A stretch of 64,000 nt of DNA from Synechococcus sp. GTDB taxonomy: Bacteria > Cyanobacteriota > Cyanobacteriia > PCC-6307 > Cyanobiaceae. The notes beneath the pieces were generated by a model. That model saw only the letters and a list, made by a program, of their open reading frames with translations. It did no database searches and was not told the DNA's origin. Numbering within the stretch: the first letter of the stretch is position 1; each line of letters starts with the position of its first letter. Shown here piece after piece: positions 1 through 64,000 of this stretch. The DNA lies in assembly GCA_047285535.1 (NCBI GenBank), contig JBJBDC010000001.1, forward strand, positions 96,136 to 160,135, given 5' to 3'. Both the position numbers and the translations under genes were made by a program.

Positions 1-26
1 AATTTATAGGCTGAGTCATCGTCCCA

Positions 27-800
27 TTATGTCTTATTGAAGAGAGCTAATGCAGCCTCAGCTTGATCAGCATTGCTGGTGACCAGACCTGGAATAGCCG
101 CGAAAAGCACTTTCCCTGCATCTTCATCTCTTTCTCCTGATAAACACGCAGTGACTAAGGCAGCAGCCTCCTGGGGGGCCATGGCCTTATGGAGAGGCAA
201 CATGGTTTGGTCGACTAAACGTCGCAGCATGGGTGTTTCGACTGCACCCAGCGCTATGGAGAACGCTTTCACTCCAGTATCCACGGCTTCGACGTGAATC
301 GCTCTGGTTAAACCATCGAGTGCAGATTTCGTGATTCCGTAAGCGCCGTTCCGAGGAAAGGGCCAGAGCACAGCAAGTGATGACAAGTTGATGATGCGAC
401 CTTTAGCTTTGACTAATCCTGGCCATGCTTGCTGGATCAAGCGTATTGGTACACGCAGATTCGTCTCTAAAAGATAATCGAGATCAGTCTCTTCCCAATC
501 TGGAAACATCTTTGGCATAACGACTCCTGCATTATTGACTAAGCCATCGAGTTTTCCCCCTTTACCGAGTACGGCATCGACAACAACGCGTAGGTCGTCA
601 CGATTGGTTAAATCAGCGGTAACGATTTCTATTGAGCCCGCGGAGTTGCGGCAAATGGAGGCTGTCTCTTCGAGCAACGATTGCCGCCTTCCGCAGGTGA
701 TAACGTGAGCCCCTGATTCAGATAGATCACGAACAATGGCACGGCCAATGCCGCTACCTCCGCCTGTAACCAGATAAGTTTTCTTCTCTGATTGATTCAT
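27..800 (-). CDS. SDR family NAD(P)-dependent oxidoreductase
   Basis: TGGGSGIG Rossmann motif, NNAG, catalytic YGITK (YxxxK); 257 aa. Confidence 0.92.
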   Translation of the reverse strand: MNQSEKKTYLVTGGGSGIGRAIVRDLSESGAHVITCGRRQSLLEETASICRNSAGSIEIVTADLTNRDDLRVVVDAVLGKGGKLDGLVNNAGVVMPKMFPDWEETDLDYLLETNLRVPIRLIQQAWPGLVKAKGRIINLSSLAVLWPFPRNGAYGITKSALDGLTRAIHVEAVDTGVKAFSIALGAVETPMLRRLVDQTMLPLHKAMAPQEAAALVTACLSGERDEDAGKVLFAAIPGLVTSNADQAEAALALFNKT

Positions 801-1233
801 GGTTGCTTAGATTCAACAGTCAAGGATTGCCTGTGTTGTTTGAGGGAATTCATTGAGCGTGGATACGTGAGCTGGGAGGCAATCAGACATCAGGTCGGTC
901 AAAGAATGATGGAATGTCTTTGTGAGCATGTAGAGGCAGTCGTTGCAGAGATGCTTAGAAAGCAGCACAGGCTTAGCAAGGCTTTTGCGCAAAGGTTCTA
1001 GCTCATTCTGAGCTAACACCTGAAGGTTGGAAGCGAACGTTGTAGGTCTGCAAGATAGGACTTAACGAAAAACACACCTATTCCAAGCCAGAATGGGGTG
1101 CAAACAGTTATAAATTGTACATAAAAACAGAGCTGTAGTACATACAAGGATTGAATCCAGTGCTGAGCGGTGAGATCAGATCGATTCTTCTGTTCTTCTG
1201 TAATCGCTATGAGGCATGCGAATCAAGCAGAAA

Positions 1234-1656
1234 TCATGACAGAGGATTCCAATCGGGCGCCTCTGATACCTGCACCAACAGTAACTCCGATGGTGAATTA
1301 CCAATGGCCCAAGAGCGGTGTCCTTGATTGTTCCTTGTTCCCTGGTCGCCACCGAAACTAATATCGCCAGGTCCCATTTCCACAACCTTTCCGTCCATTG
1401 TTTCCACCCCCCAGCGCCCACGTAAGGGAATGATCCATTGAGGAGAAGGATTCTCATGCCACTCACCAACAACACCAGGCATTAAAATCGCAGTGACGAG
1501 TCGCGTGTCACCGGTTATGTGTTGCGCGTTCCATATCGCTGGAGTTCCCTTAGCGAATACAGACTGTTGGTGACCTTTGAGTGCATGAAGTGTTTGACAA
1601 CTGTCACCCCTTTTATCAACCCACACTCGCCAGTATTTGATAATTGGTGGATTCAT
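1234..1656 (-). CDS. Cupin domain protein
   Basis: Cupin-like motifs WHENPSPQWIIPLRG and GPGDISFGGD...GHRS. Confidence 0.8.
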   Translation of the reverse strand: MNPPIIKYWRVWVDKRGDSCQTLHALKGHQQSVFAKGTPAIWNAQHITGDTRLVTAILMPGVVGEWHENPSPQWIIPLRGRWGVETMDGKVVEMGPGDISFGGDQGTRNNQGHRSWAIGNSPSELLLVQVSEAPDWNPLS

Positions 1657-1941
1657 TTGGACATCGATTGTAAGTTGTGTTGATTATAATCTCTCTTTAT
1701 GTCTATGGAGATCTCTGTAGGCACAAGCAAAACTTGGTGAAACACGTTCTTTTTGGCAAGTATTAAAGATCTTCCAGTACGCCATAAGTGATGTTTGCGC
1801 GGTGATAAGTGCTAACGGTTTTTTCAGCTACCTCTAGACGTCAATTAAATACGTCGTGATCGACTCTCTCTCATCATTTGATTCATAAAAGTCTCAGAGA
1901 CTTAATGCATTCCTTGGCCTCTGAAGACCTATGGGGCTAAA

Positions 1942-1958
1942 CCGAACCTCAACCGTAC
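1942..1958. promoter_or_regulatory. Two CCGNAC (reverse complement GTNCGG) boxes upstream of dnaK; candidate Rre1/K-box-type heat-shock element
   Basis: CCGAAC at 1942-1947 and CCGTAC at 1953-1958, 11 bp apart, about 100 bp upstream of dnaK. Confidence 0.4.
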
Positions 1959-2051
1959 CTATATCTTTCTTGTTGAGGAAAACCCTCCCTGATTGTTGGG
2001 TTTGCCCTCTACCGTTGTTCCACTTATTCCAACAAGTATGTATCAACACGC

Positions 2052-3926
2052 ATGATCAAAATGACCAAAGTAGTTGGAATCGATCTAGGCACAACCAATA
2101 GCTGTGTCTCTGTGATTGAGGGTGGTATCCCAACGGTTATCGCTAATGCTGAGGGATTTCGAACAACCCCATCGGTTGTCGCCTACTCCAAAGGCAAAGA
2201 CCATTTGGTTGGACAGATTGCTAAACGCCAAGCGGTGATGAATCCGGAGAACACATTTGGATCCGTTAAACGCTTCATTGGACGTCGCTCCGATGAGATC
2301 ACCAATGAATCCAGGGATGTCCCCTACGCAGTTGAGTCAGAAGGAACCAAGGTCAAGCTCAAATCACCATTCATGGATAAGTCCTTCTCCCCAGAAGAAA
2401 TCAGTGCCAGTGTGCTGCGCAAGCTTGCTGATGACGCCTCCAAATATCTGGGTGAAACCGTGACGCAGGCCGTAGTGACTGTTCCTGCCTACTTCAACGA
2501 CTCTCAACGCCAGGCCACCAAAGATGCAGGGAAGATTGCGGGATTAGAAGTCCTGAGAATCATCAATGAACCCACTGCAGCAGCACTGGCTTATGGCTTG
2601 GACAAGAAAGATGCAGAGAAGATCCTTGTTTTTGACTTAGGAGGGGGAACCTTTGATGTCTCTGTCCTGGAGGTAGGCGATGGCGTCTTTGAAGTGATCA
2701 GCACTTGTGGTGATGATCATTTGGGTGGAGACAACTTTGACAAAGTCCTCGTTGACTACATGGCTGAGTCTTTCAAGAAGGATGAAGGTATCGATCTTAG
2801 ACATGACAGTCAGGCACTACAAAGACTCACAGAGGCAGCAGAGAAGATGAAGATCGAACTTTCATCCTCCACTCAGAGTGAGTTAAATCTGCCATTCATC
2901 ACTGCCACTGCGGATGGACCAAAACACCTAACCATGACGGTCACAAGAGGTCAATTTGAGGAGTTGTCTTCAGATTTGATCGACCGTTGTAAAAAGCCTA
3001 TTGATCAGGCTCTAAAGGATGCAAAACTCGCCATTTGCGATCTGAATGAAGTGGTGATGGTGGGAGGGAGTTCCCGCATTCCATCAGTACTAGAGCTGGT
3101 TAAGGCTGCGACAGGCAAAGAACCAAACCAAACCGTGAACCCTGATGAAGTAGTGGCGATTGGTGCTGCTATTCAGGGAGGTGTTCTATCGGGAGAGGTG
3201 AAAGACATTCTTCTCTTGGATGTCACTCCTCTATCTCTTGGAGTGGAGACGATGGGTAGTGTTGTGAATGTAATGGTTCCGAGAAATACAACCGTTCCCA
3301 CTCACAAAACGGAGATCTATTCCACGGCAATGGATGGACAAACCACAGTGGAAATTCATGTGCTGCAAGGTGAGCGCCAAATGGCCTCTGACAACAAGAG
3401 CCTGGGAACCTTCCGTCTGGATGGAATCACTCAAGCCCCTCGTGGTGTTCCTCAGGTCGAAGTGGCCTTTGACATCGATGCCAATGGCATCCTGAGTGTC
3501 ACCGCAAAGGACAAAGGATCAGGCAAGCAGCAAGCAATCACCATTACAGGGGCATCCACTTTGAGTGCGGAAGAAGTCGATCGGATGGTGAAAGATGCCG
3601 AGGCCAACGCTGACTCTGATCAGCTGAAGCGACAATCAATCGACACCAAGAATCAAGCTGAATCCATTCTTTATCAGGGTGAAAAACAACTTGCAGAACT
3701 TGGGGGAAAGGTTTCTCCTGAAGCTAAGACTAAAGTTGTGTTGGTTCTCAATGAACTCAAAGATGCCCTTCGCTCTGATGACACACAGATCATCAAGGAA
3801 AGAGTTGAAGCTGTCCAGTTGGCCCTTATGGAGATGGGCACCTCTGCATATCATCAGGAAGAATCCACCACCGATTCCCAGGATGATGATGTGATCGACG
3901 CTGAATTCGTTGACTCACCCAAGTGA
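2052..3926 (+). CDS. dnaK: Molecular chaperone DnaK (Hsp70), stand-alone paralog; probable start ATG 2061
   Basis: [37 protein letters not shown]-terminal VIDAEF. Confidence 0.97.
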
Positions 3927-3958
3927 TAAACGAATTTGAAACATCTCACGAGGACTTG

Positions 3959-3990
3959 GGGAAGGATCTCTTGGAGACCTTCCCTATTTC
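3959..3990 (+). terminator. Hairpin after dnaK, likely terminator
   Basis: GGGAAGG(A)TCTC-TTG-GAGACCTTCCC followed by TATTTC. Confidence 0.5.
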
Positions 3991-4544
3991 TTGGACTTTC
4001 CCTGGAGAGCAGAGTCAAGATCTCACTCGACTAGTCGATGAACCAGAGTTTCAGCCACTGCATTTCGCCCTGCATTCCCAACGACAAGACTGAATATAGA
4101 TGACTTCGTACGCAACTTCTCTTTCCCCTATAGTATGAATCTGTACCATGAGATTTAGACTTTTCAGAGTTGTCGTTTAACGGATAGATCCTTCAAGCCT
4201 TCTGAACATCTTACTGGTACTAAGATTGAGAATATGCATGCTCTTATCGACAATTATTTGGATAAAGGTGTTAGCCCTATCAGTAAAGGCTCTTCGTTAT
4301 TGCACAGACATGGAGCACCAAGAGGTGAACTAAATGTTCTTGAATGTTCAAATTTGGCGCAGTGGTGCCATCTCCTCATGGCTTTGGCTCGCTGGATTGG
4401 CTCGACAGATCTTTAATGGTGGCATGAAATAGCGTGTAAATAAACTGGCTATGTGATAATTAATGAAAATTGATAGCATTCAAATGCATTAATTTAGGCA
4501 CCATTCGTTTGAGCAAGTCTATCTTTTCGACTGAGATTATGTAG

Positions 4545-4718
4545 CTACTTTCTCCCGGGAGATTTCTGCTCGATCCTCCAGAACATGTCAGCCTGTTGAA
4601 CGCGTATCGTCGCACCCTCGAGTTGAGAATTCGCAATCATTGGAACTGTCATGATCGAGATTGCCAGCAGTGTGATCGATGCGGGCATCGCCAGCTTGAT
4701 CCAGTCGGTTTTCGTCAT
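4545..4718 (-). CDS. 57-aa small membrane or secreted protein (below ORF-track cutoff)
   Basis: Manual translation MTKTDWIKLAMPASITLLAISIMTVPMIANSQLEGATIRVQQADMFWRIEQKSPGRK; N-terminal hydrophobic segment. Confidence 0.6.
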   Translation of the reverse strand: MTKTDWIKLAMPASITLLAISIMTVPMIANSQLEGATIRVQQADMFWRIEQKSPGRK

Positions 4719-5551
4719 CTATGTTAAGGGGTGATTAAGGAGTGATCTCCTTCTTCTCTAGCAACGGGGCACTCTCTTGAAAAGCATGGTGAGTCAGTGA
4801 TTTGCATCCTCATTTGGAACTGGCTGAATTTCTCACCACTCAAGCTATTTCTGTGGAGGAATATGATGGCGTTATTGAAGAGTCAGTATCTTATGAAAAA
4901 GATTTAAATGTTTTCATATTTTACGCCGATGAAGTGAATGAAGGGGCAATTTTTTGCCAATTCGAGCTTTCGTAATCGTTTTCAGTCTCTCCTCCTGGGA
5001 GGGAAGAGCTTGTCATGTCTCCTCTCTCTTGATTGCTTAATCTTCCAAGTAGTATTGAAGTCCTTTGTTCTACTACTGCAGAGGAAAAACTATGTACAGA
5101 AGTTTCTTCTACTTGTATCAATTCTAGAGACTATGATACACGTCAAACGCTTAGAACGTTGACCTGTGATTACATCAAGAACTAAGAGACTCACTTAGAG
5201 AGTTCAGGCGAAGTGATATTCTTTCTTTCGCGGATTAAAAAGAGATCATAGGCTTTGCTTGCTCGACTCATGCTTCACGATAGTCTGATGAAATGCTTGG
5301 CCTGACTCTTTTTGGCATTACTCATTGATTCTATCAAATTGATTTCTATTCCCATTCAGAATCAAGTGATGCTAAATGAATTAAGGCTTATGTTAGTTGT
5401 CAGAATTTAGAGGTCTAGAAAATGGTTTCTTTAATGAAGAGTCTGAGTGAATGAATATCTAGCATGGAAGACTCATATAACCTGAGAGCTTCGTGATTTC
5501 AAGATCAGGATGATATCCCTTGCCTCCAGACCAATCCCGTGGTCATCGTAT

Positions 5552-5878
5552 TCATGATTCAGCTTGATAAGCAGTTTGAGGCCATAGCCTGTTGATTTCG
5601 TCGGCCTGGAGCTTGGCATTGAAATATTCCCACGTAATGTCGTTCACATCTGTTTCGGTATTGAAGTTGCTAGCTGCACTGTCTTCCCATCCAAGGTGTC
5701 TCAATTCGCCTGTTCGGCATCTGGAATCCTGCCGGATGGAGAGATTGATTGTGTCTGTGCGCCAAAGTGCATACTCATTCGCTACAACTACGCAGGGCTC
5801 TACTCCAAGTCGCTGGCTGTAATCACAGATTGAGTCACTGATACGTTTTGTTGACAAGGCGATATGAAATTTCTTCAC
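5552..5878 (-). CDS. VOC/glyoxalase-like protein (GTG start at 5878)
   Basis: KKFHIALST...DYSQRLG...YALWR...LRHLGW...DVNDITWEYF resembles the VOC fold pattern. Confidence 0.6.
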   Translation of the reverse strand: MKKFHIALSTKRISDSICDYSQRLGVEPCVVVANEYALWRTDTINLSIRQDSRCRTGELRHLGWEDSAASNFNTETDVNDITWEYFNAKLQADEINRLWPQTAYQAES

Positions 5879-6476
5879 TCCGCGTGTCCTTTCTTGAGTT
5901 GAGCTTAAGCAGCGTAGATGGTTCAGAGCTATCTTGTTGAAGAAGCCCCAAATCTCGTACTTCAACTCAAGCGTTGTTCAATCACGTCGTTGTGTTTTTA
6001 TAAAGAACAAAGAGAACACTTGAAATCCATTGGTTCTGGCTTGTAGGTGAGCGATTAATCATATTTCGATAGCGCTCATTGCAGACAATGAGGTTGGAAT
6101 GTTAGTCCCATTCAGCTTCTCTCCATGAGCTTCCCTCTATATAATGTAGTTGAATGGTCATCCTGCTGGAGCTGCTTTGTATTTTTCTTGATATCTATAG
6201 CTTAGGCATCTAGTCTGGCTCTAATTATTCAAAATCACAGTAGTATTGATCATCAAAGTTACATTTATTGGAAGAGCTTGTTCTGTCAGAGCAGTCTGTC
6301 TTCCTCGTCGCTGAATTGTGTTATCAGCTGTATTCCCTGAGGAAGAAGATTTAGTCTATGCTCCCTATCTTCTCACTCAGTATGCAAGGATTGAGCCAAC
6401 CATGCCCTGCACTTCTGGCCATAAATATTGGTGCTTCGAAATTGATATCTGATTCCTTTGAGTTGTCTCTAATCAA

Positions 6477-6707
6477 TCATTGCTCTTTGTATGCGAAGCC
6501 GTGAATGATAAAGAGCTCAATTAACCAAGTAGGCTCTTGGCCTGTTAGACAAAATTCATTTCCTTCTCCGTAGATCTTTGCGATAGTTTCAATGTTGTCT
6601 TCAATGTGAACTTTGAACCTTTCTGCTTCCATGAATATAGGTCCTAAAGAGCCGTCATTCATGGCATCCATGAATATTGAACATTCATCTCTGGTGTTTT
6701 TCGTCAT
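6477..6707 (-). CDS. Hypothetical protein, 76 aa
   Basis: Isolated ATG ORF with protein-like composition. Confidence 0.5.
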   Translation of the reverse strand: MTKNTRDECSIFMDAMNDGSLGPIFMEAERFKVHIEDNIETIAKIYGEGNEFCLTGQEPTWLIELFIIHGFAYKEQ

Positions 6708-7309
6708 GAGTTTAACGAAACGACAATGTAATGCCGTCTAAGTATAGAATCCTTATAGTGAGCATCATGCCCATTTGCGTATAGATGGAGTCTATTTACA
6801 AGTTGGTTTCACCTAAAAACATTAAGTTGTTGTTAGAGCAGTTTTATCAAAGTAGACAGTGTTTCGTCCGTTGAGTTCATGAGTTTCGCATCTTTAAAAA
6901 GGGATGGGGCCTGTTTAGATCAAGGATGACTTTACTTGTTGAGAATCACGCCATCGGAAGTTGAATTTTTCCGTTCCTATCCCTTACAGCGTAGTCGATG
7001 TGCTGGAGATGATTTGCTTGTAAACAACCAACGCTCTAATGTCTTGTCTATTCGCATAAGCTATCTGGTGAGGACTCTCGATGGTGATGCTGTGTTCAGC
7101 ATCATGGATTCTCAACTCTTGCCTCGTTCATACGTTTGCTTTGCTCATAGTCCGTAAGGATATTCAGGATAATCCCAAAACTGACTCGAAAAAATATAAA
7201 TTCTTTGATGATTTGGCTAGCATCGCTAAGCAAGTATGTGTTGATTAATAGTGATTTTTTGAATGGCTGGGTTTGCTCTCAGTCTTTGCAGGATTTCAGT
7301 GTGTTGGTT

Positions 7310-7558
7310 ATGGCGCCAATAATAAAACTTGTTGTAAAGGCGTTCCCATGTTTTGCTCTCGTCAGCAGAGATAGTGAAGGTCACGGCAATGTTTATGCGA
7401 AAGAGCCCCGTATGGAATTGGCAGCACCAGATGCGGGATGGGTGTTCCACGAGCGTGCCGAACAGCTCAATGGTCGCCTTGCAATGATTGGATTCGTCGC
7501 TGCGATAGCCACGGAACTGATCAGTGGCGAAGGCTTGCTACACGCCATTGGGCTTTAA
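7310..7558 (+). CDS. hli: High-light inducible protein (Hli/SCP); start uncertain
   Basis: AEQLNGRLAMIGF chlorophyll-binding motif followed by one TM helix; N-terminal NVYAKEP motif. Confidence 0.88.
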   Translation: MAPIIKLVVKAFPCFALVSRDSEGHGNVYAKEPRMELAAPDAGWVFHERAEQLNGRLAMIGFVAAIATELISGEGLLHAIGL

Positions 7559-7639
7559 TTCGTCAAAGCCGGTGTCTGCAGCCCACTGAGGCTGATGTGT
7601 CCTCCAGGGAGATGGACCTAAAGAGCAATGATGTTGGCC

Positions 7640-7664
7640 AGCCCCGCAATGAGCGGGGCTTTTT
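7640..7664 (+). terminator. Rho-independent terminator downstream of hli
   Basis: AGCCCCGC-AATGA-GCGGGGCT followed by TTTT. Confidence 0.8.
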
Positions 7665-7719
7665 GTTGATGGTTTGTGTCTGCTGACCTTTGGGCTTTTT
7701 GGTGGTCGTTCCTACAAAT

Positions 7720-7811
7720 AAGTTCCTAGGGATACATAACACTCAATGTGTTCCTGGGAACGGGAATGCGTCGTCATGAGGAGGGTTGCGGGAAGCCTTC
7801 CTCTTTTTTTT
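7720..7811 (+). ncRNA. Candidate small RNA: 16-bp 5' hairpin plus terminator
   Basis: 7722-7737 pairs fully with 7746-7761 using three G-U pairs; terminator stem 7778-7803 followed by a T8 run. Confidence 0.5.
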
Positions 7812-7867
7812 GGTTGCATTCATTCATGCTCCAGATGTGAAGCCTGGAAACAACTTGCTCTGATGGG

Positions 7868-7894
7868 GAGGGGGTGTGGAATCACCCCCTCTTT
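7868..7894 (+). terminator. Terminator-like hairpin, possibly the end of a second sRNA
   Basis: GAGGGGGTG-TGGAAT-CACCCCCTC-TTT, perfect 9-bp stem. Confidence 0.55.
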
Positions 7895-8759
7895 AATGTC
7901 GTCATGAGAGGTCTGGCTTCTGGTCTTGAGAATCGCAGGTGATGGATTGGTTGTCCTGTGATTGGACTGTGAAGAGTGCTGATCGAATGAGTTGAGGTTG
8001 CATCCATCGATGCGATTGAGCCTGTGGTGCGTCCTCCCCAGGATGTTGGTTTGCGGCTTACAGCACCAACGAAAAAGCGTTGGGCTGAAATTTTCTTGAT
8101 GGAGGTCTCCTCAATGCTTGTCCTGATTTCTTAGTCTGTAGGCTGCGCGAGAAGCTCAACCCTTTGTTTATTCCGGGATAGGGCAACGATCAAGGACTGA
8201 TCGTCACTGTCTCCGCCAATTATGTTGTTGTCTCGGCGTTGTTGTGGAGCGATTTCAGCAAGCCAAGTGACATCCATTTTGAACTAAACTCCATACTATA
8301 AGTATTGATTCCAGGCGGCATCCTTGCCTCTTCAACTGGTGCGATCGTCGAAACTGATCAATAAGTTGGCTTGCTTGAACTCGATGCAGGAAGCTTTTTT
8401 AGGATCTCTCACCATCTGTAAGAGGTGGGAGTCGTTCACAGCTCGTCAGATCATTATGTTTTCGCCGAAGGGCTGGTTTGTGTTGAAAAAAATCGACGTT
8501 CGCACTCCTGACGATTGAGCTTCAAACGGCATTGAATGCAATGAACATGGGTTGCATCGTTGCCTTGTGTGGGGTGATGGCTTTCTGTACCCAGACTCAT
8601 TTGATCACTGAGTCAAACTATGCCAATTCGTGAATTCTATCCCACGTTTTGTTGATCTGTTTTTTCATGCTCAATGGCCTTGGCTCCATGCCTTTGCCAT
8701 GAGGCCCGAGTCCTTGGCCGCCTGTACGTTTTAGTGCTTAGGATGTTTTGCTGATGCCT

Positions 8760-9845
8760 CTACTGGTCGATCCCAGCTGCGCTGATCAGACGTAGCTGCA
8801 CTGGCGGGATGAGCGCCTGAACCTGCAAAAACGCTGCTTCGCGCAATCGTCGATTGCTTGTGTGTTCTGACCGCATTGCTTCTCCAGCGTGACTGATCAA
8901 GGCGGCTTGGCAGCAGCGCTGAGCCAGGATAAGAGCTGCTGCCCGGAGGTCATAGTGCGTTGCCTCCGACAGAGTATTGGGGTTGTCGGTAGCGGCATAA
9001 CAGCGTGCTCGCAGATCTCTTGCTTCCTCTAAGAGTTGTCGGCCTACGTTGAGCCAGATCTCTCGATCACGGCGTGCTGCTTGTTGTTCAAGATCGGCTA
9101 GGGCTGCTCGGATCAGCCCGAAGGCAGCTGGATTCGCAAACCGGGTACGGGCCTGATCGGCTAGGCGCCATTCCTTGATTGGCGTCGTACTCATCAAAGC
9201 CCCCTCGTTGATGAGAAACCTCTCGAACATCGCTGGGCGACTCCATGTGCCATTCATCACCATCAGCTCCAAAGGTGGTTGGATGTGTAAACCCGGAGGG
9301 AACGATGAGCGCAGCTGTTTTGATAAAAGAAAGCCCAAAACCGGTGCGTCTGCCTCCTTCCCTGCCCTGATTTGCAAGGCCACAACGTCAGCCAGATCCC
9401 AGCCCGTGATCCAGTCCAGCTTGCCGTTCAGCTCCCAGCCATCGTTCACTGCTTGAGCGATGGGGTTGGCCTGGCCAGGCCTACGTAAATGCGCGAAGGC
9501 TGTGGCACCAACCGCCTTGCCGCACTCCATGAGATTCAGCCAACGATCTTTGAGGGTCGTGTTTTCTGAGCCCTGCAGCAGACGTAAGGGCGACTGGTGC
9601 TGCGCCCAACAAAACCACACTGCGACGTCAGCCATGGCTAGTCGTTCAGCCCGCTCACGCTGCAGAGGCACTGATGGTGCCAGTCCCAGCCAGCCAATGG
9701 CAGCCAATTGATCCATCACTGAGCGAGGTAATCCCTTGCGCTCATGCTGTTCTGCGTTTGCTGTAATCAAAGCCAGCAAGACTTCTGCCGCAGAGTCCGC
9801 CGCTATCCCTTCGTCGTAGGGCCCCAAGGGATCATGCATAGACAT
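8760..9845 (-). CDS. Acyl-CoA dehydrogenase family protein
   Basis: GWELNGKLDWITG motif, GATAFAH, C-terminal HAGEAM...RRLREA helix; about 360 aa. Confidence 0.8.
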   Translation of the reverse strand: MSMHDPLGPYDEGIAADSAAEVLLALITANAEQHERKGLPRSVMDQLAAIGWLGLAPSVPLQRERAERLAMADVAVWFCWAQHQSPLRLLQGSENTTLKDRWLNLMECGKAVGATAFAHLRRPGQANPIAQAVNDGWELNGKLDWITGWDLADVVALQIRAGKEADAPVLGFLLSKQLRSSFPPGLHIQPPLELMVMNGTWSRPAMFERFLINEGALMSTTPIKEWRLADQARTRFANPAAFGLIRAALADLEQQAARRDREIWLNVGRQLLEEARDLRARCYAATDNPNTLSEATHYDLRAAALILAQRCCQAALISHAGEAMRSEHTSNRRLREAAFLQVQALIPPVQLRLISAAGIDQ

Positions 9846-9905
9846 CAGCAGAAAGCCCAATGCCTCAAACTATGGTTTCGAGAGACCTATCGAGCCAAAG
9901 TAAGA

Positions 9906-10058
9906 TCAGTTATTGGCTCGTTTGCAATTCAGCAATAGTGACCTCTCGACGGAATCGAGACATGAATCAGCTCTAAGAAAACTCACTTGTGTCTTCTCTG
10001 ATACGAATGAGGCTCTTAATGATTCAATAGAAGCAATGAGAACGTTCAGCGTTTTCAT
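9906..10058 (-). CDS. Hypothetical 50-aa protein
   Basis: ATG-started part of the 9906..10172 ORF (MKTLNVLIASIESLRAS...). Confidence 0.4.
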   Translation of the reverse strand: MKTLNVLIASIESLRASFVSEKTQVSFLRADSCLDSVERSLLLNCKRANN

Positions 10059-10184
10059 TGCAACGGTCTTGAATTGAATCAAAATGTCATCAACCAGTCG
10101 ACAGACTGAGTTCTCAGAACATGAATTGAATACCCGCCCCTGACTGTATATCCTTGAAAGAGCGTTAATCAATAATCTGAAATT

Positions 10185-10544
10185 TTAATTGGACAAAATT
10201 TTCATGCAAACTTTTCTAGCATCCCAGAAATCAGTGCCGACTTTTTTCCTCATGCAGTTGTCATAAAGTTCTGACTTTGCTAATAGCTCTTTGCTCGAAT
10301 CGGGTAACTGGTCTCTGATTTGATCCCTGGCATCTTTGATTTCACTTCTTTCATACTTGGCTTGGACTTGTTCAATTTCATCATCTTTTTGCCAGTTTTT
10401 CCAAAGAAGATCATTTGTCCAGGCTTTAGTATCTGGATCCAGTCTCTTTGAGGAGAGTGCCTTTGTTTGAGGGTTTTCGTCGTGGAAAACATTAGTGCAT
10501 CCGGCGATGAATAGCAGTGTTAGTGCGATGAGAAGGCGCTTCAC
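10185..10544 (-). CDS. Putative lipoprotein
   Basis: GTG start, KRLLIALTLLFIAG-C lipobox. Confidence 0.65.
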   Translation of the reverse strand: MKRLLIALTLLFIAGCTNVFHDENPQTKALSSKRLDPDTKAWTNDLLWKNWQKDDEIEQVQAKYERSEIKDARDQIRDQLPDSSKELLAKSELYDNCMRKKVGTDFWDARKVCMKILSN

Positions 10545-10999
10545 GTTGACTGCGTGGTGAGTTGACGATATTAACCGATAATTCAATCAATAATGAATTG
10601 AGTTAAAAAATAAGATAACTATGCCGATCGATGAAATCTAGAGAGGGCAGATGATTTCTTTGTGTTTGCATTGTAATCAGTCAAGCAGCCATAATTCCTT
10701 TGTACACTTAAAAATCATTCCGTCTATTTTAATCTTTTGATAGCTTTTCATCTTGTTGAAGGCATTTTTGCTGGCAAGAATAAGCACAATAGAAGACGAT
10801 GATTCGATTGAAGCAGCAATTGATAAGCCAGTTTAATGGCTTGAAAGTCCTTAAAGCCACCCTCATCCCCCGCATTTTCGCACTATCAGCGACGTATCCC
10901 TAGTTCCGCAGACCTATTTAGACAACCAAATCGTCTTCTCGATCAACCTCTTTGTGTTGACTTTTCCAGCTTTCACCGCACCTTAGATGCTTTACAGTC

Positions 11000-11221
11000 A
11001 TGGCATTGATGGATACAAAGGTGGCAAAGCTCGGGAAAATCAGTCTCAAACAGATTCATCAGCTGAATACTGCTGATAGTTCACTTTTAATTCGCAAGCA
11101 TAAAGAGGTTCTCAATCTGATGATGAGGACACTTCAAGTAGACACTTATGGATTGACTTGGATTCAGTTCTTTAAAGGTGCTGGAGTCGGTGGCTTTGTA
11201 GTTTGGATCCTGATGCGTTGA
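11000..11221 (+). CDS. Small protein with C-terminal TM helix
   Basis: 73-aa ATG ORF ending FFKGAGVGGFVVWILMR. Confidence 0.65.
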   Translation: MALMDTKVAKLGKISLKQIHQLNTADSSLLIRKHKEVLNLMMRTLQVDTYGLTWIQFFKGAGVGGFVVWILMR

Positions 11222-11499
11222 GATTTTTCAAGGCTTCGATCTGTATTTTGACTCTGATGTGTGAGCAATGTTTGATGATCACTGGCAACGGTCTTGTTTA
11301 GATTGGAGCCCCAAAAAGCCGCATATTTGAATCATCAGGCATCACAGCAATAAGATTGCTAATAAGAAGTTCAATAGGTGAAATGCTTCTTCTGATGACG
11401 TGTTTACATTAAGAATGATGTTGCAGCCATGATATTTTATCTCAACAAAATGAAGACATTTCTGCCTAGCTATCATAATACTCATGATTCAATCGCTGC

Positions 11500-12285
11500 T
11501 TGAAGATGAGAGTATGGTCCAAGAGTCTTTTGGTTGGATTGCTCCTGATGCCTCTGCTCAGGTATTCAGCACAATCAGCCCCTTCTTCCGATAATAGGTG
11601 TGAGAATGTAAGGATTGGAACTTATCTGATTGTCAGTCAAGGAAGTAATCAAGGTATCCCTATAGGGCAACTTCAACTAGAAACCTTGAATGACGACGGA
11701 ACTTTGACTGGTATTCGTTTTCTCAGAGATGGAACGCGCTATAGCAACGTGAATTACACGGGCCGATGGGACAATGTTGCTAGTTGTCAGATACGAATCA
11801 GGCGAGATCTTAGCAGTTTCAACAGCAACGTTCTGTTGACAACACAAGGAGATCCTTATTTTTCTATCGTTACAACACCTGGAATTGTTGCAAGCGAACG
11901 TTGGTTCTTGCAATTAGATGCGCCTTGTACAGAAGATACTATTGTTGGAGATGTATTAAGTCTTCAGCAAGGTCATCAGTTGATCAATGGACAATGGAAA
12001 CCAAATACAGTAATTCAGAGGGAAGAGTGGAGCAAGTGGAGAATGAATGGTGTTGCTATGTCTTCTTATTCTGGGAAGGATGAAGTCGCTACTTATCAGG
12101 GTCAATTTACCCAAACTGATAATTGCGTGGGTAGAATTGACCAACAGGATAGCAACGGGGTACCCTACTCTTACATCGCCATTCTTCGTCCTAATGGTAA
12201 AGGATATGCATATCTACAAACACAAGGTGATTCACTTACTGTGGCAGTTCTCAACCGTATCGATCTGAATAGATCACCTCAATGA
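11500..12285 (+). CDS. Secreted protein with two internal beta-rich repeats
   Basis: Signal-peptide-like N-terminus; two similar halves, each with a Cys pair. Confidence 0.75.
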   Translation: MKMRVWSKSLLVGLLLMPLLRYSAQSAPSSDNRCENVRIGTYLIVSQGSNQGIPIGQLQLETLNDDGTLTGIRFLRDGTRYSNVNYTGRWDNVASCQIRIRRDLSSFNSNVLLTTQGDPYFSIVTTPGIVASERWFLQLDAPCTEDTIVGDVLSLQQGHQLINGQWKPNTVIQREEWSKWRMNGVAMSSYSGKDEVATYQGQFTQTDNCVGRIDQQDSNGVPYSYIAILRPNGKGYAYLQTQGDSLTVAVLNRIDLNRSPQ

Positions 12286-12880
12286 AGTCAATGAGAGTAA
12301 AATCTATGATTTTCTGAGGCAAACGACTTTGTAGGTGTTCAATGTGGACTATCGCTTCCAAAAGAATATTCATTTTTATGTTTGATTCTGTATTTGAAGT
12401 AAAGCTAGAATCAAATGAATTGATCCCATTGGTTACTCTAAGAGTCGCTTGCTAGTCATTTGAATAAGGGTTGATATCTCTGCGTGTGAACCTCTGTTCT
12501 AGTGAGAGGTTTGCCTATGGATATTCTTTTCCTTCGTAAGAAATAGCATGCGCCTCCCTGGATACGCGCAATATCTCTCAATACAGGTCTATGAAACTTC
12601 TTAATGCTTCTCTTCTGTGATACTTTCTTGATTAAATTAGACTACTTTCTTCTACAATCCTTGGCAAGAATGCTTTGTATCATGCTACTTCCAAGTTTTA
12701 CGAATCAATACCACACTTTTTGATTTATTTGCCTAAATGGACAGTATTTATCACTTTTTGCCCTTTTGAACCCACTGGCCTTGGTGAAATTGTTCGTCCG
12801 CTGACTTTTTTGATGCAATACTTTGTCTTTACCGGTTGCATGTATTAAAATTATCCGATGAATAGCTTACAAGACTCAGA

Positions 12881-13501
12881 ATGGAATCATTTATTCCAAG
12901 TAAAACCGCTCTTCTTCTGATTGGTTTTCAGCGAGATTATTTTGATCCTGATGGCATTCTCTACTCTGTCGTGGAAGAATCTCATCGCCTTTCCGGTACC
13001 CTCGAGCACACTATTGACGTTCTGGATAAGATTATTGATTCTTCCGTTACTATAGTAAATACACCAATAGTTTTTAGCGAGACATATCATGAAATTGAGA
13101 ATCCCATGGGTATACTAAAAGCCATTAAGGATTCTGAAGCTTTTAAGATAGGTACAACTGGGGCAGAAACTATTCCTCAGATTCTGAACTATGGTGATCG
13201 AATTGAAGTGATTCCAGGGAAGCGAGGCTTTAATGCATTTTCGAATACAGCATTAGAAGATCTGCTTGTTCAGAAGGGGATAGAACGTCTTGTCATTGCG
13301 GGTTGTGTTACATCTCTCTGTGTTAATGCCACTGCATTGGCGGCAAAGGAAAACGGTTTTGATGTAACCATCCTGTCCGATTGCACTTCGAGTCGAACGC
13401 CAGTAGAACAAGATATGTTCTGCAAGGAGATATTTCCCTTATTTACTAATGTTGTTGACCATAATCAATTTGCTACTGACATTGTTAGCAATAGTGATTG
13501 A
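12881..13501 (+). CDS. Isochorismatase-like cysteine hydrolase; first catalytic Asp replaced by Gly
   Basis: TALLLIGFQRD, GKRGFNAFSNT, IAGCVTSLCV, LSDCTSS motifs. Confidence 0.88.
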   Translation: MESFIPSKTALLLIGFQRDYFDPDGILYSVVEESHRLSGTLEHTIDVLDKIIDSSVTIVNTPIVFSETYHEIENPMGILKAIKDSEAFKIGTTGAETIPQILNYGDRIEVIPGKRGFNAFSNTALEDLLVQKGIERLVIAGCVTSLCVNATALAAKENGFDVTILSDCTSSRTPVEQDMFCKEIFPLFTNVVDHNQFATDIVSNSD

Positions 13502-15054
13502 TGTCTATCGACCGTTATCAGGACCCAGATGCCACAGCAGTAGCTCAGTCTAGGCTTATTGAACGCTTAGCTGAGTCAGAGAGAAACATAAGAGATATTC
13601 TTTCTAATCTACCAGTTATAGTTGCTCGTTTTGATAGGAATGGTCAAGGTGAAATTGAATTTCTTAACATGGCTTGGAACAGAATATTAGGATATGAAAT
13701 TGATTCTAGTTTGGGCACTGCAATTGATTCTTATGTATTGGCTGATGATCTAGACAAGTGGAGAAATCTTGTCAACAACAGCAAGAAAAGCCATGCCGAT
13801 CCATCAGATGGCCAAGTTCGTTTTCAAGACTCAAAAGGTGAGACTCGCTGGTTGAAGGTTAAATTCGATCAGCGTGAAGGTGGTGAGGTCATTGTTCTCA
13901 TGGAAGATTTTACTGAGCGACGCCGCCTTGATGCAGAACTTTTGCGTGCTCAGCGATTAGAGAGTATTGGAAGACTTGCTGGAGGTTTAGCACATGACTT
14001 TAATAATCTTTTGCAGGTTATTATGGGGTATATTGATATTAGTCAAAGGGTCAATAAAAATCATGGAATCGATACTAAGTATTTGAAGATCGCAAATCAG
14101 GCTTGTGTGCGTGCCGCTGGGCTAACGAAGCAAATGTTGTCTTTTAGTAAAGGTGGAAATCCCGTTCGTAAGATTTGGGCCTTAGAGGATGTTGTGAAGG
14201 AAGCAATGGAGATGAGTTTACATGGTTCAAATGTTAAAGCTGATCTTCAATGCGAACCCTCTATTCCTAAGGTTGATATTGACTCTGGTCAGATTCACCA
14301 GGTTTTTAACAATATTATTTTAAATGCTCAGCAGGCGATGCCAGATGGGGGGCAAATCAAACTAGATATCCGTAGTGAATGGAATGGATCTGATGGTAAG
14401 CAATCTAGGGAAATGGTTGTTGTAGAAGTCACCGATAGTGGTAATGGCATTCAACCATCGGATATGGAGAAGATCTTTGATCCTTTCTTTACAACTAAAA
14501 AACAGGGAACTGGTCTTGGCTTAACAAGTGCCTATTGGATCGTGCAGAGACATGACGGTGATTTACAAATTAAAAGCGAGATTGGATTAGGAACAGTTGT
14601 CCGAATTTCATTACCAGCAGTTCGTAATGTATCGATTCCATTCGAATCGGAAGTTATTGATCAAAAAACATCATCTCCATTAAGGATATTAATCATGGAT
14701 GATGAAGATTTGGTTCGATCAACGTTGGAATTAATGCTTCAAGAGCATGGTCATATTGTCACTAGTACAGAGCATGGTCAAGAGTGTTTAGATACGTACA
14801 TGGAAGCACTCGATAAGAATCAAACTTTTGATTTGGTCATTCTTGACCTTACAATTTCTGGAGGTAAGGGAGGCCTTTGGACCATTAATCAGTTGCGTAA
14901 AGTGAATCCCTCGGTGAAAGCAGTCGTCGCGAGTGGGTATAGCCAAGATAGCATTTTATCTGATTACAAAAAGAGTGGTTTCTGTGCAGTCTTGCAAAAG
15001 CCTTTCGATATGCACCTGTTGACTCGATGTTTAGCCGAGGTGATGTTTGACTGA
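13501..15054 (+). CDS. Cytoplasmic PAS-domain hybrid sensor histidine kinase with receiver domain
   Basis: PAS domain, AHDFNNLL H-box, NAQQAM N-box, DSGNGI, FFTTK, GTGLGL, receiver ILIMDDE...VILDL...KPF; ATG overlaps the upstream TGA. Confidence 0.95.
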   Translation: MSIDRYQDPDATAVAQSRLIERLAESERNIRDILSNLPVIVARFDRNGQGEIEFLNMAWNRILGYEIDSSLGTAIDSYVLADDLDKWRNLVNNSKKSHADPSDGQVRFQDSKGETRWLKVKFDQREGGEVIVLMEDFTERRRLDAELLRAQRLESIGRLAGGLAHDFNNLLQVIMGYIDISQRVNKNHGIDTKYLKIANQACVRAAGLTKQMLSFSKGGNPVRKIWALEDVVKEAMEMSLHGSNVKADLQCEPSIPKVDIDSGQIHQVFNNIILNAQQAMPDGGQIKLDIRSEWNGSDGKQSREMVVVEVTDSGNGIQPSDMEKIFDPFFTTKKQGTGLGLTSAYWIVQRHDGDLQIKSEIGLGTVVRISLPAVRNVSIPFESEVIDQKTSSPLRILIMDDEDLVRSTLELMLQEHGHIVTSTEHGQECLDTYMEALDKNQTFDLVILDLTISGGKGGLWTINQLRKVNPSVKAVVASGYSQDSILSDYKKSGFCAVLQKPFDMHLLTRCLAEVMFD

Positions 15055-15962
15055 ATTTAGATAAAATGCAAAATCACTATGATTTTAATTTCTGCTGGTA
15101 ATTCGTTTTAGTCTTGTGCATTCATCGATGCTTCTGTGAGACCTGACTGAGGACTTTCTTTCTCTTCAATGTTAATGCTGAAAATTGTTGCTATAGATAA
15201 GGCATTCCTTTTGTTGTCTGGGTGTTTTGTATGTGGCTGAAAGATTCTTTAGTCTTTTCCCTGCGCCTTTTTCTTGGATTTGCCTTTGTTAGGATTTTCA
15301 ACTCATTCATTTAGAATTAAATCAATTTTGAAGATCGATTGATGCGCTGGATAAGTGTCAGATAGCGATCTGACCTCCTGCCTAAAGAATAGAAATGAAA
15401 AAAGGTCAAAATACAGCAACTGTAAATGACAAGTTCGATGATGGTGGCTCATACATTTGTTTCTACTGCTTGTTTTATCCCAGTGAAGCGCGGGATTGCG
15501 TGAGTCCCCTGTGCTTCATCTGGATTACTTCGTTGTCAATGAGTCTTACTTGCGCTTGTGACGCTCTCTTGCATTGAATTAAATTGATCCTTTGATTTTA
15601 TTGAATTTCCCATTTCAGTACCGCTACTGTTTCTTACTGCCTATTCTTATGATTTAGCATATTTCTTGCCACCTTCTGGTTTTGATTGGTGATGATTATT
15701 TCTATTCTTGGTTTTGTTTTCGCCTATGTTTAGTGATTTCAAGTTTTTAGCATCAGAAAGCTTTGGCATTTGTACTTTCCTTGATTCAACTCCCCTTGTT
15801 GCTTCGAAATTGATCTGATGATTGTTTTTTCCTGCACTAAATCTACTAGTCTTTTGGCCCAAGATCCTTTACCTCTGTAATCCATCGTTGTCTATACTTG
15901 CTCGGCTTGGTTCGTTGTAGTGACAGCCTTTTATTGCTTCTGCTGGGAAATATCTATACGAA

Positions 15963-16121
15963 TTATTTGCTCAGGTACTCATTTATTATGGGTGATTCTT
16001 CGTCTGCTTCCAGTGCTTTAATTTCTCTGGAAATATTATCGATAAAAAGTTGGTTGCCTTTTGTTTTTGCGATGTCAAGTGCTTTTTTTAGCTTTTCCAA
16101 AGCTACTTCTTTTTCGCTCAT
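15963..16121 (-). CDS. 52-aa helical microprotein (below ORF-track cutoff)
   Basis: Manual translation MSEKEVALEKLKKALDIAKTKGNQLFIDNISREIKALEADEESPIINEYLSK. Confidence 0.6.
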   Translation of the reverse strand: MSEKEVALEKLKKALDIAKTKGNQLFIDNISREIKALEADEESPIINEYLSK

Positions 16122-16650
16122 TGAGTTGGTTCCTATCTGTTGGATTTTGAATATTATAGGATTGATGATGTCTTTATGATCATTTGAGTTTCTTCTGTTT
16201 TTACCTCTCTTGCGTGTTACTTACGCTCTTGCCCCACTATTGTTCGCCCTAACGACCTTTGCAATGCGCCTTTATACCGATGGCAAAGCTGTCCAGCTGG
16301 CGCAAACTAAGCATATCGAGAGAAGGAGGCGCTTTGACAGACGACACTCCACCTGAGTTATCGGCAGAAGCAAGCTGACTTCAGGTCCCTGCTCCAACAG
16401 TCTCAACAAGACGTGGGTTGTTCCTTTGGTAGGCAATCCCTTGCACGCCACGCCAATCGATGCTCCATTAGCACCGTCCTAGGTGCCCTCAGGAGAAAAC
16501 GACCCAACACCTAGAGCTCCGGCCCCAGGTGATCCTGCAGTTAGTCGCTTCGTACCACGCTTTCAGTTCACTGTTTTCGTTTCGAGGTTAAAGCTTCACC
16601 GATACAGAATCACTGATTACTGGTGTGCGCTATGCATAAACGAGCGAGCT

Positions 16651-16707
16651 AGGCCGTCTTTTCCATCTGGGAGGGGCGGCCTCCTGATTTCTCAAACCTT
16701 TGGAGAA
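16651..16707 (+). promoter_or_regulatory. Structured leader (two hairpins) upstream of the 16713 gene
   Basis: 14-bp stem 16651-16682 with four G-U pairs; short TTCTC/GAGAA stem overlapping a GGAGA SD-like sequence. Confidence 0.4.
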
Positions 16708-16712
16708 TTCTC

Positions 16713-17012
16713 ATGTCCAATGCAGCTTTTACTGCTCCTAAGACACTTCCGTTGCTGATGTCAGTGTCCGAGGCTGCAGAATGTCGTTCTCGCAATGATC
16801 GACAGACTTATTTTGCTATCACACGCAGTCTCGTTCAAGCTCAGTTTCTTCTTGATGATCGAGAGTTGTCCAGACGTTTATGGCAGGAGATTGCTGACCG
16901 TGATCTTGATGTAGGTAGAATTATTAACTTAATGTATGGATGTTGGTTCCATCAAGATGATGAGGAAATGACATTAGTCGATCAACTTCATCTTTCTCTT
17001 AATTTGGACTAG
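16713..17012 (+). CDS. Hypothetical protein, 99 aa
   Basis: ATG ORF with GGAGA SD upstream and protein-like composition. Confidence 0.75.
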   Translation: MSNAAFTAPKTLPLLMSVSEAAECRSRNDRQTYFAITRSLVQAQFLLDDRELSRRLWQEIADRDLDVGRIINLMYGCWFHQDDEEMTLVDQLHLSLNLD

Positions 17013-17532
17013 GTTTTCGACTTATTAGTTTCTTCCCTTTGATCTGACGATATCACTGTCTACATATAATTGATTGCCTCATTCATTTGATGCTTATTCG
17101 CTTTTGTATGTGTTGTTTGGTTTGATGGTTGTCTTGATTTTCTCTTTTTGCTTGTCTAGTTAATCTCATTTTTGATTTAATATACGTGCTTGTTTTGACG
17201 CTTTGCTGTGGATCTAATGATCAATTGACTGCTATCTACTTTTATTTCACCGACTAAGCCGCCACATTTATTGTTCCTGGACATGGTACACGCTCCAATA
17301 TTGATTCTTTCTTGTCTTTAACGATCTATCTTTACGTTCTTACAATGGCGAATTGAGTATTTGTTAATTAGTTGTGTATAAAGTGCAAACTTGTTGATTG
17401 TAAATTCTTCATTGTATGCATCTCTTGTATTCCTGTGAATTCAAAGCTTTATCGCTATCCCTGCATTTTAACTGGTTTTTGAAACGATTTTTTGTTTGTC
17501 TGGGCTTATGGGATTGATCTTTTTCTTTTCAC

Positions 17533-17733
17533 CTATGCGCATCTTTGGTGATGATGGGATTGACTTGCTGCATACCTTCTTCCTGCGCTGTGAGCTTCGT
17601 TAACTGATTTAAAGTTGCCTACATGGTCATAATCGATTCCATTTGTGGTTGCGGAGACGGAATAAAGATTTGTTGTTACCTTTTGCACTGACCAGTGCAT
17701 GAAGCATGATGGAGCTTTTTTGCTTGTGCTCAT
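17533..17733 (-). CDS. Hypothetical protein, 66 aa
   Basis: ATG ORF preceded by an AG-rich SD-like sequence. Confidence 0.55.
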   Translation of the reverse strand: MSTSKKAPSCFMHWSVQKVTTNLYSVSATTNGIDYDHVGNFKSVNEAHSAGRRYAASQSHHHQRCA

Positions 17734-17999
17734 TGCCTTTCTCTATCCAATGTCTTGAAATTAAGATGTTATTTTCTTTCTGAGCTATTCCCTTAACGAA
17801 ACTCTATCGGATTTAATTTTTCCTTTAGGTTTTACTTGTCCGTTTTCTTCTTTATTGCTTGCAGTAGTGAGTTTTTTACTGTGGGTTTTTTGTTCATCTT
17901 CCCTGTCATTTGATCTTTAAATTTACCTCGTCCTGTTGAAGTTCGCTTGATTGTTGACGCTAAATATACTGTTTAATGTTTACTGTCTTTGCATCGACT

Positions 18000-18284
18000 A
18001 TGTCTCTCGATCAACTAAGAGCTTTCCTTATCAGGATGCAGCATGATGTAAAGCTTATGTCTGATATCCTTACCGCTTCTAATGCAGATGATGATGCAAA
18101 TTATGCAGCAACTTTAGGTTATGAGTTCTCTGGTGATGAACTCTTACGCCAATCTGGCAAGCAAGTAGGACAAGTTACTGTGTTTAATCGGCAACCACAC
18201 GGTGAGTATCATCGATTACACTTTTTTCTGATTGGATTCCTATCCCAATACATTAATATTGATCTAAATTCTAATTCATCTTGA
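18000..18284 (+). CDS. Nif11-like leader peptide family protein
   Basis: MSLDQLRAFL...AATLGYEFSGDELL matches the Nif11-type leader pattern. Confidence 0.7.
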   Translation: MSLDQLRAFLIRMQHDVKLMSDILTASNADDDANYAATLGYEFSGDELLRQSGKQVGQVTVFNRQPHGEYHRLHFFLIGFLSQYINIDLNSNSS

Positions 18285-18483
18285 GCTTTTTAGTAGTACC
18301 GCTTAAGTTTTGATACTGCAATACTTATTTTATGTGTTTAATTATTTTCGTTAAATCTTGATTTCATCTTTTAAGCTTTCCGCGTCGCTTTTGTTCGTTA
18401 GTGGACCTGTTTTGCCCCTTGGCTTTTATTCCGATTTCGTATATTTATGTCTACGTCATATGATTGTCCATTAAAACTCTACG

Positions 18484-18735
18484 TTACTTCACTTGTTCTC
18501 CGTCGATGCTGATGTCAAATTCAATACCGAATCGATGTGCTGTTGCTCTAAATCGTTTTGCTAGCTCTATAAATAATTTCTTGACCAATTCGTCATCAAA
18601 ATCATAGATATCTAGATTCGCTGTTTTTGATACTGCCTGAAGATCTTCAATCAGTTTTTCGACCCTTGTTGAAAATATTTTCCCAAATCTAGCTCGCTTT
18701 TCTGTTGACGAGTTGAAATCTGGTAGCTCAGTCAT
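18484..18735 (-). CDS. Hypothetical protein, 83 aa
   Basis: ATG ORF, amphipathic helical composition. Confidence 0.75.
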   Translation of the reverse strand: MTELPDFNSSTEKRARFGKIFSTRVEKLIEDLQAVSKTANLDIYDFDDELVKKLFIELAKRFRATAHRFGIEFDISIDGEQVK

Positions 18736-18924
18736 TGTACTGTGATTTTTTTAATTTTCACTAGTTTTACATGTTTTTTTTCTTTTGAGTCAATTGTTGA
18801 ATTTATGTACAATCAAATTTATTGATCATTGTTGGTTCTCTCGTTTTTAGTTGGAATTGGAAGTTAATATAATAGTTCCTGTTGAATAGATTTTGTTTTC
18901 ACTTGATTGAATGCTCTTCTCTTG

Positions 18925-19989
<1,065 letters not shown>

Positions 19990-20105
19990 TCACACTTCCC
20001 GTCTTTTTAATTTGTTAACCCAAATAAAATTCTGATTTTCAAATCCGCTTGATGTCCAGTTGTTCCTGATTTCTATGGGATCATCTCCTCTTGCTGGTTC
20101 TAGAC

Positions 20106-20774
20106 CTATGTATTTGTGCATGCTCCGTTAGTGGTGATCACTACCTGATCACCCAGTTTCATTTCTTTTAACAGTTTTGTTATGTCTTTGTTGTTCATGT
20201 TGATGCAACCACCAGTTACTGCCTTGCCAACTCGTCCTTCATCGTTGGTTCCATGAATTGCAAAGCTGTACCATCTGAATTTTCCTGCATATTCATTAAA
20301 TTCAAATGGTTGTTTGTTTTCTGGCACTGGTTTCAGGCTTATATATCCCATTCCATACTCATTCTTTCTCCCATCTCCCTGAAAATCAATTGAGCTCATG
20401 TCATTAAATAAGTTCTTTACCAGGTATTCCTTGCTTTTCCCTGATTTGTTTATAAGTGATTCTTCCATTTCAAATTTCTCATTGCTTAATATAGCATTGA
20501 CTTTGAATGTTCCTAGCGGTGTCATCCCTTCTTCGAATTGACTACCTTTGCAACTAACTCCATATTTGCCAAACCCAACTTTGAATATTTCATTCCCCAC
20601 TTCTTTGTTTATTGTGGCATAGCTTTCGTCAGGTTTTCTTTGATTTAAATGTATCTGTATTTTAGCGCCTTGACTTTTTGCTGGATCCAATGGATCCTTT
20701 ATCGTTGTACATCCTGCAAGGACGCACAGTATTCCCGCCAAGCCTAGATGTTTTTTCGCCATCAATGAGTACAT
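20106..20774 (-). CDS. L,D-transpeptidase (YkuD) family lipoprotein
   Basis: VLAG-C lipobox, TPLGTF, AIHGT...VTGGCINM catalytic motif. Confidence 0.85.
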   Translation of the reverse strand: MYSLMAKKHLGLAGILCVLAGCTTIKDPLDPAKSQGAKIQIHLNQRKPDESYATINKEVGNEIFKVGFGKYGVSCKGSQFEEGMTPLGTFKVNAILSNEKFEMEESLINKSGKSKEYLVKNLFNDMSSIDFQGDGRKNEYGMGYISLKPVPENKQPFEFNEYAGKFRWYSFAIHGTNDEGRVGKAVTGGCINMNNKDITKLLKEMKLGDQVVITTNGACTNT

Positions 20775-21024
20775 CTTGGACGTCACTTCCCTATGCTGCG
20801 CTTTCCTTTGCCTTTTCACCACTATAATCCTTCATTCTCTCACTTTCGCTAGCAATTCTTAGCCCTTCCCGTCATATTTCTTATTTTCTTTCTGTCTTTG
20901 CTTTTGACTTCACTCATTGTTGAACCTCGCGGTTAGCTTTTCTTTTCGCTTAGTTGAAGCCTTCTTACGAAATCGATGCGTTTGAAGCCATTCATCCGAT
21001 GATTGGCATGTTCTACTTAAATCC

Positions 21025-21282
21025 ATGGAATTCAACCTTTTTGCGCTGGCTGCTCCTTCTACCTTCGCTTGGTCTCCTAAAGTTGGCCTTTTAATGGTTT
21101 TATGTAACGTTTTCGCGATTTATATTGGCACCACTATTTTCAAGGCAGGTGAAGGTACTCAGCTTCCCAATCCTACTTATTTCGGTGGATTAGGTTTAGA
21201 AGCTTTAATCGCTACTACCAGCCTTGGTCATGTTATAGGTTTTGGTGTCATCTTGGGTTTAGGAGCGAGTGGATTGCTCTAG
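21025..21282 (+). CDS. psaK: Photosystem I reaction centre subunit PsaK
   Basis: WSPKVGLLMVLCN...ATTSLGHVIGFGVILGL. Confidence 0.92.
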   Translation: MEFNLFALAAPSTFAWSPKVGLLMVLCNVFAIYIGTTIFKAGEGTQLPNPTYFGGLGLEALIATTSLGHVIGFGVILGLGASGLL

Positions 21283-21429
21283 TGTTCTGAGATGATCCGA
21301 TGCTGTTGCAGAATCAGTCATTGTCGTAGTAATGGCTGCTGATGCAATCGAATTTATTGTTTTTTACTGGTATAATTTGATTCTTTTCAATAGATTGCTT
21401 TTCTAGTCTTTGGTCAATCTATTGTCTAT

Positions 21430-22074
21430 TCATACTCCTTTATTGCTATACTGCTTAAGAAGTCCAGATAAAATTGCCAATGCAAATACTCCTAAAAAAG
21501 CTACCAGAAGCATTGTTTTACCTCCATTGAACACTCCGGCCCCCAAGGCCACGATCGGTGGATTGCTTAACCCAACGCTGATAATCAGAGCTGGTGCAAA
21601 TCTGTTCCATTTAGTTCCTCCAAGTCCGGCTGCATAACTTACAAAATCAAATAGTCCTGTCATCAACAGACCTGTTAGCAAAAATAGATTTCCTTCGATT
21701 TGTTTTTTATTGAAGTTTTCAATCCGCTTGCTTGCTTTTTCGCCTACAAGCGCTCTAACTGGTTTTTGTCCATATCTTTTTGCGAGGAAGAATGCAATCT
21801 GGCAAAAAATTAAATCAGTTATCGCTATTGTTATTAATCCTTTCTCAAATCCTAGTAAGGCTCCCGCTAGAAGTGCGTAGGCCGTACTTGGAAGCGCTGG
21901 GAGAACAATACTAATACCCCTTAATGCAACAATTCCCAGAGGTGCCCAGGCACCCATACTGTTCACTTGTTCTCTCAATGGCTCTAGAGCATGGGTATGT
22001 CCTAGATGCACCAATACAATGGCCAGTGCCACGATCGCGCTGACCTCGATGATTTTTCTTAGGTTTTTCACCAA
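21430..22074 (-). CDS. TVP38/TMEM64 (DedA/VTT) family membrane protein
   Basis: LPALPSTAYALLAGALLG, FFLAKRYG, FDFVSYAAGL. Confidence 0.85.
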   Translation of the reverse strand: MVKNLRKIIEVSAIVALAIVLVHLGHTHALEPLREQVNSMGAWAPLGIVALRGISIVLPALPSTAYALLAGALLGFEKGLITIAITDLIFCQIAFFLAKRYGQKPVRALVGEKASKRIENFNKKQIEGNLFLLTGLLMTGLFDFVSYAAGLGGTKWNRFAPALIISVGLSNPPIVALGAGVFNGGKTMLLVAFLGVFALAILSGLLKQYSNKGV

Positions 22075-22374
22075 CCAGTAAGAGGAATCGATTTCCCTTA
22101 CTGTTGCACGGAACGCGTTCTCCTTAGATTTTTTTTGAATGTTATGCTTTCTTTATATTGTTTTATTTTTTGTTCGATATAGCATATTGATGGCACTTAT
22201 TTCTTGTTTGCCTTTTCAATGCTTACTTATTAGGAGATTATTCTCACTATTGGACGATTGGCCCACTCAGCTCCTTTCCTCAGAGTTCTAGGTTGCGATC
22301 CTTACCTTTTCTTTCGGATTCAAGTGCTGTCTTTTGTCTAGACGGCGTTAACTTTCAGACGTTGCAATGATTTT

Positions 22375-22548
22375 ATGGATTCAACTGATCTCGAGGTAGT
22401 CAACGTATTGGTATTCCAACAGCTTCTAGAATCTGTAGAGCGTGAGTCTTGGACTGAGGCCGCCATGGCTCTTTATAAGCTTTATGATCTTGAAGCTGGG
22501 CAGACTTTTGAGGAAGAAGATCTTCAGGAACATTTGTGCGCAGCCTGA
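22375..22548 (+). CDS. 57-aa acidic microprotein (below ORF-track cutoff)
   Basis: Manual translation MDSTDLEVVNVLVFQQLLESVERESWTEAAMALYKLYDLEAGQTFEEEDLQEHLCAA. Confidence 0.55.
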   Translation: MDSTDLEVVNVLVFQQLLESVERESWTEAAMALYKLYDLEAGQTFEEEDLQEHLCAA

Positions 22549-23078
22549 TTTTTCACTCAGGATGATTTAGCGCCCTTGACCAACATTTTTATAGACTTCT
22601 TCTAATTTAGTTGTAAACATCATATGCAGTTTCCTTTCAATGGATCAAGGTTGTGATTTAGTAGTATCTATTTATTGATTTATTGTTCGCCTTGGGTCTC
22701 TTTAGCATTGATGTCTTCTCTTCCTGTTATATCTTTTGTTGTTTTTGACTGTTGGTGATTTTTGTCCTATTAATCTCTGCTGTTTGTCGGTTTCTCTATT
22801 GTTTTCGTTAGTTTTGAATGATGATTCTATGCATCTTCAAGTTTTTCTGCGGATGGGACGGATTTTCTTTTTTCGATTCCTTTTCTGACTCATTTTTGTG
22901 AGTCGATAGCTTCATTCGTTACTCTGTTTATTCTTTCTGTTTTTATTGATGTAACCCTATGCGATGCCGATCGCGTACTCGTTTCGTCTTGTAGCCAATC
23001 TTTTGTTTTCAGTTTCAATATTAGCAATGGGCTTGGTTTCATTTGGCGCTATAGAGAGCAAGTGCTTCTCATGATCCA

Positions 23079-23366
23079 ATGTGTTTGTTGGCTGTTTTGG
23101 GTTTGTTCCTTCCTCGATTGATTTTGGTTCTGCTCTGGTTAACGAATGCTTCTTTTGTGCTTGAACCATTCAATAATCTGCCTTTGCCCAGCTTTGTTGT
23201 TCCTTTGCTTGGTCTATTTATGGTGCCTACAACGACATTGGGTTATTGCTGGGCGTCAGCCTCTTATGGTGGTTTGAGTACGTTTAGTGGCCTTTTGATC
23301 GTTGCTATTGGCCTTTTCGTTGACCTTGGAATGATTGGCGGCGGACGAGGTGTTGTTCGTCGTTGA
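23079..23366 (+). CDS. Small integral membrane protein
   Basis: 95 aa with three hydrophobic segments; PRL...PTTTLGY pattern. Confidence 0.75.
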   Translation: MCLLAVLGLFLPRLILVLLWLTNASFVLEPFNNLPLPSFVVPLLGLFMVPTTTLGYCWASASYGGLSTFSGLLIVAIGLFVDLGMIGGGRGVVRR

Positions 23367-23385
23367 CTCCTGTTGCCCAACCGGA

Positions 23386-23565
23386 TTAGCGTTCATCAAT
23401 TCCTTCAATACAAAGAGTACTTGCTTTCGGCTGCCAGGTTTTGATCAGTTTCGCATTCGCTTCGCACTGCTCTCTTGAGGCTTGAGGCACTTTTTCTAAT
23501 GCTGCCGTGGTTCGATGGGCCCCGTAGGTTGCCCAGGTGATCATGAGCCAGATGACTGGTTCCAT
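23386..23565 (-). CDS. Small protein with a Cys pair
   Basis: MEPVIWLMITW...SREQCE...STLCIEG. Confidence 0.55.
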   Translation of the reverse strand: MEPVIWLMITWATYGAHRTTAALEKVPQASREQCEANAKLIKTWQPKASTLCIEGIDER

Positions 23566-23656
23566 CGTTGTTCTTAATCGCTTTGATATTCTGCCGTGTT
23601 CCAGCACCTATGTGTGGATCCTGCTCATTAGCTCTATTTGCTTGATATGTTTTGAA

Positions 23657-24310
23657 CTATGTGTCGCTTATTTCATGTAATCTGTCGATTAAAAGGTCGA
23701 CATCCGTTGCAATTCCTCCGTCTTCAGCCCACTCTTCCGGATTAATCCTTTCCTGAATATGCTGATTGAGTCGTGTTCCGTTATGAAGATTGAGAAGAGT
23801 TTGGTTACTGGAGGCCTGAGTGTGTGAACTCTTGACCGCTGATTCTTTTTTTTGACCAATGAGATGACAAGCCAGATGCCTTGTACTCCCAATGGTTCGA
23901 TGCTCCCAGAGGTAGACCGCTTGCCAGGTTCCCAGCACTAACTGACCCTCTTTCACGCTGAGTGTCATGGTCTGATTCGTCAGTGCTGTTCTGATGTGTG
24001 CCGGCATGTCGTCCTTCCCTTCATCGTCGTGTCGATAACGTCGGCGTTGACCATTGGCATCGGGTGGTCCTTTGCCATCTTGTGGGACAAGTGCTTCCAT
24101 CCATGCTGTTAGGTCACTCAATACCCGTGGATCAGCGTTTTCGTTAATCGTGATACTGCAACTGGTATGTAAACAGGTCAGGTGTAATACCCCCTCGTTA
24201 ATTTCAGTTGTTTTGAGCCAGGTTTGGATGCTTTCGTTCAGCCTGGTGAAGCCATTGCCTCTGGTCTTAATTTCTAGTTGGTGCAACGTCTGTTCGAGTC
24301 CCATCACCAC
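23657..24310 (-). CDS. YjbQ family protein (secondary thiamine-phosphate synthase-like) with C-terminal extension
   Basis: HTSCSITINENADPRV, DDMPAHIR, LGTWQAVYLWEHR. Confidence 0.9.
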   Translation of the reverse strand: MVMGLEQTLHQLEIKTRGNGFTRLNESIQTWLKTTEINEGVLHLTCLHTSCSITINENADPRVLSDLTAWMEALVPQDGKGPPDANGQRRRYRHDDEGKDDMPAHIRTALTNQTMTLSVKEGQLVLGTWQAVYLWEHRTIGSTRHLACHLIGQKKESAVKSSHTQASSNQTLLNLHNGTRLNQHIQERINPEEWAEDGGIATDVDLLIDRLHEISDT

Positions 24311-25084
24311 TCAGTCCACTGATGATTCAGGTTTAGCTGTTTCTTCCGACCCTTGGCTCTTAGCGCGGGCTTTAAGCATGAAGGCCTCTCCTGGAACCAG
24401 GTCTACCACACGATCGTCGTTGAATGTTTTCGTTGCAGTTCCATCTAGAAGAGCACTGATTAAACCAGTGAATTTCACGTTTCCACCTGTGGTGCTCGCC
24501 AACACTGTGCATGGGTTGAAACGTTCAATCAAGTCCGGAAGTACGCTGGCGCCAGTAATGAATGAACCTAAGACTGGCAATCCTAGATCAATCACCGGCG
24601 TAATTACTGTGTCGACTGGTCGCGCTGCAAGCTTTGGATCAAGAACACCATGGGGTTCGAGATACAACGATCCATCGGGCCAATCGAGTAGATAACCATT
24701 TTCAACATTGGGTACTGCTGCACCTGCTGTGGCCTCGATTTTGAGATGTTGAAAGGAGTAGGTCTCGCTTGGCTTGAGGACCTCCACCTTTTCAAAACGC
24801 AACCGCTTCACCACCCGTGCTGCGGCGGCTGAGGCCACCACCTGCAGGTTGCGTGGTAGCAATTTCAAACTTGGTCGGTGGCAATGATCTGCTAGGCCTT
24901 GGGTGAGCAATAACAGGTCAACATTTTTTGGAACAGGCCATGGGTGTGGCAGTTCGCCGTGAAGTAGCCATGGGCCGGGAGGGAAGATCAGCGGACCATT
25001 GAGCCAAGGGTCGACCAAAACTCGTAAACCAGCCATTTGCAATAACCAGCCATTGGCTCCGAAATACGTGGCTTGAGACTTCAT
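24311..25084 (-). CDS. MBL-fold metallo-hydrolase
   Basis: GANGWLL, VLVDPWL, TQGLADHCH, ENGYLL, LYLEPHG. Confidence 0.88.
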   Translation of the reverse strand: MKSQATYFGANGWLLQMAGLRVLVDPWLNGPLIFPPGPWLLHGELPHPWPVPKNVDLLLLTQGLADHCHRPSLKLLPRNLQVVASAAAARVVKRLRFEKVEVLKPSETYSFQHLKIEATAGAAVPNVENGYLLDWPDGSLYLEPHGVLDPKLAARPVDTVITPVIDLGLPVLGSFITGASVLPDLIERFNPCTVLASTTGGNVKFTGLISALLDGTATKTFNDDRVVDLVPGEAFMLKARAKSQGSEETAKPESSVD

Positions 25085-25209
25085 GATTGTTCCTTTGAAG
25101 GGTTCTGCCTGGATTCATCCAGCCCTCGATCGATCTCACCAATCCAGGCCACCATGGCCACAAGCGCAAGAATGGAGTCGATCAGCGGAACCAAGCGGTG
25201 AGCTTGCAT
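25081..25209 (-). CDS. 42-aa single-TM microprotein coupled to the MBL gene
   Basis: Manual translation MQAHRLVPLIDSILALVAMVAWIGEIDRGLDESRQNPSKEQS; stop overlaps the next ATG (ATGA). Confidence 0.5.
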   Translation of the reverse strand: MQAHRLVPLIDSILALVAMVAWIGEIDRGLDESRQNPSKEQS

Positions 25210-25261
25210 GAAGGGTCTGTCACTCTTGGAACCGTAGAAGGGCTTTGTCCAGCTCTGTGAG

Positions 25262-26146
25262 TCAGGTCAGAACAGCCAAAGCAATTCCGCTGACAGCCAG
25301 GACTGATGCGCAAACTCCAGCAGCTTGCGGATGATCACCCTCGGGCACTGCCACCAATAAGGCCATCACTGGTGATGTGCTGAGGACCGTGATTCCGACG
25401 CCCAGAGGTAATTGTCTCAACACCACTTGCTGCAAAACAATTCCCACGTTGGTTCCGAGCAGGGTGGCCAAGAGCACCCTTGGCCAACGAATTCGCTTTG
25501 GTCGCGGACGGGGGAAGAGGGTTCTGAACCGCAGCCATGGCAGTAACAGCAACAGCCCTCCAAGTAAGCGAGTGGCTGCGCTTTGCCAGGGAGACAGATC
25601 CGTGTTGATCAAAATGCATCGGGACATCGCTGCACCGCTCACCCCACAAAGCACGGCAAGAACAGCAAGGCCAAGCCCCTGCCATTGCATTCCGTCATGG
25701 AGATCGTCGCGGAATGGGGCATCCGTTTTGCCATTAGGTGGTTGTTGACGGGCTACTAGCAGGACTGACAGCGAGACCATTGCGGCTCCAATCCATGCCT
25801 GTAGCTGGATCCGTTCGCCCATCACAGCAAGTCCGCCTAGGGCTGCGATCAAAGGTGCCAGTGACTCAATCGTGAGGGTGCGTCTTGTGCCAAGACGGCG
25901 CAGGGCTGCCAGATAAAAGCTGTCGCCCAAAGAGATGCCCAGCCCACCGCTGATCAGCAGCCAGGTCAGCGCTTGGCCCTCCTGGATCCATGGCAACGCA
26001 ATCAAGACTGGCAACAACAGCGCACATGCAATTCCATTTTTGAGTCCGTTGAGCTCGAGTGCTGTAAGTGAGGTGGACAGTCCACGCCAGAGGCTGCTCG
26101 CCAACGTCCATGCCAGTGCTGCAACCAATCCCGCTATGACGCCCAT
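25262..26146 (-). CDS. DMT/EamA family transporter
   Basis: About 10 TM segments in two repeated halves. Confidence 0.88.
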   Translation of the reverse strand: MGVIAGLVAALAWTLASSLWRGLSTSLTALELNGLKNGIACALLLPVLIALPWIQEGQALTWLLISGGLGISLGDSFYLAALRRLGTRRTLTIESLAPLIAALGGLAVMGERIQLQAWIGAAMVSLSVLLVARQQPPNGKTDAPFRDDLHDGMQWQGLGLAVLAVLCGVSGAAMSRCILINTDLSPWQSAATRLLGGLLLLLPWLRFRTLFPRPRPKRIRWPRVLLATLLGTNVGIVLQQVVLRQLPLGVGITVLSTSPVMALLVAVPEGDHPQAAGVCASVLAVSGIALAVLT

Positions 26147-26153
26147 GAATCAG

Positions 26154-26405
26154 TTACCAGTAGGGATCCGTGGCGAATTCCACCGTTAGGGATTCAGATT
26201 CAGACTCGGGAACAGTGCTGATGCAGGCCCGCACGACCTTTCCATTCACTTCGATTTCGCAGGCACCACAACTTCCTCCCATGCAACCGGTGGGAATGTT
26301 GATGCCTGCCGCTTTTGCGGCTCTCAGCCAGTCATGGCCTGGAGGACAGGTGCTGTGGCTGCCGTTTGGCCAAGTGATTTGGATGGCGGAATTCGCTCTC
26401 TGCAT
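26154..26405 (-). CDS. 2Fe-2S cluster-binding (ferredoxin-like) protein
   Basis: CMGGSCGAC...RAC. Confidence 0.9.
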   Translation of the reverse strand: MQRANSAIQITWPNGSHSTCPPGHDWLRAAKAAGINIPTGCMGGSCGACEIEVNGKVVRACISTVPESESESLTVEFATDPYW

Positions 26406-26557
26406 CGTGCCTTGCCAAGCAAAACTGCACCCTTGGTCTGATGCAGGTCAACTCTGGTTGATTTTTGAATGCACATTAACGACCCTTTTCCTCAGAGGGC
26501 TACGTCTTTTTTGAGACGTTGAGAACAAACCACACCCAGTGACCCTCTAGGTCTGTC

Positions 26558-28066
26558 TTATGGCAACAGTGGCTCCAGATTGATGTGCTGTTCGAAGGCA
26601 TCGGCAAGGCGATCGAGGAGGTCCTCTCGATGACGGCTGTGATGAGGCTGTTGTTCACTGAGCAGTGCCAATCCTTTGCGTGATCTCAGTTGATTGAGCC
26701 AACGTCGCCGCCAAGGACCGCTTTCAAAGACTCCATGCAGATAAGTGCCTGCTACCAGTCCTCCTCGATCATCCATTGGCTGCACCCAGCCAAGGTCCGA
26801 ATCACGGCAAAGGGGCTTACAGGGTAGGAGAGTTGTCGTCCGGCCATGGTGCAATTCAAATCCTTCCAGACAGAGTGTGCTGCTTCCTGCGGGCCATTGG
26901 GCTTCGCTGTTTCGCTGTCGAAGCGCTTTGTCTCCGCTGAATACGGTGCGAAGCGGTAGGAGACCCAGACCTGGGTGGCAGTTGGTACTGTCCGATGGAG
27001 GCCCCCCCTCAAGACCCTCGGGATCGCAAAGTTCCCGGCCTAAAAGCTGCATGCCGCCGCAAATACCAAACACGTGGCCACCCCCTGAGCTGTAGGCGTG
27101 CAGCGCTGCTTCAAGTCCGCTGCCTTGGATCAAGCCAAGGTCGCGCAGCGTTTGCTTGCTACCAGGAATGACAACGGCATCTGGTGATCCAAGCTCCTCA
27201 CCTGGTGCAACCCAGCGAAGCTGAACCGTAGGTTCAGCTTCCAGTGGATCGAGATCAGAGAAATTGCTCAGAGAGGGGAGCTTGAGCACAGCAATCTCTA
27301 GTTCAGTACGACGCTTTCGTCCTCGCCGTTCGAGTAGATCGAGCGAATCTTCAGGAGGGAAAAGCTCATCCAGCCATGGCATCACTCCTAAAACCGGTAC
27401 ACCTGTGTTGTCTGCAAGCCAGCGTTGGCCTTCATCAAAAAGTTCGCGCCGGCCACGGAATCGATTGATCAAGAGACCCTTTATTAGTGGACGCTCCACT
27501 GGACGCAGAAGATTCAGCGTGCCCACGATTTGCGCGAACACACCACCCCTTTCGATATCTGCCACAAGCAGGCAACGGGCTCGGAGGTATTGGGCTAAAC
27601 GCAGATTGGTGAGATCACGTCGTTGAAGATTGACCTCCACTGGGCTCCCTGCTCCTTCGAGCACCAGGCGACCACCAGGATGAGTGCTTTGTAAGGCCTG
27701 AAGACCGTCGCGAATGGCTTGCCAGCCCGGTTTGAACCAATCGCGGTAATAGTGCTCAGCTCGGGCCGATCCCACACTTCTCCCGAGGTGAATCAGTTCA
27801 CTGGTGGAATCGCCCTGAGGCTTGAGCAACACCGGATTCATTGCGCAGATTGGTTCCAAGCCTGCGGCCCATGCCTGAAGGGCCTGGGAATAGGCCATTT
27901 CACCGCCGTCTTGGTCCACCCAGGCGTTGTTGCTCATGTTCTGCCCTTTAAAAGGCAATGGAGTTTCACCTCTGCGGCGCAGGACCCTACAGAGCGCAGC
28001 CGTCATCAGTGATTTTCCGGCACCACTTGAAGTGCCCAGCACCATGATTGCCTGGGGCGCTCTCAT
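26558..28066 (-). CDS. cobQ: Cobyric acid synthase
   Basis: [43 protein letters not shown]. Confidence 0.96.
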
Positions 28067-28449
28067 AGCCGAGGCCGATGACGGCGGAGCCAGTGATGCA
28101 TGATTTCAAAGCAGCTCGGCGTTGGGATTTCACCAGACCAACGATCGAGAAGCTCTCGGCCCATCGGCGTGAGACGAACCCGTTCTGTCAGCCCTTGTCC
28201 ATCCACTTCCCGACGGAGTACGCCCACCTGGATCAGCCAGATCAGATGATCTTCCGTTCTGGAGCGATTTAGAGGCTTGCTGCTCATGGTCATCCAGTTT
28301 TTTTGGCTGCTGAGCTGGGTGCTGCTCATGGCCTCGTGCTCAAGTGCCTCATAAAACGAACGGCGAAATGGAAGGCAGCAGATGGCCTGCTGTGCCCGAT
28401 TCACCGCACGTGCCGATATCAGGGTTGTGGATGTTGTGGATAACGTCAC
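28063..28449 (-). CDS. Npun_F0494-type conserved cyanobacterial protein; start uncertain
   Basis: [18 protein letters not shown] motif; abuts cobQ. Confidence 0.8.
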
Positions 28450-28582
28450 GACCTTGTCGATTTGTGCTTCATTCTCCTCTCGCTTTGCTCTGGGCGTGGC
28501 GGGCAACGCCGCTGTGATGGATGGGCGCGCCCGTTTTGAACGGGATCGTCATCAAAATGATGGGATTGCTTGCTTGCTTGCT

Positions 28583-29221
28583 GTGTTGCTGTTGGCTTCC
28601 GCTTCCCCGGCGCGGCGTCGTCTGCTGGAGCAGGCTCATCTTCTTCATCAGGTGATGGTGAGTGGGGTGGATGAAGATCAGATTCATCATGCGAATCCTG
28701 CGCAGTTGGTGCAGCTTTTGGCTGAGGCCAAGGCTTCAGCCGTGAAGCTGAAACTGGATCAGCGCTCTGAGGTCGCTGCGTCCATTACGGCGGTTCTCGG
28801 TTGTGATTCAGTGCTGGAATTTGAAGGAGAGGTGTTTGGCAAGCCACTCAATCGGGACGAGGCGGTCCGGCGTTGGCGGCGCATGCGAGGGGAATGGGGT
28901 CAGTTGCATACGGGCCATTGTTTGTTGCATGGCCCTTCTTTGCTTTCGGAAGACAGAGGAGATCTAAAGAAGCAGCTCATCACCTGTGTCACGACGCGTG
29001 TGCTGTTTGCCAATCTCACCGATAGCGAGGTTGAGGCTTACGTGGCTTCAGGGGAGCCTCTGCAATGTGCGGGTGGGTTTGCCCTCGAGGGGCGTGGTGG
29101 CTGCTGCGTCGAACAAGTAGAGGGTTGTTACTCCAATGTGATTGGTCTCAGCCTGCCGTTGTTGCGTCGTTGGTTGTCTTCCCTTGACTGTGGGTTGTCA
29201 TTTTTCTCTGGCCGTAGCTAA
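28583..29221 (+). CDS. maf: Maf family nucleoside triphosphate pyrophosphatase (GTG start at 28583)
   Basis: [31 protein letters not shown]. Confidence 0.92.
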
Positions 29222-29249
29222 GTCACAAATAGGTTTATCGACGTGCACC

Positions 29250-29504
29250 ATGACCCGCTTGCTTGGCCGCTGCTTTTCCTTATTAATCCTGACGGCTGGT
29301 GTGGCGCCCGCCTTTGCCTTTGAACCCCTGCAAAAATCCTTCAGCACGACTCCCGTAGAGGAATCAATCGATATCAGCGCCGAGCAGGTGCATTTCTCAT
29401 CAGATGACCTAAAGCGTTCTCAGACCTCATCGGCTAGTCCTGTTCCTCCTGGTGAGAAGGGCAGGGCACCGAAGGGATATTCCGTGTTGGATGTGGGTTT
29501 CTGA
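29250..29504 (+). CDS. Small secreted protein
   Basis: MTRLLGRCFSLLILTAGVAPAFA signal peptide (AxA); ends YSVLDVGF. Confidence 0.6.
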   Translation: MTRLLGRCFSLLILTAGVAPAFAFEPLQKSFSTTPVEESIDISAEQVHFSSDDLKRSQTSSASPVPPGEKGRAPKGYSVLDVGF

Positions 29505-29574
29505 GCGTTTATCAGCGAACCCCGGTCATTGTTATGACCTTCAACCTCATCACCTCTAACCCCACAAAGCGCTC

Positions 29575-30507
29575 ATGGCGTTGCTATGGCTTTGGTTAGG
29601 CGCCGTTGGCTTGGGGCTGAGCCTTAGCGGTTGCCGGCCAGGGAGTGAAACCTCTCACGTGGAACCCTCCACTGTGGTCGGTGCTGGAGCCACGTTCCCA
29701 GCTCCGTTGTATCAACGCTGGTTTAGTCATCTTCGGGTTCGTCAGGGCCTCAGCCTGGGATATGACCCGGTGGGCTCCGAAGATGGGGAACACCAGCTTC
29801 TGGCTGGGATCGTGGACTTCGCAGGCACTGAGCTCGATGATCACACCGGCCTCTTGCTTGGTTTGCGTAGCGACCGATGGCTGCGCATTCCCGTGACGGC
29901 TGGGGCCGTTGCCATTGCTTATAACCACCCTGGCTGCGAGCTCTCCCTGACCCGTGAGCAGTTGCGGCTGATTGTCTCTGAGCAGATTGACGATTTCGGT
30001 CAACTTGGCTGTGCCAAACAACCGATCACTTTGTTCGTGCGTCAGAACGGCTCAGGCACAACGGCGCATCTGCGCCGTTACCTGAACGCTACTGCTCAGG
30101 TCTGGCATCACCCCAGGGCTTTGCGCGTGAAGAGCAATGAGGCGATGGCCACAGCCCTGCTGCAGCGACCTGGGTCGATTGGCTACCTCAACACCGTATT
30201 TCTCAATGGCCGTCGCAGCTTGCAGGTGGCTTCTCTGGAGACGGATCAAGGCTCGTTTGCGTTTCCTGAGCGGGCGCTTGAGATTGAGGGTCCTGATCAT
30301 TCCAGAGTTAGATATCCACTGACTGCAGTCAGTTGGATGGTGATGCGCCGCAAGGGGTTGGCAGACAAGGCTGCGGTGTTGAGAGAGGCCATTGCTTACG
30401 GCCTTTCTGCAGAAGGACAAGCTGCTGCCTTGGGCCTTGGTTATCTCCCCTTGCCTGAGGCTCTTTTGGAGCACGCACGGTTGCAACTCGAGGCTTTGCA
30501 GCCATGA
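29575..30507 (+). CDS. Divergent PstS-like substrate-binding lipoprotein
   Basis: LSG-C lipobox, GAGATFPAPLYQRW, AVAIAYNHPGC, RQNGSGTT, GSIGY. Confidence 0.85.
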   Translation: MALLWLWLGAVGLGLSLSGCRPGSETSHVEPSTVVGAGATFPAPLYQRWFSHLRVRQGLSLGYDPVGSEDGEHQLLAGIVDFAGTELDDHTGLLLGLRSDRWLRIPVTAGAVAIAYNHPGCELSLTREQLRLIVSEQIDDFGQLGCAKQPITLFVRQNGSGTTAHLRRYLNATAQVWHHPRALRVKSNEAMATALLQRPGSIGYLNTVFLNGRRSLQVASLETDQGSFAFPERALEIEGPDHSRVRYPLTAVSWMVMRRKGLADKAAVLREAIAYGLSAEGQAAALGLGYLPLPEALLEHARLQLEALQP

Positions 30508-31244
30508 GAGTTCGTGTTCCCCTCAAGCTTTCAGCGCAAGCCATCCGAGCGAAGGAGCATCACTTCCCGATGTTTCTGCTCACGGCGCTGTTGCCGATTG
30601 TGATGTTCCCCGTGGCTCGATTGGATGGATTCCTGTTCCAGCGGATAGCTCTTCCCTTGTCGGTCACGTTGCTGGTGTTGGAGTCCCTGCGGGCCATGCC
30701 GTCCTGGGTGGCTCAATTGGGCCCCATTCGCGTCAATGGGATCTACTGCTGCCTCGGTTACATCTCAGTGGTTGCGGTGTGGCTTCCTTTGCTGCCTTGG
30801 CAGAAGCTTCCCTTCGCTCTACAAATCATTTTGTTGGGCCTGCGGGCTGTCTTTTATCTGCTCACTGCAATCCGCATCGTTCAGGTGCTGGCCAATTGCG
30901 AGCGTGTGTCTGGGAAAACTCTGAGTCTGGGTGCCGCTGGCTATGTGCACCTCGGTTTGACGGCGGGTTTGCTGGCCACGGTGTTGCAGATGGCAGACCC
31001 TGACAGCTTCAATCTCGGTGCTGTTCCAGTGCAGGAATCCTTGGCTGCACGGTTGTCGTACTTTTCGTTCGTTACCTTGGGAAGCCTCGGTTATGGAGAT
31101 GTGGTACCAGCCAGTCCCATCGGGGAATCTTTCGCCGTTTTGCTGAGTCTCAGCAGCACGTTGTATCTCAGCTTGTTGATTGGTTTACTGCTGAGTCGCT
31201 TTATTACCTCAAGGGAAGACGAGATGCAGGAGAGACAGCAATGA
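30504..31244 (+). CDS. Potassium-channel family (Ion_trans_2-like) membrane protein 1
   Basis: YFSFVTLGSLGYGDVVP pore loop flanked by TM helices; ATGA overlap with the upstream gene. Confidence 0.85.
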   Translation: MRVRVPLKLSAQAIRAKEHHFPMFLLTALLPIVMFPVARLDGFLFQRIALPLSVTLLVLESLRAMPSWVAQLGPIRVNGIYCCLGYISVVAVWLPLLPWQKLPFALQIILLGLRAVFYLLTAIRIVQVLANCERVSGKTLSLGAAGYVHLGLTAGLLATVLQMADPDSFNLGAVPVQESLAARLSYFSFVTLGSLGYGDVVPASPIGESFAVLLSLSSTLYLSLLIGLLLSRFITSREDEMQERQQ

Positions 31245-31954
31245 GCACGTGTTCATTGGCATTGCGTCTGCAGAAATTAGAACCCTGGTTTTATCAGTTT
31301 TTGCTTGCAACCCTGCTGCCTCTCTTGGTGATGCCTTTCACCAACCTTGATGGCAACGTGATTCAACGGGTGCTGTTGCCTCTGAGCACGTTGTGGATGG
31401 TGGTGGTGTCAGTGCGGATTGTGCCCAGGGATCTGTTGTTTATTGGCCGTTGGAAACCCTTTGCTCTCTACAGGCCCCTGGCTTTGTTGTGTGTTGTGGT
31501 GATGTGGCTGCCTTCTCTGCTCGGGCATCACACGTCGCTGACGCTGCATTGGCCGGTCCTGACAATCATTTGCAGCTTTTACCTGGTTACGGCCGTTGCC
31601 ATTGTGCTGATGCTGGCCAAGGTGGGACGCGTGAATGAACCCGTGCTTTGCCTCGGTGCTGCCGGTTATATCCACCTTGGTTTGACTGGCGGTCAGTTGG
31701 CGACAGCCTTGGAAGTGTTGCAGCCAGGCACCTTCAGCCTTGGCTTGATGTTGCCCGGTGAGGAACTGGTGGAGCGTTTGAGCTATTTCTCATTCGTTAC
31801 CCTTGGAACCCAGGGGTATGGAGACGTCCTGCCGTCGACGGCTACGGCAGAGAGTTTTGTGGTGTTGCTCAGTGTTTCAGCAACTTTGTACGTCACATTG
31901 ATGATCGGCTTGCTGGTGAGCCGTTATCTGCAAACACGAAAAATTGAAATTTAG
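31241..31954 (+). CDS. Potassium-channel family (Ion_trans_2-like) membrane protein 2, paralog of the preceding gene
   Basis: YFSFVTLGTQGYGDVLP pore loop; shares LGAAGYxHLGLT with protein 1; ATGA overlap. Confidence 0.85.
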   Translation: MSTCSLALRLQKLEPWFYQFLLATLLPLLVMPFTNLDGNVIQRVLLPLSTLWMVVVSVRIVPRDLLFIGRWKPFALYRPLALLCVVVMWLPSLLGHHTSLTLHWPVLTIICSFYLVTAVAIVLMLAKVGRVNEPVLCLGAAGYIHLGLTGGQLATALEVLQPGTFSLGLMLPGEELVERLSYFSFVTLGTQGYGDVLPSTATAESFVVLLSVSATLYVTLMIGLLVSRYLQTRKIEI

Positions 31955-32045
31955 AAAATTTAGAGTATTGATGGCTTGTTTAAATTAAAGAACCATTTTT
32001 TCAGCACTTTGGAACTGATTGGGCATGAATTTTACTCTTATCTCC

Positions 32046-35000
32046 TTAAGTATTTAATAGACTTAAATCCTGATCTTGCGTACTGTTGTCAGGTAATGGT
32101 GCTGCAGTTTGACTTGTGTCGCTGAGATCAGGTGGAGCCATGACATCATCATCGGTTTGCTGAGGTGATGCAAATGCATCCTCCATGGAAGTGACTGGTA
32201 CGTCGCTGGGATCTTGAGGGAGTGGTGTTAGCGCAGCATCGCCGCTGAGACTGCTTTCATCTGCAGAATTGGTTGATGTGTCTTGTCCATTCAGGGCGGC
32301 TATCGCATCGGCATCGAGTTGTTGCAGATCACTGATGGCATCAGCCAGGCTGTGCCCATCGATTGCGGGAGGGCTTTGAGTTGCATCGCTAAGGACAGAA
32401 TCAAGCTGCCCAGGTTTTGATTCCGAAGCGGAGCTGGACGTTTGAGCCTGGATGGTTGCCTGGAGATCTTTCTGGGTGTCGGCATCCAGCCCGGAGACAT
32501 CAAGTTGCAGAGATGGCGCATTACCGTTTTGTGGATCGGTAATCGTTTCCAGAATGTCGCCTTGATCGGTGTGGATGGTTCGCGTGATCAGTTGCGAACC
32601 GTCATCTTGAGTGCTCTGACTAAGATCAACATCATCATGGTCTGTTTTCAGTCCAAGAGAGATCAAGGCAGCCAATGTGGCTTCTGTATCGCTATCTGCT
32701 TGGGCCGATGCCAAGGCATCATTAGCAATGACTGAAATGTCTGCTGTGAATCCATTTTGATCAGGTTCATCATGTTGCGTTTGGCTGGGTGTGACATTCG
32801 TATTGAATTTTGGAAGAGTGAAGTTGACAGATTTGGTGTCACCATCGGCGTCCTTGATGCTCAATGTTAGGTCTAAATTGCGGCCAATTGAAACTCCTGG
32901 ATCGGCCTTGAAATCAATGGTTCCATTGTGACTGCCTGAGCTCAAAACAGTATTCCCTGTGTTTATGGTAAAGGTGCCAAGGCCATTTATTTTGATTTCA
33001 AATTCACCATTTCCCAGATCCTTAACGTTGCTCGTATTTTGATTGCCGCCAAAAGTGGCCGCGAATGCTTGAACAGGTGAATGCCCGCCTGTGCCTAGAA
33101 GAGTGCTTTTTTGCTCAAGAGTAAACTCAACTACTCCGTTATTCTGTAAGCTGGTTGCTGCAAGATCATCGTCACTGCCAGGGTCAAAATTAAAATCAAG
33201 GTGTACGTCTACATTTTGAAAACTTTGTTGAACAGCGTGTTGAATTTGCTGAGAAAGACTGCCATCTAAAGTGTCGTGCGAATTTACTTGTTCAAATGAG
33301 CTGCCATCTGGAAGACTGCCTTTGAAGAGGGACTGTAGTTGACTTCCAATTGAATTGTTGGTCCTATCTACGATGCCAACACCTATGACGTTCGGAGTTT
33401 CGTGGCCGACTTGTTGGTCTAGCGTTTTTAGTGCCTGGTCGAGGTTATGCGATAATTGGGCACCTTGGCTGTTAAAACCGCTTGACATTATTGGTGTGAT
33501 TTCATTATTTGGCCCTGAGCTTTTATTATTTTCTATGCTGGTAATAGTAATCCCGCTCGCTTCATTTGGCGTAAATACTAAGGGGTTGGCTTCTATGGGA
33601 TTGGGATGATGATGATGGGGGTGATTGATATTCGGATCAATCACCTTGGGGAACCCGAGCCAGCCAATAATGTCACCATTGTTATCTCGTACTGCATGAC
33701 TATTGGAATAACCGTGCCCCCTGGTCCCTAGGGGATTGTTGTGGTCATTAATCATTCCATCTATTTGGGCACGCGTAAGCTTCTGTTCATGCTGAATGCC
33801 CGCACTATCTGTATACGTAATTTTAAGTTCACTAGTGGCTTTGTTTCTTGAATTCCAGCCGCTTATGTTATTTAATCCGTATTGATGTTGCCCTTCGTTG
33901 TAAGTTGTAAGTACGTAGCTGTTGCTAGAGATCATGTCTTGACCTTTGGATGTCTCTCCATCTGTCATTATTACCATATTCGTGTCGGTTTTGATTTCAG
34001 CTCCAGATGGTGTGTGGTGTTGATCGGAAATATTGCTTTGCTGCCAGCTTGTTGTTATGTTTTGTGCGGCTTTCCATGCCTCTGTGTGATTTGTGCCGGA
34101 TATTTTTACGTTGTGTAAGAGATTATTTATGCTTGCTAGGATGTGAGGCCTTCCGTAATTTGTGTCGTCTATGGTTACGGATTGTGTTTGTGCGCTGGCT
34201 CCAAAGATGGCTGCGCCAAGATGTACGTTTCCTGGTGTGTGTCCTGCTAAAGGTTCTAGCTTCCAATCGTTTAAGTCTGTGAGGCCATTTTGAGACGTAG
34301 TAACTTTGTATCCTGCATTCTCGAACGCCTGTTTGATGAGATGTGCGGAGGCTAATAACTGCTGATGGATTTTCGAATGAGTATTTGCGTTATCAGGGTC
34401 TTGATGGCCATTGCTCCAGCCCATTGAACCGCTGTAATCGAGCACAAGCCCAATATTCTGATGAGCATCAAAGATTGTTGTTGTAGTAATCGTTGTTGTG
34501 CCTGTTGATGGAGGGGTTGAAGTTTGAGGGTGCTGTGTGGTGCTGACGCTTGCATTCCCCATTGAGATGCTGGGCCCTGAATCTTGAAAGGCAAAGATGC
34601 CTGAGGAAGCATCAATGGATGTGGAAGCGGAATCACCATCTTGATCGGTGATGGAGGCTGTAATTTTTAAGGTATTTGGTAAAGCTGTAAGGAGAGTTTG
34701 TTCGTTATTGCTGCTGGTGTTGTCTTGCCAGATGGGCTTGATTTGATCAAGAACGAGATTGTTTTTTCCATCAATAGTGATGGTGAAGAGATCCTCAGAC
34801 CCATCGGACTTTCCGCCTGATGGATAGCCGTGAATCACGCCATTTGAATCTCTGTGGAGAAGGATTTCAGGCCCTTGAATGGGACCACCGCTTGGATTCA
34901 GTGCGTGTAGACCGGAGTTTGCGTCTTGTGCGGAGAGATCGAGTGAATAGGCGATGGACTGTGTGCCATCGGCGCCAGGTGTGAAAGCAGAAGAGAAGAG

Positions 35001-38000
35001 AGAGGAGAGGGAAGTGGCGGCATTAACGTTGAGAGTGTCGTCATCGGTGACGAGAGGAGAGAGTGTGCCGACTTTGGAGGGATCAACGGATGGCCCTGAA
35101 TCTTGAAAGGCAAAGATGCCTGAGGAAGCATCAATGGATGTGGAAGCGGAATCACCATCTTGATCGGTGATGGAGGCTGTAATTTTTAAGGTATTTGGTA
35201 AAGCTGTAAGGAGAGTTTGTTCGTTATTGCTGCTGGTGTTGTCTTGCCAGATGGGCTTGATTTGATCAAGAACGAGATTGTTTTTTCCATCAATAGTGAT
35301 GGTGAAGAGATCCTCAGACCCATCGGACTTTCCGCCTGATGGATAGCCGTGAATCACGCCATTTGAATCTCTGTGGAGAAGGATTTCAGGCCCTTGAATG
35401 GGACCACCGCTTGGATTCAGTGCGTGTAGACCGGAGTTTGCGTCTTGTGCGGAGAGATCGAGTGAATAGGCGATGGACTGTGTGCCATCGGCGCCAGGTG
35501 TGAAAGCAGAAGAGAAGAGAGAGGAGAGGGAAGTGGCGGCATTAACGTTGAGAGTGTCGTCATCGGTGACGAGAGGAGAGAGTGTGCCGACTTTGGAGGG
35601 ATCAACGGATGGCCCTGAATCTTGAAAGGCAAAGATGCCTGAGGAAGCATCAATGGATGTGGAAGCGGAATCACCATCTTGATCGGTGATGGAGGCTGTA
35701 ATTTTTAAGGTATTTGGTAAAGCTGTAAGGAGAGTTTGTTCGTTATTGCTGCTGGTGTTGTCTTGCCAGATGGGCTTGATTTGATCAAGAACGAGATTGT
35801 TTTTTCCATCAATAGTGATGGTGAAGAGATCCTCAGACCCATCGGACTTTCCGCCTGATGGATAGCCGTGAATCACGCCATTTGAATCTCTGTGGAGAAG
35901 GATTTCAGGCCCTTGAATGGGACCACCGCTTGGATTCAGTGCGTGTAGACCGGAGTTTGCGTCTTGTGCGGAGAGATCGAGTGAATAGGCGATGGACTGT
36001 GTGCCATCGGCGCCAGGTGTGAAAGCAGAAGAGAAGAGAGAGGAGAGGGAAGTGGCGGCATTAACGTTGAGAGTGTCGTCATCGGTGACGAGAGGAGAGA
36101 GTGTGCCGACTTTGGAGGGATCAACGGATGGCCCTGAATCTTGAAAGGCAAAGATGCCTGAGGAAGCATCAATGGATGTGGAAGCGGAATCACCATCTTG
36201 ATCGGTGATGGAGGCTGTAATTTTTAAGGTATTTGGTAAAGCTGTAAGGAGAGTTTGTTCGTTATTGCTGCTGGTGTTGTCTTGCCAGATGGGCTTGATT
36301 TGATCAAGAACGAGATTGTTTTTTCCATCAATAGTGATGGTGAAGAGATCCTCAGACCCATCGGACTTTCCGCCTGATGGATAGCCGTGAATCACGCCAT
36401 TTGAATCTCTGTGGAGAAGGATTTCAGGCCCTTGAATGGGACCACCGCTTGGATTCAGTGCGTGTAGACCGGAGTTTGCGTCTTGTGCGGAGAGATCGAG
36501 TGAATAGGCGATGGACTGTGTGCCATCGGCGCCAGGTGTGAAAGCAGAAGAGAAGAGAGAGGAGAGGGAAGTGGCGGCATTAACGTTGAGAGTGTCGTCA
36601 TCGGTGACGAGAGGAGAGAGTGTGCCGACTTTGGAGGGATCAACGGATGGCCCTGAATCTTGAAAGGCAAAGATGCCTGAGGAAGCATCAATGGATGTGG
36701 AAGCGGAATCACCATCTTGATCGGTGATGGAGGCTGTAATTTTTAAGGTATTTGGTAAAGCTGTAAGGAGAGTTTGTTCGTTATTGCTGCTGGTGTTGTC
36801 TTGCCAGATGGGCTTGATTTGATCAAGAACGAGATTGTTTTTTCCATCAATAGTGATGGTGAAGAGATCCTCAGACCCATCGGACTTTCCGCCTGATGGA
36901 TAGCCGTGAATCACGCCATTTGAATCTCTGTGGAGAAGGATTTCAGGCCCTTGAATGGGACCACCGCTTGGATTCAGTGCGTGTAGACCGGAGTTTGCGT
37001 CTTGTGCGGAGAGATCGAGTGAATAGGCGATGGACTGTGTGCCATCGGCGCCAGGTGTGAAAGCAGAAGAGAAGAGAGAGGAGAGGGAAGTGGCGGCATT
37101 AACGTTGAGAGTGTCGTCATCGGTGACGAGAGGAGAGAGTGTGCCGACTTTGGAGGGATCAACGGATGGCCCTGAATCTTGAAAGGCAAAGATGCATGAG
37201 GAAGCATCAATGGATGTGGAAGCGGAATCACCATCTTGATCGGTGATGGAGGCTGTAATTTTTAAGGTATTTGGTAAAGCTGTAAGGAGAGTTTGTTCGT
37301 TATTGCTGCTGGTGTTGTCTTGCCAGATGGGCTTGATTTGATCAAGAACGAGATTGTTTTTTCCATCAATAGTGATGGTGAAGAGATCCTCAGACCCATC
37401 GGACTTTCCGCCTGATGGATAGCCGTGAATCACGCCATTTGAATCTCTGTGGAGAAGGATTTCAGGCCCTTGAATGGGACCACCGCTTGGATTCAGTGCG
37501 TGTAGACCGGAGTTTGCGTCTTGTGCGGAGAGATCGAGTGAATAGGCGATGGACTGTGTGCCATCGGCGCCAGGTGTGAAAGCAGAAGAGAAGAGAGAGG
37601 AGAGGGAAGTGGCGGCATTAACGTTGAGAGTGTCGTCATCGGTGACGAGAGGAGAGAGTGTGCCGACTTTGGAGGGATCAACGCTTGGAGCGGTGTCATT
37701 GATGAGGAAAGCGCCAGAGATATCGAGGCTGTTGCTAGCGGAGGCGTGATCGCCATCGGCATCGGTGATGGTGTCAGTGCGTGTGATGCTGAGGACGTTG
37801 TTGTTGAAGGAGAGTTGATCGCCTGTGCCTGATTTGCTGGGGTCTGAATGTTGTAGATCCTGAGAGGAAGAGAAAGTGGCTTGGCCGGATGTTGGATCGA
37901 GAGTGATTTGAAGAGCGTTGGATCCGTTTGGGTTAGGAGAGTTTGAGTTGCCAACAAGCCCGACGACGTTGTCTCCGGATTGGAAGAGGAAGATGTGATT

Positions 38001-41000
38001 GCCGTTGTGATCCTGGAGTCCAGAATCAACGCCATTGTGATTTAAAGAGAAAGAGAATGCGGTTGTGAGGGAGGCATTTTGATCGACGGCATTGGAGTTT
38101 CCAGTGGAGAAATTGGAGGAGAAGTTATGGGAAGCAGCGCCATTGATGCCGCCTTGTTCAGTGACAACAAAGTCAGGAATTGTGCCTGTGGTGGCAGGTG
38201 GAGTAATGGATGGAGCGGTGTCATTGATGAGGAAAGCGCCAGAGATATCGAGGCTGTTGCTAGCGGAGGCGTGATCGCCATCGGCATCGGTGATGGTGTC
38301 AGTGCGTGTGATGCTGAGGACGTTGTTGTTGAAGGAGAGTTGATCGCCTGTGCCTGATTTGCTGGGGTCTGAATGTTGTAGATCCTGAGAGGAAGAGAAA
38401 GTGGCTTGGCCGGATGTTGGATCGAGAGTGATTTGAAGAGCGTTGGATCCGTTTGGGTTAGGAGAGTTTGAGTTGCCAACAAGCCCGACGACGTTGTCTC
38501 CGGATTGGAAGAGGAAGATGTGATTGCCGTTGTGATCCTGGAGTCCAGAATCAACGCCATTGTGATTTAAAGAGAAAGAGAATGCGGTTGTGAGGGAGGC
38601 ATTTTGATCGACGGCATTGGAGTTTCCAGTGGAGAAATTGGAGGAGAAGTTATGGGAAGCAGCGCCATTGATGCCGCCTTGTTCAGTGACAACAAAGTCA
38701 GGAATTGTGCCTGTGGTGGCAGGTGGAGTAATGGATGGAGCGGTGTCATTGATGAGGAAAGCGCCAGAGATATCGAGGCTGTTGCTAGCGGAGGCGTGAT
38801 CGCCATCGGCATCGGTGATGGTGTCAGTGCGTGTGATGCTGAGGACGTTGTTGTTGAAGGAGAGTTGATCGCCTGTGCCTGATTTGCTGGGGTCTGAATG
38901 TTGTAGATCCTGAGAGGAAGAGAAAGTGGCTTGGCCGGATGTTGGATCGAGAGTGATTTGAAGAGCGTTGGATCCGTTTGGGTTAGGAGAGTTTGAGTTG
39001 CCAACAAGCCCGACGACGTTGTCTCCGGATTGGAAGAGGAAGATGTGATTGCCGTTGTGATCCTGGAGTCCAGAATCAACGCCATTGTGATTTAAAGAGA
39101 AAGAGAATGCGGTTGTGAGGGAGGCATTTTGATCGACGGCATTGGAGTTTCCAGTGGAGAAATTGGAGGAGAAGTTATGGGAAGCAGCGCCATTGATGCC
39201 GCCTTGTTCAGTGACAACAAAGTCAGGAATTGTGCCTGTGGTGGCAGGTGGAGTAATGGATGGAGCGGTGTCATTGATGAGGAAAGCGCCAGAGATATCG
39301 AGGCTGTTGCTAGCGGAGGCGTGATCGCCATCGGCATCGGTGATGGTGTCAGTGCGTGTGATGCTGAGGACGTTGTTGTTGAAGGAGAGTTGATCGCCTG
39401 TGCCTGATTTGCTGGGGTCTGAATGTTGTAGATCCTGAGAGGAAGAGAAAGTGGCTTGGCCGGATGTTGGATCGAGAGTGATTTGAAGAGCGTTGGATCC
39501 GTTTGGGTTAGGAGAGTTTGAGTTGCCAACAAGCCCGACGACGTTGTCTCCGGATTGGAAGAGGAAGATGTGATTGCCGTTGTGATCCTGGAGTCCAGAA
39601 TCAACGCCATTGTGATTTAAAGAGAAAGAGAATGCGGTTGTGAGGGAGGCATTTTGATCGACGGCATTGGAGTTTCCAGTGGAGAAATTGGAGGAGAAGT
39701 TATGGGAAGCAGCGCCATTGATGCCGCCTTGTTCAGTGACAACAAAGTCAGGAATTGTGCCTGTGGTGGCAGGTGGAGTAATGGATGGAGCGGTGTCATT
39801 GATGAGGAAAGCGCCAGAGATATCGAGGCTGTTGCTAGCGGAGGCGTGATCGCCATCGGCATCGGTGATGGTGTCAGTGCGTGTGATGCTGAGGACGTTG
39901 TTGTTGAAGGAGAGTTGATCGCCTGTGCCTGATTTGCTGGGGTCTGAATGTTGTAGATCCTGAGAGGAAGAGAAAGTGGCTTGGCCGGATGTTGGATCGA
40001 GAGTGATTTGAAGAGCGTTGGATCCGTTTGGGTTAGGAGAGTTTGAGTTGCCAACAAGCCCGACGACGTTGTCTCCGGATTGGAAGAGGAAGATGTGATT
40101 GCCGTTGTGATCCTGGAGTCCAGAATCAACGCCATTGTGATTTAAAGAGAAAGAGAATGCGGTTGTGAGGGAGGCATTTTGATCGACGGCATTGGAGTTT
40201 CCAGTGGAGAAATTGGAGGAGAAGTTATGGGAAGCAGCGCCATTGATGCCGCCTTGTTCAGTGACAACAAAGTCAGGAATTGTGCCTGTGGTGGCAGGTG
40301 GAGTAATGGATGGAGCGGTGTCATTGATGAGGAAAGCGCCAGAGATATCGAGGCTGTTGCTAGCGGAGGCGTGATCGCCATCGGCATCGGTGATGGTGTC
40401 AGTGCGTGTGATGCTGAGGACGTTGTTGTTGAAGGAGAGTTGATCGCCTGTGCCTGATTTGCTGGGGTCTGAATGTTGTAGATCCTGAGAGGAAGAGAAA
40501 GTGGCTTGGCCGGATGTTGGATCGAGAGTGATTTGAAGAGCGTTGGATCCGTTTGGGTTAGGAGAGTTTGAGTTGCCAACAAGCCCGACGACGTTGTCTC
40601 CGGATTGGAAGAGGAAGATGTGATTGCCGTTGTGATCCTGGAGTCCAGAATCAACGCCATTGTGATTTAAAGAGAAAGAGAATGCGGTTGTGAGGGAGGC
40701 ATTTTGATCGACGGCATTGGAGTTTCCAGTGGAGAAATTGGAGGAGAAGTTATGGGAAGCAGCGCCATTGATGCCGCCTTGTTCAGTGACAACAAAGTCA
40801 GGAATTGTGCCTGTGGTGGCAGGTGGAGTAATGGATGGAGCGGTGTCATTGATGAGGAAAGCGCCAGAGATATCGAGGCTGTTGCTAGCGGAGGCGTGAT
40901 CGCCATCGGCATCGGTGATGGTGTCAGTGCGTGTGATGCTGAGGACGTTGTTGTTGAAGGAGAGTTGATCGCCTGTGCCTGATTTGCTGGGGTCTGAATG

Positions 41001-44000
41001 TTGTAGATCCTGAGAGGAAGAGAAAGTGGCTTGGCCGGATGTTGGATCGAGAGTGATTTGAAGAGCGTTGGATCCGTTTGGGTTAGGAGAGTTTGAGTTG
41101 CCAACAAGCCCGACGACGTTGTCTCCGGATTGGAAGAGGAAGATGTGATTGCCGTTGTGATCCTGGAGTCCAGAATCAACGCCATTGTGATTTAAAGAGA
41201 AAGAGAATGCGGTTGTGAGGGAGGCATTTTGATCGACGGCATTGGAGTTTCCAGTGGAGAAATTGGAGGAGAAGTTATGGGAAGCAGCGCCATTGATGCC
41301 GCCTTGTTCAGTGACAACAAAGTCAGGAATTGTGCCTGTGGTGGCAGGTGGAGTAATGGATGGAGCGGTGTCATTGATGAGGAAAGCGCCAGAGATATCG
41401 AGGCTGTTGCTAGCGGAGGCGTGATCGCCATCGGCATCGGTGATGGTGTCAGTGCGTGTGATGCTGAGGACGTTGTTGTTGAAGGAGAGTTGATCGCCTG
41501 TGCCTGATTTGCTGGGGTCTGAATGTTGTAGATCCTGAGAGGAAGAGAAAGTGGCTTGGCCGGATGTTGGATCGAGAGTGATTTGAAGAGCGTTGGATCC
41601 GTTTGGGTTAGGAGAGTTTGAGTTGCCAACAAGCCCGACGACGTTGTCTCCGGATTGGAAGAGGAAGATGTGATTGCCGTTGTGATCCTGGAGTCCAGAA
41701 TCAACGCCATTGTGATTTAAAGAGAAAGAGAATGCGGTTGTGAGGGAGGCATTTTGATCGACGGCATTGGAGTTTCCAGTGGAGAAATTGGAGGAGAAGT
41801 TATGGGAAGCAGCGCCATTGATGCCGCCTTGTTCAGTGACAACAAAGTCAGGAATTGTGCCTGTGGTGGCAGGTGGAGTAATGGATGGAGCGGTGTCATT
41901 GATGAGGAAAGCGCCAGAGATATCGAGGCTGTTGCTAGCGGAGGCGTGATCGCCATCGGCATCGGTGATGGTGTCAGTGCGTGTGATGCTGAGGACGTTG
42001 TTGTTGAAGGAGAGTTGATCGCCTGTGCCTGATTTGCTGGGGTCTGAATGTTGTAGATCCTGAGAGGAAGAGAAAGTGGCTTGGCCGGATGTTGGATCGA
42101 GAGTGATTTGAAGAGCGTTGGATCCGTTTGGGTTAGGAGAGTTTGAGTTGCCAACAAGCCCGACGACGTTGTCTCCGGATTGGAAGAGGAAGATGTGATT
42201 GCCGTTGTGATCCTGGAGTCCAGAATCAACGCCATTGTGATTTAAAGAGAAAGAGAATGCGGTTGTGAGGGAGGCATTTTGATCGACGGCATTGGAGTTT
42301 CCAGTGGAGAAATTGGAGGAGAAGTTATGGGAAGCAGCGCCATTGATGCCGCCTTGTTCAGTGACAACAAAGTCAGGAATTGTGCCTGTGGTGGCAGGTG
42401 GAGTAATGGATGGAGCGGTGTCATTGATGAGGAAAGCGCCAGAGATATCGAGGCTGTTGCTAGCGGAGGCGTGATCGCCATCGGCATCGGTGATGGTGTC
42501 AGTGCGTGTGATGCTGAGGACGTTGTTGTTGAAGGAGAGTTGATCGCCTGTGCCTGATTTGCTGGGGTCTGAATGTTGTAGATCCTGAGAGGAAGAGAAA
42601 GTGGCTTGGCCGGATGTTGGATCGAGAGTGATTTGAAGAGCGTTGGATCCGTTTGGGTTAGGAGAGTTTGAGTTGCCAACAAGCCCGACGACGTTGTCTC
42701 CGGATTGGAAGAGGAAGATGTGATTGCCGTTGTGATCCTGGAGTCCAGAATCAACGCCATTGTGATTTAAAGAGAAAGAGAATGCGGTTGTGAGGGAGGC
42801 ATTTTGATCGACGGCATTGGAGTTTCCAGTGGAGAAATTGGAGGAGAAGTTATGGGAAGCAGCGCCATTGATGCCGCCTTGTTCAGTGACAACAAAGTCA
42901 GGAATTGTGCCTGTGGTGGCAGGTGGAGTAATGGATGGAGCGGTGTCATTGATGAGGAAAGCGCCAGAGATATCGAGGCTGTTGCTAGCGGAGGCGTGAT
43001 CGCCATCGGCATCGGTGATGGTGTCAGTGCGTGTGATGCTGAGGACGTTGTTGTTGAAGGAGAGTTGATCGCCTGTGCCTGATTTGCTGGGGTCTGAATG
43101 TTGTAGATCCTGAGAGGAAGAGAAAGTGGCTTGGCCGGATGTTGGATCGAGAGTGATTTGAAGAGCGTTGGATCCGTTTGGGTTAGGAGAGTTTGAGTTG
43201 CCAACAAGCCCGACGACGTTGTCTCCGGATTGGAAGAGGAAGATGTGATTGCCGTTGTGATCCTGGAGTCCAGAATCAACGCCATTGTGATTTAAAGAGA
43301 AAGAGAATGCGGTTGTGAGGGAGGCATTTTGATCGACGGCATTGGAGTTTCCAGTGGAGAAATTGGAGGAGAAGTTATGGGAAGCAGCGCCATTGATGCC
43401 GCCTTGTTCAGTGACAACAAAGTCAGGAATTGTGCCTGTGGTGGCAGGTGGAGTAATGGATGGAGCGGTGTCATTGATGAGGAAAGCGCCAGAGATATCG
43501 AGGCTGTTGCTAGCGGAGGCGTGATCGCCATCGGCATCGGTGATGGTGTCAGTGCGTGTGATGCTGAGGACGTTGTTGTTGAAGGAGAGTTGATCGCCTG
43601 TGCCTGATTTGCTGGGGTCTGAATGTTGTAGATCCTGAGAGGAAGAGAAAGTGGCTTGGCCGGATGTTGGATCGAGAGTGATTTGAAGAGCGTTGGATCC
43701 GTTTGGGTTAGGAGAGTTTGAGTTGCCAACAAGCCCGACGACGTTGTCTCCGGATTGGAAGAGGAAGATGTGATTGCCGTTGTGATCCTGGAGTCCAGAA
43801 TCAACGCCATTGTGATTTAAAGAGAAAGAGAATGCGGTTGTGAGGGAGGCATTTTGATCGACGGCATTGGAGTTTCCAGTGGAGAAATTGGAGGAGAAGT
43901 TATGGGAAGCAGCGCCATTGATGCCGCCTTGTTCAGTGACAACAAAGTCAGGAATTGTGCCTGTGGTGGCAGGTGGAGTAATGGATGGAGCGGTGTCATT

Positions 44001-47000
44001 GATGAGGAAAGCGCCAGAGATATCGAGGCTGTTGCTAGCGGAGGCGTGATCGCCATCGGCATCGGTGATGGTGTCAGTGCGTGTGATGCTGAGGACGTTG
44101 TTGTTGAAGGAGAGTTGATCGCCTGTGCCTGATTTGCTGGGGTCTGAATGTTGTAGATCCTGAGAGGAAGAGAAAGTGGCTTGGCCGGATGTTGGATCGA
44201 GAGTGATTTGAAGAGCGTTGGATCCGTTTGGGTTAGGAGAGTTTGAGTTGCCAACAAGCCCGACGACGTTGTCTCCGGATTGGAAGAGGAAGATGTGATT
44301 GCCGTTGTGATCCTGGAGTCCAGAATCAACGCCATTGTGATTTAAAGAGAAAGAGAATGCGGTTGTGAGGGAGGCATTTTGATCGACGGCATTGGAGTTT
44401 CCAGTGGAGAAATTGGAGGAGAAGTTATGGGAAGCAGCGCCATTGATGCCGCCTTGTTCAGTGACAACAAAGTCAGGAATTGTGCCTGTGGTGGCAGGTG
44501 GAGTAATGGATGGAGCGGTGTCATTGATGAGGAAAGCGCCAGAGATATCGAGGCTGTTGCTAGCGGAGGCGTGATCGCCATCGGCATCGGTGATGGTGTC
44601 AGTGCGTGTGATGCTGAGGACGTTGTTGTTGAAGGAGAGTTGATCGCCTGTGCCTGATTTGCTGGGGTCTGAATGTTGTAGATCCTGAGAGGAAGAGAAA
44701 GTGGCTTGGCCGGATGTTGGATCGAGAGTGATTTGAAGAGCGTTGGATCCGTTTGGGTTAGGAGAGTTTGAGTTGCCAACAAGCCCGACGACGTTGTCTC
44801 CGGATTGGAAGAGGAAGATGTGATTGCCGTTGTGATCCTGGAGTCCAGAATCAACGCCATTGTGATTTAAAGAGAAAGAGAATGCGGTTGTGAGGGAGGC
44901 ATTTTGATCGACGGCATTGGAGTTTCCAGTGGAGAAATTGGAGGAGAAGTTATGGGAAGCAGCGCCATTGATGCCGCCTTGTTCAGTGACAACAAAGTCA
45001 GGAATTGTGCCTGTGGTGGCAGGTGGAGTAATGGATGGAGCGGTGTCATTGATGAGGAAAGCGCCAGAGATATCGAGGCTGTTGCTAGCGGAGGCGTGAT
45101 CGCCATCGGCATCGGTGATGGTGTCAGTGCGTGTGATGCTGAGGACGTTGTTGTTGAAGGAGAGTTGATCGCCTGTGCCTGATTTGCTGGGGTCTGAATG
45201 TTGTAGATCCTGAGAGGAAGAGAAAGTGGCTTGGCCGGATGTTGGATCGAGAGTGATTTGAAGAGCGTTGGATCCGTTTGGGTTAGGAGAGTTTGAGTTG
45301 CCAACAAGCCCGACGACGTTGTCTCCGGATTGGAAGAGGAAGATGTGATTGCCGTTGTGATCCTGGAGTCCAGAATCAACGCCATTGTGATTTAAAGAGA
45401 AAGAGAATGCGGTTGTGAGGGAGGCATTTTGATCGACGGCATTGGAGTTTCCAGTGGAGAAATTGGAGGAGAAGTTATGGGAAGCAGCGCCATTGATGCC
45501 GCCTTGTTCAGTGACAACAAAGTCAGGAATTGTGCCTGTGGTGGCAGGTGGAGTAATGGATGGAGCGGTGTCATTGATGAGGAAAGCGCCAGAGATATCG
45601 AGGCTGTTGCTAGCGGAGGCGTGATCGCCATCGGCATCGGTGATGGTGTCAGTGCGTGTGATGCTGAGGACGTTGTTGTTGAAGGAGAGTTGATCGCCTG
45701 TGCCTGATTTGCTGGGGTCTGAATGTTGTAGATCCTGAGAGGAAGAGAAAGTGGCTTGGCCGGATGTTGGATCGAGAGTGATTTGAAGAGCGTTGGATCC
45801 GTTTGGGTTAGGAGAGTTTGAGTTGCCAACAAGCCCGACGACGTTGTCTCCGGATTGGAAGAGGAAGATGTGATTGCCGTTGTGATCCTGGAGTCCAGAA
45901 TCAACGCCATTGTGATTTAAAGAGAAAGAGAATGCGGTTGTGAGGGAGGCATTTTGATCGACGGCATTGGAGTTTCCAGTGGAGAAATTGGAGGAGAAGT
46001 TATGGGAAGCAGCGCCATTGATGCCGCCTTGTTCAGTGACAACAAAGTCAGGAATTGTGCCTGTGGTGGCAGGTGGAGTAATGGATGGAGCGGTGTCATT
46101 GATGAGGAAAGCGCCAGAGATATCGAGGCTGTTGCTAGCGGAGGCGTGATCGCCATCGGCATCGGTGATGGTGTCAGTGCGTGTGATGCTGAGGACGTTG
46201 TTGTTGAAGGAGAGTTGATCGCCTGTGCCTGATTTGCTGGGGTCTGAATGTTGTAGATCCTGAGAGGAAGAGAAAGTGGCTTGGCCGGATGTTGGATCGA
46301 GAGTGATTTGAAGAGCGTTGGATCCGTTTGGGTTAGGAGAGTTTGAGTTGCCAACAAGCCCGACGACGTTGTCTCCGGATTGGAAGAGGAAGATGTGATT
46401 GCCGTTGTGATCCTGGAGTCCAGAATCAACGCCATTGTGATTTAAAGAGAAAGAGAATGCGGTTGTGAGGGAGGCATTTTGATCGACGGCATTGGAGTTT
46501 CCAGTGGAGAAATTGGAGGAGAAGTTATGGGAAGCAGCGCCATTGATGCCGCCTTGTTCAGTGACAACAAAGTCAGGAATTGTGCCTGTGGTGGCAGGTG
46601 GAGTAATGGATGGAGCGGTGTCATTGATGAGGAAAGCGCCAGAGATATCGAGGCTGTTGCTAGCGGAGGCGTGATCGCCATCGGCATCGGTGATGGTGTC
46701 AGTGCGTGTGATGCTGAGGACGTTGTTGTTGAAGGAGAGTTGATCGCCTGTGCCTGATTTGCTGGGGTCTGAATGTTGTAGATCCTGAGAGGAAGAGAAA
46801 GTGGCTTGGCCGGATGTTGGATCGAGAGTGATTTGAAGAGCGTTGGATCCGTTTGGGTTAGGAGAGTTTGAGTTGCCAACAAGCCCGACGACGTTGTCTC
46901 CGGATTGGAAGAGGAAGATGTGATTGCCGTTGTGATCCTGGAGTCCAGAATCAACGCCATTGTGATTTAAAGAGAAAGAGAATGCGGTTGTGAGGGAGGC

Positions 47001-50000
47001 ATTTTGATCGACGGCATTGGAGTTTCCAGTGGAGAAATTGGAGGAGAAGTTATGGGAAGCAGCGCCATTGATGCCGCCTTGTTCAGTGACAACAAAGTCA
47101 GGAATTGTGCCTGTGGTGGCAGGTGGAGTAATGGATGGAGCGGTGTCATTGATGAGGAAAGCGCCAGAGATATCGAGGCTGTTGCTAGCGGAGGCGTGAT
47201 CGCCATCGGCATCGGTGATGGTGTCAGTGCGTGTGATGCTGAGGACGTTGTTGTTGAAGGAGAGTTGATCGCCTGTGCCTGATTTGCTGGGGTCTGAATG
47301 TTGTAGATCCTGAGAGGAAGAGAAAGTGGCTTGGCCGGATGTTGGATCGAGAGTGATTTGAAGAGCGTTGGATCCGTTTGGGTTAGGAGAGTTTGAGTTG
47401 CCAACAAGCCCGACGACGTTGTCTCCGGATTGGAAGAGGAAGATGTGATTGCCGTTGTGATCCTGGAGTCCAGAATCAACGCCATTGTGATTTAAAGAGA
47501 AAGAGAATGCGGTTGTGAGGGAGGCATTTTGATCGACGGCATTGGAGTTTCCAGTGGAGAAATTGGAGGAGAAGTTATGGGAAGCAGCGCCATTGATGCC
47601 GCCTTGTTCAGTGACAACAAAGTCAGGAATTGTGCCTGTGGTGGCAGGTGGAGTAATGGATGGAGCGGTGTCATTGATGAGGAAAGCGCCAGAGATATCG
47701 AGGCTGTTGCTAGCGGAGGCGTGATCGCCATCGGCATCGGTGATGGTGTCAGTGCGTGTGATGCTGAGGACGTTGTTGTTGAAGGAGAGTTGATCGCCTG
47801 TGCCTGATTTGCTGGGGTCTGAATGTTGTAGATCCTGAGAGGAAGAGAAAGTGGCTTGGCCGGATGTTGGATCGAGAGTGATTTGAAGAGCGTTGGATCC
47901 GTTTGGGTTAGGAGAGTTTGAGTTGCCAACAAGCCCGACGACGTTGTCTCCGGATTGGAAGAGGAAGATGTGATTGCCGTTGTGATCCTGGAGTCCAGAA
48001 TCAACGCCATTGTGATTTAAAGAGAAAGAGAATGCGGTTGTGAGGGAGGCATTTTGATCGACGGCATTGGAGTTTCCAGTGGAGAAATTGGAGGAGAAGT
48101 TATGGGAAGCAGCGCCATTGATGCCGCCTTGTTCAGTGACAACAAAGTCAGGAATTGTGCCTGTGGTGGCAGGTGGAGTAATGGATGGAGCGGTGTCATT
48201 GATGAGGAAAGCGCCAGAGATATCGAGGCTGTTGCTAGCGGAGGCGTGATCGCCATCGGCATCGGTGATGGTGTCAGTGCGTGTGATGCTGAGGACGTTG
48301 TTGTTGAAGGAGAGTTGATCGCCTGTGCCTGATTTGCTGGGGTCTGAATGTTGTAGATCCTGAGAGGAAGAGAAAGTGGCTTGGCCGGATGTTGGATCGA
48401 GAGTGATTTGAAGAGCGTTGGATCCGTTTGGGTTAGGAGAGTTTGAGTTGCCAACAAGCCCGACGACGTTGTCTCCGGATTGGAAGAGGAAGATGTGATT
48501 GCCGTTGTGATCCTGGAGTCCAGAATCAACGCCATTGTGATTTAAAGAGAAAGAGAATGCGGTTGTGAGGGAGGCATTTTGATCGACGGCATTGGAGTTT
48601 CCAGTGGAGAAATTGGAGGAGAAGTTATGGGAAGCAGCGCCATTGATGCCGCCTTGTTCAGTGACAACAAAGTCAGGAATTGTGCCTGTGGTGGCAGGTG
48701 GAGTAATGGATGGAGCGGTGTCATTGATGAGGAAAGCGCCAGAGATATCGAGGCTGTTGCTAGCGGAGGCGTGATCGCCATCGGCATCGGTGATGGTGTC
48801 AGTGCGTGTGATGCTGAGGACGTTGTTGTTGAAGGAGAGTTGATCGCCTGTGCCTGATTTGCTGGGGTCTGAATGTTGTAGATCCTGAGAGGAAGAGAAA
48901 GTGGCTTGGCCGGATGTTGGATCGAGAGTGATTTGAAGAGCGTTGGATCCGTTTGGGTTAGGAGAGTTTGAGTTGCCAACAAGCCCGACGACGTTGTCTC
49001 CGGATTGGAAGAGGAAGATGTGATTGCCGTTGTGATCCTGGAGTCCAGAATCAACGCCATTGTGATTTAAAGAGAAAGAGAATGCGGTTGTGAGGGAGGC
49101 ATTTTGATCGACGGCATTGGAGTTTCCAGTGGAGAAATTGGAGGAGAAGTTATGGGAAGCAGCGCCATTGATGCCGCCTTGTTCAGTGACAACAAAGTCA
49201 GGAATTGTGCCTGTGGTGGCAGGTGGAGTAATGGATGGAGCGTCATCATGAATTGTTAATGATGAGCCAAGATCAATTTGAGCACTTGATGTTGCACTGT
49301 CTCCATCCTTATCTGTAATTGTATCAGTACGTCTTAGCGCTAATAATCCCGGAGATAGATGTATCTCTTCATCAGTATTTGTGGGGTCTGGATGGATGAC
49401 CGCTCGTTCGCTGGTGAAAGTGATGTCTCCTGCTTGAGTTGTGCTGATCTTTAAAGCTTCTTTGCCTGTTTTTTCAAGTATTCCTGTGATATTCCCGTTT
49501 TGAGTATTGACATGCAACAGGATTCGTTCCCCAGTTTCGCTATCGATTAATCCAGAGAACACTCCATCTTTGCTGAGATTCAGCTCATAACTTGTTTTAA
49601 ATGTTCCTGATCCATCGGCGCCGAATTGATGGCTGCCGCTGAAGAGCGAGGCGAAGGATTGCGTGGAGGTGCCGCCGGCTTGCCCGATGAAGGTTTCATC
49701 GACCCCAAGGACTGGGGGATGGCCATTTGTCGTGAGCTGAAGGCTAGGGGCGTCGTCTTTGAAGTGGAACACCTGGCCGATGCCGATTGTTGCCGAAGCA
49801 CTGTCCCCACCAGCGCTCACAGCGGTGCCGGTGATTGTGATCAGGTTTGGGTTCTTGAGTGTGATGCTTTCATCTGTGTTGTTTGGATCGGGGTGAACAA
49901 TCGAGCGCAGTTGATCCAGCTCAATGTTCCCTACTTGATCCGTTGTGATGTGAAAGCCTTCCAGCCCACCAGGCGTCCGTCCGCTGATGCTTCCATCAGA

Positions 50001-50804
50001 GTTATGGAACAACAGCAGGTGTTGACCCGTGGCTTCATCCACAAGGCCACTGTCGGTGCCTGGCTGAACCACTCCGATCTTGAAGGTCATGCCACCGATG
50101 CCTTTGCCGTTCACCCCGTAGGTGGCGGAGAAGTAGGCGCCGAAGTTTGCGGTTGCATCTGTGGTGAGATCGGTTTCATCAACCGTGAGATCTTTTGGTG
50201 CCCCTGCCACGGTGATTGTGGCGCGATCAGGACTAGGCCCAGGACCTGGCTTAGGAGTCTCTCCAGGTGAATGGGGGTCGTGATTAGATTTTGGAGACCC
50301 CCCGGGGGTGTTGTGATCGGGTGTTTGTCTGCCAGAAGGACCGGGGAATGGGACATTTCCTTCTCCTCCTCCAGGCCTTTCTGCTCCGAGCACAGCAGGG
50401 CCATCAATTTGCGAATCAACTGCGAAGGGCGTTTGAAAGTCCTGGGTACCTAAGTCGCTGTCGCTTCCAATACTTCCACTACGTTCTGGATTATGCGGTA
50501 CACCTTCACTTGTAAGGGTGGGATTTTGTTGTTCGGGTAGTGCGCTACTAATCCATGGCCGATCGAGTGACGCATCGGGAAGGGAGCTGTTCCCCGATGG
50601 CGCTTGTTGTTCGTAATTTTGCCTGTTGTTGCTTGCTCCCTCGGGTAGGGATGTGAACACATCATCTCGCTGTTCGCGATCACCGTCGTGAAGATTGGCG
50701 AGATCGACGAGTCTCTTTAGTTTTTCTTCAAGAAGTTGACTTTGATCATTGTTATTCAGGATCCTAAAGGCCTCGTTTTGCGCAGCTGCGTTGTCGAGAG
50801 CCAT
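32046..50804 (-). CDS. Giant (6252 aa) repetitive surface protein or adhesin with DUF5801/T1SS-143-like repeats and a vWA domain; probable T1SS substrate
   Basis: Uninterrupted 18.76-kb ORF; about 30 repeats of ~175 aa, nearly all with a TDxDGD motif; MIDAS DYSGS...T...TDG; no signal peptide; adjacent ABC/ABC/HlyD genes. Confidence 0.9.
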   Translation of the reverse strand: MALDNAAAQNEAFRILNNNDQSQLLEEKLKRLVDLANLHDGDREQRDDVFTSLPEGASNNRQNYEQQAPSGNSSLPDASLDRPWISSALPEQQNPTLTSEGVPHNPERSGSIGSDSDLGTQDFQTPFAVDSQIDGPAVLGAERPGGGEGNVPFPGPSGRQTPDHNTPGGSPKSNHDPHSPGETPKPGPGPSPDRATITVAGAPKDLTVDETDLTTDATANFGAYFSATYGVNGKGIGGMTFKIGVVQPGTDSGLVDEATGQHLLLFHNSDGSISGRTPGGLEGFHITTDQVGNIELDQLRSIVHPDPNNTDESITLKNPNLITITGTAVSAGGDSASATIGIGQVFHFKDDAPSLQLTTNGHPPVLGVDETFIGQAGGTSTQSFASLFSGSHQFGADGSGTFKTSYELNLSKDGVFSGLIDSETGERILLHVNTQNGNITGILEKTGKEALKISTTQAGDITFTSERAVIHPDPTNTDEEIHLSPGLLALRRTDTITDKDGDSATSSAQIDLGSSLTIHDDAPSITPPATTGTIPDFVVTEQGGINGAASHNFSSNFSTGNSNAVDQNASLTTAFSFSLNHNGVDSGLQDHNGNHIFLFQSGDNVVGLVGNSNSPNPNGSNALQITLDPTSGQATFSSSQDLQHSDPSKSGTGDQLSFNNNVLSITRTDTITDADGDHASASNSLDISGAFLINDTAPSITPPATTGTIPDFVVTEQGGINGAASHNFSSNFSTGNSNAVDQNASLTTAFSFSLNHNGVDSGLQDHNGNHIFLFQSGDNVVGLVGNSNSPNPNGSNALQITLDPTSGQATFSSSQDLQHSDPSKSGTGDQLSFNNNVLSITRTDTITDADGDHASASNSLDISGAFLINDTAPSITPPATTGTIPDFVVTEQGGINGAASHNFSSNFSTGNSNAVDQNASLTTAFSFSLNHNGVDSGLQDHNGNHIFLFQSGDNVVGLVGNSNSPNPNGSNALQITLDPTSGQATFSSSQDLQHSDPSKSGTGDQLSFNNNVLSITRTDTITDADGDHASASNSLDISGAFLINDTAPSITPPATTGTIPDFVVTEQGGINGAASHNFSSNFSTGNSNAVDQNASLTTAFSFSLNHNGVDSGLQDHNGNHIFLFQSGDNVVGLVGNSNSPNPNGSNALQITLDPTSGQATFSSSQDLQHSDPSKSGTGDQLSFNNNVLSITRTDTITDADGDHASASNSLDISGAFLINDTAPSITPPATTGTIPDFVVTEQGGINGAASHNFSSNFSTGNSNAVDQNASLTTAFSFSLNHNGVDSGLQDHNGNHIFLFQSGDNVVGLVGNSNSPNPNGSNALQITLDPTSGQATFSSSQDLQHSDPSKSGTGDQLSFNNNVLSITRTDTITDADGDHASASNSLDISGAFLINDTAPSITPPATTGTIPDFVVTEQGGINGAASHNFSSNFSTGNSNAVDQNASLTTAFSFSLNHNGVDSGLQDHNGNHIFLFQSGDNVVGLVGNSNSPNPNGSNALQITLDPTSGQATFSSSQDLQHSDPSKSGTGDQLSFNNNVLSITRTDTITDADGDHASASNSLDISGAFLINDTAPSITPPATTGTIPDFVVTEQGGINGAASHNFSSNFSTGNSNAVDQNASLTTAFSFSLNHNGVDSGLQDHNGNHIFLFQSGDNVVGLVGNSNSPNPNGSNALQITLDPTSGQATFSSSQDLQHSDPSKSGTGDQLSFNNNVLSITRTDTITDADGDHASASNSLDISGAFLINDTAPSITPPATTGTIPDFVVTEQGGINGAASHNFSSNFSTGNSNAVDQNASLTTAFSFSLNHNGVDSGLQDHNGNHIFLFQSGDNVVGLVGNSNSPNPNGSNALQITLDPTSGQATFSSSQDLQHSDPSKSGTGDQLSFNNNVLSITRTDTITDADGDHASASNSLDISGAFLINDTAPSITPPATTGTIPDFVVTEQGGINGAASHNFSSNFSTGNSNAVDQNASLTTAFSFSLNHNGVDSGLQDHNGNHIFLFQSGDNVVGLVGNSNSPNPNGSNALQITLDPTSGQATFSSSQDLQHSDPSKSGTGDQLSFNNNVLSITRTDTITDADGDHASASNSLDISGAFLINDTAPSITPPATTGTIPDFVVTEQGGINGAASHNFSSNFSTGNSNAVDQNASLTTAFSFSLNHNGVDSGLQDHNGNHIFLFQSGDNVVGLVGNSNSPNPNGSNALQITLDPTSGQATFSSSQDLQHSDPSKSGTGDQLSFNNNVLSITRTDTITDADGDHASASNSLDISGAFLINDTAPSITPPATTGTIPDFVVTEQGGINGAASHNFSSNFSTGNSNAVDQNASLTTAFSFSLNHNGVDSGLQDHNGNHIFLFQSGDNVVGLVGNSNSPNPNGSNALQITLDPTSGQATFSSSQDLQHSDPSKSGTGDQLSFNNNVLSITRTDTITDADGDHASASNSLDISGAFLINDTAPSITPPATTGTIPDFVVTEQGGINGAASHNFSSNFSTGNSNAVDQNASLTTAFSFSLNHNGVDSGLQDHNGNHIFLFQSGDNVVGLVGNSNSPNPNGSNALQITLDPTSGQATFSSSQDLQHSDPSKSGTGDQLSFNNNVLSITRTDTITDADGDHASASNSLDISGAFLINDTAPSITPPATTGTIPDFVVTEQGGINGAASHNFSSNFSTGNSNAVDQNASLTTAFSFSLNHNGVDSGLQDHNGNHIFLFQSGDNVVGLVGNSNSPNPNGSNALQITLDPTSGQATFSSSQDLQHSDPSKSGTGDQLSFNNNVLSITRTDTITDADGDHASASNSLDISGAFLINDTAPSITPPATTGTIPDFVVTEQGGINGAASHNFSSNFSTGNSNAVDQNASLTTAFSFSLNHNGVDSGLQDHNGNHIFLFQSGDNVVGLVGNSNSPNPNGSNALQITLDPTSGQATFSSSQDLQHSDPSKSGTGDQLSFNNNVLSITRTDTITDADGDHASASNSLDISGAFLINDTAPSITPPATTGTIPDFVVTEQGGINGAASHNFSSNFSTGNSNAVDQNASLTTAFSFSLNHNGVDSGLQDHNGNHIFLFQSGDNVVGLVGNSNSPNPNGSNALQITLDPTSGQATFSSSQDLQHSDPSKSGTGDQLSFNNNVLSITRTDTITDADGDHASASNSLDISGAFLINDTAPSITPPATTGTIPDFVVTEQGGINGAASHNFSSNFSTGNSNAVDQNASLTTAFSFSLNHNGVDSGLQDHNGNHIFLFQSGDNVVGLVGNSNSPNPNGSNALQITLDPTSGQATFSSSQDLQHSDPSKSGTGDQLSFNNNVLSITRTDTITDADGDHASASNSLDISGAFLINDTAPSITPPATTGTIPDFVVTEQGGINGAASHNFSSNFSTGNSNAVDQNASLTTAFSFSLNHNGVDSGLQDHNGNHIFLFQSGDNVVGLVGNSNSPNPNGSNALQITLDPTSGQATFSSSQDLQHSDPSKSGTGDQLSFNNNVLSITRTDTITDADGDHASASNSLDISGAFLINDTAPSITPPATTGTIPDFVVTEQGGINGAASHNFSSNFSTGNSNAVDQNASLTTAFSFSLNHNGVDSGLQDHNGNHIFLFQSGDNVVGLVGNSNSPNPNGSNALQITLDPTSGQATFSSSQDLQHSDPSKSGTGDQLSFNNNVLSITRTDTITDADGDHASASNSLDISGAFLINDTAPSITPPATTGTIPDFVVTEQGGINGAASHNFSSNFSTGNSNAVDQNASLTTAFSFSLNHNGVDSGLQDHNGNHIFLFQSGDNVVGLVGNSNSPNPNGSNALQITLDPTSGQATFSSSQDLQHSDPSKSGTGDQLSFNNNVLSITRTDTITDADGDHASASNSLDISGAFLINDTAPSITPPATTGTIPDFVVTEQGGINGAASHNFSSNFSTGNSNAVDQNASLTTAFSFSLNHNGVDSGLQDHNGNHIFLFQSGDNVVGLVGNSNSPNPNGSNALQITLDPTSGQATFSSSQDLQHSDPSKSGTGDQLSFNNNVLSITRTDTITDADGDHASASNSLDISGAFLINDTAPSITPPATTGTIPDFVVTEQGGINGAASHNFSSNFSTGNSNAVDQNASLTTAFSFSLNHNGVDSGLQDHNGNHIFLFQSGDNVVGLVGNSNSPNPNGSNALQITLDPTSGQATFSSSQDLQHSDPSKSGTGDQLSFNNNVLSITRTDTITDADGDHASASNSLDISGAFLINDTAPSITPPATTGTIPDFVVTEQGGINGAASHNFSSNFSTGNSNAVDQNASLTTAFSFSLNHNGVDSGLQDHNGNHIFLFQSGDNVVGLVGNSNSPNPNGSNALQITLDPTSGQATFSSSQDLQHSDPSKSGTGDQLSFNNNVLSITRTDTITDADGDHASASNSLDISGAFLINDTAPSVDPSKVGTLSPLVTDDDTLNVNAATSLSSLFSSAFTPGADGTQSIAYSLDLSAQDANSGLHALNPSGGPIQGPEILLHRDSNGVIHGYPSGGKSDGSEDLFTITIDGKNNLVLDQIKPIWQDNTSSNNEQTLLTALPNTLKITASITDQDGDSASTSIDASSCIFAFQDSGPSVDPSKVGTLSPLVTDDDTLNVNAATSLSSLFSSAFTPGADGTQSIAYSLDLSAQDANSGLHALNPSGGPIQGPEILLHRDSNGVIHGYPSGGKSDGSEDLFTITIDGKNNLVLDQIKPIWQDNTSSNNEQTLLTALPNTLKITASITDQDGDSASTSIDASSGIFAFQDSGPSVDPSKVGTLSPLVTDDDTLNVNAATSLSSLFSSAFTPGADGTQSIAYSLDLSAQDANSGLHALNPSGGPIQGPEILLHRDSNGVIHGYPSGGKSDGSEDLFTITIDGKNNLVLDQIKPIWQDNTSSNNEQTLLTALPNTLKITASITDQDGDSASTSIDASSGIFAFQDSGPSVDPSKVGTLSPLVTDDDTLNVNAATSLSSLFSSAFTPGADGTQSIAYSLDLSAQDANSGLHALNPSGGPIQGPEILLHRDSNGVIHGYPSGGKSDGSEDLFTITIDGKNNLVLDQIKPIWQDNTSSNNEQTLLTALPNTLKITASITDQDGDSASTSIDASSGIFAFQDSGPSVDPSKVGTLSPLVTDDDTLNVNAATSLSSLFSSAFTPGADGTQSIAYSLDLSAQDANSGLHALNPSGGPIQGPEILLHRDSNGVIHGYPSGGKSDGSEDLFTITIDGKNNLVLDQIKPIWQDNTSSNNEQTLLTALPNTLKITASITDQDGDSASTSIDASSGIFAFQDSGPSVDPSKVGTLSPLVTDDDTLNVNAATSLSSLFSSAFTPGADGTQSIAYSLDLSAQDANSGLHALNPSGGPIQGPEILLHRDSNGVIHGYPSGGKSDGSEDLFTITIDGKNNLVLDQIKPIWQDNTSSNNEQTLLTALPNTLKITASITDQDGDSASTSIDASSGIFAFQDSGPSISMGNASVSTTQHPQTSTPPSTGTTTITTTTIFDAHQNIGLVLDYSGSMGWSNGHQDPDNANTHSKIHQQLLASAHLIKQAFENAGYKVTTSQNGLTDLNDWKLEPLAGHTPGNVHLGAAIFGASAQTQSVTIDDTNYGRPHILASINNLLHNVKISGTNHTEAWKAAQNITTSWQQSNISDQHHTPSGAEIKTDTNMVIMTDGETSKGQDMISSNSYVLTTYNEGQHQYGLNNISGWNSRNKATSELKITYTDSAGIQHEQKLTRAQIDGMINDHNNPLGTRGHGYSNSHAVRDNNGDIIGWLGFPKVIDPNINHPHHHHPNPIEANPLVFTPNEASGITITSIENNKSSGPNNEITPIMSSGFNSQGAQLSHNLDQALKTLDQQVGHETPNVIGVGIVDRTNNSIGSQLQSLFKGSLPDGSSFEQVNSHDTLDGSLSQQIQHAVQQSFQNVDVHLDFNFDPGSDDDLAATSLQNNGVVEFTLEQKSTLLGTGGHSPVQAFAATFGGNQNTSNVKDLGNGEFEIKINGLGTFTINTGNTVLSSGSHNGTIDFKADPGVSIGRNLDLTLSIKDADGDTKSVNFTLPKFNTNVTPSQTQHDEPDQNGFTADISVIANDALASAQADSDTEATLAALISLGLKTDHDDVDLSQSTQDDGSQLITRTIHTDQGDILETITDPQNGNAPSLQLDVSGLDADTQKDLQATIQAQTSSSASESKPGQLDSVLSDATQSPPAIDGHSLADAISDLQQLDADAIAALNGQDTSTNSADESSLSGDAALTPLPQDPSDVPVTSMEDAFASPQQTDDDVMAPPDLSDTSQTAAPLPDNSTQDQDLSLLNT
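34573..37683 (-). repeat. Six tandem copies of a 519-bp (173-aa) unit, repeat type B
   Basis: Shadow ORFs recur every 519 bp (34639 to 37234); one substitution seen, at 37196. Confidence 0.95.
37686..49242 (-). repeat. Twenty-two tandem copies of a 525-bp (175-aa) unit, repeat type A
   Basis: Identical shadow ORFs recur every 525 bp (38035 to 49060); no differences noticed between copies. Confidence 0.95.
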
Positions 50805-50940
50805 GGTGACTTGGAACAGACATTTTGTTTCAACATATAGACCTCCTATGAGCGATGCTCAGAATTAACAAGAATTTTCGCTAGGGGTTAATGCTGGTCT
50901 TACAGGGTGATAGCCGTCATTATTCAAATCAAGATATTTA

Positions 50941-52581
50941 ATGGGCGCTTCCATGAATATTAAGACGGTATTGAATAGTCTTTCAAGGCAATCATTCCTT
51001 ACGTCATTGTTGGCACCGTTTCATTCGCGTGATGTTCGGATTGTGGTTGCCGCATCGGTTGCGATCAATCTGATTGTCCTAGCGATTCCTCTTTACATCA
51101 ATCGCATTTACACATCAGTCGTTCCTCAGCAGGCCAGCGACAGCCTCGCAGGCATCACTCTGCTTCTGGCTGCAGTTTTAGTTCTTGATGTTGTTCTCAA
51201 GGTGTTGCGTGCTTGGGTGGTGACTTGGCTGGCAGCCTCGACTGAACATCGTTTGCGAATGGTTGCCGTTCGTTCTGTGCTCGGGAGTGAGCCGAATGCC
51301 GTGCGCACACAACCTCTCAAGGCCAGGATGGCTCAGTTGCGCAGTCCAACTGTGTTGCGCAATCAACTTGAGCAGCAATGGCTGGTGCGTTATGTGGACC
51401 TTCCCTTCTCCTTGGTGTACTTGCTTTTTCTCGGGTTGATTGGCGGCTGGTTGATGATTCCCCCACTGGTTTTGGCACCTTTTTTTGTGCTTGTGGCACG
51501 GCGTGCCGCTTCCGACGTGGTGGCTAGCACACGAGCGCATCACGATCTGGAGGTCAGCCGAAATCAGATGGTGGTTAACGGGCTTGGACTTTCCCCCACG
51601 ATCAAGACACTCAATCTGGAGGGCTTTTTGATTCGACGGCTCGAACCCTTGCAGGAATCTCTTAGCCGGAGAAGTTATGAAAAAGAATCCGCAACGGCAA
51701 GACTTCAGAATCTCTCTGCCTTGTTTTCTCAACTCAACCAACTGCTCATCGTGAGTCTTGGTGCTTGGCTGGTGATACAGCAAGATCTTTCGACAGGTGC
51801 TCTTGCTGCCTGCACCTTGCTCAGTGGTCAAGTTGCAGCTCCTCTTGGCAAATTATTTGCAGCTGATGGTCAGCAGGCCGCTCTTGAGCAGGCCAATTAT
51901 GACTATCAGCAACTGATTGATCTTCCTCAGGAACAGAATCTTCTCGTCGGAGCTGATCAAACACCTATTGACACAACCTTGTCGTTTCTTGGCAAAGAAC
52001 TGCTACCTGGACAGCTCATGGTCCTTGTCGGTGGGCATCCTGGGCAGTCCACTGCGTTGCTTGATGCCATCCAGGTGGCTGAGGACAATCCTGTCTTAGG
52101 TCTTGCATTTGGAAAGCAATCGCTCTCGACATTCCGTAAAACCTGGCTGAGACGTTCCTTGGCTCGATTGAAATCCTCGCCAGAGCCATTCCGCGGCACC
52201 CTGCTTGAGTCGTTGACAGGCTTTGAGTTAAATACCCGATCTTCTGAAGTTGTGGCCTTATGTCAAGAGCATGGGGTGTCGTCTCTTATTCAGGCTCTGC
52301 CCAGGGGCTACAACACCACGATTGGAGAAAGCCAAGATTTTCCCCTTTCCCTCGGGTTGCGTTTTCGCATCAGTGTGATTCAGGCCTTGTTGGACAAGCC
52401 TTCGGTGTTGCTTTTGGATGGCACCTTCCCACAGCTCACTCCTGACTGTCTGAGTTGGTTTCTGTCTCTGAAGATTCCTTGTTCCAGACTGATCGCTTTG
52501 CAAAGGGCCATTCCAGGACTCCCCTCTGAAATGACCTGTCTTCAGTGGAACGGTGATCGGTTGCAGGAGGTGGCGTTGTGA
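50941..52581 (+). CDS. T1SS-type ABC transporter (TMD plus degenerate, shortened NBD)
   Basis: HlyB-like TMD (INLIVLAIPLY, DLPFSLVY, LSTGALAACTLL), ALPRGYNTTIGE; Walker A region reads GGHPGQST. Confidence 0.85.
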   Translation: MGASMNIKTVLNSLSRQSFLTSLLAPFHSRDVRIVVAASVAINLIVLAIPLYINRIYTSVVPQQASDSLAGITLLLAAVLVLDVVLKVLRAWVVTWLAASTEHRLRMVAVRSVLGSEPNAVRTQPLKARMAQLRSPTVLRNQLEQQWLVRYVDLPFSLVYLLFLGLIGGWLMIPPLVLAPFFVLVARRAASDVVASTRAHHDLEVSRNQMVVNGLGLSPTIKTLNLEGFLIRRLEPLQESLSRRSYEKESATARLQNLSALFSQLNQLLIVSLGAWLVIQQDLSTGALAACTLLSGQVAAPLGKLFAADGQQAALEQANYDYQQLIDLPQEQNLLVGADQTPIDTTLSFLGKELLPGQLMVLVGGHPGQSTALLDAIQVAEDNPVLGLAFGKQSLSTFRKTWLRRSLARLKSSPEPFRGTLLESLTGFELNTRSSEVVALCQEHGVSSLIQALPRGYNTTIGESQDFPLSLGLRFRISVIQALLDKPSVLLLDGTFPQLTPDCLSWFLSLKIPCSRLIALQRAIPGLPSEMTCLQWNGDRLQEVAL

Positions 52582-54716
52582 TCTCCCGCGATGTGTTCTT
52601 CCAGAGGCTCTCTGAAAGTGAATCTTCATCCGCCAGGCTTCTGCCAAAGCTTCTTGATGCTCTGGCATGGTCAGGTGAACTTGTTCAGCTGCGCAATGCT
52701 CTGAGTGGTAGTCCGCTCCACATGGATGGAGTTGATCTTCTCAATACTCTTGCCAATCTTGGTTTCCGATGGGATGTGCGGCGTTTTCGTGGTGTACTTA
52801 CCCCTGAACGTCTACCTCCTCTCGACTTCCCTGTTCTGATTCGCTCGCAGTTCAGCAGTTCTTTTCAGTTGGTCGAAAATGAAGAGGAGCTTCGTCAGGC
52901 TTTGCCGAACCTGCGTCGTCTTTTTGTCTATAGCTTTCGATTCGAGCCGCAGAGATTGGCAGAACAGCGCCAGTGGTTTCAAGCGCTTGTGCTCCGTTTT
53001 CGCGGCAGCATCGCTGAGCTTTACGTGATGAGCCTGCTGATCGCTCTGCTCACGTTAGTTCTGCCCTTTTACATTCGAGCGGTTTACAACCTGGAGATTC
53101 CCGGCGGTCAGATGGGCGATTTGCTGGGGCTTCTTCCCTTTGCACTTCTCGGTGTTCTGCTGCAGGTTTGGTTGACAAACCGCCGTCAGGTTCGGCTTGC
53201 TGATCTTGGCGCTGAGCTTGACATCACGATCAGTATTCGAGTGCTTGAGAAGCTGATGTTGTTGCGTTTACCACAGTTGGAGCGGTACACGCCTCTCTCG
53301 CTTGCGAGTCGTCTACGCAGTTTTCAGGGTCTTCGTTCCTATGTCACAGGGCCTTTGGCTCAAGCCGCTTTGGACCTCCCTTTCATCGTGATTTATCTGA
53401 TCGCGATAGCAGTGATGAGTGTTCCTCTCATGGTGCTCACATTGGTGATGGTCCTAGTTTGTTTTGGTGGAGTTTATTTGGTGGGTCGGATTGCTCGCTC
53501 TATCCAGCAGCCTTTGAGCCGTAACCCCTCCAATCTTGAGCCATTACTTCTCGATCTTCTTGATCATTACGAGCGAATCAAGCGGACCGGTATGGAACGG
53601 ATCTGGCATGCACGCATCGAAAGGGCATCGTCCGAAAGCGCTATTCAAGGTCTTGGTCCGATGCGCCTGCAACAGTTGTTGGCCATTCTCACCGGAGAGT
53701 TTTCTCAGCTCACGGGGGCACTGGTGCTTGCTACGGGCGCAGGGCTCGCGATTGCTGGTGGCAGCGGTATCGAACTGGGCACCATGATTGCGGCAATGTT
53801 TTTCGTCTGGCGTGTGTTTCGGCCGATCCAGATGGGTTATCAGGCCCTCAGTCGCTGGTCGCAGATCAAGCCCAACCTTGATCAACTCAACCGTTTCATG
53901 GCGGCTTCAGATGTTGAGCCCAGTACAACAGTCAGCCAACCCTGGGTTCTGCCAATGCCGGCTGGTCAGGTGGAATTTCAAAATGTCACCTTGCGCCTCA
54001 ATGCTCTGCAGGAACCATCGTTGACACAGGTCAATTTCAAGATAGATGCGGGCAATCTCGTTGTGATTACGGGCCCTGAGGGAGCAGGTACGTCTTCGGT
54101 TCTTCGCTTGCTGGATGGGCAGATTCAACCTGGAAGTGGTGTGATTCGCATCGATGGAACTGACTCGCGTCAGTTTCCATTGATGCAGTTACGACAATCC
54201 ATTGATTTCCTGTCGGACCGTCCCGGTGTGTTCTCGGCCACGTTGCGCGAAAACATGCGAATCGCTGATCCATTTGCTGACGATGCCTTAATCATCAAGA
54301 GCCTTGAATCCATGGGGCTTCAAGTTCTCCTTGAAAACTCCGGATTAGATCGACCTCTTGGAATGAGCGGTAGGGATGCTCTGCCTCTGCATCAACTTCA
54401 AGCCGTTGCGATTGCAAGGATGTTGCTGAAGGAGCAGTCCATTTTCCTTCTTGATCATCCGTTCCGCCTGCTTGATCAACAAGGCTCTGATGCGCTCCTC
54501 CGCCTTTTTGAACAGCGTCGAGGTCAGATCACCATGATCGTTGCTTCAGATGAGCCTCGTTTGCTTGAAATTGCAGACCAAATCATTTTGATGAAGGCAG
54601 GCACTGTGAGTTTCTCTGGTACACCTCAGGATCTAATGGCTGCTCAGAAAAAAGCTGCTATGCAACAAGCTGCAATGGCTGCGATGGGTGGTGGCTCGTC
54701 GCTAGGAACGTCATGA
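52578..54716 (+). CDS. T1SS-type ABC transporter (N-terminal C39-like domain, TMD, degenerate NBD)
   Basis: DLPFIVIYL, VEFQNVTL, GPEGAGTS, VFSATLRENM, AIARML, FLLDHP; GTGA overlap with the upstream ABC gene. Confidence 0.88.
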   Translation: MISRDVFFQRLSESESSSARLLPKLLDALAWSGELVQLRNALSGSPLHMDGVDLLNTLANLGFRWDVRRFRGVLTPERLPPLDFPVLIRSQFSSSFQLVENEEELRQALPNLRRLFVYSFRFEPQRLAEQRQWFQALVLRFRGSIAELYVMSLLIALLTLVLPFYIRAVYNLEIPGGQMGDLLGLLPFALLGVLLQVWLTNRRQVRLADLGAELDITISIRVLEKLMLLRLPQLERYTPLSLASRLRSFQGLRSYVTGPLAQAALDLPFIVIYLIAIAVMSVPLMVLTLVMVLVCFGGVYLVGRIARSIQQPLSRNPSNLEPLLLDLLDHYERIKRTGMERIWHARIERASSESAIQGLGPMRLQQLLAILTGEFSQLTGALVLATGAGLAIAGGSGIELGTMIAAMFFVWRVFRPIQMGYQALSRWSQIKPNLDQLNRFMAASDVEPSTTVSQPWVLPMPAGQVEFQNVTLRLNALQEPSLTQVNFKIDAGNLVVITGPEGAGTSSVLRLLDGQIQPGSGVIRIDGTDSRQFPLMQLRQSIDFLSDRPGVFSATLRENMRIADPFADDALIIKSLESMGLQVLLENSGLDRPLGMSGRDALPLHQLQAVAIARMLLKEQSIFLLDHPFRLLDQQGSDALLRLFEQRRGQITMIVASDEPRLLEIADQIILMKAGTVSFSGTPQDLMAAQKKAAMQQAAMAAMGGGSSLGTS

Positions 54717-54757
54717 GTCGTTGTTGATCCCAGCGCCACAAGTTTTCTATCGCTTCT

Positions 54758-56134
54758 TTGACGATGTCGAGCTCTTCATCTACGTCTCCTTCTTCAACAA
54801 TGACTGATTCAAAGTCGCAGTCCGAGGCCTCTTTATGGCAAATGCAGGCTGATGAAACAGACCAAGCCTTTGGGCATGGTCGTCGTGCCGAAGCTTTGTC
54901 TCTTGAAGCGGGTCAAGTCCCTCCAAATTTGACTCGATGGTTGCTTGGTACTACGGCTGTGATGGCTGGATCTGTTCTTGTTTCGGCTTTGATTCCCATT
55001 CAGAATTACGTTGTGGCCTCAGGGGAGATAGAGCCAGCTGGAGAGATCCAGAAGGTGCAGCATTTAGAAGGCGGAATTATTCGTGCTCAGTTAGTTGAGG
55101 AGGGTGAGAAGGTTCGAAGTGGTGAAGTATTGCTCAAGCTCAGTGAAGGGCAGATTGGATCACAGCAGCAGCAGACGGCGACGCGTGTCACCAATCTCAC
55201 GTTGGAACAGCGTGAGCTACGTAAAGCGCTCGGTCAGGAGGCTCTCAATACTGATGTTCCTACTCCATCGTCACCATCTGAAGAGGTCGCGAGGGCCTTT
55301 TCTGATTTGCTCAAGCAAAAAGCACTTGATATTCAACGCCAAATTGATGTTGCTGATCAGCGTCTTGCCACTCTTCAGGCCAAACGAGAGGAATATCTCG
55401 ATGAAGTCGCTCTTCTGAAGGAGCAAACCAAATCCTATGAATTCCTCGATAATCAAGGGGCAATTTCTCATAACGATGTACTAGAGGCTGAACGCAGAAT
55501 CGCTTCAACCGAAACACTGCTTGCCGAACTCGATGGCACGATTAAAGAAACTGAGACGCAACGATTTGAGCTTCGTTCCAAGTTGCGTACCGATATTCTT
55601 GAGCAATTGGCTGATGTCACGAGTGAAAAAGCAGAGTTGCAGAGCGTTCTCGGTGAGCAACTTGATGCAGTAGAGCGTTTACAAGTGCGCTCCCCAGTTG
55701 ATGGAATTGTCAAGTCCTATACGGTGAAAACGCTGGGCGGTGTTATTGCGCCTGGCAGTGTTGTTGCAGAAGTTGTGCCTGTAGGTGATCAACTTGAAGG
55801 ATTTCTACGTGTCAAACCTGCTGATATTGGCAATGTTCAGAAAGGCCAGAGGGTGCAGCTCAAGGTGTTGGCTTATGACTACAGCCGTTACGGAACAATC
55901 CCAGGTGTAGTTAGATCAATTTCTGCGAGCACGTTTCAAGATGAAAAGACTGGCGAGCCCTATTACAAAGTCCGTGCTGCATTGTCGCGTGATTATGCAG
56001 GCAAGAATGAAGGCTTAAATCTTTTGGTTCCTGGTATGACTCTTACGGCTGACATCCTCACGGATCGTACTAATTTGCTGATGTATTTATTGGGGCCTAT
56101 CAGGCATGGGCTTGGCAACGCTCTTCACGAATAA
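54758..56134 (+). CDS. HlyD family type I secretion periplasmic adaptor (MFP)
   Basis: VQHLEGGII, VRSPVDGIV, YDYSRYGTIPG, LVPGMTLTADI. Confidence 0.95.
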   Translation: MTMSSSSSTSPSSTMTDSKSQSEASLWQMQADETDQAFGHGRRAEALSLEAGQVPPNLTRWLLGTTAVMAGSVLVSALIPIQNYVVASGEIEPAGEIQKVQHLEGGIIRAQLVEEGEKVRSGEVLLKLSEGQIGSQQQQTATRVTNLTLEQRELRKALGQEALNTDVPTPSSPSEEVARAFSDLLKQKALDIQRQIDVADQRLATLQAKREEYLDEVALLKEQTKSYEFLDNQGAISHNDVLEAERRIASTETLLAELDGTIKETETQRFELRSKLRTDILEQLADVTSEKAELQSVLGEQLDAVERLQVRSPVDGIVKSYTVKTLGGVIAPGSVVAEVVPVGDQLEGFLRVKPADIGNVQKGQRVQLKVLAYDYSRYGTIPGVVRSISASTFQDEKTGEPYYKVRAALSRDYAGKNEGLNLLVPGMTLTADILTDRTNLLMYLLGPIRHGLGNALHE

Positions 56135-56322
56135 TGCCATGATTAGATGCTGTCATATCTGATTTAAACCTTTTTAATCAGGAGTTCAAATATATTGAAT
56201 AGCAGTAAGCTTCTGGTAACAGTAATTTGAGGCTGGTTTGAGTATTGCTGCTGATCGATTTGTTTTGCTCTTGCTTTTGATGGGGTTTTCTTTGTGTGTT
56301 TTGAATGAAATTGATGGCCAAT

Positions 56323-56350
56323 AAAAAACCCTCGCTGTAAAGCGAGGGTT
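56323..56350 (-). terminator. Rho-independent terminator of psbDC
   Basis: On the minus strand AACCCTCGCT-TTAC-AGCGAGGGTT followed by TTTT. Confidence 0.85.
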
Positions 56351-56383
56351 GATGATATAGGCGAATTAATGATTAATGGATCA

Positions 56384-57772
56384 TTAGTCGAGATCAGGCA
56401 TTGCCAAGGTGGGTTCTGCTTGACGATCGATTCCTTTTTCAAAACCGGCAGCCGCCGCGCGGGCCCGGCCTGCATGCCAGAGGTGACCAACCAGGAAGAA
56501 GAAGGCGAGCACGAACTGAGCTGCACCCAACCACTGGCGAAGGTTCACGAAGTTCACCGAGTTTGGTTCGGTGATAATGCCTCCAACAGAGTTGAGTGAG
56601 GCATTAGGGGCGTGAGTCATATATTCAGCGGCCCGGCGAACCTGCCAAGGCTGAATATCATTCTGAAGTTTGTCGAGACTGAGGCCATTGGGTCCGCGTA
56701 ACGGCTCCAGCCAAGGACCACGAAAATCCCAGAAACGCATGGTCTCTCCACCAAAGATGATCTCACCCGTCGGGGAGCGCATCAGGTACTTACCAAGACC
56801 TGTTGGGCCCATGGCCGAACCGATGTTGGCTCCCATTCGTTGGTCACGGACTAGAAAAGTGAAACTCTGGGCTTGGGAGGCTTCTGCGTTGGTTGGACCC
56901 CAGAATTCGGAGGGATAGGCGGTGTTGTTGAACCAGATAAAGGCAGAACAAACGAAACTCATGAAGCTGAGAGCTCCAAGGCTGTAGCTCAGATAAGCCT
57001 CACCGTTCCAGATGAAGGCGCGTCGCACCCAGCCGAAAGGCTTGGTAATGACATGCCAAATTCCACCGAAAATGCAGGTCAGGCCGAGCCAGATGTGGCC
57101 ACCGATGATGTCCTCCATGGAGTTCACACCAATGATCCAGCCCTCACCTCCAAAGGGAGCTCTGAAGAGATAACCGAAAATGACACCCGGATCGAGGGTG
57201 GGATTGGTGATCAAACGAACGTCACCGCCTCCGGGTGCCCAAGTGTCATAGACACCACCGAAAAACATCGCCTTGAAGACGAGAAGCAGACAACCCACTC
57301 CTAGAAGAATCAAGTGATAGCCAATGATGTTGGTCATCTGATTCTTGTCTCTCCAGTCCTGGGAGAAGAACGTGGAGTAGTTCTCGAGAATCTCAGGACC
57401 ACGAATAGCGTGATAGAGACCTCCTAAACCAAGAACGGCTGAGCTGATCAGGTGCAGAACACCGACGACAAAGAAGGGGAAGAGATCAGTGACCTCACCG
57501 CCAGGACCAACGCCATAGCCAAGGGTGGCGACGTGGGGCATGCAAATGAACCCCTGCTCGTACATAGGCTTGTCGAAGGTGAAATGACTCACCTCAAAAA
57601 GCATCATGGCGCCAGCCCAGAACACCATCAGACCAGCGTGGGCGACGTGGGCACCCAGCAGACGGCCAGACAGATTGATTAGACGAGCGTTACCGGCCCA
57701 CCAGGCAAAGCCGGTGGAGTCGAGGTCTTTACCGCCAGTGGCGATAAGACCGGAATTAAAGGGCGTTTCCAC
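56384..57772 (-). CDS. psbC: Photosystem II CP43 protein (GTG start overlapping the end of psbD)
   Basis: [44 protein letters not shown]. Confidence 0.99.
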
Positions 57773-58811
57773 GGGGCAGAACCTCTTCAGGGAAGACGAA
57801 GTTTTCGTGCGGCTGGTCAGCCGGTGCCATCCAGGCACGCAGACCTTCATTCAGAAGAACATTCTTCGTGTAGAAGGTTTCAAATTCAGGATCCTCAGCA
57901 GCGCGAATTTCCTGTGATACGAAGTCGTAGGCACGCAAGTTGAACGCTAAGCCGATGATGCCGATGGAGCTGGTCCACATCCCCATCACTGGCACAAACA
58001 ACATGAAGAAGTGCAGCCAACGCTTGTTGGAGAACGCAATTCCGAAGATTTGGCTCCAGAAACGGTTGGCGGTGACCATGGAATAGGTCTCTTCTTCCTG
58101 GGTGGGTTCAAACGCCTTAAAGGTGTTCGACTGTTCACCATCCTCAAACAATGTGTTTTCCACCGTGGCGCCATGAATGGCGCAAAGCAGTGCACCGCCA
58201 AGAATGCCGGCCACACCCATCATGTGAAATGGATTCAGGGTCCAGTTATGAAAGCCCTGGAGGAACAGCAGGAAGCGGAAAATTGCAGCCACACCAAAGG
58301 AGGGTGCAAAGAACCAGCTGCTCTGTCCCAGGGGATACATCAGGAAGACACTGACGAACACCGCAATCGGACCGGAGAAGGCGATTGCGTTGTAAGGACG
58401 AATACCGACCAGACGGGCAATTTCGAACTGACGCAGCATGAAGCCGATCAAGGCGAAGGCGCCGTGGAGTGCAACGAACGACCAGAGGCCTCCAAGCTGA
58501 CACCAGCGGACAAAATCACCCTGGGCTTCCGGGCCCCAGAGCAAGAGCAGACTGTGACCCATCGCATCAGCGGGGGAGGACACAGCAGCAGTCAAAAAGT
58601 TGCAACCCTCGAGATACGACGACGCAATGCCGTGGGTATACCAGGAAGTTACAAACGTGGTTCCCGTTAACCAGCCACCAATCGAGAGGTAGGCCGTGGG
58701 GAAGAGAAGAATGCCGGACCAGCCGACAAAAACGAAACGGTCGCGTTTAAGCCAGTCATCGAGGACGTCGAACCATCCCCGCTGCGGCATGCGACCTGCA
58801 GCGATCGTCAT
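57756..58811 (-). CDS. psbD: Photosystem II D2 protein
   Basis: [16 protein letters not shown] through [12 protein letters not shown]. Confidence 0.99.
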
Positions 58812-59030
58812 GAGTTGAACGGTGCGGTTAACCCGCATGCAGTGGTTTCCTGGCGACCTTAACAATGTTGTTGGGTGGTTCGGGGTTTAGATGGCTCAGC
58901 TGAAACCCGTTGTATCGGAATGAATCTTCTGGCTTTCTTTTGATTTGCTGCTTCGTTTCGTGGCAGTGCTTTGTCGAGAGCGCCATTCAAAGGGTTCGCG
59001 GTCCACAATGGACTTTGATTTCGGGCTTAG

Positions 59031-59567
59031 ATGACCGCTGACCTGCTCGAACAATCCGTCCTCGGCTCGCGCCGGCTTTCGAACATTTTTGTTGCTTCGA
59101 TGGTCACCATCGGAGGCCTTGGGTTCCTGTTCGCTTCTCTCTCCAGCTATTTAGGCCGGGACCTGCTTCCACTCGGTCATCCAGCCGGATTGGTATTTGT
59201 TCCCCAGGGCTTGGTCATGGGGCTTTACAGCCTCGCGGCAGCTTTTCTCGCCACGTATCTCTGGGCTGTCATCGCTATTGATGTTGGTGCAGGTAGTAAT
59301 CGTTTTGATCGCTCCGCTGGTGTGGTGACTATTTCAAGGCGTGGATTTCGTAAGCCCATCAGCGTGGAGATTCCTTTGAAGGACATCCAGGCGGTGAAAG
59401 TTGAGGTGAGAGATGGATTCAATACACGTCGGCGCGTCTCTCTTCGCGTTCAGGGCCGACGAGATATGCCCCTAACCCGCGTGGGAGAACCTCTCCCCCT
59501 GGCGCAATTGGAACAGGATGGGGCTGAGCTGGCTCGTTTTTTAGGTGTGAATCTCGAAGGACTCTGA
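59031..59567 (+). CDS. ycf4: Photosystem I assembly protein Ycf4
   Basis: [30 protein letters not shown]. Confidence 0.96.
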
Positions 59568-59574
59568 ATTTCTT

Positions 59575-60264
59575 ATGCAACGCTTCTCTCCACACAAGCT
59601 TGTCTCTCTCGCGTTCTGCTTATTGCTTCTGGTTGGTTGTGCTCCGTCGACTACAGCGTCTGTCCCCGCGGGTTGTAGCCAGTCCAGCAGTCCTTGCCTT
59701 CAAGGTAAAGCCACGGTTGCGCTGACCACTGCCCGTGGGGAGGTCACCCTTGAACTTGATGGGGATGCAGCACCCGTGACGGCGGGTAACTTTGTCGATC
59801 TCGTTAAGCGTGGGGTTTACGACGGCACTGTGTTTCACAGGGTGATTCGTGAGCCAGTGCCATTTGTTGTGCAAGGAGGTGACCCTGCATCAAGTGATCC
59901 CACCACCTTGAAATCTCAGTACGGAACAGGAAGTTTTATTGATGTAAATAGCGGTCAGGCTCGATTTATTCCTCTTGAGTTGTCTTACAAAAATGAGGAT
60001 CAGCCGCGATACAGCCGTGTGAGTACCAATCCAAGTGATATCGAACAGCTCAAGTTGAGTCATCAGCGCGGTGCCCTGGCGATGGCTCGCTCCCAATCTC
60101 CCGATTCAGCCAGTGCTCAGTTCTATATCGCCCTGCGACCTCTCCCAGAACTGGATGGCCGTTATGCCGTCTTTGGACGCGTGACCAAGGGATTGGATGT
60201 GGTGGATCAAATTCAACAGGATGACAAATTAATCAAAGCAAAGCTCCTCACGCCAGGCCTTTGA
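59575..60264 (+). CDS. Cyclophilin-type peptidylprolyl isomerase (lipoprotein)
   Basis: APVTAGNFVDL, FHRV, VVQGGDP, AMARS, SAQFYI, YAVFGRV. Confidence 0.93.
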   Translation: MQRFSPHKLVSLAFCLLLLVGCAPSTTASVPAGCSQSSSPCLQGKATVALTTARGEVTLELDGDAAPVTAGNFVDLVKRGVYDGTVFHRVIREPVPFVVQGGDPASSDPTTLKSQYGTGSFIDVNSGQARFIPLELSYKNEDQPRYSRVSTNPSDIEQLKLSHQRGALAMARSQSPDSASAQFYIALRPLPELDGRYAVFGRVTKGLDVVDQIQQDDKLIKAKLLTPGL

Positions 60265-60273
60265 ACTCAGGCC

Positions 60274-60804
60274 TTAAGCGGGCACTCTTCCACCACTGAC
60301 GGAAGCTTTCAACAATTCAGTGTTGACCCCGGAAGCTCTTTCAAGGGCCACTTTCCCTGTGCGTGCAATCTCCAAAATTCCATAGGGGGTCATCAGGGTT
60401 TCGAGAGCAACTAATTTGCCTGGATCTCCAACCACTTCAAGGGTTAGAGCGTCATCGGCAACATCAACCACCTTGGCTCGGAAGATTTGAACCAATTCAA
60501 GGATCGCGCTCCGTTGTGCCGCTGGTGCCGAAACCTTCATCAGCATCAGTTCTCGCTCCACCGCAGGGAGTTGTGAGAGATCCAGCACCTGCAGCACATT
60601 GACCAACTTGTCGAGCTGTTTGGTCATCTGTTGGAGGGTTTGTTCATCGCCTTCCACCACCATGGTCAGACGGGAGTGGCCGTTGGTTTCAGCGGGGCCG
60701 ACGGCAAGGCTGTCGATGTTGAAGCCACGTCTGGCAAAGAGGCCTGCGATTCGGCTCAGAGCGCCGGATTCGTCCTCCACCAGGACGGACAGGGTGTGCT
60801 TCAT
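60274..60804 (-). CDS. ilvN: Acetolactate synthase small (regulatory) subunit
   Basis: [33 protein letters not shown]. Confidence 0.95.
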
Positions 60805-61781
60805 GCCCGTTGCTGTGTTTCCAGCGCTCTTGTTCTTCCCAAATTAAGGTCCAGCCAGCACGACAGCTCTTGATGGAAGAGTTCAGGGGTCTCATCGTGC
60901 GGACAATGCCCGCTGCCTTCGAGCACGCTTAGCTTCAGCCATGGATGCTGCAGCTTCAATTGCTCGCCGATCAATGAGGGAACAAAACAGTCCTGACGTC
61001 CCCAAAGAAGTAGTAAAGGGATGTCATCTCCGTGTTCGGCGAAACGTTCAAGCAAAGCGGGTGCTGTAGCCCCACGTGGGCGTAAGGCCATCCCCACACA
61101 CATAGCCCGCAGACTGCGTGCGGCTGTGCGGCGACGGGCCGGTTTGGCAATCAGCTGATGTAATTCCCTGTCGTTCCGGATGGAGCGTGAATAAGCTCCT
61201 TGAAGGCCAAATCGCAGCAAAGCGGTATGGCTAATCAAGGGAATGAGAAGTTCGAGGGGAAGAAGACGGCAGAGCAATTCAATGATTCGAGGACGAAAAC
61301 GGCGGACCAGGCGTGATTGTCGTCGAGGGACCGGTTTGATCAAGGCTGGATCCGGTAGCGGTGCCGCAACCACGGCGATCACCAAATCAGGCCGAAAGAC
61401 TGCAGCGGTAAGGGCGGTGAGACCCCCCAGAGAATTGCCAATCAAAACAGCCGGTTGCTGAACCACCTGTTCAAGGAAGGCTGCTAACTGCCGTGCCCAG
61501 AGACGGTTGTCCAAGCGGATCTGGGGATGAAGTCCTGGTTGATCCGAGCTGCCGAAGCCAATCAAATCAAGGCCGTAGACCCGATATCCATCCTTCACCA
61601 GTGGGGCTGCGTTATGTCGCCAATGGCAGCTGCTTGCACCAAAGCCATGCAAGAGCACCATTGCTGGAGATTGAGGGTCGCCAAGTACACGCCAGTGACA
61701 GCGGTAGCCGTTCCAAATCCATTCGGCACTTTCACCCCAATCGGCGCCGTTGGAGGCAGGCTGGAGAGCGATTGCTTGCAC
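60801..61781 (-). CDS. Alpha/beta fold hydrolase
   Basis: [14 protein letters not shown] nucleophile elbow, WGRQD, GHCPHDE. Confidence 0.92.
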
Positions 61782-62988
61782 ACGCCTGACGGAGTTGAAC
61801 GCTCACTATCGCGAAGGAAGGGCATCTTTGAGGCTCGGGGCCGGCTTTTTTCGCCCGGAGTCCAGACCGGCGAGGGATCTCTCCGTGTTGTTGGCCGCTT
61901 CAACATTGGAGTCTTCTTTTAGAGATCGTTCCCTGCACTGGCTGGACCTCATGGCTGGTTGCGGTATCCGGGCTCTGCGTTGGGGACTTGAAGCGAGGGG
62001 TGCGTCTCTTCAGCCCGTGAACCTTGTGGTGAACGATGCAGATCAAGAGCGAGAGCCGCTTTTGGCCGCCAATCTGGTCTCGTTGCAAGAGTGTCAAGGG
62101 TTAAAGCTCACCCAGAGCCATCAAGCGGCAGAACGGCTACTGCGTGATGCCTATCTGGAACATCGTTTTTTTGATCTGATTGATCTCGATGCTTTTGGGT
62201 GTCCAAATGTTTTGCTCCAGTCCACGCTTCAGGCGATGCGTTTTGGAGGAGTGTTGTTGCTTGCCAGCACGGACGGTCGCTCACCCACTGGTCATGACCG
62301 TTTCGCAGCGGTGCGTCGTTTTGGGGCAGCGGCCCGTGCCCATCCATCAAGTTGGGAGATGGCTTTGCGTCTGCAATTGGCGGCTTTAGCTCGGGAGGCT
62401 TGGCTTCTGGGACGTGGTCTCGAGCCCTTGTTGAGTTACAGCGATGGCCGTACTTTCCGTATTGCGATTCGCATGCGTCAGCGGATCCGTCCGGGTGAAG
62501 AGGAGCAACTGGGCTTCTTGGCCCGTTGTGAACGCTGTGGAGATCAGGCGATGCAAGCGATGTTGGGCCTCCAAGGTTGGAGGCCTTGTTCCTGTCGGGA
62601 TGGTTGCGGACGTTGGGCGGTGAGTGGTCCGCTGTGGATTGGTCCTCTTCAGTCGCCTGAACAGCTCAAAAGGCTGCTGCAATTAAGTGAAACTCTCCGT
62701 TTGGAGTTGAGTCATGACCAGGATCCGACCCTTGCCCCTCGCAGTCGCAGGTTGCTTGAAGGGCTATTGGCGGATCCTGGTCAGCCTGCATGTAGTTGGT
62801 CAACCGGTGAGTTGGCCCGTCGGCTTCAGCTGAAAGGTCCCCCTGCTGTCCATGAATTGGAGGCGGCTCTAAGAGCCTCTGGGTACAGCGCATCGGTCAG
62901 TGGTGTCATGCCTGGTCAGGTGCGGACCGATGCACCTCTCGGCATCTTGTTGCGACAATGCTCCGATTTGGACCGGAAAGATCGTTAA
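61750..62988 (+). CDS. Trm1-like N2,N2-dimethylguanosine tRNA methyltransferase; start may be slightly downstream
   Basis: GFFRPESRPARD, LDLMAGCGIRALR, DLIDLDAFG, CERC motif. Confidence 0.85.
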   Translation: MEAGWRAIACTRLTELNAHYREGRASLRLGAGFFRPESRPARDLSVLLAASTLESSFRDRSLHWLDLMAGCGIRALRWGLEARGASLQPVNLVVNDADQEREPLLAANLVSLQECQGLKLTQSHQAAERLLRDAYLEHRFFDLIDLDAFGCPNVLLQSTLQAMRFGGVLLLASTDGRSPTGHDRFAAVRRFGAAARAHPSSWEMALRLQLAALAREAWLLGRGLEPLLSYSDGRTFRIAIRMRQRIRPGEEEQLGFLARCERCGDQAMQAMLGLQGWRPCSCRDGCGRWAVSGPLWIGPLQSPEQLKRLLQLSETLRLELSHDQDPTLAPRSRRLLEGLLADPGQPACSWSTGELARRLQLKGPPAVHELEAALRASGYSASVSGVMPGQVRTDAPLGILLRQCSDLDRKDR

Positions 62989-63015
62989 ATAGATCTTGAT
63001 TTTGAATCCTGTTTC

Positions 63016-63117
63016 ATGGCTGCAGAAATTTTCGGAATAGCTGTCGTGTTCTGGGTGTTGATTCCAGTGGGCCTCGCTGGTGGTGCATTGCTTTTGAAAC
63101 TTCAAAAAGACTCATAG
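63016..63117 (+). CDS. petM: Cytochrome b6f subunit 7 (below ORF-track cutoff)
   Basis: Manual translation [33 protein letters not shown]. Confidence 0.9.
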
Positions 63118-63169
63118 GCGCACAAGCCCTTTGGCCCCTTTAGGCTCCTCGCTTGCAATGACTGACCCA

Positions 63170-64000
63170 ATGCAGGTCCTGGTGGTTGGTGGAACAGGAA
63201 CGCTTGGCCGTCAAATCGCGAAACAAGCGATTGATGCTGGCCATACGGTTCGCTGCGTTGTGCGTTCACCACGGAAGGCTGCGTTCCTACAGGAGTGGGG
63301 TTGTGAACTCACTCGTGGGGATCTGCTTGAGCCCGCCAGTCTTGATTACGCCCTGGATGGAGTCGATGCGGTGATCGACGCCGCTACCAGTAGGCCAACC
63401 GATCCAAAGAGTATCTACGTCACCGATTGGGACGGAAAACTTAATCTGCTCAATGCATGCGAGCGAGCAGGCGTCAAGCGTTTCGTGTTCCTTTCTTTGC
63501 TGAGTGCTGCCAAGCATCGAAACGTGCCCTTGATGGACATTAAGTACTGCACAGAGCGGTTGCTGGAGGAATCGGATTTTGATTACACGATTCTTCAGGG
63601 AGCTGCATTTATGCAGGGTGTGATCAGTCAATTTGCGATTCCAATCTTGGAGAGTCAGACGGTGTGGGTCAGTGGCAGTCCTACATCGATCGCTTACATG
63701 AACACGCAGGACATGGCTCGTTTTGCTGTTGCAGGATTAGAACACCCAGAAACCATTCGTTGTTCGTTCCCAGTTGTTGGACCCAAAGCCTGGAACACTG
63801 GAGAAGTGACTCAGCTTTGTGAACTGGCCTGCTCTAAATCCGCTCGAGTCTTTCGGGTTCCTGTTGCCTTGCTGAACTGGATGCAAGGAATTTGTTCGTT
63901 CTTTGAACCTGCTGTGAATGTGGCAGAGCGTCTCGCTTTTGCCGATGTCATCGGTGGTGGTGGCTCCCTCGACGCCTCAATGGAAGCCAGCTATAGAGCT
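63170..64000 (+). CDS. ycf39: Ycf39-like NAD(P)-binding protein, truncated by the window end
   Basis: Manual translation MQVLVVGGTGTLGRQIA...AAFLQEWGCELTRGDL...VPLMDIK; open to the end of the window. Confidence 0.88.
   Translation, partial: MQVLVVGGTGTLGRQIAKQAIDAGHTVRCVVRSPRKAAFLQEWGCELTRGDLLEPASLDYALDGVDAVIDAATSRPTDPKSIYVTDWDGKLNLLNACERAGVKRFVFLSLLSAAKHRNVPLMDIKYCTERLLEESDFDYTILQGAAFMQGVISQFAIPILESQTVWVSGSPTSIAYMNTQDMARFAVAGLEHPETIRCSFPVVGPKAWNTGEVTQLCELACSKSARVFRVPVALLNWMQGICSFFEPAVNVAERLAFADVIGGGGSLDASMEASYRA

Follow-up and report, generated by a model that had tools for sequence, protein, structure and literature searches.

Three plus-strand open reading frames follow one another in the window, the 64,000-nucleotide stretch of Synechococcus sp. 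DNA analysed here. They occupy 29575-30507 (310 aa), 30504-31244 (246 aa) and 31241-31954 (237 aa), and in the genome the trio lies from C1:125710 onwards. The features of the locus, together with a small reading frame just upstream, are as follows.

29250..29504, + strand: small secreted ORF of 84 aa, a signal peptide followed by about 60 residues
29575..30507, + strand: PstS-subfamily phosphate-binding lipoprotein (predicted ligand), 310 aa, with the lipobox LSGC, Cys20 and a PBP_like_2 match (8.9e-20)
30504..30507, + strand: ATGA stop/start overlap of the binding-protein and channel A genes; an overlap is present in 19 of 19 loci, as ATGA in 16 and GTGA in 3
30504..31244, + strand: channel subunit A, 246 aa, six helices plus a pore helix, filter TLGSLGYGD (Pfam and AlphaFold2)
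31241..31244, + strand: ATGA stop/start overlap of the channel A and channel B genes, from the ORF coordinates
31241..31954, + strand: channel subunit B, 237 aa, a paralogue of A, filter TLGTQGYGD, S4 arginine lost

A sequence-only reading of this DNA had described a trio chained by ATGA overlaps, and both overlaps are real. The motifs it quoted (GATF, GSE, FAGTE, RQNGSGT, GSLGYGD and GTQGYGD) are likewise all present. Its observation is thus confirmed, whilst its interpretation, as set out below, is partly supported. Purifying selection acts on all three genes (dN/dS 0.07-0.30). A scan of the region 28300-32300 returned no promoter-like sites and nine terminator-like sites, against 6.1 +/- 2.5 expected, and a look-up of RNA runs that cover the locus listed none.

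Channels A and B share 45% identity across 231 residues (E 6e-57) and arose from one tandem duplication. Both score above the Ion_trans_2 (PF07885) cut-off of 22.5 bits, A with 32.1 and B with 27.2 bits, the match in each being restricted to the pore helix, the filter and the last helix. The family profile matches the pores of Kv4, MthK, KvAP and K2P channels, with E down to 3.3e-7, and the protein atlas yields generic 'ion channel domain' clusters only. A hydroxyl residue stands two positions ahead of GYG(D) in both filters, which read S-L-G-Y-G-D and T-Q-G-Y-G-D. The G-Y-G-D motif is invariant in alignments A1 and A4; in alignment A3 the same holds for G196, G198 and D199, and almost for Tyr197 (90% or more). 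The residue ahead of GYG is L, I or Q, where V is usual. The paralogy, the non-canonical filters and the lack of an RCK or cNMP domain, for which Pfam gave no match in either channel, stand as earlier described. The TQ filter of channel B, by contrast, is not a general feature: it occurs in 4 of the 19 rows of alignment A4 (the window, L038, L093 and L094; L103, which has a stop codon, is not among the rows), and the usual form there is GS[LI]GYGD.

The AlphaFold2 model of channel A (pLDDT 82.8, pTM 0.83) places helices at residues 11-37, 44-64, 77-96, 104-130 and 137-164, a pore helix at 180-192 and a last helix at 205-245. There is thus a four-helix bundle ahead of the pore and a total of six helices, and the periplasmic loops of the model are short, at about 6, 7 and 15 residues. 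Foldseek against the PDB gave no channel match at E <= 0.001 and is used here for the six-helix architecture only; its whole-length rows are all six-helix K+ channels, the best being 9la7_A (E 4.4e-3, prob 1.00), and the list also includes 3beh_B and 2a0l_A. The pair has the GYGD filter and the whole-length match in common with compact six-helix channels such as KvAP, the transmembrane part of MlotiK1 and the non-swapped GORK and hERG. It differs from them in having neither a regular arginine ladder nor a cyclic-nucleotide or other cytoplasmic domain, and in consisting of two paralogous subunits. Arginines at every third position are not seen in S4. Channel A has Arg114 and Arg124, ten residues apart and both invariant in the A clade; the window's channel B keeps neither position, with Ala at the second (alignment A4). 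A role as voltage sensor was considered for the channel and rejected, S4 having no arginine ladder.

Both duplicated channel genes have been kept in 10 of the 10 genome loci that have them, and two natural A-B fusions, the 498-residue proteins P0241 and P0242, carry their halves in gene order, an A-like half (51% identity) followed by a B-like half (53%). Because the pair is always kept together and is found fused in nature, a heteromeric A/B channel is likely, in agreement with what had been supposed from the sequence. P0241 and P0242 resemble the tandem-pore K+ channels (K2P, TOK) in having two channel repeats per chain, but each A/B repeat is a full six-helix unit and in the window the two are separate genes. 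Even if the binding protein makes no physical pairing with them, the conserved A/B pair and its fusions would represent a prokaryotic heteromeric six-helix channel.

The first protein of the trio has the type II periplasmic binding-protein fold of the phosphate class. It matches PF12849 (PBP_like_2) at 8.9e-20, with 72 bits against a cut-off of 27, and its nearest solved relatives are 7xg7_A (2.1e-33, matched over residues 9-308) and 7xg8_A (4.9e-29), cyanobacterial PstS/SphX proteins which have the PBP_like_2 fold in common with it. By the alignment it lacks about 25 of the residues of 7xg7_A, and it falls below the NCBIfam cut-offs for PstS (TIGR00975, 98.9 against 205 bits; NF008171, 53 against 339; TIGR02136, 41.6 against 206.6). 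It belongs to a subfamily of 28 clusters recovered at E <= 1.4e-71, canonical PstS proteins appearing at E >= 1e-48 with at most 39% identity. In the binding-protein tree, read with row OWN_pstS_a disregarded (90 residues, wrong frame, branch 6.98), the subfamily is a separate monophyletic clade (SH-aLRT 99) on a long stem of 0.67; its sister grouping with P0199/P0220 carries a long-branch warning.

The sequence-only reading had noted departures from typical phosphate-site motifs, which would point to another anion as ligand. This does not hold when the ligand positions themselves are considered. PMC13614923 gives eight phosphate-ligand residue types for Synechocystis PstS1 (Ser/Thr, Phe, Ser, Asp, Arg, Ser, Gly and Thr), the Asp defining the D-type PstS class. 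Against these types, mapped by motif context, all eight positions are retained in the subfamily (alignment A2, 28 clusters): [TS]-F, Ser68, Arg156, Ser160 and Gly161 are invariant, the residue after Gly161 is T in 25 clusters and S in 3, and the D-type Asp is present in 27 of 28, the sole exception being a Glu in the window's copy. The differences lie at non-ligand or window-specific sites, and the GSE motif is not kept across the subfamily. With these positions intact, one would expect the protein to bind phosphate. It belongs to a fast-evolving offshoot of PstS in which every phosphate-ligand position has been kept. This offshoot is a PstS class for which annotation as an ordinary phosphate-transporter subunit is unwarranted, even without physical pairing to the channel.

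The canonical phosphate system of the same genome is complete without the trio's protein, with one pstCAB, at C1:635939-638600, and two further PstS paralogues, at C1:836592 and C1:2198777. The pstCAB genes are about 510 kb from the trio and, as had been seen, outside the window. Both canonical pstS genes are also far from pstCAB, and every PstS-type gene in the genome is unlinked to it. The absence of pstCAB from the window therefore does not set this gene apart. The canonical paralogues are lipoproteins too, with the same kind of signal, so that neither the lipoprotein nature nor the unlinked position is special to the trio's protein. In a crude Pho-box scan, which is weak evidence, the regions upstream of canonical pstS scored 18 and 19 of 24, whereas those upstream of the trio scored 13-17, which is background, at 8 loci. 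On this crude test a Pho-regulated extra pstS was rejected, there being no Pho-box-like score upstream of the trio.

The subfamily was found only in the company of the channels. At E <= 1e-55, 5 of the 401 genomes of the family contain an orthologue, which in every case ends exactly at the start of channel A. Metagenomes yield 15 orthologous loci; the 14 with downstream sequence all run into channel A, and in the fifteenth the contig stops inside the binding-protein gene. An (A/G)TGA junction of binding protein and channel A is present in each of the 19 loci with readable downstream sequence. None of these 19 has the subfamily away from the channel pair, and none of 65 canonical-PstS loci has a channel alongside. 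The trio is thus a conserved unit, as the sequence-only reading would have it, and in genomic terms the binding protein is dedicated to the channels. Unlike canonical PstS and SphX, it is always upstream of channel genes and never standalone. The 19 linked loci are not independent, representing about nine lineages by our own grouping of binding-protein identities. As a single subclade of the channel tree contains them all (SH-aLRT 97 and 99), the linkage is, on this phylogeny, one recruitment that was then inherited. The carriers of the module are some picocyanobacteria. The trio is flanked in the window's genus by maf on one side and a giant-protein gene on the other; elsewhere it follows YcgJ-like genes (L055) or has other neighbours (L057).

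The linkage is one-way. Of the 10 genome loci with the channel pair, 7 (L058-L064) have no binding protein, so the channel is independent of it; 5 of 10 pair-bearing genomes lack any subfamily match at E <= 1e-55, and the channel pair is the older of the two. Locus L058 has flanks in common with L055, but an AraC-type gene and others fill the binding-protein slot. A search for a relic of the binding protein upstream of the L058 and L059 pairs gave chance-level matches only (best E 0.011). These two loci are nested in the linked clade in the channel A tree (SH-aLRT 81) and sister to it in the channel B tree (87). No binding protein was found beside distant channel relatives in the 50 of 129 flanking ORFs that lie nearest each channel, and relatives titled delta-proteobacterium or Syntrophobacteraceae have Na+/H+ exchanger and HlyD/RND genes as neighbours. 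Linked and unlinked channels are told apart by 3 positions in A and 14 in B. None of these lies in the turret or in the loops S1-S2 and S3-S4, where a docking signature was sought (regions of channel B being placed by a four-residue offset from the channel A model). No fusion of binding protein and channel is present among three longer matches, which by the search tool's own rating is weak evidence. A control-free complex prediction of the two channel subunits with the mature binding protein scored 0.13 against a mark of 0.32, which speaks neither for nor against contact.

It is attractive to consider, as a tentative preference of rather less than even probability, that the trio combines a dedicated phosphate-sensing accessory with a heteromeric K+ channel on which it acts from the periplasmic side. 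The overlap-locked gene order suggests that channel activity is tied to external phosphate. The operon would encode a compact six-helix K+-type channel in which A and B subunits alternate, perhaps as A2B2, together with an accessory subunit drawn from the PstS family, a phosphate-binding protein tethered to the membrane on its periplasmic side. This protein, open when empty and closed when loaded with phosphate, would affect the periplasmic face of the channel differently in each form, and the site of contact might be the turret with the outer mouth, or else the short loops S1-S2 and S3-S4. If regulation runs in this direction, K+ flux, and hence membrane potential and charge balance, would track external phosphate. 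One possible use would be to let in K+ as a counter-ion during phosphate uptake and storage. In favour of this reading are the exclusive linkage, the persistence of the trio amid differing flanks, the distinct subfamily and its purifying selection, the retained ligand positions, a canonical phosphate system that needs no further PstS, the signs of a heteromer and, weakly, the Pho-box scan. Against it are the single origin of the linkage, the channel pairs that lack the binding protein, the missing docking signature, the shortness of the periplasmic loops, the failure to find a fusion of binding protein and channel, and the canonical copies being unlinked lipoproteins too. The stricter version, in which the lipid-anchored but otherwise free protein is a detachable ligand sensor that gates a heteromeric K+ channel from outside, is a less probable one.

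The principal alternative, somewhat unlikely in our estimation, is co-expression without contact. The binding protein would be a further PstS that feeds the distant PstCAB, and K+ entry would balance charge during phosphate uptake or polyphosphate storage. A K+ requirement of bacterial phosphate uptake is on record in the older physiology literature. The intact ligand positions agree with such a role, as does the ordinariness of an unlinked PstS copy in a genome where no PstS-type gene is linked to pstCAB. So do the occurrence of the channel pair without the binding protein in other lineages and the lack of periplasmic-loop channel residues that track it. A protein serving PstCAB should however be found apart from the channels at times, and it was so found in none of 19 loci. 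The divergence from canonical PstS (at most 39% identity, with a long stem), the absence of about 25 residues of 7xg7_A and, by the crude scan, the missing Pho-box-like signal, which the canonical copies do have, all count against it too.

An inherited neighbourhood and nothing else is improbable. On this account a pstS duplicate landed once by the channel pair, and since then has either been drifting or served some unrelated end in the periplasm, for instance the buffering of phosphate. The single origin of the linkage would fit, as would the dN of the binding protein, which is two to three times that of the channels, and the presence of other genes in its slot in one lineage. This account is opposed by the dN/dS of the binding protein, 0.16-0.30 at dS of up to 2, which indicates purifying selection, as well as by the invariant ligand positions and by an overlap junction that has been kept in 19 of 19 loci despite reshuffled flanks. 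Finally, the proposal that the binding protein feeds the channel, passing it an anion (phosphate, phosphite or arsenate) to conduct, draws on adjacency only and is barely credible, since both subunits have a GYGD P-loop filter, an implausible path for phosphate, and an Ion_trans_2 match, and their whole-length fold matches are K+ channels; carbonyl-lined filters of the P-loop channel superfamily select cations.

Returning to the phosphate-sensing accessory, GluR0 is the cyanobacterial precedent for the combination of a periplasmic-binding-protein fold with a tetrameric P-loop pore. The trio is nevertheless no split analogue of GluR0, as had been suggested. In GluR0 and the ionotropic glutamate receptors the binding domain is fused around the pore helices, while here it is a separate ORF; and the Pfam matches of the trio are to phosphate-class PBP_like_2/PBP_like and to Ion_trans_2/Ion_trans, on an ordinary six-helix K+ channel fold, with none to Lig_chan. 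By homology the pore loop of the channel would face the periplasm and its helix-bundle gate the cytoplasm, the far side from the binding protein, and a GluR0-style pulling of the gate would therefore not apply. A closer parallel to the proposed logic is provided by chemoreceptors and sensor kinases, some of which read a free periplasmic binding protein that reports its ligand to a membrane protein other than an ABC transporter. The receiver in the proposed module would instead be an ion channel.

The known partners of free periplasmic binding proteins are ABC, TRAP and TTT transporters, chemoreceptors and sensor kinases. In a literature search no case of pairing with an ion channel came up, nor any description of this module in print. 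Should the proposal be correct, this would be the first periplasmic binding protein to serve an ion channel as a separate subunit, and the trio a natural two-part ligand-gated K+ channel that converts phosphate outside the cell to a signal, as K+ current or membrane potential. Models of glutamate-receptor origin assume an unfused state, of which the trio would then be a living example. With a physical pairing, the control of a K+ channel by an extracellular ligand could be studied in a simple bacterial setting, the binding-protein-plus-pore origin of those receptors would gain a natural comparison, and phosphate supply would be linked to K+ or membrane potential in abundant aquatic phototrophs.

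The small secreted ORF at 29250..29504 matched no family in a Pfam scan. By tblastn it is without a match in L057 and in channel pairs that lack the binding protein, and has weaker matches (28-29%, E 8e-5 to 8e-3) in L039, L100-L103 and L055. In L038, L093 and L094 a match of 48-51% identity precedes the binding-protein gene. Its C-terminal end, G-Y/F-x-V/L-L-N-x-x-F, is conserved, and it is possibly a fourth gene of the cluster.

The PstS-like binding protein gene and the two channel genes (the trio) lie in a complete one-contig picocyanobacterial genome of 3.03 Mb, in which the window occupies C1:96136-160135 (C1 being the genome contig).

29575-30507, plus strand: binding protein ORF, 310 aa
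30504-31244, plus strand: channel A ORF, 246 aa
31241-31954, plus strand: channel B ORF, 237 aa
30504-30507, plus strand: ATGA overlap of binding protein and channel A
31241-31244, plus strand: ATGA overlap of channel A and channel B

The binding protein begins with a signal peptide and the lipobox LSGC and belongs to the Pfam family PBP_like_2 (8.9e-20); its nearest NCBIfam family is PstS (TIGR00975), matched at 98.9 bits, far under the curated cut-off of 205. Channels A and B share 45% identity across 231 residues and match Ion_trans_2 at 32.1 and 27.2 bits respectively (cut-off 22.5), the match in both being confined to the pore helix, filter and last helix. Pfam places no cytoplasmic ligand domain in either channel. 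Purifying selection acts on all three genes, with dN/dS values of 0.07-0.23 for channel A, 0.10-0.20 for channel B and 0.16-0.30 for the binding protein.

The main new result is the linkage of the binding protein to the channels. The PstS offshoot which holds the window's protein (the subfamily) is found at E <= 1e-55 in five of 401 sampled family genomes (G000, G018, G026, G261 and G375), and in all five its gene ends at the very base of the channel A start. A metagenome scan kept 80 loci, comprising 15 subfamily orthologues (50-80% identity) and 65 canonical PstS (<= 38%). Channel A follows at once in all 14 orthologues whose downstream sequence is available, the contig of the fifteenth ending within the gene, whilst none of the 65 canonical loci has a channel match. 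The junction between binding protein and channel A reads ATGA in 16 loci and GTGA in three, 19 of 19 in all, a set which includes near-duplicates and represents some nine lineages by our own grouping on binding protein identities. The flanks differ among lineages and the trio stays intact: the order in the window's genus is cobQ, a small gene, maf, trio and giant repeat protein, and the unit is preceded by YcgJ-like genes in L055 and by other genes in L057 (L-numbers denote loci from other genomes or metagenomes).

Channel homologues occur at E <= 1e-25 in 55 of the 401 family genomes, mostly in single copy, and ten of the 401 carry two adjacent copies; a scan of one genome per species gave ten loci with side-by-side channel genes (L055-L064). 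In a channel tree of 41 rows, rooted on single-copy relatives, the A and B clades separate with SH-aLRT values of 94 and 90, which points to one tandem duplication. No locus with enough flank was seen to retain just one of the two genes. The binding protein is missing from seven of the ten paired genome loci, where an AraC-type regulator, an ATP-grasp protein and FeoB are among the proteins encoded upstream, and five of the ten pair-bearing genomes have no subfamily match anywhere. In the A tree and in the B tree alike, a single subclade (SH-aLRT 97 and 99) takes in all linked loci, those with the binding protein gene directly upstream of the pair, along with the unlinked L058 and L059. The flanking DNA of L055 and L058, both from Vulcanococcus, is 70-77% identical; the slot between the common flanks holds the binding protein gene in L055:3535-4584 and an AraC-type regulator with three small ORFs in L058:3229-5900, where no relic of the binding protein gene was found. 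Thus the recruitment of the binding protein to the channel pair happened once.

A search for longer proteins related to the channels returned three matches. P0241 and P0242 are chains of 498 residues, the first half 51% identical to A and the second 53% identical to B, in gene order; their filters (TIGTLG[FY]GD and TLGSIGYGD) and retained arginine in the fourth helix (S4) resemble those of basal pairs without a binding protein. The third, P0243 (433 aa), is more distant and has two pore signatures. Natural fusion is a classic sign of two proteins working in one assembly, and channels A and B are therefore likely to form a heteromer.

Channel A is predicted to have six membrane helices plus a pore helix. 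The AlphaFold2 model, built from a 16-row alignment (pLDDT 82.8, pTM 0.83), has helices at residues 11-37, 44-64, 77-96, 104-130, 137-164 and 205-245, with the pore helix at 180-192. Foldseek gave no PDB match to this model at E <= 0.001, the best row being 9la7_A (E 4.4e-3, prob 1.00), and all top rows are whole-length matches to six-helix K+ channels (GORK, SKOR, hERG, Eag, MlotiK1, KvAP and Kv4). The channel-family profile matched K+-channel pores in the PDB with E values down to 3.3e-7. The filter reads TLGSLGYGD in channel A and TLGTQGYGD in channel B, the commonest form among relatives being G-[ST]-[LI]-G-Y-G-D; the glutamine is limited to four of 19 rows in the alignment covering channel B (window, L038, L093 and L094). 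S4 lacks an arginine ladder. Channel A has two invariant S4 arginines, 114 and 124, and the second is gone from channel B of the window's clade. In the alignments every channel A row and the basal channel B rows retain this arginine; channel B has A, G or V instead in the subclade that comprises all linked loci together with L058 and L059, so the asymmetry between subunits predates or coincides with the recruitment of the binding protein.

Three further channel relatives are encoded in the genome, all beyond the window. One, of 246 residues with the filter TTVGFGD, is widespread in the genus, and another is a Kv-like channel with TTVGYGD. The remaining one (L004) is possibly a degenerate or repurposed copy:

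C1:268130-268798, minus strand, outside the window: channel paralogue without GYG, 239 residues, filter STVGTN, one in-frame TAA in the matched stretch

Among distant relatives labelled delta-proteobacterium or Syntrophobacteraceae, a compact channel of 210-265 residues recurs with a Na+/H+ exchanger gene on one side and an HlyD/RND efflux set on the other (L074, L078, L080, L084, L085 and also L071), a setting unlike the trio's neighbourhood.

A search of 5.8 billion proteins set the subfamily (28 clusters, E <= 1.4e-71, 48-100% identity, and two 204-residue fragments) apart from canonical PstS (E >= 1e-48, identity <= 39%). In the binding protein tree a long branch (stem 0.67, support 99) separates the 13 sampled members from the other rows, and branches within the subfamily exceed those of canonical clades several-fold in length; one faulty control row is disregarded. 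Of solved structures, 7xg7_A (2.1e-33) comes closest, then 7xg8_A (4.9e-29) and next E. coli-type PstS. According to passages of PMC13614923, Synechocystis PstS1 binds phosphate through Ser, Phe, Ser, Asp, Arg, Ser, Gly and Thr, the Asp ligand being what defines the D-type class. Placed on the subfamily alignment by motif context, in our own mapping, these positions are intact: [TS]-F in GAGA[TS]FP, Ser68, Arg156, Ser160 and Gly161 are invariant across the 28 clusters, the residue after Gly161 is Thr in 25 and Ser in three, and the Asp position is Asp in 27, with Glu in the window's protein only. Phosphate is therefore the expected ligand, and the Asp-to-Glu change is the sole feature that might alter affinity. 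The sequence-only reading had taken GSE as telling, a motif which proves not to be conserved in the subfamily, and had counted RQNGSGT as a phosphate-site change, where it differs at non-ligand positions only. The lipobox column holds Cys in 22 of the 28 clusters, five having a hydrophobic N-terminus without Cys and one being truncated. Membrane tethering is not special to this protein, since both canonical PstS paralogues of the genome (C1:836592 and C1:2198777) are also lipoproteins.

The reading tentatively preferred here, at somewhat under an even chance, is that the binding protein would serve as a dedicated accessory of the A/B K+ channel. With phosphate bound and without it, the protein would affect the periplasmic face of the channel differently, and K+ flux would thereby follow external phosphate. 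By homology with the superfamily, both channel termini are probably cytoplasmic, and the pore loop would lie on the periplasmic side together with the turret (about 15 residues) and the loops S1-S2 (about six) and S3-S4 (about seven). In ordinary six-helix K+ channels the helix-bundle gate is cytoplasmic, so the parts within reach of a periplasmic partner would be limited to the filter with the outer mouth, or to the loops that the first four helices expose on the outside. GluR0, the cyanobacterial fusion of a binding domain and a K+ pore, has its binding domain next to the gate, whereas the partner in the trio would, judging from homology, sit away from it. Against the accessory reading stand the single origin of the linkage, the channel pairs without a binding protein and the shortness of the periplasmic loops; furthermore, none of the positions separating linked from unlinked channels (three in A, 14 in B) falls in those loops.

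The main rival, rather unlikely, is co-expression for physiology only, in which the binding protein delivers phosphate to PstCAB and the K+ let in by the channel serves as counter-ion. The genome carries pstC, a pstA-like gene and pstB together at C1:635939-638600. The earlier remark that the window lacks pstCAB holds true but is not telling, since every PstS-type gene in the genome is unlinked to pstCAB. In a crude scan for Pho boxes (three 8-base repeats at 11-base spacing), the regions ahead of the canonical pstS genes reached 18 and 19 of 24, a score of at least 18 being found in 35 of 400 background windows, and those ahead of the trio in eight loci only 13-17; as a weak test, this hints that the trio is not under Pho control. 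Pure inherited adjacency of the binding protein and channel genes, to be weighed between the single origin and a trio intact amid differing flanks, is improbable, and anion conduction through the GYGD filter, in channels whose structural matches are K+ channels, is very improbable.

The two parts come from families already known, and there are precedents for the logic proposed. Literature searches, judged on titles and abstracts and on passages of PMC9361551, PMC8786288 and PMC13614923, turned up no account of a K+ channel that has a PstS-type protein, or a free binding protein of any kind, as its partner; the supplementary tables of PMC9361551 list picocyanobacterial gene clusters and may name these genes. 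The nearest item, a preprint (10.1101/2021.01.27.428399), concerns engineered chimeras that join binding proteins to glutamate-receptor pores. The case for a natural binding protein-channel module is a genomic one.

Further genes surround the trio:

29250-29504, plus strand: secreted ORF of 84 residues between maf and the binding protein gene, C-terminal end conserved
32046-50804, minus strand: giant repeat protein of 6252 residues with near-identical DUF5801 repeats, converging on the trio
50941-56134, plus strand: two ABC-transporter genes and an HlyD gene, next after the giant protein

The 84-residue ORF has no Pfam family. Several linked loci also carry it ahead of the trio, at 48-51% identity in L038, L093 and L094 and 28-29% in L039, L100-L103 and L055, and it is possibly the fourth gene of the cluster. 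The giant DUF5801 protein, ABC-transporter and HlyD genes fit a type I secretion set, and the channel pair in L055 and L059 is also flanked by large repeat proteins.

Follow-up and report, generated by a model that had tools for sequence, protein, structure and literature searches.

A putative type I secretion module of picocyanobacteria with two degenerate ABC subunits

Can a type I secretion module work when neither of its ABC proteins has a recognizable ATPase site? The question is raised by a locus in a Synechococcus sp. genome, which we analyzed within a 64-kb stretch of DNA (the window). Three genes on its forward strand encode the ABC proteins ABC1 (positions 50941-52581, 546 aa) and ABC2 (52578-54716, 712 aa) and a HlyD-family type I secretion periplasmic adaptor (54758-56134, 458 aa). 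On the reverse strand lies the gene for a 6252-aa repeat protein (32046-50804), the putative cargo. A preliminary description of the locus had reported that the two ABC reading frames are intact and coupled and that a 136-bp divergent spacer separates ABC1 from the giant gene. Direct reading of the sequence agrees on both counts: the ORF coordinates are as claimed, the GTG start of ABC2 overlaps the ABC1 stop (GTGA), and the spacer occupies 50805-50940. The spacer is presumably a shared promoter region; no convincing consensus promoter was found, a promoter and terminator scan being uninformative, with fewer sites than in shuffled sequences. ABC1 has an alternative start at Met5, which gives a 542-aa form as in its database twin P0124.

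The ABC subunits, the adaptor and the cargo

To check the motif calls, both ABC proteins were aligned by phmmer with ABC exporters of solved structure (ABCB1, PrtD and HlyB in the case of ABC1). The alignments uphold the degenerate motifs described earlier, as well as the shortened nucleotide-binding domain (NBD) of ABC1: both NBDs lack the Walker A Lys, the Q-loop Gln, the LSGGQ signature, the Walker B Glu and the H-loop His. ABC1 consists of a six-helix exporter membrane domain and a shortened pseudo-NBD (residues ~338-546), with no N-terminal (C39-like) domain. Its Walker A remnant, GGHPGQST (52030-52053), has no Lys; the signature remnant, as aligned to the solved exporters, is LSLGL (52345-52359); Walker B has become LLLDG (52408-52422), with Gly for Glu; and the H-loop region, IALQR (52492-52506), is without His. 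Some 26 residues have been lost from the stretch linking the D-loop to the H-loop, and the NBD lacks its first strand.

ABC2 has an additional N-domain (residues ~1-135), followed by an exporter membrane domain (~140-450) and a full-length pseudo-NBD (~465-700). Here the Walker A remnant is GPEGAGTS (54072-54095), with Thr for Lys and an acidic residue at P-loop position 3. The Q-loop reads FLSD (54207-54218; Gln to Asp), LPLHQ (54381-54395) replaces the signature, Walker B is FLLDH (54444-54458; Glu to His), and in the H-loop, VASDE (54540-54554), neither of the two columns where the His could fall holds one. Also gone is the aromatic residue of the A-loop (TLRLN). All these motifs, like those of ABC1, are on the forward strand.

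Both subunits keep their membrane domains, as had been claimed, each matching PF00664 above the gathering score (ABC1, E=5e-13; ABC2, E=1e-8). PF00005 is matched by ABC2 and reaches 16.8 bits in ABC1, under the cut-off of 25. In NCBIfam, ABC1 finds its best match in TIGR03375 (the LssB/LapB subfamily of type I secretion ABC permease/ATPases; cut-off 693.1) with 190.2 bits; ABC2 scores 307.9 bits against the same family. A profile of the ABC2 N-domain aligned by hhalign with the N-termini of 11 C39/LapB-type ABCs at 93.7% probability (E=2e-7, 89 columns). The domain is thus C39-like, of the peptidase-dead class, as assigned by hhalign only; Pfam, run on this domain and on the linkers of the fused relatives described below, gave no C39 match.

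The adaptor is a normal HlyD, as first described: it matches TIGR01843 at 276.9 bits (cut-off 208.65) and is the only match in the genome above that cut-off. An outer membrane partner was said to be absent from the window, and indeed no OEP/TolC match occurs within the 64 kb, the nearest lying ~17 kb past its end. A genome search for tolC and for other HlyB-type ATPases, which the preliminary description had proposed, found six TolC-like ORFs with paired OEP domains, none of them in the window. Among 20 aligned exporter-type ABC ORFs, at least 13 keep the Lys, Gln, signature, Glu and His; these canonical ABCs include tandem pairs and complete ABC-adaptor-TolC clusters.

The 6252-aa protein is built of DUF5801 modules and carries 22 repeats of 525 bp (98-100% identity) and six of 519 bp (100%). 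The 525-bp repeats were missed by Tandem Repeats Finder, their period being over 500, and came to light in a separate repeat search. The C-terminal tail is acidic and disordered and ends in DQDLSLLNT. No GGxGxD repeat was counted in the protein. A von Willebrand factor A domain was considered because a DxSxS-like motif can be seen by eye, and was rejected because the last 1499 residues gave no Pfam VWA match. As to other loci of this kind, the claim that the module goes with giant surface-protein genes is borne out: large adhesin-type genes adjoin the ABC1-ABC2-HlyD triads of relatives. These genes belong to different families and have unrelated bodies, and their products have in common an acidic C-terminal tail and, judged by eye, a similar terminal motif. 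One such cargo (locus L030 in our numbering) has LapA, DUF5801, VWA and RTX domains. Giant surface proteins of picocyanobacteria are linked, in the available text of PMC4949707 and PMC2441476, to avoidance of grazing and phage and to cell-cell interaction.

Conservation of the lost sites and fused relatives

Is the loss of catalytic residues a peculiarity of this genome? The triad is present in 33 related picocyanobacterial loci, with ABC1 upstream of ABC2 in 32 and HlyD downstream in 32; both exceptions are contig ends. Reading frames are intact in nearly all 33 (ABC1 is split over two frames in L021, and HlyD is split in L038). The module is accessory, occurring in 26 of 201 sampled genomes of the family and in 11 of 64 genera. 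Trees of the ABC1 and ABC2 halves mirror each other and contain two deep clades, the close and the distant clade.

ABC2 was aligned using 41 of 120 listed matches (193 were found), 37 of them picocyanobacterial and four outgroups. All four outgroups are fully canonical. None of the 37 has the Walker B Glu, the H-loop His, the Q-loop Gln or LSGGQ; the H-loop His column holds Asp in 33 and Glu in four, and the Walker A Lys is kept in three. The Lys position itself is free to vary and may hold Arg, Thr, Ser, Lys or Ile, with Arg in 14 of 35 close-clade proteins. Locus by locus, close-clade ABC2 has the Lys in 1/8, the Glu in 1/8 and the His in 0/8. Every distant-clade ABC2 (23/23) has a Walker A of the form GxxGxGK[ST], Lys included, and Asp-Asp in Walker B, without the His. 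In none of 30 ABC1 sequences (the window and 29 loci) do the aligned columns hold the Lys, Gln, Glu or His, and in the distant clade the ABC1 P-loop is wholly missing. Since the Walker A of distant-clade ABC2 is intact, binding of ATP, as opposed to its hydrolysis, may still have a role in some of the family.

The glycines of Walker A and the Asp of Walker B remain near-invariant, and conserved motifs have arisen anew, D[HQS]PF and, at the old H-loop, [ST]D. In the pseudo-NBDs pN is 0.24-0.51 against a saturated pS of 0.69-0.86; in the membrane domains pN is 0.09-0.40, and the pseudo-NBDs change at two to three times the membrane-domain rate. Close-clade proteins are more alike in their membrane domains than in their pseudo-NBDs (identity 0.88 versus 0.66, for example, for ABC2 against L013), whereas in a canonical ABC exporter, compared between the window genome and five related loci, NBD identity is about that of the membrane domain (higher in four, lower in one). 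By these comparisons constraint on ABC1 and ABC2 is tightest in the membrane domains, and the loss of catalytic residues is kept under purifying selection, as the check proposed for the NBDs was meant to reveal (pN far below pS).

Where did the pair come from? Among the best 150 profile matches are 24 proteins of 1257-1437 aa in which ABC1 and ABC2 are fused, from Alphaproteobacteria, in records of Azospirillum, Rhodospirillales and Magnetococcales. NCBI names them 'peptidase domain-containing ABC transporter'. In the tree their N-halves group with ABC1 (SH-aLRT 100) and their C-halves with ABC2 (99), and in 23 of 24 an ABC2-type N-domain separates the two halves. They are therefore true homologues with the same order of parts, C39-like domain included, and differ in being a single polypeptide. 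Nearly all their NBDs (47/48) have a non-canonical signature (of the LPxGxRQ type). The Lys, Gln, Glu and His are all kept in the second NBD of 15/24 and in the first NBD of 7/24, and in none of the 24 are both halves devoid of all four. The fusion marks ABC1 and ABC2 as partners, and because the second ATPase of the alphaproteobacterial proteins is usually intact, the doubly dead state is derived. On the evidence of these trees, ABC1 and ABC2 are ancient paralogous partners, fused head to tail in Alphaproteobacteria. We found no paper on such fused proteins.

How does the module compare with known systems? The nearest by profile is LapB/LapC/LapE. TIGR03375 is the best-scoring curated family for both ABC1 and ABC2, and the two systems also share the C39-like N-domain (in ABC2), a HlyD-type adaptor above cut-off and a giant repeat adhesin as cargo (LapA). 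The module differs in having two unlike ABC subunits in place of a homodimer, in scores far under the family cut-off, and in lacking both the catalytic motifs and a TolC/LapE gene. Two unlike halves with a retained non-catalytic site are found in TM287/288, TmrAB, the ABCC proteins and CFTR; these exporters, however, keep one consensus hydrolysing site, and ABC1/ABC2 have none in either half. The degenerate site of heterodimeric exporters is, according to the portions of PMC7756269 and PMC8277102 at hand, kept for a structural or regulatory role.

The preliminary description had likened the pair to RtxB/RtxE of the MARTX system (RtxB, RtxD, RtxE, TolC). The likeness stands as far as there being two ABC genes and one very large cargo; it fails as kinship, for the true kin are the ABC1/ABC2 pairs fused in Alphaproteobacteria. 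In the parts of PMC3034196 available, both MARTX ABC genes are required, and tolC lies apart from their operon, which runs divergently from that of the cargo. Compared by description, MARTX differs in gene order (rtxB-D-E, the adaptor between the ABC genes) and in that both ABC proteins are described as ATPases.

Closer to home, the swimming-motility ABC genes of Synechococcus WH8102 were considered as possible relatives; searches by locus tag gave nothing useful, and the lead was dropped. Synechococcus sp. CC9311 has a distant-clade ABC1, sync_1214 (P0228), which is 42% identical to the L043 copy and ~27-30% identical to the window proteins; in its clade ABC2 keeps the Walker A Lys and has Asp-Asp, without His. 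According to the accessible text of PMC7701263, which cites Stuart et al. 2013, secretion of the CC9311 barrier protein sync_1217, which has an RTX domain, was proposed to depend on HlyD. In the literature as far as our search reached into it, we found no ABC exporter or type I system with both sites degenerate, nor any description of a doubly dead ABC1/ABC2 module.

What could drive the module

The explanation we favour, and think somewhat better than even, is that the locus is the picocyanobacterial variant of an undescribed two-subunit type I module for giant surface proteins, both of whose NBDs are pseudo-enzymes. Together with HlyD and a TolC-like protein whose gene lies elsewhere, an ABC1/ABC2 heterodimer would still form the conduit or dock by which the 6252-aa product of the adjacent gene gets to the cell surface; we infer from sequence both that this protein is exported and that its export depends on ABC1, ABC2 and HlyD. 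The C39-like domain and the pseudo-NBDs would serve as cargo-docking and structural scaffolds, not motors. ABC1 and ABC2 presumably do not bind ATP and would not hydrolyse it. If so, translocation needs another driver, which might be the proton motive force, stepwise folding of the repeats outside the cell, or a separate ATPase.

The strongest form of this idea is a type I machine carrying megadalton surface proteins through both membranes with no ATPase of its own, the ABC fold acting solely as a cargo-gated protein channel and the drive coming from the proton motive force, from stepwise repeat folding outside the cell, or from both. We hold it tentatively, as a possibility that will probably fail. 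A crude hydropathy-window screen found no membrane-embedded acidic or charged residue specific to the picocyanobacterial proteins and so lends proton coupling no support, and the classical Ca2+/RTX ratchet is weakened because the window cargo has no GGxGxD repeats. Were a motorless machine real, the series from Alphaproteobacteria through the distant clade to the close clade would record a stepwise loss of the motor.

Could the energy be supplied by another protein? The pseudo-ABC heterodimer and HlyD might join a canonical ABC exporter or a soluble ABC ATPase encoded elsewhere, and the canonical exporters of the genome, with tandem pairs among them beside adaptor and TolC genes, could in principle supply energy or do the exporting. 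Given that the solved HlyB/HlyD complex (entries 7sgr and 8dck) has several ABC dimers, a type I complex of many dimers could conceivably include protomers that do not catalyse. We nevertheless consider this a minority prospect, because no further ABC gene is conserved beside the close-clade modules of L013, L014, L017, L019 and L020 (37 of 61 flanking ORFs, by Pfam) and the other ABC clusters come with adaptors of their own. An AAA_21 gene flanks one of these five loci. A 582-aa canonical ABC near the distant-clade loci was considered as a partner and discarded, being a core gene whose synteny is conserved; the window genome has it without the distant-clade module. Rather less probable is that the module does not translocate at all and has been turned into an anchor, gate or regulator spanning the envelope, while the giant protein is exported otherwise. 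In favour of this, no catalytic residue survives, the membrane domains and HlyD are the best conserved parts, and giant LapA-type adhesins, which Smith et al. 2018 are said to have described, reportedly remain lodged in their own secretion channel. Such a role sits poorly with the type I-like acidic tails kept by cargo proteins of otherwise unrelated body, with the retention of a C39-like cargo-docking domain, and with a HlyD that is the genome's sole match above the type I cut-off.

Two further explanations seem to us improbable in rising degree. Substitute residues might let the altered sites go on binding ATP or some other nucleotide, or hydrolysing it slowly; the near-invariant glycines and Walker B Asp, the Walker A and Asp-Asp of distant-clade ABC2 and the frequent Arg at the Lys position of the close clade are what one would cite for this. 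The window proteins, however, are altered in every nucleotide-contacting motif down to the A-loop aromatic residue, the Lys-position residue shows no constraint, the conserved acidic residue at the H-loop position should repel phosphate, and distant-clade ABC1 lacks any P-loop, which makes residual nucleotide use very doubtful. Least credible is decay, that is, non-functional genes heading for loss, which the preliminary description had held out as the alternative to its own reading. The faster change of the pseudo-NBDs, the accessory distribution and the two split genes fit it; the intact frames, the low pN relative to saturated pS, ABC2 membrane domains up to 0.88 identical, congruent subunit trees with two deep clades, and the newly conserved motifs do not, and we reject it.

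Meaning for type I secretion

According to the available text of PMC3034196, type I secretion cannot do without hydrolysis of ATP by its ABC component and needs the proton motive force as well, and heterodimeric ABC exporters are understood, in the available part of PMC7756269, to retain one working site. The doubly dead ABC1/ABC2 module is, as read from its genes, a new variant of type I secretion. It is a natural system, maintained by selection, in which both sites are gone and whose relatives stand at intermediate stages of loss, and it therefore offers a ready test of what drives a type I channel, as well as of the role of NBDs once nucleotide is no longer bound. The module is found in widespread freshwater and marine picocyanobacteria, and it bears on how these organisms build their giant surface proteins.

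The module and its two ABC subunits

The module's three genes lie on the plus strand: ABC1 (50941-52581, 546 aa), ABC2 (52578-54716, 712 aa) and the HlyD adaptor (54758-56134, 458 aa). The ABC1 stop overlaps the GTG start of ABC2 (GTGA), and a 136-bp spacer separates the module from the giant gene, a divergent 6252-aa ORF on the minus strand (32046-50804). The ORF map and the sequence thus bear out the layout given in the preliminary description. Both ABC proteins have the exporter membrane domain PF00664; PF00005 has a clear match in ABC2 and a sub-threshold one in ABC1 (16.8 bits vs a cut-off of 25). Among curated families both score best against the LssB/LapB type I secretion subfamily (307.9 bits for ABC2, 190.2 for ABC1), yet far under its cut-off of 693.1. 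The third gene product passes as a type I HlyD adaptor (276.9 bits vs 208.65).

Residue-by-residue alignment to ABCB1, plant ABCB1/19, PrtD (5l22), HlyB (7sgr/8dck) and PCAT1 upheld all the motif calls made earlier for both proteins. ABC2 has GPEGAGTS at Walker A (Lys to Thr), FLSD at the Q-loop (Gln to Asp), LPLHQ instead of the LSGGQ signature, FLLDH at Walker B (Glu to His) and VASDE at the H-loop, where His is absent from both candidate columns; the A-loop aromatic residue is also gone. The corresponding ABC1 motifs are GGHPGQST, LSLGL, LLLDG and IALQR, the column placement of the most degenerate stretches, Walker A and the H-loop, being aligner-dependent. ABC1 also lacks the first NBD strand and, from D-loop to H-loop, some 26 residues. 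At least 13 of 20 exporter-type ABC ORFs aligned from the same genome keep all five motifs, so that the degeneracy is peculiar to ABC1 and ABC2 and not genome-wide.

As had been noted, there is no tolC in the window: none of the genome's six TolC-like ORFs lies inside it. The nearest lies about 17 kb outside, as part of a separate TolC-adaptor-ABC-ABC cluster (G000:C1:177004-184110, about 17-24 kb past the window end) that encodes a TolC-like protein of 505 aa, a 452-aa ORF that is possibly the adaptor, and tandem ABC exporters of 721 and 723 aa. The first exporter has Leu for the Walker B Glu, no His and the signature LCNSQ; in the second, Lys, Gln and Glu are in place and His is missing. By its motifs this pair has the classical one-degenerate-subunit pattern, and its clade differs from that of the window's pair.

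Conservation of the loss in relatives

Is the loss a sign of decaying genes? A protein search with ABC2 gave 193 relatives; 41 of the 120 listed, picked across the identity range, were aligned. None of the 37 picocyanobacterial sequences has the Walker B Glu, the Q-loop Gln, LSGGQ or the H-loop His (Asp in 33, Glu in 4), and three have the Walker A Lys; all four outgroup relatives are canonical at Walker A, Q-loop, signature, Walker B and H-loop. A module scan of one genome per species yielded 33 loci, labelled Synechococcus, Cyanobium, Vulcanococcus, Aphanothece and 'Prochlorococcaceae'. ABC1 is directly 5' of ABC2 in 32 of them (L018 begins within ABC2) and HlyD directly 3' in 32 (L016 ends within ABC2). 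The loci form two clades, with 48-87% (close) or 27-32% (distant) ABC2 identity to the window's copy; marine strain WH 8017 belongs to the distant clade. Distant-clade ABC2 has the Walker A Lys and a Walker B Asp-Asp in 23/23 cases and His in none, and in distant-clade ABC1 no P-loop can be recognised. Lys, Gln, Glu and His are missing at the aligned columns of ABC1 in all 30 copies compared (the window and 29 loci), in agreement with the 33 picocyanobacterial rows of a further alignment of ABC1 relatives (A2).

What has replaced the motifs is itself conserved: Walker B now reads D-[HQS]-P-F and the H-loop [ST]-D. In close-clade ABC2 the residue at the Lys column of Walker A drifts (Arg in 14, Thr in 10, Ser in 9, Lys in 1 and Ile in 1 of 35), and these proteins have acquired an acidic residue in the third position of the P-loop (GxEGxG) besides the conserved acidic one (Asp or Glu) in the H-loop. 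Speculatively, these acidic residues might fill or imitate the old phosphate site. The fused protein P0219 has GVEGPGSS at Walker A of its first NBD, without Lys and with Glu at position 3; this is the GxEGxG[TS]S pattern of close-clade ABC2, though in the other paralogue. Such a change may be a recurrent route to a silent P-loop.

Comparison of the window with six close-clade loci shows saturation at synonymous sites (pS 0.69-0.86); at non-synonymous sites the pseudo-NBDs differ by 0.24-0.51, the membrane domains by 0.09-0.40 and HlyD by 0.10-0.25. The pseudo-NBDs are thus under constraint, though a weaker one than the other parts. The control was a canonical ABC exporter (582 aa) of the same genome, set against its orthologues in five related loci: NBD identity was about that of the membrane domain, higher in four cases and lower in one (e.g. 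0.71 vs 0.63). In close-clade ABC1 and ABC2 the order was reversed, membrane-domain identity to L013 exceeding that of the NBD (0.77 vs 0.55 for ABC1, 0.88 vs 0.66 for ABC2). These comparisons place the strongest continued selection on the ABC2 membrane domain. Decay, the reading that the preliminary description had set against its own, is contradicted by the family-wide loss, by non-synonymous differences far below the saturated pS and by the conserved replacement motifs; the homologous NBDs (37 ABC2, 30 ABC1) indicate degeneracy conserved under selection. On this evidence motif loss is a family trait and decay is rejected.

Two loci have split genes, ABC1 over two frames in a metagenome-assembled genome (L021:214-2552) and HlyD in two ORFs in an isolate draft (L038:12126-13625); the splits reflect sequencing errors or else rare cases of genuine inactivation. 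Three contigs (L017, L039, L044) are labelled Chitinophaga pinensis or Acidovorax caeni and carry clearly picocyanobacterial modules; the public bin labels are probably wrong.

ABC1 and ABC2 as partners

A profile of ABC1 orthologues was searched against 1.84 billion representative proteins. Among the best 150 matches were 24 proteins of 1257-1437 aa, each matched twice. They are ABC1-ABC2 fusions with their parts in the order of the window's genes and, in 23/24, the ABC2 N-domain between the halves; the named ones, from Azospirillum, Rhodospirillales and Magnetococcales, are called 'peptidase domain-containing ABC transporter'. In a quick-search tree of 121 half-transporters (LG+G4) the ABC1-type halves all fall into one group (SH-aLRT 100) and the ABC2-type halves all into another (99); picocyanobacterial ABC1 (98) and ABC2 (100) are each monophyletic, and the close/distant split is common to both. 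From the fusions and the tree we conclude that ABC1 and ABC2 form an old heterodimer whose subunits co-evolved.

By hmmalign to a small NBD model, which may misplace single columns in degenerate stretches, Lys, Gln, Glu and His are all kept in the second NBD of 15/24 fusions and in the first of 7/24; no fusion is without all four in both halves, and 47 of the 48 NBDs have a non-canonical signature (LPxGxRQ type). These counts make one degenerate and one competent NBD the usual superfamily state. The doubly degenerate picocyanobacterial state is the derived extreme, the window's clade most of all. Profile alignment by hhalign shows homology of the ABC2 N-domain to the C39/C39-like domains at the N-terminus of type I ABCs (probability 93.7%, E=2e-7, 89 columns). 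The window's ABC2 has Leu at the column aligned with a Cys of the fusion consensus, which we take to be the peptidase's catalytic position.

By family score and cargo type LapB/LapC/LapE with LapA is the closest named system, but the window's module is below the family cut-off and without its catalytic features. The comparison drawn earlier with MARTX systems holds for the two ABC genes, but in the excerpts of PMC3034196 the likeness goes no further. Unlike the heterodimeric exporters in the excerpts of PMC7756269 and PMC8277102, the window's pair keeps no consensus site, and no ABC exporter or type I system in which both sites are degenerate turned up in our literature search. A search for locus tags returned PMC7701263 alone, the excerpts of which name only sync_1217 and, citing Stuart et al. 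2013, suggest that HlyD secretes it in Synechococcus CC9311. P0228, labelled sync_1214, is a distant-clade ABC1.

Putative cargo and possible sources of energy

The giant gene consists of DUF5801 modules. It contains, at 34573-48999, 22 repeats of 525 bp (98-100% identity) and six of 519 bp (100%), near-identical units whose copy number is at risk in assembly; they suggest gene conversion or an expansion of recent date. Over the gene GC skew is about +0.4, and an NCBIfam search of both ends of the protein gave no match. Close-clade modules always have a gene for a large surface-type protein divergently upstream, its kind changing by locus: DUF5801 in L013, Cadherin-like/Big_9 in L014 and L017, and products without assignment in L019 (796 aa) and L020 (1067 aa). 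Of the 22 distant-clade loci with DNA 3' of HlyD, 16 have a long ORF that begins within 500 bp of it, 15 of these ORFs running into the contig end; the examples examined are a 2286-aa LapA+DUF5801+VWA+RTX protein (L030) and a DUF7507/DUF11 protein of >2776 aa (L043). Five complete C-termini were compared (window 32046-32500, minus strand; L017:652-1100; L019:5804-6250; L020:5018-5500; L030:20250-20723). The bodies are unrelated, and the tails are all long, acidic (Asp plus Glu 15-22% of the last 100 residues), disordered and Pro/Ser/Thr/Gln-rich; by eye they have an LAxAVxEL-like stretch some 60-110 residues before the end and a D-x-[DN]-L..L.T terminus. The common tail may be a secretion signal peculiar to this family of pumps.

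The module is accessory, with ABC1 (E<=1e-30) in 26 of 201 sampled family genomes, 11 of 64 genera and one of seven other genomes of the window's own genus. In the window and L013 it occupies the same chromosomal site, beside photosystem II CP43-family (PF00421), reaction-centre (PF00124) and ycf4 genes (window 56384-59567; L013:15552-18743), and the same pair of Ion_trans_2 genes lies upstream in the window and L020, which points to a stable insertion site in the close clade. Elsewhere in the window, about 10000-24000 has low GC (0.38-0.42 vs 0.50-0.56 around it), several ORFs without a Pfam match, and genes for an isochorismatase, a hybrid PAS histidine kinase with a receiver domain, GAPDH, a YkuD L,D-transpeptidase and a VTT-domain protein; the stretch is probably an island gained by horizontal transfer.

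ATP hydrolysis by ABC1 and ABC2 is, on their motifs, very unlikely. What, then, would drive export? A partner ATPase encoded elsewhere could supply the energy, and the genome's exporter-type ABC ORFs with intact motifs speak for it; no further conserved ABC gene was found near the module in five annotated close-clade flanks (37/61 ORFs scanned). The canonical 582-aa ABC near distant-clade loci was rejected as partner, being a core gene in conserved synteny beside which the module was inserted. Ca2+/RTX repeats are a precedent for a folding ratchet, and with a cargo chain of about 30 repeat modules such a driver is plausible; against the RTX type, the window's cargo has no RTX repeats (no GGxGxD, five in the L030 cargo). 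Proton motive force is needed for HlyA secretion according to the excerpts of PMC3034196; a crude hydropathy-window screen of ABC1 and ABC2 gave no new membrane-embedded acidic residue.

The sequence comparisons establish that ABC1 and ABC2 are partners linked to HlyD and giant cargo genes, that they have lost every catalytic residue and that selection on them continues. We propose that the complex would still provide the inner-membrane section of a type I conduit or dock for the neighbouring giant protein, in which the pseudo-NBDs would act as scaffolds that hold the coupling helices, pair together and aid cargo binding with the C39-like domain.
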